From Deferrisoma camini S3R1 (GTDB taxonomy: Bacteria; Desulfobacterota; Deferrisomatia; Deferrisomatales; Deferrisomataceae), in contig NZ_JAFN01000001.1 in NCBI RefSeq assembly GCF_000526155.1, positions 112,824-144,823 of the forward strand: 32,000 bases of DNA, read 5' to 3'. Positions within the stretch are counted from its first letter, which is position 1. Each line of letters starts with the position of its first letter. The notes under the pieces were generated by a model. That model was not told where the DNA came from, did not search any database, and was given only the letters and a program-made list of their open reading frames with translations. The translations under genes and the position numbers were made by a program. Shown here piece after piece: positions 1 through 32,000 of the stretch.

Positions 1-261
1 TTGGAGGTGGACGCGGCCGGGCTCGACCGGATGGACCGGCGGCTCCTGGCCGCGGTGATCGACCGGTTCAAGGGGGGGCCCGTGGGCATCGACAGCCTGG
101 CGGCCGCGGTGGGCGAGCAGAAGGACACCCTGGAGGACGTGTACGAGCCGTACCTGATCCAGCAGGGGTACCTGGCCCGCACCGCCCGGGGCCGGGTGGC
201 CCTCGAGAAGGCCTACGAGCACCTGGGCCGGCCGCTCCCCGCCCAGGGGAGGCTGTTCTGA
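1..261 (+). CDS. ruvB: Holliday junction branch-migration helicase RuvB, C-terminal fragment (5' end lies outside the window)
   Basis: The frame is open from base 1. The tail [58 protein letters not shown] matches the conserved C-terminal winged-helix domain of RuvB (from memory). Stop TGA at 259-261. Confidence 0.85.
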
Positions 262-1196
262 TGGGCCGCCGTTGGGGGTGGGGGCTGGCGGCGGTGTGGA
301 TCGCGGCCGCGGCCGCCTGGGCGGCCCCGCCCCCGGACCACAAGCAGCTCTTCTCGGGCACCTGGTTCCACGCCCCGGTGGCCGACGACGACTGCACGGT
401 GTGTCACACCATCCACCGGGACCCGGTGGGGCCCAACCTCCAGGCGCCGGTGCCGGACCTGTGCTACGGCTGCCACGAAAACATGGCGGCCCGGGACGAG
501 GTGCACGAGCCGGTGGGGGAGGGCCGGTGTACCGACTGCCACCGGGTGCACACGAGCGACCAGCGAAAGCTCCTGGTCAAGCGGGTGCCGGACCTGTGCT
601 ACCGCTGCCACCCGGTGGACAAGGAGCACGTGGCCCGCAACACCCTGTGCACCTCGTGCCACGAGGTGCACTCCTCCGACACCGCCCGGTTCCTCAAGGG
701 CGAGCGCACCCGCAACTGCGGCCGGTGTCACGCCGACAAGCGCCGGGGGGAGACCGTGCACCGCCCGGCCCGGGAGGGGAAGTGCCTGATGTGTCACTTC
801 ACCCACCCCGACCCCAGGTTCCAGAACCGGGGGCTGCGGGCCGGGTTCCCGCGCACGGCGTACGCGCGGTACGAGAAGGGGGCCTACGCCCTGTGCGACC
901 GGTGCCACCCTCCGGAGCTCCACGCCGACCCCGGCTTTCTGGGCACCCGGTTCCGGACCCGCACCGACAACCTCCACGCCCGCCACGTGCAGGGCGAGCG
1001 CGGGGTGACCTGCTCCGAGTGCCACGACGTGCACGCCTCGGACCGGCCCGCCTTGGTGGTGCCGTGGGTTCGGCTGCCCGAAAAGGAACCGGTGCCCATG
1101 GGGTTCATCCGGTTCAGCACGGGGGGCACCTGCGGCCCGTCGTGCCACGACACGGCCACCTATGTCCGGGAGGCCCCGGAGGAGGAGCTGCGGTGA
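261..1196 (+). CDS. Periplasmic multihaem c-type cytochrome (9 CXXCH plus 1 CX3CH)
   Basis: ATG 261 shares its A with the ruvB stop (TGATG). Hydrophobic signal-like N-terminus (WGLAAVWIAAAAAWA). Nine CXXCH motifs: CTVCH, CYGCH, CTDCH, CYRCH, CTSCH, CGRCH, CLMCH, CDRCH, CSECH. One additional CGPSCH. Several motifs sit in the paired CXXCH..H arrangement typical of Geobacter/Shewanella-type multihaem cytochromes. Confidence 0.85.
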   Translation: MGRRWGWGLAAVWIAAAAAWAAPPPDHKQLFSGTWFHAPVADDDCTVCHTIHRDPVGPNLQAPVPDLCYGCHENMAARDEVHEPVGEGRCTDCHRVHTSDQRKLLVKRVPDLCYRCHPVDKEHVARNTLCTSCHEVHSSDTARFLKGERTRNCGRCHADKRRGETVHRPAREGKCLMCHFTHPDPRFQNRGLRAGFPRTAYARYEKGAYALCDRCHPPELHADPGFLGTRFRTRTDNLHARHVQGERGVTCSECHDVHASDRPALVVPWVRLPEKEPVPMGFIRFSTGGTCGPSCHDTATYVREAPEEELR

Positions 1197-1633
1197 GGCG
1201 GGCGGCGGTCTGGGCGATCTGGGCGATCCTGGCCGGCGCCCTTGCGGCCGGCGCGGCCGACCGGGTGGACTCGGGACCGGTGTTCCGGTACCTGGGGGCC
1301 AAGTGGTGCAAGCCCTGCCACAACCGCAACAGCCCCAACCCCAAGCTGCGGGTGTTCCACGGGTGGGAGGGCTCGGCCCACGCCAAGGCCTGGGAGGTGC
1401 TGCCGGACGAGGACAAGGACAACCCCGTGTGCCTGCGGTGCCACACCACGGGGTACGGTCTGCCCCGCCGGGCCGACACCCGCCCCGAGGACCTGCGGGG
1501 CGTGCAGTGCGAGGCCTGCCACGGCCCGGGGAGCCACTACTTCCCCTGGCGGATCATGAAGGACCCCGTGGTCTCCCGGGAGCGGGGCCTGGTGATCCCG
1601 GACCGGGACGTGTGCATGCGGTGCCACTGGTGA
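1193..1633 (+). CDS. Tetrahaem c-type cytochrome, cytochrome c554-like family
   Basis: GTG 1193 overlaps the upstream stop (GTGA), in frame with the tail of track ORF 272..1633. Signal-like N-terminus (AAVWAIWAILAGALAAGAA). Four CXXCH motifs: CKPCH, CLRCH, CEACH, CMRCH. The strings WEGSAHAKAW, CLRCHTTGYG and CEACHGPGSHY resemble the c554-type multihaem family (from memory). Confidence 0.8.
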   Translation: MRRAAVWAIWAILAGALAAGAADRVDSGPVFRYLGAKWCKPCHNRNSPNPKLRVFHGWEGSAHAKAWEVLPDEDKDNPVCLRCHTTGYGLPRRADTRPEDLRGVQCEACHGPGSHYFPWRIMKDPVVSRERGLVIPDRDVCMRCHW

Positions 1634-1640
1634 GGAGGCC

Positions 1641-2750
1641 ATGATAGAGCCCAACGGGCCTGGCCCGACAGCCCCTCTCCGGCCTCCCCGGCGGCCCACC
1701 CGGCCGGTGCGGGTCGGCCCGGTGACGGTGGGGGGCGGTGCGCCCGTGTCGGTGCAGTCCATGACCAACACCGACACCCGGGACGTGGACGCCACCGTGG
1801 CCCAGATCGAGCGGCTGCGTGCGGCCGGGTGCGAGATCGTCCGGTGCGCCGTGCCCGACCAGGAGGCGGCCCGGGCGCTGGGGGAGATCCGTCGGCGGGT
1901 GCAGGTTCCGCTCATCGCGGACATCCACTTCGATCACCGGCTGGCCCTGGCCGCCCTGGAGGCCGGGGTGGACGGGCTCCGGCTCAACCCGGGCAACATC
2001 GGTGCCCGGTGGAAGGTCGAGGAGGTGGTGCGGGCGGCCCGGGAGCGGGCGGTGCCGATCCGGATCGGCGTGAACGCGGGCAGCCTGTCCAAGGAGTTGC
2101 TGGCCCGCCACGGAGGCCCCACCCCCCAGGCCCTGGTGGAGAGCGCGCTGGGGCACGTCCGGATCCTGGAGGACCTGGGGTATCGGGAGATCAAGGTGAG
2201 CCTCAAGGGCTCCCGGGTGCCCCACACGGTGGCGGCGTACCGGCTCCTGGCCGACCGGTGCGACTACCCGTTCCACGTGGGCATCACCGAGGCGGGCACG
2301 CCGCTGCGCGGAGCGGTCAAGAGCGGCGCGGGCCTGGGGATCCTGTTCTGGCTGGGCCTCGGCGACACCGTGCGGGTGAGCCTCACCGGGGACCCGGTGG
2401 AGGAGGTGCGGGTCGCCTGGTGGATCCTGGGCGCGCTGGAGCTGCGGCAGCGGGGCATCAACCTGATCTCGTGCCCCACCTGCGGCCGCACCCGGGTGGC
2501 CCTGGTCCGGCTCGCCACCGAGGTGGAGCGCCGGCTGGCCCACGTGCAGGCCCCCCTCACCGTGGCCGTGATGGGCTGCGAGGTGAACGGTCCCGGCGAG
2601 GCCCGGGAGGCCGACGTGGGGGTGGCCTGCGGCAAGGGAGTGGGGCTGCTGTTCCGCCGGGGCGAGGTGGTGAGGAAGGTCCCCGAGGCCGAGATCGTGG
2701 ACGCCCTCGTGGCCCTGGTAGAGGAGGATGCAGGGCGGCGCGGTGGTTAG
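1641..2750 (+). CDS. ispG: 4-hydroxy-3-methylbut-2-en-1-yl diphosphate synthase (IspG/GcpE)
   Basis: Full-length 369-aa ORF. Family strings PVSVQSMTNTDTRD, IADIHFD, LRLNPGNIG, SCPTCGRT and GCEVNGPGEAREAD. GGAGG lies just upstream of ATG 1641. Confidence 0.95.
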   Translation: MIEPNGPGPTAPLRPPRRPTRPVRVGPVTVGGGAPVSVQSMTNTDTRDVDATVAQIERLRAAGCEIVRCAVPDQEAARALGEIRRRVQVPLIADIHFDHRLALAALEAGVDGLRLNPGNIGARWKVEEVVRAARERAVPIRIGVNAGSLSKELLARHGGPTPQALVESALGHVRILEDLGYREIKVSLKGSRVPHTVAAYRLLADRCDYPFHVGITEAGTPLRGAVKSGAGLGILFWLGLGDTVRVSLTGDPVEEVRVAWWILGALELRQRGINLISCPTCGRTRVALVRLATEVERRLAHVQAPLTVAVMGCEVNGPGEAREADVGVACGKGVGLLFRRGEVVRKVPEAEIVDALVALVEEDAGRRGG

Positions 2751-2857
2751 AGGCGGCCAAGTCTCTTCCGTCCCTGAGGGCTCTTTCGTCCCTACAGCCC
2801 CAACGACGAGCGACCAAAGACTGACGACCAACAACCGAAGTTACACGGAGTGCACCC

Positions 2858-4579
2858 ATGGACCGGTATTCGACGTTGTTCTTGCCGACGCTTCGGGAGG
2901 ACCCGGCCGAGGCCGAGGTGGTGAGCCACCGGCTAATGTTCCGGGCCGGCATGATCCGAAAGCTGGCGGCCGGCATCTACTCCTACCTTCCCATGGGCCT
3001 GCGGGTGCTGAGGAAGGTGGAGCGGATCGTCCGTGAGGAGATGAACCGCGCCGGGGCCCAGGAGGTGCTGCTGCCCGCGGTGCAGCCGGCCGACCTGTGG
3101 AAGGAGTCGGGCCGGTGGAGCTACTACGGGCCGGAGCTCCTGCGGTTCGAGGACCGTAACGGCCGGGAGTGCTGCCTGGGGCCCACCCACGAGGAGGTGA
3201 TCACCGACCTGGTGCGGGGACAGATCCAGTCCTACCGCCAGCTCCCCGTGAACCTGTACCAGATCCAGACCAAGTTCCGGGACGAGATCCGGCCCCGGTT
3301 CGGCGTGATGCGGGCCCGGGAGTTCATCATGAAGGACGCCTACTCCTTCGACGCCGACGACGCCGGCGCCGAGGAGAGCTACCGGAAGATGTACGAGGCC
3401 TACCGCCGCATCTTCGCCCGGTGCGGCCTGGAGTTCGTGGCCGTGGAGGCCGACACCGGCGCGATCGGCGGCAGCTTCTCCCACGAGTTCATGGTGCTGG
3501 CCGACTCCGGCGAGGACTCGGTGGCCGCCTGCCGGGCCTGCGGGTACGGCGCCAACGTGGAGAAGGCCGAGGTGAGGCCGCCGGAGCGGCCCGGGGCCGG
3601 CTCCGAGCCCGGCGCCATGGAGCTGGTGGAGACCCCCGGGTGCCGCACCATCGAGGAGGTGTGCGCGTTCCTCGGGGTGGAGCCCCGGCACACGATCAAG
3701 ACCCTGCTGTTCGACACCGACAAGGGCACGGTGGCCGTGTGCGTGCGGGGGGACCACCAGGTCAACCCGATCAAGGTGAAGAACCTGGTCGACGCGAACA
3801 CGGCCGAGCTGGCCTCGGAGGAGGTGGTCCAGCGGGTCACGGGCGCGGCCGTGGGGTACGCGGGGCCGGTGGGGCTGTCGGTGCCGGTGTACCTGGACCA
3901 CGCCCTCCAGGAGGGGGTTGGGTACGTGGTGGGCGCCAACCGCTCCGACCACCACTACCGCAACGCGGTGGCCGGCCGGGACTTTCGGGTGGCCGGCTGG
4001 GCCGACCTGCGGGAGATCGAGGAGGGCGACCCCTGCCCCCGGTGCGGCGAGCCGGTCACGGTGCGCCGCGGCATCGAGGTGGGCCACATCTTCAAGCTGG
4101 GCACCAAGTACTCCGAGACCATGGGCGCCACGTTCCTGGACCGGGAGGGCAGGGAGCGGCCGTTCGTGATGGGGTGCTACGGCATCGGTGTGGGGCGCAC
4201 CGTGGCCGCGGCCATCGAGCAGAACCACGACGAGAACGGCATCGTGTGGCCGGTGCCCATCGCGCCCTGGGAGGTGCTGATCCTGCCGATCCGGCCCGGG
4301 GACGAGGCCACCGCCCGGGCGGTGGACCAGATCGCCGCCGGCCTGGAGGAGCGGGGGGTGGAGGTTTTGGTGGACGACCGGGACGAGCGGCCCGGCGTGC
4401 GGTTCAAGGACGCGGACCTGATCGGCGTGCCCCTGCGCATCACCCTGGGGCCCCGCGGCCTCAAGGAAGGGGTGGCCGAGGTCAAGGAGCGGGCCACGGG
4501 CGCCGAGCACCGGGTGCCGCTGGCCGAGGTGGCGGCCTGGGCTGCCGAGTGGGTCGAGGCCCGGAGGACCCCGGCGTGA
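2858..4579 (+). CDS. proS: Proline--tRNA ligase (bacterial type, with inserted editing domain)
   Basis: Full-length 573-aa ORF. Strings [43 protein letters not shown] and GCYGIGVGR. Length and middle insertion fit bacterial ProRS. Confidence 0.95.
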
Positions 4580-5304
4580 CCGCCCGGGACCGGATCTGGT
4601 TCGCCCTTGACACCCCCACGGCCGACGAGGCCCGGCACTGGGCTCGGCGGCTGCGGGGCGAGGTGGGCGGCCTCAAGGTGGGGCTGGAGCTGTTCGTGGC
4701 GGCCGGCCCCGGGCTGGTGCAGGACCTGGTGGCGGACGGCTGGCCGGTGTTCCTGGACCTCAAGTTCCACGACATCCCCAACACCATGGCCGGCGCGGCC
4801 CGGGCGGCGGGCCGCCTGGGGGTGCGGCTGGTGAACGTGCACGCCCTGGCGGGTCGGGCGGGGATGGCCCGGGCGGCCGAGGCCGCCCGGGAGGGGGCCC
4901 GGGAGGCCGGCGTGCCCGCGCCGCGGGTCCTGGCCGTCACCGTCTTGACCAGCCACGGCCCGGACGACCTGGAGGCCGTGGGCCTGGAGGGCCCTCCGGA
5001 GGAGGCCGTGCTGCGGCTGGCCGGGCTGGCCCGGCTGGCCGGGTGTGACGGGGTGGTGGCCTCGGCCCGGGAGGCCCCGGCGATCCGGGCGTCGTGGAGC
5101 GAGGCGGTCATCGTGACCCCGGGCATCCGACCCGCCGGGGCCCGACGGGGCGACCAGGCCCGGGTGACCACCCCGGCCGGGGCGATGGCGGCCGGGGCCG
5201 ATCACATCGTGGTGGGCCGGCCCATCCGGGAGGCGGCCGACCCCGTGGCAGCGGCCCGGGCCCTGGTGGCCGAGGTGGCCGAGGCCCTGGGGCGGGGGGC
5301 ATGA
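4576..5304 (+). CDS. pyrF: Orotidine 5'-phosphate decarboxylase
   Basis: GTG 4576 overlaps the proS stop (GTGA), in frame with the tail of track ORF 3169..5304. Strings [26 protein letters not shown] (catalytic D-x-K-x-x-D) and IVVGRPI. 242 aa. Confidence 0.9.
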
Positions 5305-6032
5305 GCGACTGGGTGCTCGGACGGCGGGGGGTGCGCGAGCACCTCGTCCACGCCCCCGACACGGCCCGGGCCCTGTGGGTGGCCCGGGGGAGCCGGGTGC
5401 CCCGGAACGTGATCGCGGCCGCCGAGGGGCTGGGGCTGCCGGTGCGGCAGTGCGCCCGCCACGAGCTCACCGCCCGGGTGGGGTCCGAGCGCCATCAGGG
5501 CGTGGCCCTGGAGGTGGGGGGGTGGTCGTACGCCGACCCGGAAGACCTCTTGGCCCGGGTGGGGCAGGCTCCGGTGCCCCTGGTGGTGGCCCTGGACTGC
5601 GTCCAGGACCCCAGGAACCTGGGGGCGGTGCTCCGGGTCGTGGACGGGGTCGGAGCGGCCGGGGTGGTGATCCCCAAGGACCGGGCGGCCGGCCTGGGGC
5701 CGCTGGCGGCGCGGGCCGCGGCCGGTGCGGTGGCCACGGTGCCCGTGGCCCGGGTGGTCAACCTGGCCCGCACCCTGGACCGGTTTCGGGACGAGGGGCT
5801 CTGGGTGTACGGCGCGGCGGCCGAGGGCGACGACGTGTACTCCGTGGACCTGGACACCCCGGCGGTGTTGGTGCTGGGGGGCGAGCACGAGGGCATCCGG
5901 CCCAACGTACGCCGCCGGTGCGACCGCATGGTGTCGCTGCCCATGGGGGGAAAGGTGAGCTCCCTCAACGTGGCCGTGGCCTGCGGCGTGCTCTGCTACG
6001 AGTTCCTCCGTCGGCGGCGCAGGCGGGACTGA
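5301..6032 (+). CDS. rlmB: SpoU/TrmH-family RNA 2'-O-methyltransferase, RlmB-like
   Basis: ATG 5301 overlaps the pyrF stop (ATGA). 243 aa. Strings SERHQGVAL, DPRNLGAVLR, LVLGGEHEGIR and LPMGGKVSSLNVAVA match SpoU-class methyltransferases with the N-terminal substrate-binding domain. Confidence 0.8.
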   Translation: MSDWVLGRRGVREHLVHAPDTARALWVARGSRVPRNVIAAAEGLGLPVRQCARHELTARVGSERHQGVALEVGGWSYADPEDLLARVGQAPVPLVVALDCVQDPRNLGAVLRVVDGVGAAGVVIPKDRAAGLGPLAARAAAGAVATVPVARVVNLARTLDRFRDEGLWVYGAAAEGDDVYSVDLDTPAVLVLGGEHEGIRPNVRRRCDRMVSLPMGGKVSSLNVAVACGVLCYEFLRRRRRRD

Positions 6033-6073
6033 TACCGAGTTGCGTTCGAACAGAGATCCCTCTGGGGGGCTGG

Positions 6074-6322
6074 CTAGAGACTCGTGTCGCGTTTCCGAAA
6101 TCTCGTGGTTTTCCCAGGGGGTGGGGCTGGGGGCCCCGCCTTCGCTGAACGGCCTCGCAGGGGCCGCCTCGGCGCGGTCCGCTGCGGCGCGTCAGCGCTC
6201 GCGCCGCGGCCGCTCCCCTGGCGCCGGGCGGCCCGGGCTGCTCGGCCGTCGCGCTTCGTCGGAGCCCCCAGCCCCACCCACGCAATCCGCAAGCGTTTTT
6301 GCGGAACGGAACACTAGAGACT
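6074..6322. repeat. Palindromic MITE-like element or long structured hairpin, bounded by 9-bp direct repeats
   Basis: CTAGAGACT occurs at 6074-6082 and again at 6314-6322. A perfect 16-bp inverted repeat pairs GGGTGGGGCTGGGGGC (6119-6134) with GCCCCCAGCCCCACCC (6264-6279). The sequence between the arms is itself an imperfect palindrome, with a central hairpin GCGGCGCG-tcagcgct-CGCGCCGC at 6184-6207. All symmetry centres fall at about 6196-6199. No credible CDS lies inside. Confidence 0.4.
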
Positions 6323-6403
6323 AGACCATGCTTCCCGGGCCGTGAGGTGAAGGCGAAGAGGTGTGGTGGTTCCTAGAACGTGTGGGAATCCGGGAGGTTT
6401 TCA

Positions 6404-6438
6404 AGCCTTCTAGCCTTCCAGCCTCCCAGCCTTCTAGC
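6404..6438. repeat. 8-bp tandem repeat, about 4.4 copies (AGCCTTCT/AGCCTTCC/AGCCTCCC/AGCCTTCT/AGC)
   Basis: Read directly from the sequence. It lies 27 bp upstream of the GTG start of the TlpA-like gene. Confidence 0.8.
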
Positions 6439-6464
6439 GGAAGTCACATGGAGGCGGAGGTCGA

Positions 6465-7004
6465 GTGGGCGCACGCCGTAGGGTCTGGACCATCGCTCTG
6501 GTGCTCGTGGGGGTGGGGCTGTTCGCCGCAGGGTGCGGGGGCGGGGAACGCCGGCCCCGCCCCGGCCAGGCCCCGGGGTTTGCGATTTCCACCCTCGACG
6601 GAGACACGGTGCGGCTGGCCGACTACCCGGGCGCGGTGGTGCTCCTGGACTTCTGGGCCACCTACTGTGCACCGTGCAAACGGGTGCTGCGCCACGAGGT
6701 GGAGCTCCAGAAGAGGTACGGGCCGAAAGGGCTCCAGGTGATCTCGGTGGCCCTCGATCGCGACCCCGAGGCGGTGCGGGCCTACCTCCAGGAGAACCCC
6801 GTGAACTTCCCCGTGGCGCTCGCCAACGCGGAGATCCGGAAGGCCTACGGCGGGATCACCACCATCCCTTATATCGTGTTCATCGACCGGACCGGCCGCA
6901 TCCGCTACCGGAAGATCGGGTTCGTGCCCGGCGACGAGGCGGAGATCGAGCGGTGGGTGGCCCGGCTGGTGGACGAGGGCACCGCACCTCTCGTGGGGCC
7001 GTGA
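6465..7004 (+). CDS. TlpA/ResA-like thiol:disulfide oxidoreductase (thioredoxin fold), probable lipoprotein or membrane-anchored
   Basis: GTG start preceded by GGAGG with a 4-nt spacer. N-terminus VWTIALVLVGVGLFAAGCGGG is lipoprotein-like. Active site FWATYCAPCK (CXXC). AhpC/TSA-TlpA family layout. Confidence 0.8.
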   Translation: MGARRRVWTIALVLVGVGLFAAGCGGGERRPRPGQAPGFAISTLDGDTVRLADYPGAVVLLDFWATYCAPCKRVLRHEVELQKRYGPKGLQVISVALDRDPEAVRAYLQENPVNFPVALANAEIRKAYGGITTIPYIVFIDRTGRIRYRKIGFVPGDEAEIERWVARLVDEGTAPLVGP

Positions 7005-7119
7005 CCGGCGCTTTTCGATGGGCCGGCGGGCCCGGATCGGAATCTCCGATTTGACCCGATCGGCCGAACAGGCGCAGAACGTCCAACAGATCCCGAGGTT
7101 GGAGAAAGGAGGTGGAGAA

Positions 7120-7518
7120 ATGGGTGATCGGTTGGACCGCGCAGCGCCCTTGGACCTCGGCCCGACTCCGGAAGAGTCTGGAACCACGCCGGCGTTCCTC
7201 GTCCTCTCCGACGCGATCGGCGCCGAGCCCGAGCTGGGGCCGATCCTCATGCGCTCGTTCCTGTCTGCCGTGGCCCAGGCCGAGGCGAAGCCCGCACGGA
7301 TCCTGTTCCTGAACCGGGGCGTGCACCTCACCACCGAGGGGTCGCCGGTGCTGGACGTGCTCTCCGAGATCGAGCGGGCCGGGGTGGAACTGCTGTCCTG
7401 CGGGACCTGCTTGAAGTTCTTCGGCAAGCAGGAGGCCCTCCGGGTGGGTCGGGTCGGTACCATGCACGACACGGTGGAGACCCTGACCGGGCCCTACCGG
7501 GTCACCACCGTGACCTGA
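7120..7518 (+). CDS. YedF-like DsrE/DsrF-fold protein (sulfur/selenium-metabolism family), lacking the TusA/SirA-like N-domain
   Basis: ATG 7120 is preceded by GGAGAAAGGAGGTGGAG. The strings LVLSDAIGAEPELGPILMRSF, ILFLNRGVHLTTEGS and GVELLSCGTCLKFFG recall the C-terminal half of selenium-metabolism protein YedF (from memory). The longer 7018 start has no RBS. Confidence 0.55.
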   Translation: MGDRLDRAAPLDLGPTPEESGTTPAFLVLSDAIGAEPELGPILMRSFLSAVAQAEAKPARILFLNRGVHLTTEGSPVLDVLSEIERAGVELLSCGTCLKFFGKQEALRVGRVGTMHDTVETLTGPYRVTTVT

Positions 7519-7558
7519 CCCGGCATCTCGCGAGCCGCCCGCCAAGGAAGAGGTCTTT

Positions 7559-8479
7559 ATGCCCGAGCAGCTCAAGATCGGTCTGGCGCTGGGGAGCGGG
7601 TCGGCCCGGGGATGGGCGCACCTGGGGGTGATCCGCGAGCTGGAGCGCCGGGGCATCCGGCCCCAGGTGGTGGCCGGCACCTCCATCGGGGCCCTGGTGG
7701 GGGCGGCCTACGCCCTGGGCAAGACCCGGGACCTGGAGGCCTGGGTCCGGCGTCTGACCCGGTGGGACGTGATCCGGTTCCTGGACATCCGGCTGACGGG
7801 CGGCGGGCTGATCGAGGGGGAGCGGCTTCGGGATTTCTTCTTGCAGCACGTGGCCGACGCGCCGATCGAGTCGCTGCCCGTGGCGTTCGCGGCCGTGGCC
7901 ACCGACCTGCGCACCGGACGGGAGGTGTGGTTCCGCACCGGGTCGGTGGTGGAGGCGGTGCGGGCCTCGGTGGCCGTGCCCGGGCTGTTCACCCCGGCCC
8001 ACGTGGACGGGGCGTGGTACGTGGACGGGGGCCTCACCAACCCGGTGCCGGTGGCCGTGTGCCGAGCCCTGGGCGCCGACGCGGTGATCGCGGTGGACCT
8101 GAACGCCGACATCGTGAGCCGCCACGTCCGCCCCGACCGGGAGGAGGGGCTGCTGAGCCGGGGGCCGGTCACGGAGTGGGTGCGGCAGGCGGCCGCCCGG
8201 CTGCCCGAGGGCTTTCGGGACCGGGCGGGCCAGGTGCTCACCTCGGTTCTGGGCCCCAAGGATCGGCCCGGGATCGTGGAGACCGTGGTGGCCTCGGTGA
8301 ACATCATGCAGGCCCGGATCACCCGAAGCCGCATGGCCGGGGACCCCCCCGAGGTGCTGATCACCCCCCGGCTGGCCCACATCGGGCTCATGGAGTTCGA
8401 GCGGGGGGGCGAGGCGGTCAAGGAGGGCCGCGCGGCCGTCATCCGCGCGGCCGAGGCCCTGGAGGCCCTCATGGGGTGA
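7559..8479 (+). CDS. rssA: Patatin-like phospholipase, RssA-like
   Basis: Oxyanion motif GSGSARG. Nucleophile elbow GTSIG (GxSxG). Catalytic Asp context VDGGLTNPVP. Collinear with E. coli RssA as I recall it. Confidence 0.85.
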   Translation: MPEQLKIGLALGSGSARGWAHLGVIRELERRGIRPQVVAGTSIGALVGAAYALGKTRDLEAWVRRLTRWDVIRFLDIRLTGGGLIEGERLRDFFLQHVADAPIESLPVAFAAVATDLRTGREVWFRTGSVVEAVRASVAVPGLFTPAHVDGAWYVDGGLTNPVPVAVCRALGADAVIAVDLNADIVSRHVRPDREEGLLSRGPVTEWVRQAAARLPEGFRDRAGQVLTSVLGPKDRPGIVETVVASVNIMQARITRSRMAGDPPEVLITPRLAHIGLMEFERGGEAVKEGRAAVIRAAEALEALMG

Positions 8480-10811
8480 CGCCGCCGAGGCGGGCTGCCG
8501 CCCAGGCGCACTGGCCGTACGAGATGGCCCCGTCGTTGGGGGGGAGGAGCCGGGGGAGGCGGGGGGCGAGTCCCCGGCGCTCCAGTTCTCCGCACAAGAG
8601 CTCGAGGAACACCGCGTTCTGGAGGCAGCCCCCGGCCAGGAACACCTCCCCGACCTCCTCGGTCCCGGCGGCGGCCTCGGCCCCCCGGGCGAACAGGCGG
8701 GCGAGGGCCCGGTGGAACCCCAGGGCGGCCCGGGGCACGTCGCCCCCCGCGGCGGCCTCGTCGGCCAGGGCCCGCACGAGGGGCGCCGGGTCCAGGACCC
8801 AGGCCTCCCCCTCTCTCCGGACCTCCCCGTCGGGGTAGGCCGGGGCCGGGCCGGCGGCCCGGGCCGCTAAGGCCTCGAGCTCCATGGGGGCCTGGGCCGA
8901 GTAGCTCATGGCGCCCCGGAACCCCAGGATGGCGGCGGCCGCGTCGAACAGCCGGCCGCACGAGGAGGTGGCCGGTGCGTTCACCCCCCGTTCCATCATG
9001 CGTTCGAGCCCGTCGCGAAGCACCGGCGAGAGGTCTGCGAAGCAGGGAAGGTCCAGGCGGACCCAGGCAGCCCCCATCGCCCGTCGCAGGTGGCTCGCCG
9101 CCATCCGCCAGGGCTCACGGGCCGCCCGGTCCCCCCCCGGCTGGGGCACCCGGGCCAGGTGGCCCACCCTGCGGTAGGCCCCGGGCCGGCCCGCAAGGAT
9201 CTCTCCCCCCCACAGGGTCCCGTCGGTGCCGTAGCCGAGCCCGTCCAGGGTGAGCACCAGGGCGTCCCGGTCCCAGGCGGCGTGCTCGGCCATCACGGCC
9301 GCGGCGTGGGCCTCGTGGTGCTGTACCTCCACCACGGCCGCCCCCCGGGCCGCCCAGGTCTGAGCGTATCGGCTCGATCGGTACCCCGGGTGGAGGTCCC
9401 GCGCCACCACCTGCGGCTCCACCCGTAGGAGGTCCAGCAGGTGCCGGATCCCCCGGCGGTACCCCTGCTCCACCTCGATGTTCTTGAGGTCCCCCACGTG
9501 GGGCCCCGGGTAGGCGAAGTCGCCCCGCACCACGCAGAAGGTGTTGGCCAGTTCCGCGCCCAGGCCCAGGAGGACCCGGCCCGATGGGTTGGCCAGGGGG
9601 ATCGGGGCAGGGGCGTAGCCCCGGGCACGGCGGATCAGGATCGGGCCCCGGGCCGTGGTCTTGGTCACGCTGTCGTCCACCCGGTGAAGGATCGGGCGGT
9701 CGTGGACCAGGTGCCGGTCCGCCACCCCGGCCAGCCGGTCCCTGGCCTCGTCCCACGAGGCCAGGATCGGCTCGTCGCTGCGGTTGCCGCTGGTCATCAC
9801 CAGGGCCCGGAACCCTCCTCGCCGGAACAGCAGGTGGTGCAGGGGGGTGTAGGGCAGGAACAGGCCGACCCGGTCTTGACCCGGCGCCACCGACGGAGCC
9901 AAACCCGCCTCCGGCCGCGCAGGCACGAGAACGATGGGAGCCTCGGGCCCGGTGAGCAGGGCCTCGGCCTCCGGGGGCACCCGGGCCAGATCCCGTGCCG
10001 CGGCCAGGTCCGGCACCATCAGGGCGAACGGCTTCGCGGGCCGGTGCTTGCGCCGCCGCAGCTCGGCCACCGCGGCCTCGCAGAAGGGGTCGCACACCAG
10101 ATGGAACCCTCCCAGCCCCAGCACGGCCAGGACTCCCGCCCGGCGGATCGTCTCCACGGCTCCGTCCAGGGGGTCGCCTGCCAGGACCGAACCCTGGTCG
10201 TCCAGGAGCGACAGGCTCGGCCCGCACTCGGGGCAGGCGTTGGGCTGGGCGTGGAACCGGCGTGAGTCGGGGTCCTCGTACTCGGCCCGGCACCGGTCGC
10301 ACATGGCGAACCCGGCCATGGAGGTGCGGGTTCGGTCATAGGGCAGCGCCGCGATGATCGTGTACCGCGGGCCGCAGTCCGTGCAGTTCAGGAAGGGGTA
10401 GCCGTGCCGGCGGTCGGCCGGATCGAACAGCTCTTGCAGACAGGCGGGGCAGGTGGCGATGTCGGGGGGTACCACGGCCGCGGCCACGGGGTCCTCCCGG
10501 CTGGCCCGGATCTCGAAGCCCGCCTCGGGGCGAGCCGGGCGAGGCTCCTCGTGCACGGCCAGGATCCGGGCCATGGGCGGGGGGCGCTCCAGGAGCGTCC
10601 GGCGGAACGCCTCGACCTGCCGGGCCGAACCCTGGACCTCCACCTCCACGCCCCGGGTCGTGTTCTCCACGTGGCCGACGAGGCCCAGGCCCCGGGCGGT
10701 GCGGGCCACGAAGGGCCGAAACCCCACCCCCTGGACGATCCCCTGAACCCGGAAGAACCGGCGGACGACGTCGTGCTCGCTCATGGGCCCGAACGAAAAA
10801 GCCGGGGTCAC
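8469..10811 (-). CDS. hypF: [NiFe]-hydrogenase maturation carbamoyltransferase HypF
   Basis: Acylphosphatase-like N-domain ([13 protein letters not shown]). Two zinc-finger pairs (CPACLQEL...[10 protein letters not shown] and CDRCRAEY...CPECGP). YrdC-like and Kae1-like C-terminal domains. GTG 10811 is the longest start; ATG 10784 (MSEHDVV) is an equally plausible start. Confidence 0.93.
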
Positions 10812-10850
10812 AGGGGACCCCGGCTCTTTCTCCGGCGACGGGGATCGGGC

Positions 10851-11030
10851 TTAGGCCTCGTCCTCGGGCACCGGGGCGTCCACCGGGCAGACCTCGGCGC
10901 AGGTGCCGCAGTCCACGCACACGTCGGGGTCGATCACGTACTTGTCCTCGCCCTCGGTGATCGCCTCGACCGGGCACTCGTCCACGCAGTCGCCGCACTT
11001 TTCGCACTTGTCCAGAATCACATACGCCAT
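10851..11030 (-). CDS. 2x[4Fe-4S] ferredoxin (59 aa; absent from the ORF track because it is short)
   Basis: Hand translation gives MAYVILDKCEKCGDCVDECPVEAITEGEDKYVIDPDVCVDCGTCAEVCPVDAPVPEDEA. It has two CX2CX2CX3CP motifs. A perfect GGAGG lies 6 nt upstream of the ATG. High GC3. Confidence 0.85.
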   Translation of the reverse strand: MAYVILDKCEKCGDCVDECPVEAITEGEDKYVIDPDVCVDCGTCAEVCPVDAPVPEDEA

Positions 11031-11109
11031 TTTTGTCCTCCTTCCGCTTTGGTTTCTGGGCCTGGGGCCCGGACACGGGCGGCAGGATGGCGCACCGGTC
11101 CCGGGTCTG

Positions 11110-11673
11110 TCAAGCCCCTTCTCGGTGTTCCGAGGGGCCCTCGGGCTTCTTCCGCCTCTGGTCGTGGCGCAGCATCTCCTCGGTGCGGGCGCGGGCCTCG
11201 GCCTCGCGGGCGGCCAGGGCCTGCTTGGCCTGGAGGAACGCCTGAAACGCGGCCGTGGCCCGCTCGAACAGCTCCGGGTCGCGCTCCTGCACCGTGTAGA
11301 GGCGGTTGGTGTCGAACACCCGGTCCTCGCCCCGATACTCGGAGAACAGGGTCTTGAACAGCTCGCGGACCTCGGGCTGGGACTCGGGAACCTGATCCAG
11401 CAGCAGCCTCAGGTCCTCGCGCCGGGCCTTGCGGGCTTCGGACAGCTCGATGGCCTTCACGGCGTCGGGGCCCACGCACGAGGCGGCCGAGGGGCACCAC
11501 TTGGCGCAGCCCAGGTCCATGCGGTCGTTGAACACCACCTCGCCGCAGCTCTTGCACCGGCGCCGGACCTCGTCCTTGAAGAACTCGATCAGGTTGTGGC
11601 ACTTGGGGCACTCCACGTCGAAGATGGCGTCGTGGCCCCACATCTGGGTGTCTTGGCCGGGGCACTTGCTCAT
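11110..11673 (-). CDS. Cys-rich zinc-ribbon protein of unknown function with a helical C-terminal half
   Basis: 187-aa ORF with normal composition and GC3 bias. CPKCH-x18-CKSCG zinc-ribbon pattern followed by GCAKWCPSAASC. SD AAGGAG upstream. No family recognised. Confidence 0.6.
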   Translation of the reverse strand: MSKCPGQDTQMWGHDAIFDVECPKCHNLIEFFKDEVRRRCKSCGEVVFNDRMDLGCAKWCPSAASCVGPDAVKAIELSEARKARREDLRLLLDQVPESQPEVRELFKTLFSEYRGEDRVFDTNRLYTVQERDPELFERATAAFQAFLQAKQALAAREAEARARTEEMLRHDQRRKKPEGPSEHREGA

Positions 11674-11733
11674 GGCGATCTCCTTGGGGGCTGTCGGCCC
11701 GGCCCGGGGGCCGGTGCCGCGTTCTCGCCTCCC

Positions 11734-11774
11734 ATTGTACCCCGTGTTCCGGCTCCTGCTTTGATCCGGGTCAA
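11734..11774 (-). promoter_or_regulatory. Candidate FNR/CRP-family class II promoter: TTGAT-CCGG-GTCAA box plus TACAAT -10
   Basis: The 14-bp near-palindrome at 11761-11774 has one mismatch to TTGAT-N4-ATCAA and overlaps the stop codon of the Crp/Fnr gene. The minus-strand hexamer TACAAT lies at 11739-11734. The box centre is about 28.5 bp upstream of the -10, close to the -41.5 geometry. It sits about 90 bp upstream of the zinc-ribbon gene start. Confidence 0.5.
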
Positions 11775-12460
11775 CGAAGGCCGTTTTCCCCGCCCTCGGC
11801 CACCGCCTCCAGGGCCCCCCGGTCCAGGATCTTCACGAACCGGCCCCGGACCTCGATCCACCCGGCCTCCCGGAACTTCCTCAGGGTGCGCGACAGGGTC
11901 TCGCCCGCGGTGCCCAGCTGGCTGGCCAGCTCGGCCTTGGTGATGTCCAGGTCCCAGAAGTCGCGGCCCTTCTCCCTCGAGGTCGAGAGGAACCACCGGG
12001 CCAGGCGCGCGGGCACGTCCTTGAGGGACAGATCCTCGATCCGGTCCACGAACTGGCGCAGGTAGCGGCTGAGGGCCGCGATCATGGCCAGGCTGATGGC
12101 GGGGTCGTCGCGCAGCAACCCCATGAACGCCGCCTTCGGCAGCAGCAGCGCCCGGGACTTCTCCAGGGCCTCGGCGAACGCGGGGTAGCCGCCGGGCATG
12201 AACACGGCCGCCTCGGCAAAGGTCTGACCCGGCCGGACCACGTGGAGGATGTGCTCCCGGCCGTCCGCGCCGAGCCGGTAGAGCTTCACCCGGCCCCGGA
12301 GCAGGATGAAGATCCCCTCCACCGGGTCCCCCTCCCGGAAGATCACGTCCCGGCGCTTGGCCTCCACCACCCGGGCGATCGCCCGCACCCGCTCGAGCTG
12401 GGCCCCGTCGAGGCCTGCAAAAAGGGGGATTCCGCGCAGTTCCTCAGGGGTGACCTCCAT
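11771..12460 (-). CDS. Crp/Fnr-family transcriptional regulator (no N-terminal Cys cluster)
   Basis: cNMP-binding-like beta-roll (IPLFAGL..., GDPVEGIFILLRGRVKLY). C-terminal HTH with the FNR-type recognition string GETLSRTLRKF (E-x-x-S-R). ATG 12460 is preceded by GGGAGG. The track ORF extends to 12694, with a second SD-supported ATG at 12676, so the start is uncertain. Confidence 0.85.
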   Translation of the reverse strand: MEVTPEELRGIPLFAGLDGAQLERVRAIARVVEAKRRDVIFREGDPVEGIFILLRGRVKLYRLGADGREHILHVVRPGQTFAEAAVFMPGGYPAFAEALEKSRALLLPKAAFMGLLRDDPAISLAMIAALSRYLRQFVDRIEDLSLKDVPARLARWFLSTSREKGRDFWDLDITKAELASQLGTAGETLSRTLRKFREAGWIEVRGRFVKILDRGALEAVAEGGENGLR

Positions 12461-12876
12461 CGGCGCCTCCCAGTGGTCTTGGTCGACGGTCGCCCGTCGA
12501 CGGTCATCGGTCGAGAATTCGTGGACCATCGGCACTTCCGGGCCGTTGTCGGGCTGCCCGGCAGGCTCCATGGCCCCCCGGGGTCTCGGCGCCGGGCCGG
12601 GATCTCCGGGGTTCATCGGTTTCGACCGGCGACCAGGTTGCCGGAAAACCTGACCGAAGTAGACGTTGTTCCCCATAACCCCCTCCCGTGTCAAGGGCGT
12701 CCGGCTTTCCCCCCGGGGGAAAACGATTTATGATTTCGGTCGTCGGTGGGAGCCGTACCGGAGCGTTCCACCCGCGGAGCCTGGGGGAGGGAAGGCCCTC
12801 GAACCCACCCCGGCAGGCCGGACCCATGACGGGCGATCAAGAACCAGCGACCGACGACCGGAGACCCAACAAACCC

Positions 12877-13776
12877 ATGTCCTCCCTTTGGATTCCCGAG
12901 ACCCTGGACTACGTGGGGCCGATCTACCGGCCGCCGAGCGAGGCCCGCTCGATCATCCTGCAGGCCACGGTGGGGTGCGCCCACAATCGGTGCACCTTCT
13001 GCGTGAGCTACAAGACCAAGGGCCGGTTCCGGATCAAGGACCGCGCCGTGATCGAGGCCGACCTGGACAAGGCGGCCCGCCTGTACCCGGGGGTGAAGCG
13101 GCTGTTCGTGGCCGACGGCGACGCCCTGATCATGCCCATGCGGGAGTGGCGGTGGCTGCTGCCGGCGATCCGCGAGAATCTGCCCTGGGTGGAGCGGGTG
13201 GGCGCCTACACCACGGCCCGGGCCGTGCGGAAGAAGACCGACGAGGACCTGCGCTGGCTCCGGGAGAACGGCCTGGGCATCCTGTACCTGGGCCTGGAGA
13301 GCGGGGACGACGAGACCCTGCGGTACGTCAAGAAGGACTCCGACTCGGCCCAGATGATCGAGGCGGCCCGCCGGATCCGGCGGGCCGGCATCCTCTTGTC
13401 GGTCACGGTGCTCCTGGGGATCGCGCCGCCGGGCCGGAGCCTGGAGCACGCCCGGGAGACCGGACGGGTGCTCACCGCCATGGACCCGGAGTACGTGGGC
13501 GCGCTGTCGGTGATCGTGTGCGAGGGCACCGAGCTGGCCGGGCAGGTGGCCCGGGGCGAGCACCACGTGCCCTCGCCCCCCGAGCTCCTCGAGGAGCTAA
13601 GGGAGATGCTGGCCGCCACCCACATGACCCACGGGCTGTTCATGGCCAACCACGCCTCCAACTACCTGCCCTTGAAGGTGCGCATGCCCGGCGAGAAGGA
13701 AGAGGCCCTGGCGCTGCTGGATGCCGCCCGGTCCGGCCTGGTGCCCCTGCGGCCCGAGGAGCACCGGGCCCTGTGA
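12877..13776 (+). CDS. Radical SAM-like protein with CX4CX2C cluster motif, function unknown
   Basis: PIYRPPSEARSIILQATVGCAHNRCTFCVSY followed by TIM-barrel-like strings (LFVADGDAL, ILYLGLESGDDETL). Start taken at ATG 12877 (MSSLW); ATG 12826 is the alternative. Confidence 0.75.
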   Translation: MSSLWIPETLDYVGPIYRPPSEARSIILQATVGCAHNRCTFCVSYKTKGRFRIKDRAVIEADLDKAARLYPGVKRLFVADGDALIMPMREWRWLLPAIRENLPWVERVGAYTTARAVRKKTDEDLRWLRENGLGILYLGLESGDDETLRYVKKDSDSAQMIEAARRIRRAGILLSVTVLLGIAPPGRSLEHARETGRVLTAMDPEYVGALSVIVCEGTELAGQVARGEHHVPSPPELLEELREMLAATHMTHGLFMANHASNYLPLKVRMPGEKEEALALLDAARSGLVPLRPEEHRAL

Positions 13777-13825
13777 TCCGTTTGGGCCCCGCCGGCCCTC
13801 CTTCCCCTGATCCCTGGAGAGATCG

Positions 13826-14728
13826 ATGAGCGAACCCGCCTACCAACCCTTGTCCGACGCCGAGTTCCGGCGGTTCCGGGGCACCGACGGCTACGTGGCC
13901 TCCCGGGCCCTGCAGGACGCCGTGAACGTGGCCCTGGCCCTGGAGCGGCCGCTGCTGCTCAAGGGCGAGCCCGGAACGGGCAAGACCCTGCTGGCCCACC
14001 ACATCGCCCGGGCCCTGGGGCTCGAGCTGATCGTGTGGAACGTGAAGTCCACCACCAAGGCCCGAGACGGCCTGTACGTGTACGACACCGTCCAGCGCCT
14101 CAACGACGCCCGGTTCGGCGACGGCGACGTGCGCGACATCCGCCGCTACATCAAGCTGGGCCCCCTGGGCCGGGCGTTCGCGAGCCCCCAGAGGGTGGTG
14201 CTGCTGATCGACGAGATCGACAAGGCCGACATCGAGTTCCCCAACGACCTGCTCCAGGAGCTCGACGAGATGCGCTTCGTCGTGCTGGAGACCGGCGACG
14301 AGGTGAAGGCCCGGGAGCGGCCCGTGGTGGTGGTGACCTCCAACGCGGAGAAGGAGCTGCCCGACGCGTTCCTGCGGCGGTGCGTGTTCCACTACATCGA
14401 CTTCCCCGACGAGGCCCAGATGCGGGCCATCGTGGACGTGCACTTCCCCGGGCTTCCCGAGGCGCTGCTGGCCCGAGCCCTGCAGGTCTTCTTCGCCCTG
14501 CGCGAGGTCCCGGGCCTGCGGAAGCGGCCCTCCACCTCGGAGCTCCTGGACTGGATCCGGGTGCTCCTGGCCAGCGGCGCCCGCCTGCCCGACGAGGCCA
14601 CCGTGGCCCCGGACCGGGTGCCGTTCCTGGGCACCTTGATCAAGCTCCAGGAGGACGTGGACACCCTGGCCCGCCGGTCGTCCCGGCCGGCGGACGTGCG
14701 CACGGCCGGCCGGCGCTACTTCCGGTGA
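13826..14728 (+). CDS. MoxR-class AAA+ ATPase (CoxD/CbbQ/NorQ-like)
   Basis: Walker A GEPGTGKT. Walker B VLLIDEIDKA. Sensor/arginine region VVVTSNAEKELPDAFLRRC. SD GGAGAG upstream. Confidence 0.85.
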   Translation: MSEPAYQPLSDAEFRRFRGTDGYVASRALQDAVNVALALERPLLLKGEPGTGKTLLAHHIARALGLELIVWNVKSTTKARDGLYVYDTVQRLNDARFGDGDVRDIRRYIKLGPLGRAFASPQRVVLLIDEIDKADIEFPNDLLQELDEMRFVVLETGDEVKARERPVVVVTSNAEKELPDAFLRRCVFHYIDFPDEAQMRAIVDVHFPGLPEALLARALQVFFALREVPGLRKRPSTSELLDWIRVLLASGARLPDEATVAPDRVPFLGTLIKLQEDVDTLARRSSRPADVRTAGRRYFR

Positions 14729-14745
14729 GGCCGCGGGCGCCGGCC

Positions 14746-15921
14746 ATGTTCCTGCCCCTCTTCTACACCCTCAAGGCCCTGGGGGTGCCGGTGAGCCCCA
14801 CCGAGTGGCTCGCCCTGACCGAGGCCCTGGCCAAGGGGCTGCACCGGGACAGCCTGACCGACTTCTACTACCTGGCCCGCAGCCTCCTGGTGAAGGACGT
14901 GGCCCACTACGACGCCTTCGACCAGGCGTTCGCCCACTGCTTCCGGGGGGGCGGCCTGCCCGACGACCTGGCCACCAAGGAGCAGATCCTGGAGTGGCTG
15001 TCCGATCCCCGGTCGCCCCTGCGGCTCCCGCCCGAGGAGCTGGAGCGGATGCGGCGCCTCAGCCTGGAGGAGCTGCTGCGGGAGCTGGAGGACCGGCTCC
15101 GCACCCAGAAGGAGGCCCACCACGGGGGCCACCACTGGATCGGCACGGGCGGCACCAGCCCGTTCGGCAGCCGGGGCAGCCACCCCAGCGGCATCTCGTT
15201 CGACCCGGAGGGCGGGGGAGGGGGGGGCGCCGTGCTCCAGGCGTTCCAGCGCAGGTACCGAAACCTGCGCAACGACCTCACGCTCGACGTGCGCCAGATC
15301 GGGGTGGCCCTGAAGAAGCTCCGGGACCTCCGGCACACGGGCAGCGAGGAGGTCTTGGACGTGGAGGCCACCATCGACCGCACCTGCCGCAACGCCGGCG
15401 AGATCGAGCTGGTGTTCACCCGCGAGAGGGAGAATCAAGTGCGGCTGCTCCTGGCCATGGACACGGGCGGGTCCATGGAGCCGTACCGGGAGCTGTCGGA
15501 GCGGCTGTTCTCCGCGGCCCACGGCATCAACCACTTCAAGGACTTCCGAGCCTTCTACTTCCACAACTGCATCTACGAGAACCTGTACGTGGACCTGGAG
15601 GCCGACGAGTTCGTGCCCACCGACGATGTGATCCGGGAGTACGGCCGGCGCTACCGGCTGATCATCGTGGGCGATGCGGCCATGGCCCCCTATGAACTGC
15701 TGATCCCCAACGGTACGCTGGAGCGGATGCGTCGCTCCAACGTCAAGGGCATCGACCGCCTGCGGGCCCTGGCCGAGGCGTTCCCCAAGCGGGCCTGGCT
15801 CAACCCGATCCCGGAGGACTCGTGGGGGTACTACGACACCATCGCCACGGTGGCGGGCCTGTTCCCCATGTTCCCCCTGACCCTGGAGGGGTTGGACCGG
15901 GCGGTGAAAGCCCTCCTGTAG
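14746..15921 (+). CDS. VWA-domain protein, CoxE-like partner of the MoxR ATPase
   Basis: ATG 14746 lies 17 nt after the ATPase stop, in frame with the tail of track ORF 14035..15921. MIDAS-like LLLAMDTGGSM (DxSxS variant DTGGS). The N-terminal MFLPLFYTLKALGVPVS segment is typical of the VWA_CoxE family (from memory). Confidence 0.8.
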   Translation: MFLPLFYTLKALGVPVSPTEWLALTEALAKGLHRDSLTDFYYLARSLLVKDVAHYDAFDQAFAHCFRGGGLPDDLATKEQILEWLSDPRSPLRLPPEELERMRRLSLEELLRELEDRLRTQKEAHHGGHHWIGTGGTSPFGSRGSHPSGISFDPEGGGGGGAVLQAFQRRYRNLRNDLTLDVRQIGVALKKLRDLRHTGSEEVLDVEATIDRTCRNAGEIELVFTRERENQVRLLLAMDTGGSMEPYRELSERLFSAAHGINHFKDFRAFYFHNCIYENLYVDLEADEFVPTDDVIREYGRRYRLIIVGDAAMAPYELLIPNGTLERMRRSNVKGIDRLRALAEAFPKRAWLNPIPEDSWGYYDTIATVAGLFPMFPLTLEGLDRAVKALL

Positions 15922-15952
15922 GGGGGCCGAGGCCCCGGGATCTTTTCGCAAC

Positions 15953-16174
15953 ATGCCCAAGCGTCTGTTCCTGAAAGTCGGCGACCTGGTGTACCACCGC
16001 GACTGCCGCGCCTGGGGGGTGGGCCGGGTGGTGGAGGTGCGCACCTCCACCCTCGACGGGGGGCCGTCCCTGGTGCGCATCCGGTTCCAGGACGGCCAGG
16101 AGCGCACCTTCTTCAACGACCTGTCCGAGCCCAACTGCTGCTACTACCGGGGGATCCGGTTCTACCGGGGGTGA
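15953..16174 (+). CDS. Small DUF3553-like protein (73 aa)
   Basis: GDLVYHRDCRAWGVGRVVEV resembles the G-D-x-V-x-H-x-x-W-G-x-G core of DUF3553 (from memory). Co-directional, 31 nt after the VWA gene. Good GC3. Confidence 0.5.
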   Translation: MPKRLFLKVGDLVYHRDCRAWGVGRVVEVRTSTLDGGPSLVRIRFQDGQERTFFNDLSEPNCCYYRGIRFYRG

Positions 16175-16239
16175 GCGGCGGTGGCACCGCCGCCGGGGGG
16201 CTCAATCCACGCCCTGGGCGGGTGGTAGGTGGGCCGTTC

Positions 16240-16743
16240 TCAAGCGGACCCGGGCTCCGGCAGGATCTGGTTTTGGAACTCGGCCACCACCTGCTCGCCG
16301 CGCCGCAGGAACGCCGCGGGGCATCCCCACACGTTGCACAGGGCCAGAACGTCGCTCCATCGGGGCGACGGCGTCAGGAACAGGGCCACGTACGACGCAC
16401 CGGCACGGCAGTCGTGGGGGGCGAGCACCGGAAGCTCGGCCCGACACTCCGGGCAGCAGATCCCGAGCACCGCTCCGGACCGAAACGGCGCCTCCACGAC
16501 CTTCCGCTTGTCCCCGCCGAAGGGGCTGAGGAACACCCGGCCCTCGGTCCGGCCGTCCCGGCACAGCAGGCCGATGCCCGGCCGGCCCCGGAACCTGGGG
16601 TGGTCGGGGCGGATCAAAGGGTGGCCGGCGGGGCAGTAGGCCCGCGTCACGAGGAGCTCCGGGCTGGCGTACGAAGCGTCCGAGGACGGGGAAGGGAGCG
16701 GTTCCGGAAACCGGAGTCGACCGGCTGTGTCGTAGATCCACAT
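16240..16743 (-). CDS. Hypothetical Cys-containing protein (167 aa)
   Basis: Hand-checked codons show about 89% G/C at third positions and ordinary amino-acid composition, unlike the overlapping shadow ORFs. No family recognised. No SD upstream of ATG 16743. Confidence 0.55.
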   Translation of the reverse strand: MWIYDTAGRLRFPEPLPSPSSDASYASPELLVTRAYCPAGHPLIRPDHPRFRGRPGIGLLCRDGRTEGRVFLSPFGGDKRKVVEAPFRSGAVLGICCPECRAELPVLAPHDCRAGASYVALFLTPSPRWSDVLALCNVWGCPAAFLRRGEQVVAEFQNQILPEPGSA

Positions 16744-16884
16744 GGGACACCAAACGCGGGTTGGAGGAGTGGTGGGGGTGGGGCCCTTTCTTTTCGGCTA
16801 CTCCAGCCTATCACAAAGGCACAAAAAAGGAAGTGTTTGTGTCACATGGGCACATGCAAATACTGTTTGGTATGGTTTTCGCCC

Positions 16885-16916
16885 AAAAAACGACCCCGGC
16901 CGCAGCCGGGGTCGTT
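16885..16916 (-). terminator. Rho-independent terminator of rpsT
   Basis: On the minus strand, 20 nt after the rpsT stop, the stem ACGACCCCGGC-tgcg-GCCGGGGTCGT is followed by TTTTTT. Confidence 0.85.
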
Positions 16917-16935
16917 CCGTATGCTCCGAAGAGGA

Positions 16936-17214
16936 TCAGGCCGCCTGCTGGGTTTTCAGGGCCTGGACCTGCCGGGTCAGCCGCGAGATGTGGCGTGCGG
17001 CCTTGTTCCGATGGATCACACCCTTGATCACGGCCCGGTGGAGATAGGGCGCGGCCTTCTGGAGAGCGGCCTCGGCCTGCTCCACGTCACCGGCGGCCAC
17101 GGCCATGCGCACCGCCTTGATCAGGTTTCGGTAGCGGGTGCGAACCGCCTTGTTGCGGAGGCGGCGCTTCTCGTCCTGTTTGATCTTCTTGAGGGCAGAC
17201 TTGTGATTCGCCAC
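16936..17214 (-). CDS. rpsT: 30S ribosomal protein S20
   Basis: GTG 17214 is preceded by GGGAGGAGG. ANHKSALKKIKQDEKRRLRNKAVRTRYRNLIK is the canonical S20 N-terminus. 92 aa. The upstream part of track ORF 16936..17289 is not coding. Confidence 0.92.
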   Translation of the reverse strand: MANHKSALKKIKQDEKRRLRNKAVRTRYRNLIKAVRMAVAAGDVEQAEAALQKAAPYLHRAVIKGVIHRNKAARHISRLTRQVQALKTQQAA

Positions 17215-17292
17215 GGGGTCCTCCTCCCGTTTCTGTGCTGGTTTTCCAGGTCTTCGGGAAAACGGACTTCTACCACCCGGGGCCCGCACGAG

Positions 17293-18021
17293 TCAAGGGA
17301 GAAAGGGCGCAAAAGGGGTGGAGCAGGGGGGGCCGGGGGCGAACCAGAACCCTGCGAGCCGGCGATCCGGGGCCAGGTGGATCACGCTGGCCGAGGAGGT
17401 GCCGAACCGGGAGCCCGGCTCGGGGTGGATGCACAGGGGGGTGGCTTCGGGGCTGTCCCGGTCGTGATCCGCGAGGAACCGGAACATTCGGTCCGGACCG
17501 GGGTCGCCCTCCCGGGCCACCTCCTCCATCCGCCGCAGGCACCGCCGGGCCTTGGGATCGTCGGGGACCCGGAACCGGGCGTTGGTGATCACGTGACAGC
17601 CGGGGAGCAGCCGGTAGGTCTGGGTGCTCCCCGGCGCGTGGTCCACCACGTAGGCCCGCTCCGGGTCGGCGATGAGCAAGGTGTAGGCCTTGCACGCCGG
17701 GGCCACCCATTCGGCGAACCGCCGGGCCTCGTCCGCCGAGGCGTGGCGAAGGGTCTCCAGCACGACGGTGCCCCGGCTGCAGGCGCTGGGCCCCTTGGCC
17801 AGGGTGCCCTCGTGGTTGGCCAGGGTGACCAGCAGGCCCGCGTCCTGGTTCACCCCCAGCCAGGTGCCGCCGGCCACGCGGTCCCGGGGGCCCAGGATGC
17901 GGGGCGTGTCCACCAGCCGGGTAGGCGGGTCCCATGCCCGGTCCAGGTTCTCGTCGCGGTTTCCCGCGAACACCACCGGTTTGCCGTGAAACACCTGGTA
18001 CCAAAGGTGAAGGGTGCACAT
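17293..18021 (-). CDS. NRDE-family (TANGO2-like) protein
   Basis: N-terminal MC (Ntn-type Cys2), the GNRDEN motif and GGTWLGVN, all characteristic of the NRDE/DUF833 family. Confidence 0.8.
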   Translation of the reverse strand: MCTLHLWYQVFHGKPVVFAGNRDENLDRAWDPPTRLVDTPRILGPRDRVAGGTWLGVNQDAGLLVTLANHEGTLAKGPSACSRGTVVLETLRHASADEARRFAEWVAPACKAYTLLIADPERAYVVDHAPGSTQTYRLLPGCHVITNARFRVPDDPKARRCLRRMEEVAREGDPGPDRMFRFLADHDRDSPEATPLCIHPEPGSRFGTSSASVIHLAPDRRLAGFWFAPGPPCSTPFAPFLP

Positions 18022-18064
18022 GAAGCGACTCCGTGAAGGTTCGGTTGCTCGGGCTCCCCCCGCT

Positions 18065-19246
18065 TCAGCCGCTGCGAGCCGCCGGCGCGAGCCGGAGCCC
18101 CGAGCGCGAGAGCACCATTCCGGCCAAGAGCGTCACGCCGGCCGACACCCCGGCCGTGGCCCAGATGCCTCCCCAGGCCCAGACGGGCGCGCCGATCAGG
18201 GCCCCCACCATGCGGCCGAGCCCGAGCACCGCGAAGTACAGGCTCAGGAACGTCGCCCGGGCCCCCGGCGCCACCTCGGTGCAGACCGAGAACGAGGTGA
18301 CCACCGTGAACTCGAAGCACACGAACACGCCGTACAGGGCCCCCAGGGCCAGCGGCAGGGCCCGGACCGAGAGGGGGAGGGCCAGGTAGGCCGCGGCCGT
18401 GAGCGCGGTGCCCCAGCCCAGGGCCCGGGTGAGCCCGATGCGGTCCGACACGGCCGCGGTCAGCCCCTCGCCCGAGAGCTCGGCCAGCCCCACCACGGCC
18501 GTGGACGCGCCCAGCGCCGCCAACCCCAGGCCGAACCGGCTCTCCAGCAGGGCACCGTACACCACGAACAGGTTGTCGTTGGCCAGGCTCACGAGAAAGC
18601 CGAAGGCCAGGGCCGCCCGGGCACGGGGTTCACGCAGAACTCCCGCGGGGTTCCCCCGGCGGCCCGCACGGGAGGGGTCGGCGGCCGGCGGGAACGCCCA
18701 GGCGACCCCTGCGATGCCCAGCACCCCCAGCCCGGCCAGGAACCCGAACGCCTCGGGCCAGCCGGCCCGGTCCGCCACCCAGCCCACGACCGGGATCCCC
18801 ACCAGGGTGCTGCCGGCCCAGGCCGTCTCCACCAGCCCCACGGCCCGGCCCCTCGCCGGCAATGCCACCCGGGCCCCCACGTGGGCCTGCACGGCCGGGT
18901 CGAACACCGCCTTGCCCACGGACGCCATCAACACCCCCGCGAACACGGCCGTGTAGGTGTCGAGGACCCCCGCTGCCATGCCGGCCGCGGTCAACGCCAT
19001 GCCCGCCAGGAGCAGCACCCGCGGGCCCCTGCGGTCTGCCAACGGTCCGGCAACCGGCCCCAGCAGGGCCGCGAGCTGGGACGCCGCGATCATGGCGGTG
19101 ATCCCGGCCAGGGGCACGCCCAGGTGCCGGGCCAGGTCCGGGGCGAACGGGTAGGGCAGCCGCCGGGCCGTGTTGATCACGGTGCGGGCGGCCACGGCCG
19201 TGGCCAGCGATAGGACGAGGGAAGGGGGGCGCCGCTCGGTCTCCAT
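18065..19246 (-). CDS. MFS transporter
   Basis: 393 aa with about 12 hydrophobic segments. MFS loop 2-3 motif GPLADRRGPR. Confidence 0.8.
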   Translation of the reverse strand: METERRPPSLVLSLATAVAARTVINTARRLPYPFAPDLARHLGVPLAGITAMIAASQLAALLGPVAGPLADRRGPRVLLLAGMALTAAGMAAGVLDTYTAVFAGVLMASVGKAVFDPAVQAHVGARVALPARGRAVGLVETAWAGSTLVGIPVVGWVADRAGWPEAFGFLAGLGVLGIAGVAWAFPPAADPSRAGRRGNPAGVLREPRARAALAFGFLVSLANDNLFVVYGALLESRFGLGLAALGASTAVVGLAELSGEGLTAAVSDRIGLTRALGWGTALTAAAYLALPLSVRALPLALGALYGVFVCFEFTVVTSFSVCTEVAPGARATFLSLYFAVLGLGRMVGALIGAPVWAWGGIWATAGVSAGVTLLAGMVLSRSGLRLAPAARSG

Positions 19247-19309
19247 GGCGCCGCATTCTGCCTGGATCGCGAGGCCGACGCCAGGGGGCAGGGGCAGGGC
19301 CGTGGGCCG

Positions 19310-19807
19310 TCACGGGGCCCAGCGGGTGAACACGAAGTCGTGGCCTTGGACGTTCGACTGGTGGCAGGGGAAGCAGGTGACGTAGAGCTTCATGTCGTTC
19401 ACCGGCGTGCCGTCGGGGCGGAACCGGGCGAACCCCCAACCGCCGGTGTCGGCGAAGCGCTTCGAGTCCTTCTCCATGATCTCGATGCTCACCGGCCCCC
19501 CGGGCACGGTGGCGCCCTCCCACTCGACGCTCTGGACCGCCTTGTACACGAGCTTCACAATCTTCGAGCCGTCGGGAAAGGGGAGGGTACCGCTGCCGTA
19601 CGCCTCAAGCATCACAGGGTTGGCGAGCATCATCCGGATGTGGCCCTTGTCCGTGCGCAGGCTGGGGGCCACCGCCGTCCAGGTGCGGTAGTCCGGAGGC
19701 AGGCTCACTCCGGTCACGGCGGTGGGGGTGCCGGTGTCGGAGCCCCGAACGACATCCGGCCCCACGACCAACGACACAATCAGAGCGACGGTCCGGATCC
19801 ATCCCAT
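19310..19807 (-). CDS. Cytochrome P460-family haem protein
   Basis: Signal-like N-terminus. PPDYRTW, GGWGFARF and C-terminal CFPCH followed by DFVFT match the P460 / cytochrome c'-beta family. A Lys (K85, FPDGSKIVK) aligns with the cross-linking Lys as I recall it. SD AGGAGA upstream. Confidence 0.8.
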   Translation of the reverse strand: MGWIRTVALIVSLVVGPDVVRGSDTGTPTAVTGVSLPPDYRTWTAVAPSLRTDKGHIRMMLANPVMLEAYGSGTLPFPDGSKIVKLVYKAVQSVEWEGATVPGGPVSIEIMEKDSKRFADTGGWGFARFRPDGTPVNDMKLYVTCFPCHQSNVQGHDFVFTRWAP

Positions 19808-20120
19808 GGTTTTGTCTCCTGAAAACGCGACCGGGGGCGACCGCCCGCAGTCCCGTGTTGTGGAGAGGGCAACGCAGGAAACGCTATGGCCGTGAGCGTA
19901 CTCGCGGAAGACGCCGCGTCAATGGTGAGCCACGGCGACTCTCCCCCGGCCTTCTTCGGTCCGGGGAGGGGGATCGGGCCCCTTCACGCCTTTGGCTGTT
20001 CCAATCGGGAGGCGTTGGCAAGCGGCATCCCGTGGTTCCTCTGCCGGGGAGAAAAGGGGCTTGATCCCGCCGGGCCATACGCCGTTGGAGATCGTCCGGG
20101 CCTTCGGGGGGCGTGGGAGG

Positions 20121-20981
20121 TCACATGTTGCACAGCTCTTTTGCGTAGACGTCTCCATCCAGCACGATTTCGGTGATCTCGCCCGTGGGTTGCTGCACGT
20201 AGACCTGTGCCGTGCCCTGGTACCCGTCCGAGGTCTGGTAGTAGATCGTTTGGCCTTGCACGGAGTAGGTGCCCGAGTCCTGGGCCCCTCCGCCGTAAAA
20301 CGTGCCGGCGGACCCGGACGAGTACGTCTCCCCGCCCAGGCTCCACCGGCCCTGGCCGTCGAAAGAGATGGACGTCATCTGGCCATACGTGCCCCCGATG
20401 CTCGATCCGGAAAAGTGGCAGAACGTGCCGTAGAGGAGGGCCGTGTCCGCTCCGCCAGGTTGCACACCGGTACCCCCCGAGGATTGCCCGGACCCGCCTT
20501 CGTTCCGCTGACACGAAAAGGTCGATCCGTCCGAATAACGGAACACGAGGGTGGTGTCCGTAAGGGTGTCCACCTGGTACGTGCCTTGCCCACCGCTGCC
20601 GCTCACGACCAACTGCCCGCCCCCGGTCAACTGATAGTTCCACGTGCCCTGCGCGGTCTGGAACAGCCCGTCCGCCGTGAAGGTGAGGCTCCCCTGCCCG
20701 GCAGGCGTTCCGTCGTAGGCGGTCATCTGGCACGTCCACGTGCCCACGATGGAGGCCGGGCCGCCGCCCCCTCCCCCTGACGTCCCGCCGCTTCCGGTTT
20801 CGGTGCTTCCCCCATCCCCCCCGGATTGATCGCCCGAGGCCAGCGCCCCGCCGGAACCGCTTCCGCCGGTGTCCCCCGCGCCGCCCCCCCCACCCCCTCC
20901 ACCGCCGCAGGCTGCGCCCCCCAGGACCAGCAGCCCGCCCACAGCACAGATCGTCAGAAGAGAGATCAGCCTCCCGTTCAT
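20121..20981 (-). CDS. Probable lipoprotein with a long Gly/Ser linker and two lipocalin-like beta domains (last gene of the operon)
   Basis: ATG 20981 is preceded by GAGGAGGTG. Signal plus Cys (LLVLGGAAC) is followed by about 60 aa of G/S/D-rich linker. GTWTCQ...GTWNYQL...LVFRY resembles short lipocalin-like domains. Confidence 0.7.
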   Translation of the reverse strand: MNGRLISLLTICAVGGLLVLGGAACGGGGGGGGGAGDTGGSGSGGALASGDQSGGDGGSTETGSGGTSGGGGGGPASIVGTWTCQMTAYDGTPAGQGSLTFTADGLFQTAQGTWNYQLTGGGQLVVSGSGGQGTYQVDTLTDTTLVFRYSDGSTFSCQRNEGGSGQSSGGTGVQPGGADTALLYGTFCHFSGSSIGGTYGQMTSISFDGQGRWSLGGETYSSGSAGTFYGGGAQDSGTYSVQGQTIYYQTSDGYQGTAQVYVQQPTGEITEIVLDGDVYAKELCNM

Positions 20982-21001
20982 CTCGCACCTCCTCTTGTTG
21001 A

Positions 21002-24000
21002 TCATCGTGGGGTGAAGCGGAACATGAGATCTCCCTTGCTCTGTTGGAGAATGCCGTAGAGCGGCCCCAGGGCCCGGGTGATGGAGACGAAGTTGCCCGC
21101 GCCGTCCGAGATGCCCGAACCGCGGTCCTCGATGCCGGTTCCGTCAAGGCGGACGTAGATGAACGCGATGGTTCCATCGGGGTAGAGGCGGGCACCGAAC
21201 GTGTTGAAGTCGCTGTCCGCTCCCTCCTGGGCCTTGGTCTCCACGTCCACCCACCACACCGCCACGTAGGCGTTCGAGCCTTCCTGGTGCACGCGCACCT
21301 CCCCGGCGTTGTACGCGGAGAAGTCCCCGTTCTCCACCGCGATGGCCGGCCCGGTGCTTTCGAGGTCGAACCCCGGCCCCGGCGGGCTGCTCCGGTCGCC
21401 GAGCCAGATGTTCCCGTTGTCGTCCACGGTGATCCGGGTGTACCCCGTTCCGAAGAACGGAAACGTCCAGGGCAGATCGTAGGTCACGGTGCATTCGTCG
21501 CAGGACGAAAGGCTCTCAACCACGGGAGCGGACTCGTCCCCCGCAGGGGCGGTGCTGCCGGTCACCGAGTAGGCCGGTTGGGCCGAGTCGTCCATGGCGG
21601 TGCCGGCCATGGTCTCTTCCCAGTCCCCCACTCCGTCCCGGTCGGTGTCGTCCCGGTAGGAGTTGGTGCCCGTGTCCCCATGGTGCCGGTACGCTCCCGT
21701 GCCGGTCTCGCGGAGGTCTGCCAATCCGTCTCCGTCGTAATCCGTGTCGTGGTCCGGGTAGATCCACAGGCCCGAGCGGCTGGATCCGGCCTCGGGCCCC
21801 ACCACGGCGAGTTCGCCCCCGGCGCCGGGCAGGACGTGGCGGGGGGTGAGGCCCGTGCCGAGCCCGGACCAGGTCTGGCCCGAGTCGGTGCTCGTGAACA
21901 CGTCGGACCCGCCGGCCAGGTAGAGATCCCCGGACTCGGTCACGGCCAAGTCGTGTACGTACTCCTCGGCCGAAACGTCGGTCCACGTGCCCCCGCCGTC
22001 CTCGGTGTAGAACACCTGCCAGCACCCGCTCGCATACACCCGGTCCGCGTCCAGGCCCACCACGTGGAAGGTGGACGTCTGGGCGCACGAATCCCTTCCG
22101 GGCGGGCTCACGTCCTGCCACGTGTCGCCGCCGTCGGCGCTCTTGAGGACTTTCCAGTTGCCCCCACCCGCCTCGATGGCGTAGACCGCGGACCCGGATC
22201 CCCACAGGTCGTAGATCCGGGTGCTGGTGCTCCCCTGGTAGACCACCGCCCAGGTCTGGCCGCCGTCGGCGCTCCGGGCGATCATGGCGGGGTAGTACCA
22301 CGAGTACCAGTTATAACGCCCCCCCACGAACACCGTGGTTCCGTCGGGGGTCCACACGCACTCGAGCAGCCCGTTGTTCACCGAAACCGGAAGCTGGGCC
22401 CAACTTGCGCCCCCGTCCGTGGTTTTCTCGACCTGCCCCGCGTAAACGGCCACGTACACGGTCTGGCCCGCGCCCCACACGTCCATGGCGTGGCCGTCGA
22501 TCTCGTGGGCGCTCCACGTCATCCCCCGGTCGGTGGTGTGGAGCGCGGCCGTGGGCCAATCGTACGTGGCCGGGCCCCACCCGCCGACCAGGTAGAGGTC
22601 GTCCAGGCCGGTGCCCCACACGGCCCAAGCCTTGTGGCCGGGCGACAGCGGTCGGTACCCGAAGCCGGGGCTTGGCGGCGAGACGGCGATCGGGACGGCC
22701 ACCTGCACCGTGGAATCGGCGTTGCTCGTGGCGACGAGATTCACGACGCAGTCCTGCCCCGGGCTGCCGGCCGTGTACGTGCCCGTGGCCTCGTCGAACG
22801 CCCCGATCTCTCCCCCGCAGTCGCCGTCCGCGTCGGTCAACTCCCAGGTGACCGAGGTGTCCAAGGTCCCGGCAACCTCGGCGGTGAACACCTGCTCGGT
22901 GCCTCCCGGCCGGGCGGCCGCATCCGGAGTGATGGAAACCCTCACGGGAACGTCGATCAGGATCGTAACGCTCCTCGAAACGGTGGGGTCGGCGTTGCTC
23001 GTGGCGGTGAGCACCACGTCGCAGTCTAAGTCGGGCTCCCCGGCCGTATACGCGCCCGTGGCCTCGTCGAACGCCCCGATCTCCCCCCCGCAGTCGCCGT
23101 CCGCGTCGGTCAACTCCCAGGTCACCGAACGGTCCAACGCGTTCCACACCGTGGCGGAAAACGCCCGTTGCTCACCGGGAGAGAGGGTGAGCGGGGTAGC
23201 ACCGGGGATCAGCCGCATGGAAACGGGCAGTCCCGCGCGCTCCAAGGCCGCGGCCCGCACCTCTTCGTCCCCCCGGTCCGCCCCGAACACGTACGGGCCG
23301 AGCACGGCCAGGCCGTCGCCGTCGTTGGAACCCAGGCTCGCCGCGGCGGTCCATTCGGCGGTGTCCGGATCCAGCAGGAACACCTCCTGGCCGGTGGCGG
23401 CCGCGATCTTTCCGGATGCGGCATCCCAGCCGAGGCCTCCGAACGAGGGGTCGTACGCGGCATAGTCCAGGGTCTGGGTCACCTGCCCCGTCTGGGGATC
23501 GATCCGGAAGATCGCGTCCTGCCCCGGGTCGGAGACCCACACGTGGCTTCCGTCCCAGGCCAGGCCGTCGGCCCACTGCACCCCCTGGGCCGTCAGGTCC
23601 AGCGCTTCCAACTGCTGGCCCGTTGTGGTCAGGCGGTACAACCATCCGGATGCCGTTCCCACCCACAGGTAGGGGCCGCCCGCGGTGTCCGGGTCGTACG
23701 CCAACCCCCTCGGTATCCCGTCCAGCCCGCTCAGCCGGAAGCACTCCTGCACGTTGCCGTGCACGTCCACCCGGAACACGGTGCCGTCGTCGTCCAGAAT
23801 CCACAGATCGGACACACCATCGCTGGCCATGCCCACGGGGTCACGCGCGTCCGCGTCGGTGCACAGGTCCGGGTTCGAGACCGAGGGAAAGTTGTTCGTG
23901 TCGAACCACCCGTCGAACAGCACGATCTGGGCCGTGGCGGACACGGACGGGTCGGTTGCCAGGCGCGCAGTCAGGCTGGCCTGGTCTCCGTCCCACGGGA

Positions 24001-25099
24001 CGCTGTCCGGCGCCGTGTACAGGCCGGATCCGTCCACCGCGCCCGGATCCCCTTCGCCCAGGAGCCACTCCACCGCGCCCGAAGGGTCTCCCTGAACGGT
24101 TGCCGAAAACTGCCTGGACGTGCCCTCGAGCACCACTGCCAGCTCCGGCTCCACCGTGATCCCGGCGGGAACGTCCACCGTCACCACGGCCTCGGCCCAG
24201 GCCGCCCCGTCCGCCTGGCTCGTGGCCCGCACCTCCACGTCGCAGTCCTCCGCCGGGTTGCCCGCCGTGTACGCGCCGTCGGCCGACACCGTCCCGGTCT
24301 CCCCCCCGCAGTCGCCGTCCGCGTCCAACACGCTCCAGCTCACCGCCCGGTTCTCGTCCCCCGTGACCGCGGCCTCAAACGCCTGGGTGCCTCCGGCCGG
24401 CACGGTGGCCTGGGCAGGCGTTACGCTCACCTGCACCGGGGCGGCAGCCCCGGAGGGCTGCACCGTGACCACCGCTTCCCCCCGCACGGACGGGTCGACC
24501 GCGCTTGTCGCAACGACCCGCACCTGGCACTCCTCTGAAGGGTTTCCGGGGGTGTAGGTTCCGTCCGCCGACACCGATCCCGCCTCCGGCCCGCAGCTCA
24601 CGTCCTCCAGGGCCCAGGTCACCGCGGAGTCCGGCAGGGCCTCCACCTCGGCCGTGAACGAAGCCGTGCCCCCGGCCTCCACGGTGGGCACCGGGGGGGC
24701 CACCGTGACCGAGGCCAGATCCTCCAGGGGAATGCGCACCGAGACCCTGGAACCTGCATACAGGTACTCCACCACCGTTGTCCCCCGCATCCGGAGGATC
24801 TCACCGGCGAACACCTCGGCCGAGAAGGTCCGGTCCGGTCCGGCCTGGACCGTGAGCACCACCGGCGTGCCGTCCAGGGGCACCTCGGCCGACACGGGGT
24901 CCATCCCTTCGGCCGCGCAGGTCACGGTGATCCGGGTGATGCCCGCCGGGAGCCCGGCAACCGCCCCGGCGGCCCGCGGTGCGCTGCGGGCGTGCAGGGA
25001 AACCACCACCCGCGCGGTGCCGTCGCCCGGGCCTGCGCCGCACCCGGCCAGGCCCAGCAACCCCGCTGCTGCGGCTGCGAGTCGGCGCCAGCGCCTCAT
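21002..25099 (-). CDS. 1365-aa mosaic lipoprotein: N-terminal beta domain, 3 Big_2-like, NHL-like propeller, 2 Big_2-like, BNR/Asp-box propeller, TSP3-like Ca sites, unknown C-terminal domain
   Basis: Canonical lipobox LLGLAGC (Cys20). Ig-like repeats at about aa 128-395 and 628-806. Propeller-like repeats at aa 420-615. Six S/T-x-D-x-G-x-T/S-W Asp-boxes: TTDRGMTW, TTDGGASW, SADGGQTW, SADGGDTW, TEDGGGTW, STDSGQTW. DTDYDGDGLAD and DTDRDGVGD calcium-type motifs. SD GGAGGTG upstream. Confidence 0.85.
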   Translation of the reverse strand: MRRWRRLAAAAAGLLGLAGCGAGPGDGTARVVVSLHARSAPRAAGAVAGLPAGITRITVTCAAEGMDPVSAEVPLDGTPVVLTVQAGPDRTFSAEVFAGEILRMRGTTVVEYLYAGSRVSVRIPLEDLASVTVAPPVPTVEAGGTASFTAEVEALPDSAVTWALEDVSCGPEAGSVSADGTYTPGNPSEECQVRVVATSAVDPSVRGEAVVTVQPSGAAAPVQVSVTPAQATVPAGGTQAFEAAVTGDENRAVSWSVLDADGDCGGETGTVSADGAYTAGNPAEDCDVEVRATSQADGAAWAEAVVTVDVPAGITVEPELAVVLEGTSRQFSATVQGDPSGAVEWLLGEGDPGAVDGSGLYTAPDSVPWDGDQASLTARLATDPSVSATAQIVLFDGWFDTNNFPSVSNPDLCTDADARDPVGMASDGVSDLWILDDDGTVFRVDVHGNVQECFRLSGLDGIPRGLAYDPDTAGGPYLWVGTASGWLYRLTTTGQQLEALDLTAQGVQWADGLAWDGSHVWVSDPGQDAIFRIDPQTGQVTQTLDYAAYDPSFGGLGWDAASGKIAAATGQEVFLLDPDTAEWTAAASLGSNDGDGLAVLGPYVFGADRGDEEVRAAALERAGLPVSMRLIPGATPLTLSPGEQRAFSATVWNALDRSVTWELTDADGDCGGEIGAFDEATGAYTAGEPDLDCDVVLTATSNADPTVSRSVTILIDVPVRVSITPDAAARPGGTEQVFTAEVAGTLDTSVTWELTDADGDCGGEIGAFDEATGTYTAGSPGQDCVVNLVATSNADSTVQVAVPIAVSPPSPGFGYRPLSPGHKAWAVWGTGLDDLYLVGGWGPATYDWPTAALHTTDRGMTWSAHEIDGHAMDVWGAGQTVYVAVYAGQVEKTTDGGASWAQLPVSVNNGLLECVWTPDGTTVFVGGRYNWYSWYYPAMIARSADGGQTWAVVYQGSTSTRIYDLWGSGSAVYAIEAGGGNWKVLKSADGGDTWQDVSPPGRDSCAQTSTFHVVGLDADRVYASGCWQVFYTEDGGGTWTDVSAEEYVHDLAVTESGDLYLAGGSDVFTSTDSGQTWSGLGTGLTPRHVLPGAGGELAVVGPEAGSSRSGLWIYPDHDTDYDGDGLADLRETGTGAYRHHGDTGTNSYRDDTDRDGVGDWEETMAGTAMDDSAQPAYSVTGSTAPAGDESAPVVESLSSCDECTVTYDLPWTFPFFGTGYTRITVDDNGNIWLGDRSSPPGPGFDLESTGPAIAVENGDFSAYNAGEVRVHQEGSNAYVAVWWVDVETKAQEGADSDFNTFGARLYPDGTIAFIYVRLDGTGIEDRGSGISDGAGNFVSITRALGPLYGILQQSKGDLMFRFTPR
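22766..23125 (-). repeat. Intragenic tandem duplication of one Ig-like domain (91-codon period) with near-identical 87-nt cores
   Basis: The cores at 23039-23125 and 22766-22852 encode VTWELTDADGDCGGEIGAFDEATG(A/T)YTAG. They differ at only a few bases and are offset by exactly 273 nt. Confidence 0.85.
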
Positions 25100-25118
25100 G
25101 GTCCACCTCCGGAACTCG

Positions 25119-25973
25119 TCACTGGATGGGGTTTTTCTTCCCGCCTCCCGGCCCGGGGACCGGCAGCGGTCCGGGAGGCGCCCCGGTCGCGCCGGGAGGC
25201 AGCGGTTCGACCGACGGGCCCGTCGCCGGCAACCGGAGACCGGTGCCGGTTTCCATGGTCTCGCCTTCCCGGGAACGCCCCGGCGAAGGGAGTCTCTCGA
25301 TCCTCCCCACCCACACCGGCCCCGCGCGCGCCGGCCCCACCACGAACGAGAACCAGGCCCCGTCCACCGGGTCGGCGCCCGGGATCTCGGGAAACCGGAA
25401 CCGGATCCGCCCGTCGGAGTGCTCCTCGAATTCGGTCACCTCGAACTCCCGGCCGTCCTCCAACTCCACCTGCACCCGCCCCGCGCACCCAAACCCCTCT
25501 CCCTCCAGCACGATCCGCTCCCCGCCGCGGAACCCTTGGGCCAAGCCTATCGGGTCTGTTGCGCGAATCTCGGGGTTGGCCCGGTCCACCTGGAGGAAGG
25601 ACACCACCCGGCCCTGCTCCACCGTGACGTCCCAATAGGCCGGGACGTACCCGGCCGGCGATCCGCACGGCGCGATCCGCCAAGCCCCTTCGGGCAGGAC
25701 CACCCGGTACCGGCCCGCCTTGTCGGCCTGAACCTCGCGGTACCCGCCCCCGCCGGCCGGCCGGCCCGGGCGCCAGACCCGCACGGTGACCCCGGCGGCA
25801 GGGCTACCGTCCGCCTGCCGAACCGTGCCCGAAACCCACACCCCGCTCTCCTGTGCGCCGCCCGATCCGTTCCCCCCGATCCCGATGGCCCGTAGCCCCG
25901 GAACCGCGGCCTGGGCGCTCCAGACCGCTAACACGAACATTCCCGTCAGCACCGAACCGCACCGGCGGATCAT
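25119..25973 (-). CDS. Secreted protein with CarboxypepD_reg-like and IPT/TIG-like beta domains and a Pro-rich tail
   Basis: ATG 25973 overlaps the upstream stop (ATGA) and is preceded by GGAGGA. Signal peptide MIRRCGSVLTGMFVLAVWSAQA. VSGTVRQADGSPAAGVTVRVW...ADKAGRYRVVLPEG is CarboxypepD_reg-like. ERIVLEGEGFG...RFRFPEIP is IPT/TIG-like. The upstream part of track ORF 25119..26495 is a shadow. Confidence 0.7.
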   Translation of the reverse strand: MIRRCGSVLTGMFVLAVWSAQAAVPGLRAIGIGGNGSGGAQESGVWVSGTVRQADGSPAAGVTVRVWRPGRPAGGGGYREVQADKAGRYRVVLPEGAWRIAPCGSPAGYVPAYWDVTVEQGRVVSFLQVDRANPEIRATDPIGLAQGFRGGERIVLEGEGFGCAGRVQVELEDGREFEVTEFEEHSDGRIRFRFPEIPGADPVDGAWFSFVVGPARAGPVWVGRIERLPSPGRSREGETMETGTGLRLPATGPSVEPLPPGATGAPPGPLPVPGPGGGKKNPIQ

Positions 25974-26914
25974 GGCTTTCCTCCATCGGGCCGGGGGGAC
26001 CAGGCCACCGGCCCGGAGGGGTCGGACAGGATCCCCCTCCGGTACAGCGCCCTCACCCGGTACCAGCACGTCCCCGTCGGGGGTGCTTGCCGATCCTCGA
26101 AACGGGGCTCTTCCAGCACTCCCGAGATCTTCACGAACCCCCCGTCCCGGGACCATGCCCGGTACACCACGTATCCCCTGAGGTCCGGGGAGTCCACGGC
26201 GCGCCACGTGAGCGCGGGCCCCTCCGTTCCCTTCCGAACCGAAAGCCCCTGGGGAGGTCTGGGCTCGACGCGGGCCCAGGCCCGGGCCGAGCGGGGCCGG
26301 GAACGGGCGCTCTCGTTCCCCGACCGGTCCACCGCGCTCACGGCGTACCGGTACAGGCGGCCGCCCAGGACCGAGGTGTCGTCGTAGGCCCGCGCCCGCA
26401 GGGGCTGCCCGGTGAGCCGGGCGAACTCTTCCGACGGGCTTTCCGCCCGGTACACGTGGAAGCCGGCCACGTCCGGGTCGGCCGGGGGGCTCCACTGAAC
26501 CCGGATCCGCCCCTCCAGCACAGAGAGCCCGGTGATCACCGGCCGGGCCGGCGGCCGGTGATCCGGGGGTTCGTACCCCACGGGCTTCGAAAGGGCGCCC
26601 GCGGCGCCCCCCGGCCCCAGGGCCGCCACCCAGTAGCGGTACGTGTACCCCGCGGCCAATGGCACCCGGTCCACGTACCGCTGCCGGGCCCGGTCCGAAG
26701 GGGGAACCCGGGCCACCAGGGCCGGCGGGTTTCCGGCCACGGCCCGGTACACCCGGTACTCCAGCACCGGCCCGGCCACCGACTGCCAGGTCACAGACAC
26801 CCGGCCGTCGTCGAGCCGCTCCACCCGGAGGTCCTCAGGGGGAGCCGGTTTGGGTTCTGCCCCCCAGACGGTGGCCGCCCACACGGCCGCAACCAGCACG
26901 GTCCACCGAACCAT
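25970..26914 (-). CDS. Secreted protein with three fibronectin type III domains
   Basis: Signal peptide MVRWTVLVAAVWAATVWG. Three repeats of P-P-x-L...V-x-W...Y-x-V-Y-R...Y-x-Y/V-x-A/V...S. The start lies 3 nt after the giant-gene stop. Confidence 0.8.
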   Translation of the reverse strand: MVRWTVLVAAVWAATVWGAEPKPAPPEDLRVERLDDGRVSVTWQSVAGPVLEYRVYRAVAGNPPALVARVPPSDRARQRYVDRVPLAAGYTYRYWVAALGPGGAAGALSKPVGYEPPDHRPPARPVITGLSVLEGRIRVQWSPPADPDVAGFHVYRAESPSEEFARLTGQPLRARAYDDTSVLGGRLYRYAVSAVDRSGNESARSRPRSARAWARVEPRPPQGLSVRKGTEGPALTWRAVDSPDLRGYVVYRAWSRDGGFVKISGVLEEPRFEDRQAPPTGTCWYRVRALYRRGILSDPSGPVAWSPRPDGGKP

Positions 26915-26917
26915 GGG

Positions 26918-29900
26918 TCACTCCATCTGGATGCCGCAGGTGAGATCCTGCCGGCACAGTTCGCCAAAGGGGTCCTCCTCGGCCCAGCCTCCCCACTCGC
27001 CCACCTCTGCAACCTCGACGCCCCCAATGGTACCGTCTTCTCGGAACCACAGTTTGGTGGCCGGATCTCCGGGGAGGGGGTACGGAGGCGGCTCCTCCTG
27101 GCCGGGGGACGGGGTCAGCACGCCTATGTACACCTCGCGGGGCGCAAAGTAGACCCAGAACGTGTTCTGAACGACCGGCGCGTCTACAAGATACCGGGCC
27201 TTGATCCCCGGCCCTCCTGGCCCGTTGTACACCTGGACGCCGGCCAGCATGTCGTTGCGGACGGTGAGATCCCCGAATGTGCCCTCCACGTAAGGCCGGG
27301 CGCACATTCCCCCCGACCGGCTCGAGAGGGCTGCGCCCAGGGTGGCACCGATGTTCATCTCGATCCGGACCGGCCACTCCACGGCAATGGGCACCACCTG
27401 GGCGTTGACCGCGAGCCCGAAGCCCATGTTGCTCCCCCACCGCCACAGCCGGCCCTCGCCGCCGATGTTGACTCCTCCGGGGAAGGGCAGCAGACCGGCT
27501 CCCGGCGGGAAGAAGGGCACTCCCGCCGTGAGCGCGGAGCACAGTTCCCCGTTCAGGTACTCTCCGCTGTCCTCGTTCAGGTTCACCCGGCCCCGGAGCA
27601 CGAACTTCCCCAACTCGAAGCCGAAGTACTTCGTCAGGCTGGTGAGCAGGAACTCGTTGTCCTGGGGGCCGAGCTTGGCGTCCACGCGGCTTGCGTGCCG
27701 GAAGACCTGGGCCCCTGCGTTCACCCACCACTCGCCGGTGTCGCCGAAGTAGCGGCTGAGGGTTTCGGTTTCGGGCACGCCGGAGCCCATGCGGATGGTC
27801 AGGTAGGTGTCCGACGGCTCGAACGGGCTGTCCGGCCAGAAGGTGTCCGCCTTGTACAGGATCTGGGCCGCAGTCGCGCCCAGCACGGGAAACTCCAGGT
27901 TCCCCACCAGACTCAGGTAGTTGTCCAGGCTTCCGTCCGGGCGCAGCGCGCCGACCCAGCCGCCCGCCACCCCGCTGAACCCGGTACCGCCCAGGGACCG
28001 GTCGCCCAGGGGGCTTTGGGTCAGGACCGTCTCCCCGGGGTTCTCGAACTCCGGCACGCTCTCGGCCAGGGCGGCCAGCCGGCCGGTCACCCACCGGGCC
28101 ACGTCGATCCCGGCCACGATCTGCCGGAAGTAACCTTTCGGGACCGAGATCCAGTCGGTCCGCTCCATCTTTTCCCGATCGAACACGAGCCACCCGCCCT
28201 CGGCCTCTTCGAACGGCGCGGTCTGGAGCCAGCCCCATTCCCACTCGGGGTTCGCGGCGTTTTCGATATGGTTGCTGCGGGACTCCTGGAAGTCCTGCCG
28301 CTCGCCGGCCGCCACCTCGGCCGCGAACACCGCTCCGATGCGCAGTTCCTCCAGCACCGCCAGGATCACGTTGGTCAACCCGTCCCAGCAGCGGTCCGGA
28401 GCGAGCACCAGGAGCCCGCCGGGCCCGGCCGGGGTGCCCGGCGGGCAGGCCCCGGCCAGCAGGTCCAAAAGGCGGGAAAGAAACGGATCGTTCAGCGCCT
28501 CCACCTTGCGCACCACGGCGTCGAACACGGCCTTGGCCGTGCGGGGCGCGGTCATGCCCACCTCCAGGAGATCGGCATCCCCCCGGATGAGGTGCTTGAG
28601 ACCGGTGTTCCCCGCACGAACCGGCCCGTTGCCGTAGTCCACGGTCTCCGGGCCCTCCCACACAACCTCGAGGGCGTTGGCCAGGTCCGGCTCCTGGCCG
28701 GCCAACTCCTCGGCCGCCCGAACCGCGTTCACCAGCATCTGGGCCGCGAACTCCAGATCGCTTTGCATCTCCTGCACATTCCCGAGGCCGCGCACGAACG
28801 CCCCCACGGCCGTGTCATCCTCCGGAAGGCCCTCGGGTTCGGGGCACGAGGCGGTCAATGCCCCCGAAAAGATCACGTTGAACAGGCCTGCGGCCACGTT
28901 CAGCCCGGCCTGGGGCAGGGTCTCCTGGCTCTCGAGCAAGTCCGGAGCACGGGCCAGCTCGATCCCGGCCGCCAGGGGCAGGAGCGAAAGCCCCGGCGGG
29001 ACGTCCCCGCCGGCATGCCGGTTCAGTATGCAGGTGAGCTCGGGTGCCCCCTCGGCCCGGGCGAGCTGTTCCAGCAGGGGGAGGGCCGCCTCCGCACCGG
29101 CGCCCTGCCCGGCACCGGATGCGGTCTCGACCAGGGCCGGGGCCTGGGCCACGGCCCATCGGTAGAGGTCTCCCTCCAGGGTGCCCTCCTCGAACACCGT
29201 GGCCCCCAGGCCGGCGAGGATCACGGCCCAGGCCGGCGCATCGGGCTGGCTCGATGCCATCGCCTGTCCCAAGGCGACGGCCAATTCGTCGCTCCACCGG
29301 GCCAGCCAGCCCATGACCCTGCCCGCCTCTTCCGGAACCCCGGCCCGGTTGCGAAGCTCCTCCAGCGCGTCACCGAGGAGCCGGGCCAACTCCGCCACGA
29401 GCGCGGCGGTTTCGGGTTGGCTCGCCTGCTCGTACAGCACCGCGGCCACCACCAGGGCGGCCTGCGCTGCCTTCTGAGCCGCCCGGGCCGCGGGGGTGTC
29501 GGGCTCGCCCAGGGCCTCGAGGATCTCGCCCAGCGCCCGGGCCGCCTCTGCCGGGGTCATGGGCTCCCCGCGCAGGTCCCCCCGCAGGAACGCCCGCACC
29601 GCAGCCCGGACCCGCTCCCGCTCGGGCTCCTCCAGCCGCTTGCCCGTGAAGGCGTAGGAGGCCGAACTGGCCGCCTGGGCCACGAGTCCGGGCAGGTGGG
29701 TCCGGGCCGCGCCCACCGGGTCGGCCAGGACCTGCAGGGCACCCCGCACCGCCTCCCGGACCGGCTCGCCGGCCCGGTCGCCCCACTCCTCCGTCAGGGC
29801 CTGGGCCACGTTCCCGGCGGCGGCCAGGCCCAGCTCGTGGCGTTGGGCGTTCACCACCCCCTCCGGCGGAACCTTCAGCACCGCCTCGGCCACCAGCTCG

Positions 29901-32000
29901 AGGCCCCGGGGGCGGGACGGGCCCGTCCCGCCCAGGGCCTGGCGGACCCTCAGGAGCGCCATCGCCACCAGGTCGGCCGGGCTCGCGTGCGGGGCCTCGC
30001 CGGCCAGTTCCTCGGCCAGGAACCGCTGCCACTGGCGCGATTGCGAGAGCGATCCGGCCTCCCCGGCCAGCGCGAACCGCCGATCCAGTTCCTCGGCGCC
30101 GGAGGCGGGCTCGCGCACCAGGGCTCCCACCCCTGAGGCTGCGGCCCGCCGGAGCCGTTCGGCCACGTCCGGCGCCTCCAGCCGTTCGGCCAGGTCCGCC
30201 AGGGCCACGGCCTCGCGCACGGTGTCGTAGTCCGGATCATCCCCGAGCCGGCCGGCCAGAAGATCCGCGGCCCGGGCCAGGAACCGCTTGCGCGGCTCGC
30301 GAGCGATGCGGCCGAGCAGGACATCGTGCTCCAGAAGGACCCATCCGCGCTCGCCCCGGCCGGGCTCGCCCCGGCGGTTCATGCGGTCGGACTCGGACAG
30401 CATGTCCAGGGCCAGTCCGATAAACGCGTCGAAGCTCTGGCCATCCACCTCATGACCCGGGGCGAGCACGGCCCGCGCCTGGGGATTGGCCGGGGCGAGC
30501 TCGGCCACCACATCCAGTGCCCAGCCCAGCTCACGGGGGGTTGCCTGGCCCGGCAGGGACGGATCGTCCACGGACACGGCCACCCGGCCGGCCATGAGGT
30601 CGAAGTTGGAGGCCGCATTCTGGAAGTCGGGGTCCTGCCAGGCCAGAAATCCCATGGTGCGGTGATAGGCCCGGGCCGCCCGGAGCACCGCCACCAGGTT
30701 GGCGAGGGTGTTATGCTGCGTCAGGTCGTTGATCCGGTTGAGGAGCACCCGGCTCAGGGCCGCCTGGCGCGCCGTCAACTCGCCCGTACCGAACGCCTCG
30801 GGAACCTCCATGCCGGCGCTGCGGAGCTGCTCCACCACCTGGGCGAACTCCTCCACCAGCGACTGGATCTCCTCGTCCTCGGGCGCGCCGGCCAGGTCCT
30901 GGAGCAGGGCCTGCCACAGGTGCTCCAGCAAGTCCCGGGCCTCGTCCGGCGAGATCACCTCGCCCACAGGCCGGCCCGTGCGGGCGGCGAACCGGAGGAG
31001 CCGCAGCAGCTCCCGGGCCTGCTGCCGGCTGAGGCCGCCCCCGCCGCTGTGGCAGGTCAGGCACCCGGGCGCGGGCCCGGTGGTCTGGGCTGCGGACCGC
31101 ATGGCATCGCCCACGGCCTGGGCCGGGGAGCGCCCTCCCACGCCCGCGGCGGCCAGCTTTTCGTGCACGTCGGAGAGGGCCCGGAACCAGACCGTGGTTT
31201 CCCGGTCCCCACCGCGCACCGCCTCCACCAGGGCGTCCACCTCCTCGTCCAGGCAGTCCCTGAAATTCGCGAGCCCAGCATCGATCGCCCCCCCGCTCAC
31301 GCCCGCCACCTCCAGGTTGCGCAGGGTGTCTCTCACCCGCAGGGCCTCCTCGAGCGCGGCGAGCAGGCTGCGGCGAGTCCCGGGGTTCCCCAGGGCCTCC
31401 CGGCCCAACTTCGCACACTCCAGGGGTTGGAGAACCCTTTGTTGTGCAAGGTTGGCCGCATCCAAGACGATCCCGAGCCATTCCTCCTGGCTCGGGCCCC
31501 CTTGGATCTGCCGGCGGGAGTTGTCGGCCGCTTGCTGGGCCACCCTGAGGAGGGTGCGCAGGGACAAAGGATGGTCCGGATTCTCCCCGGCCCAGTCCTT
31601 TGCTTTGACAATGCGGTCGTACAGGCGCTTGGCCTCCTCGGCGGTCTCCGGCTGGACCGCGGGAACCCAGTACCCGACGAGCGAGGCGTCGGCGAACTCG
31701 GCAAGGTCGTCCTGTTGCTCGCGGAACAACTCGATCGCTTGCTCCGCCGCCAACTGGCACCCGGTGTCCTCCCCCCCCCAGGTGCGCCAACCCATGAGCT
31801 CGATGCGCTCGCAGTACTTGAGCAGCGACCCCAGTGTCTCCTTGCGCTGCTCGTGCGTCATGGTTTGCGCTTGACCCTGGTAGCGCTCCACCATCCGCCG
31901 CACCAACAGGTCCTGGCGATGAAGCAAGGCCCGGAGCCGCGCCGAGGCGTCTCGGGAAAGCCTTCCGTAGAGCAGCGAGCCGCCCTCCCCGAACTCAGGC
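26918..32000 (-). CDS. Giant protein of unknown function (at least 1693 codons; frame still open at the window edge)
   Basis: The track ORF starts at TTG 31927, but the frame has no stop from 31928 to 31999 and no SD precedes the in-window starts. Ordinary amino-acid composition with G/C-rich third positions. About 1215 aa are Ala/Leu/Glu/Arg-rich and predicted helical. About 445 aa at the C-terminus are Gly/aromatic-rich and beta-like. No family recognised. Confidence 0.8.
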   Translation of the reverse strand, partial: PEFGEGGSLLYGRLSRDASARLRALLHRQDLLVRRMVERYQGQAQTMTHEQRKETLGSLLKYCERIELMGWRTWGGEDTGCQLAAEQAIELFREQQDDLAEFADASLVGYWVPAVQPETAEEAKRLYDRIVKAKDWAGENPDHPLSLRTLLRVAQQAADNSRRQIQGGPSQEEWLGIVLDAANLAQQRVLQPLECAKLGREALGNPGTRRSLLAALEEALRVRDTLRNLEVAGVSGGAIDAGLANFRDCLDEEVDALVEAVRGGDRETTVWFRALSDVHEKLAAAGVGGRSPAQAVGDAMRSAAQTTGPAPGCLTCHSGGGGLSRQQARELLRLLRFAARTGRPVGEVISPDEARDLLEHLWQALLQDLAGAPEDEEIQSLVEEFAQVVEQLRSAGMEVPEAFGTGELTARQAALSRVLLNRINDLTQHNTLANLVAVLRAARAYHRTMGFLAWQDPDFQNAASNFDLMAGRVAVSVDDPSLPGQATPRELGWALDVVAELAPANPQARAVLAPGHEVDGQSFDAFIGLALDMLSESDRMNRRGEPGRGERGWVLLEHDVLLGRIAREPRKRFLARAADLLAGRLGDDPDYDTVREAVALADLAERLEAPDVAERLRRAAASGVGALVREPASGAEELDRRFALAGEAGSLSQSRQWQRFLAEELAGEAPHASPADLVAMALLRVRQALGGTGPSRPRGLELVAEAVLKVPPEGVVNAQRHELGLAAAGNVAQALTEEWGDRAGEPVREAVRGALQVLADPVGAARTHLPGLVAQAASSASYAFTGKRLEEPERERVRAAVRAFLRGDLRGEPMTPAEAARALGEILEALGEPDTPAARAAQKAAQAALVVAAVLYEQASQPETAALVAELARLLGDALEELRNRAGVPEEAGRVMGWLARWSDELAVALGQAMASSQPDAPAWAVILAGLGATVFEEGTLEGDLYRWAVAQAPALVETASGAGQGAGAEAALPLLEQLARAEGAPELTCILNRHAGGDVPPGLSLLPLAAGIELARAPDLLESQETLPQAGLNVAAGLFNVIFSGALTASCPEPEGLPEDDTAVGAFVRGLGNVQEMQSDLEFAAQMLVNAVRAAEELAGQEPDLANALEVVWEGPETVDYGNGPVRAGNTGLKHLIRGDADLLEVGMTAPRTAKAVFDAVVRKVEALNDPFLSRLLDLLAGACPPGTPAGPGGLLVLAPDRCWDGLTNVILAVLEELRIGAVFAAEVAAGERQDFQESRSNHIENAANPEWEWGWLQTAPFEEAEGGWLVFDREKMERTDWISVPKGYFRQIVAGIDVARWVTGRLAALAESVPEFENPGETVLTQSPLGDRSLGGTGFSGVAGGWVGALRPDGSLDNYLSLVGNLEFPVLGATAAQILYKADTFWPDSPFEPSDTYLTIRMGSGVPETETLSRYFGDTGEWWVNAGAQVFRHASRVDAKLGPQDNEFLLTSLTKYFGFELGKFVLRGRVNLNEDSGEYLNGELCSALTAGVPFFPPGAGLLPFPGGVNIGGEGRLWRWGSNMGFGLAVNAQVVPIAVEWPVRIEMNIGATLGAALSSRSGGMCARPYVEGTFGDLTVRNDMLAGVQVYNGPGGPGIKARYLVDAPVVQNTFWVYFAPREVYIGVLTPSPGQEEPPPYPLPGDPATKLWFREDGTIGGVEVAEVGEWGGWAEEDPFGELCRQDLTCGIQME

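Follow-up and report, generated by a model that had tools for sequence, protein, structure and literature searches.

A conserved gene cluster for a giant exported protein with a putative outer-membrane barrel and lipoprotein

Solved outer-membrane barrels of about 26 strands, such as LptD, MtrB and the ushers, enclose or pass a partner. LptD combines an N-terminal periplasmic beta domain with a barrel of about 26 strands and is paired with LptE, a small lipoprotein of 150–190 aa. In MtrAB(C), a large barrel sheathes a partner protein and is paired with a surface lipoprotein, while the ushers FimD and PapC are large barrels whose periplasmic N-terminal domain could recruit substrate. Two-partner secretion, autotransporter and TamA-TamB systems place the gene of an outer-membrane barrel beside that of a very large exported partner. 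Finally, LapA/BapA, SprB and the Big/Ig arrays are exported proteins of several thousand residues, with Ig/FN3-like N-terminal domains and accessory genes. The gene cluster described here shares features with each of these, and none of them describes it. The original prediction, made on a stretch of 32,000 nucleotides of Deferrisoma camini S3R1 (the window), had been unable to map the genes onto T1SS/RTX, Tc/Rhs, usher or Sus systems, and indeed none applies.

A gene cluster conserved across distant genomes

Five minus-strand genes occupy the end of the window, and direct reading of the DNA returned their coordinates and junctions as earlier described. The first is the 3' 37% of a giant gene (26918..32000), which runs past the window edge without an in-frame stop and contributes 1,693 aa to the window. 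It is directly followed by the gene of an exported 314-aa protein with three FN3 domains (25970..26914), that of an exported 284-aa protein with a CarboxypepD_reg-like (CPD-reg) domain (25119..25973), that of a 1,365-aa Big_2/propeller lipoprotein (21002..25099) and, last of the unit, that of a 286-aa lipocalin-like lipoprotein (20121..20981). Contigs of the same species (L002 and L010) link these genes to DNA outside the window, where a BTAD/TPR regulator, a barrel protein of ~740 aa and a lipoprotein of ~150 aa precede the giant. Each cluster product carries a Sec or lipoprotein signal.

Is this arrangement peculiar to one species? L003 and L005 encode barrel, lipoprotein, giant, FN3, CPD-reg and Big_2 proteins; L008, L009, L010, L013 and L014 show barrel, lipoprotein and giant, and L004 shows giant and FN3 only. 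The P0004 lineage has the giant and FN3 genes without an adjacent barrel, so that the barrel may not be essential. With true orthologues, the arrangement recurs in genomes ranging from 38% to about 71% G+C. Co-occurrence in synteny had been proposed as a check, and the same families were found in the same order in unrelated genomes, save for the lipocalin gene, which is not conserved. Conserved order, orthology and signal peptides also bear out the idea of one exported unit built around the giant. The unit itself has to be redrawn: what had been called a five-gene operon is a conserved set of six (barrel, lipoprotein, giant, FN3, CPD-reg and Big_2), its start lies outside the window, and the fifth window gene, lipocalin-like, was seen in the window species only.

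Could the proteins be unrelated exported products that merely lie side by side, or the giant reading frame an artefact of high G+C content? Long spurious reading frames are common at about 70% G+C, and the list for this window shows many. However, the same order with true orthologues is found in a genome of 38% G+C, the giant homologues are collinear across more than 4,000 residues, the indels that distinguish L002 from the window preserve the reading frame, and GC3 is 0.89. This explanation is hardly credible, being already contradicted by synteny and orthology. The cluster is rare, with about 22 members of the barrel family and a handful of giants found by searches, and its hosts are uncultured, mostly Deltaproteobacteria-type or Deferrisomatales MAGs; its rarity and the uncultured hosts limit its impact.

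The upstream barrel and lipoprotein

The window had been thought to hold no transport or secretion core. That view arose because the window ends inside the giant gene; a barrel of ~26 predicted strands and a lipoprotein are encoded directly before the giant in the same species, beyond the window. Of the nine loci with visible DNA upstream of the giant, eight, the window species included, have a ~740-aa outer-membrane protein and a ~150-aa lipoprotein before it. The AF2 model of the larger protein (pLDDT 80) consists of two N-terminal beta-sandwiches, Ig-like, and the ~26-strand barrel; the protein has a signal peptide and aromatic C-terminal ends (...ETEW, ...FGF). Foldseek returned 296 PDB matches at E <= 0.001; the 50 that were listed are without exception outer-membrane barrels, among them MtrB, FimD/PapC, TonB-dependent transporters and LptD. 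With a signal peptide, a closed antiparallel barrel and an aromatic beta-signal, the modelled protein has the attributes of an outer-membrane beta-barrel. The family has no match in Pfam, NCBIfam or PDB sequence searches.

The single Ig-like domain of the lipoprotein is, by sequence comparison, a paralogue of the giant's first domain (37–50% identity, E 1e-18 to 1e-35), which provides a concrete docking hypothesis. It has no match in the P0004 giant, and the one lineage without adjacent barrel or lipoprotein genes also lacks the giant's first domain.

Among the listed solved structures, MtrB is the best match for the barrel (6r2q_B, TM 0.44/0.47), and the host clade is cytochrome-rich. None of 22 barrel-family members matches MtrB_PioB, however; unlike MtrB, the cluster barrel has two Ig-like N-terminal domains, and its partner is not a multihaem cytochrome but a protein with at most one, clade-specific, CLTCH. 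The resemblance to LptD-LptE extends to a lipoprotein gene that, in the cluster studied, directly follows the barrel gene. Again, no LptD or OstA profile match was found in the 22 members, and TM scores are 0.22–0.25. In contrast to LptE, the cluster lipoprotein is Ig-like and homologous to the giant's first domain, and the co-encoded partner is a 4,600-aa protein rather than lipopolysaccharide machinery. For FimD and PapC, the similarity is that of a generic fold (Foldseek E about 1e-8, TM 0.29–0.38). The barrel model lacks both a plug-sized insert and the C-terminal domains of ushers, there is no usher or PapD profile match, and chaperone or pilin genes are absent. Pili polymerise subunits, whereas the substrate here would be one giant non-repetitive protein.

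Two-partner secretion is contradicted by the absence of POTRA or ShlB profile matches (0/22 barrel-family members) and of a TPS domain in the giant N-termini. No profile match to type V autotransporters was obtained, and the giants of the window species, P0003 and P0005 carry no aromatic beta-signal: the giant C-termini read ...GIQME, ...LEGR and ...EVCR, that of P0004 alone being aromatic (...EPPY). AsmA and DUF490 profiles likewise found no match. The giant differs from the partners in all these systems, TamA-TamB included, in being largely helical by composition, with a signal peptide that looks cleavable; the highest Kyte-Doolittle mean over 19-residue windows is 1.59, and no stretch is clearly hydrophobic.

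What, then, might the barrel do for the giant? Taking sequence and model evidence together, we regard the window genes as probably the downstream part of a conserved, previously undescribed envelope assembly in which a giant protein is anchored to, or exported by, a barrel. Giant, barrel and lipoprotein would reach the periplasm by Sec export. Barrel and lipoprotein may then form an outer-membrane station that docks the giant via its first domain, and this station would either tether the giant beneath the outer membrane or thread it to the cell surface. The giant could in turn be the site where the FN3, CPD-reg and Big_2 proteins assemble, as its binding or scaffold partners. A more specific proposal, which we put forward tentatively and think less likely to hold, is a new outer-membrane export or anchoring pathway for a single giant: the lipoprotein would normally occupy or cap the barrel, and the giant's paralogous N-domain would replace or pair with the lipoprotein, so that the acidic giant is threaded out or locked to the surface with its FN3, CPD-reg and Big_2 partners. 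If the general reading is right, a very large envelope protein would here be handled in a way that is new for diderm bacteria.

Does the giant leave the periplasm at all? In even-stranded barrels of the usual topology, domains before the first strand face the periplasm. The barrel's Ig-like domains precede the first strand and so would face the periplasm, and there the lipoprotein would come into contact with the first domain of the giant. The neighbouring genes encode neither an energy source nor a chaperone for translocating a 4,600-aa protein, and the giant has long helical regions, which would not thread easily through a pore. These points favour a complex that is periplasmic only, with the giant as an envelope-spanning or sub-membrane scaffold kept beneath the outer membrane through the lipoprotein and the periplasmic domains of the barrel, which would be an anchor, not a channel. 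We nevertheless judge this rather unlikely. A barrel of ~26 strands is bigger than an anchor needs, and the partners are FN3, Big_2 and propeller proteins, and the L005 orthologue has a choice-of-anchor Q domain. Choice-of-anchor Q domains, as the family was defined, mark surface proteins.

The giant protein

As the original prediction had suggested, following the giant past the window edge recovered its N-terminus: same-species contigs yield a signal peptide and a full length of about 4,610–4,616 aa. This is a composite of overlapping contigs, the window and L002 sharing 97–99% DNA identity and L002 and L010 overlapping by only 87 nt (29 identical residues). Pfam, NCBIfam and the PDB gave no match to the protein, self-BLAST showed no internal repeats, and we could find no catalytic motif or pattern. 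It is very acidic (net charge about -215), and most of its invariant positions are Gly, Leu or Pro, along with ten Cys. On these grounds the giant looks structural rather than enzymatic, and a cell-surface or envelope contact structure is its most likely role as judged from sequence. More than half of it is helix-rich by composition and without known domain, while the C-terminal end is beta-rich; 4,600 residues lacking repeats or a recognisable domain represent a large block of unexplored fold space.

Only four relatives turned up in a full HMMER scan of 1.84 billion proteins. Three of them measure 4,188–4,643 aa, and in these loci orthologues of the window accessory genes come next. All three full-length homologues have signal peptides. 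The only part of the window sequence matched by HMMER to P0003-P0005 (29–33% identity) is a conserved C-terminal module (26921..29002, minus strand; window residues ~1000–1693), the last ~350 aa of which are rich in beta structure and close with an invariant WGGW and Cys pairs. Its AF2 model is unreliable (pLDDT 38).

Dedicated outer-membrane partners for giant exported proteins exist in two-partner and Tc/Rhs systems, and short YD-like hairpins can be seen midway along the giant. Could it carry an effector, as in a secreted toxin or a contact-dependent competition system? We consider this very improbable, since the C-terminal module shows conservation rather than polymorphism, the giant is not followed by an immunity-like small gene, and neither an RHS, TPS, POTRA or toxin domain nor a PADLOC match was found. 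Tc/Rhs toxins gave no Pfam matches, and the pattern Y.Y[DN] occurs zero to two times per protein.

The giant differs from LapA/BapA and SprB in lacking internal repeats, RTX motifs, T1SS genes and a T9SS C-terminal domain. Pfam found no RTX match (HemolysinCabind) in the giant homologues, no T1SS genes lie among the neighbours in the window, L003, L005, L009, L010 or L013, and a Pfam and NCBIfam scan of the five window proteins returned no Por_Secre_tail/TIGR04183. A bacterial alpha-2-macroglobulin was also considered and rejected, as there is no A2M profile match and no C[GLA]EQ motif in the giant. Matches to BiPBP_C in the same test were insignificant (E 0.012–0.058).

The giant of the window also contains CLTCH, a form of the haem-c attachment site (31049..31063, minus strand). 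The motif is clade-specific, being kept in the window, L002 and P0001, whereas in distant homologues a CxxxxC or CxxxxxC pair stands here. In the window species and the GXP50 MAG, a porin-cytochrome-like cluster lies directly upstream on the same strand, comprising genes for a porin-like protein, two cytochromes (one of 12 haems, the other of at least 7) and a 1-haem protein. Together with the giant's negative charge, these features would suit an accessory of mineral contact, on which the original prediction had speculated, or of extracellular electron transfer, in which the acidic giant, with its partners, would keep the cell or its cytochromes in contact with metal oxides. However, L003, L005, L009, L013 and L004 have neither cytochrome neighbours nor CLTCH, their neighbours are unrelated, and acidity is common among exported proteins; this role is improbable.

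Junctions and accessory proteins of the window

The junctions reported earlier (a 3-nt gap, an ATGA overlap and gaps of 19 and 20 nt) stand on direct reading. The giant's TGA (26920-26918) is followed by CCC and the ATG of the FN3 gene at 26914; the FN3 and 284-aa genes overlap by the four nucleotides ATGA (25973-25970); 19 nt separate the next TGA (25121-25119) from the ATG at 25099, and 20 nt separate TGA 21004-21002 from ATG 20981. The claim that each downstream start has its own GGAGG-type Shine-Dalgarno site was equally correct. GGAG or GGAGG lies 6 nt before all four, on the minus strand: GGAG at 26921..26924 for the FN3 gene, within the giant's last codons, and GGAGG at 25980..25984, 25106..25110 and 20988..20992 for the 284-aa, 1,365-aa and 286-aa genes. 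An alternative ATG of the 286-aa gene, at 21005, would create an ATGA overlap, but without a Shine-Dalgarno site. Neither strand gave a sigma-70-like promoter, and the coding strand showed no terminator-like site, which is weak evidence.

Translations agree with the Sec or lipoprotein signals proposed for the four complete products. The signal sequence of the 314-aa protein is MVRWTVLVAAVWAATVWG before AEP, and that of the 284-aa protein ends in ...FVLAVWSAQA before AVP; the 1,365-aa protein has the lipobox LAGC, and the 286-aa protein a less canonical GAAC, after which comes a Gly-rich tether. Of the modules originally named, FN3 (2e-13 in the 314-aa protein) and Big_2, the latter with I-set, exceed the Pfam cut-offs, CarboxypepD_reg (1e-6 in the 284-aa protein) and BNR fall under them, as do PSII_BNR/Sortilin and DUF6923, and IPT/TIG and NHL were not recovered by Pfam in the window proteins. 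Lipocalin_4 is over its cut-off in the 286-aa protein (3e-7). The gene of this protein is present in L002 and was seen in the window species only; in L005, no lipocalin counterpart follows the Big_2 gene. The shared FN3, Ig and propeller folds say little about function.

The 284-aa protein consists of a CarboxypepD_reg-like domain, a second beta domain and a Pro/Gly-rich tail, and the 1,365-aa lipoprotein of a conserved N-domain, Big_2 repeats, two propeller-like regions, Asp-rich repeats and a further C-terminal domain. In the best-resolved comparisons, orthologues of the accessory genes are 36–42% identical. The 314-aa protein shares 36–39% identity with its L003, L005 and L004 orthologues (BLASTP 2e-65 for L003), with an invariant PDxxPPxxPV linker, and orthologues of the 284-aa protein are present in L003 and L005. 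The 1,365-aa lipoprotein is 41% identical to its L003 orthologue across 380 aa, and its N-terminal ~400 aa are kept in L005.

The five-gene operon

On the minus strand of the window (G+C ~71%), the ORF of the giant protein runs from 26918 to beyond 32000, with no stop in frame as far as the window edge. It is followed by four tightly packed ORFs on the same strand, encoding the FN3 protein (25970-26914), the CPD-reg protein (25119-25973), the Big_2 lipoprotein (21002-25099) and a lipocalin-like lipoprotein (20121-20981). The four predicted junctions can all be read in the sequence: a 3-nt gap (TGA-CCC-ATG), an ATGA overlap, and gaps of 19 and 20 nt. The claimed Shine-Dalgarno sites are likewise present, with GGAG or GGAGG 6 nt before every downstream ATG. 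Export signals, which the original prediction had assigned to all four complete products, are plausible in each; two are of the Sec type and two of the lipoprotein type (one with LAGC, the other with a weaker GAAC and a Gly-rich tether after it). The five-gene observation is confirmed as real. Among the predicted modules, fn3 and Big_2/I-set pass Pfam's curated cut-offs, but IPT/TIG and NHL were not recovered. Matches to CarboxypepD_reg, to a BNR/Ycf48/sortilin-type module and to a DUF6923 propeller lie below these cut-offs, the last gene has a Lipocalin_4 match, and the window part of the giant has no Pfam match at all.

Simple scans, which carry little weight, detected neither a sigma-70-like promoter (both strands) nor, on the coding strand, anything like a terminator. 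A candidate terminator 3' of the last gene was rejected, its fold not being significant (z = -1.3). The poly-G run of nine at 31771-31779 was rejected as a phase-variation site, since such runs are not enriched (~11 expected by chance). An exact search for the FN3 protein of the window returned no record.

Extent and family of the giant protein

How far does the giant reach beyond position 32000? Contig JALUTY010000131.1 (L002), found by scanning a single genome per species, is 97-99% identical in DNA to the window, with in-frame indels, and carries the same five genes; its giant ORF of 3,362 aa is still open at the contig start. The gene start is carried by two further same-species contigs, L010 and L011, the latter from the same JGI metagenome as L002. 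The L010 fragment ends in the same 29 residues with which L002 begins. The true N-terminus, which an extension past 32000 had been proposed to reach, was thus recovered from these contigs. The composite giant has 4,616 aa and begins with the signal peptide MLRRFLGFLGLCLLAARPGPAAAA, followed by VELE; from this composite, the window holds giant residues roughly 2918-4610.

Relatives are few. A word-indexed search of 5.8 billion proteins returned a single partial relative (P0001), encoded by a hydrothermal "Deltaproteobacteria" MAG, and each such search with the giant yielded one fragment only. The family was found by an index-free HMMER scan, in which the last 1,200 aa matched four of 1.84 billion representatives: a 412-aa fragment and the giants P0003 (4,550 aa), P0004 (4,188 aa) and P0005 (4,643 aa). 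These three are collinear with the composite giant end to end, and all three have N-terminal signal peptides. A metagenome scan with the C-terminal alignment re-found the L002 contig only. The giant gene of the GXP50 MAG is broken into two calls at L001:3458-3502, by a 43-nt stretch that stands where the window has 51 nt; the break is probably an assembly frameshift.

Neither the giant nor its homologues match Pfam, NCBIfam or PDB sequences; used as profiles, the giant and barrel alignments had no significant PDB match either. Self-BLAST detected no internal repeats. Across the four full-length giants, and two partial ones where aligned, 305 positions are invariant; Gly, Leu and Pro make up most of these, Cys accounts for ten and His for only two. 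None of the six has an HExxH or thioester motif, or any CxxCH other than the clade-specific CLTCH, and no giant has more than two YD-like matches. By composition, beta-rich and helix-rich blocks alternate; net charge is ~ -215, and no 19-residue window is clearly hydrophobic (maximum Kyte-Doolittle mean 1.59). The only model of the giant, an AF2 prediction of its C-terminal 594 aa from five sequences, has a pLDDT of 38. Overall, the giant looks structural, not catalytic. A ~250-aa Gly/Pro/Ala-rich low-complexity insert with a duplicated GTAGYGVDMAGP unit occupies residues ~1000-1250 (L010:~15700-16460); composite positions 1001-1200 contain no invariant residue, so the distant homologues conserve this segment poorly.

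A conserved six-gene set with an outer-membrane barrel

Does the operon lack a secretion core, as originally predicted? This claim is not supported. It arose because the window ends within the giant gene; in the same species and in other loci, genes for a barrel and a lipoprotein lie upstream. The link from window to barrel runs through the same-species contigs, the barrel itself being encoded outside the window. Gene order is barrel, lipoprotein, giant in 8/8 barrel-bearing loci with enough context (counted from L003, L005, L008, L009, L010/L011/L012, L013 and L014).

The barrel protein (~740 aa) has a signal peptide and a beta-rich N-terminal part; strands alternate through its C-terminal half, whose last residue is aromatic (...FGF, ...ETEW) or Ile (...FGI). 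A profile search gave a family of 22 members, one from the MAG of P0001 and one annotated as Deferrisomatales; none matches a Pfam barrel family. AF2 on the 22-sequence alignment (pLDDT 80) predicts two N-terminal beta-sandwiches and then ~26 long antiparallel strands. Foldseek against the PDB returned large outer-membrane barrels only among the top 50 matches listed, the best of these being MtrB (TM 0.44/0.47); FimD/PapC (0.29-0.38), LptD (0.22-0.25), TonB-dependent transporters and SlpA also appear. The product of the next gene, ~150 aa long, is a lipoprotein whose single domain is 37-50% identical to giant residues ~40-153 (E 1e-18 to 1e-35). P0004, the one giant without adjacent barrel or lipoprotein genes, is also without this lipoprotein-like first domain. 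Homology of the barrel's N-terminal domains to the lipoprotein/first-domain family was rejected (hhalign probability 23%, with only an EPGxH strand shared).

The genes 3' of the giant are conserved as well. L003 (38% G+C) encodes 741 aa, 160 aa, the giant, 537 aa, 383 aa and 457+ aa; L005 (GCA_964429585.1) encodes 749 aa, 166 aa, the giant, 549 aa (fn3), 271 aa (CarboxypepD_reg) and 1,035 aa (Big_2); L004, a "Deltaproteobacteria" MAG, encodes the giant and 561 aa (fn3). Identity to the window proteins is 36-39% for FN3 (E 2e-65 against L003) and 25-36% for CPD-reg; the Big_2 lipoprotein shares 41% with its L003 counterpart over the first 380 aa and, overall, 26% with that of L005. These genes are true orthologues of those in the window. 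The proposed synteny test thus bore out co-occurrence for the window genes, except the fifth, lipocalin-like gene, which has no counterpart in L005. The L005 orthologue of the Big_2 lipoprotein (L005:24178-27285) has a C-terminal choice-of-anchor Q domain (NCBIfam 1e-30), and SBBP-propeller and beta-helix matches replace the BNR/sortilin-type propeller of the window; the C-terminal modules are swapped between lineages. At L013:8197-9207, ~800 nt upstream of the barrel gene, lies a second CarboxypepD_reg-type lipoprotein gene, which aligns weakly (31%) with the 284-aa window protein.

These loci define a conserved six-gene set, all of whose products are exported, which supports the earlier idea of one exported assembly. 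Its products include an outer-membrane barrel of very large size, which bears periplasmic Ig-like domains, and a lipoprotein that is a paralogue of the giant's first domain. The cluster could be matched to no characterised system: membership tests failed for T1SS/RTX, Tc/Rhs and usher systems, as had been predicted, and for two-partner secretion, LptDE, MtrAB, autotransporters, T9SS, alpha-2-macroglobulin and AsmA/TamB. PADLOC gave no matches, PHROGs generic FN3/Ig matches only, and literature searches found no account of the cluster. The closest architectural analogies are LptD-LptE, with its N-terminal beta domain, 26 strands and small lipoprotein, and MtrAB, in which a large barrel sheathes a partner; the resemblance lies in how the cluster might work, not in family membership.

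We propose that barrel and lipoprotein form an outer-membrane station that docks the giant and either holds it beneath the membrane or gives it access to the surface; the partners that would be co-assembled are the FN3, CPD-reg and Big_2 proteins. This docking model as a whole, with the giant at the surface or under the membrane, we hold to be somewhat probable; the version with the giant confined to the periplasm and the barrel serving as no more than an anchor seems to us rather unlikely. The cluster is strange and well conserved, yet rare, and its function is a proposal only.

Cytochrome neighbours

Could the cluster serve mineral contact, as speculated earlier? The idea draws on features of this clade only: a porin-like/cytochrome gene set, a BTAD regulator and CLTCH; in other lineages the neighbours are unrelated. 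CLTCH (31049-31063, minus strand) has the form of a c-type haem attachment site and is common to the window and P0001; in distant homologues a plain pair of Cys occupies its place (CxxxxC or CxxxxxC). Haem binding is therefore at most a clade feature, and was rejected for the giant family.

Directly 5' of the barrel gene and co-oriented with it (L010:1752-9872, also L008:151-5893) are genes for a 446-aa porin-like protein (ending ...VTVRF), a cytochrome of 324 aa carrying 12 CxxCH, a 140-aa protein that has a single CxxCH, an MtrC/MtrF-like cytochrome of 1,006 aa carrying at least seven CxxCH, and a 705-aa BTAD/TPR regulator. The set looks like a porin-cytochrome conduit and is confined to this clade.

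The window itself encodes a multihaem cytochrome (261-1196, plus strand; five Paired_CXXCH_1 units, Pfam 8.5e-42) beside the housekeeping genes for IspG and ProS, which confirms the host as cytochrome-rich. A cytochrome P460 gene (19310-19807, minus strand; Pfam 8e-34) shares the operon's strand and is separated from its downstream end by 313 nt; next come an MFS transporter gene (18065-19246) and one for a TANGO2-like protein (17293-18021). Farther off, a MoxR-type AAA ATPase gene (13826-14728) and an ORF with a CoxE-like VWA domain form a MoxR-VWA pair (13826-15921, plus strand).
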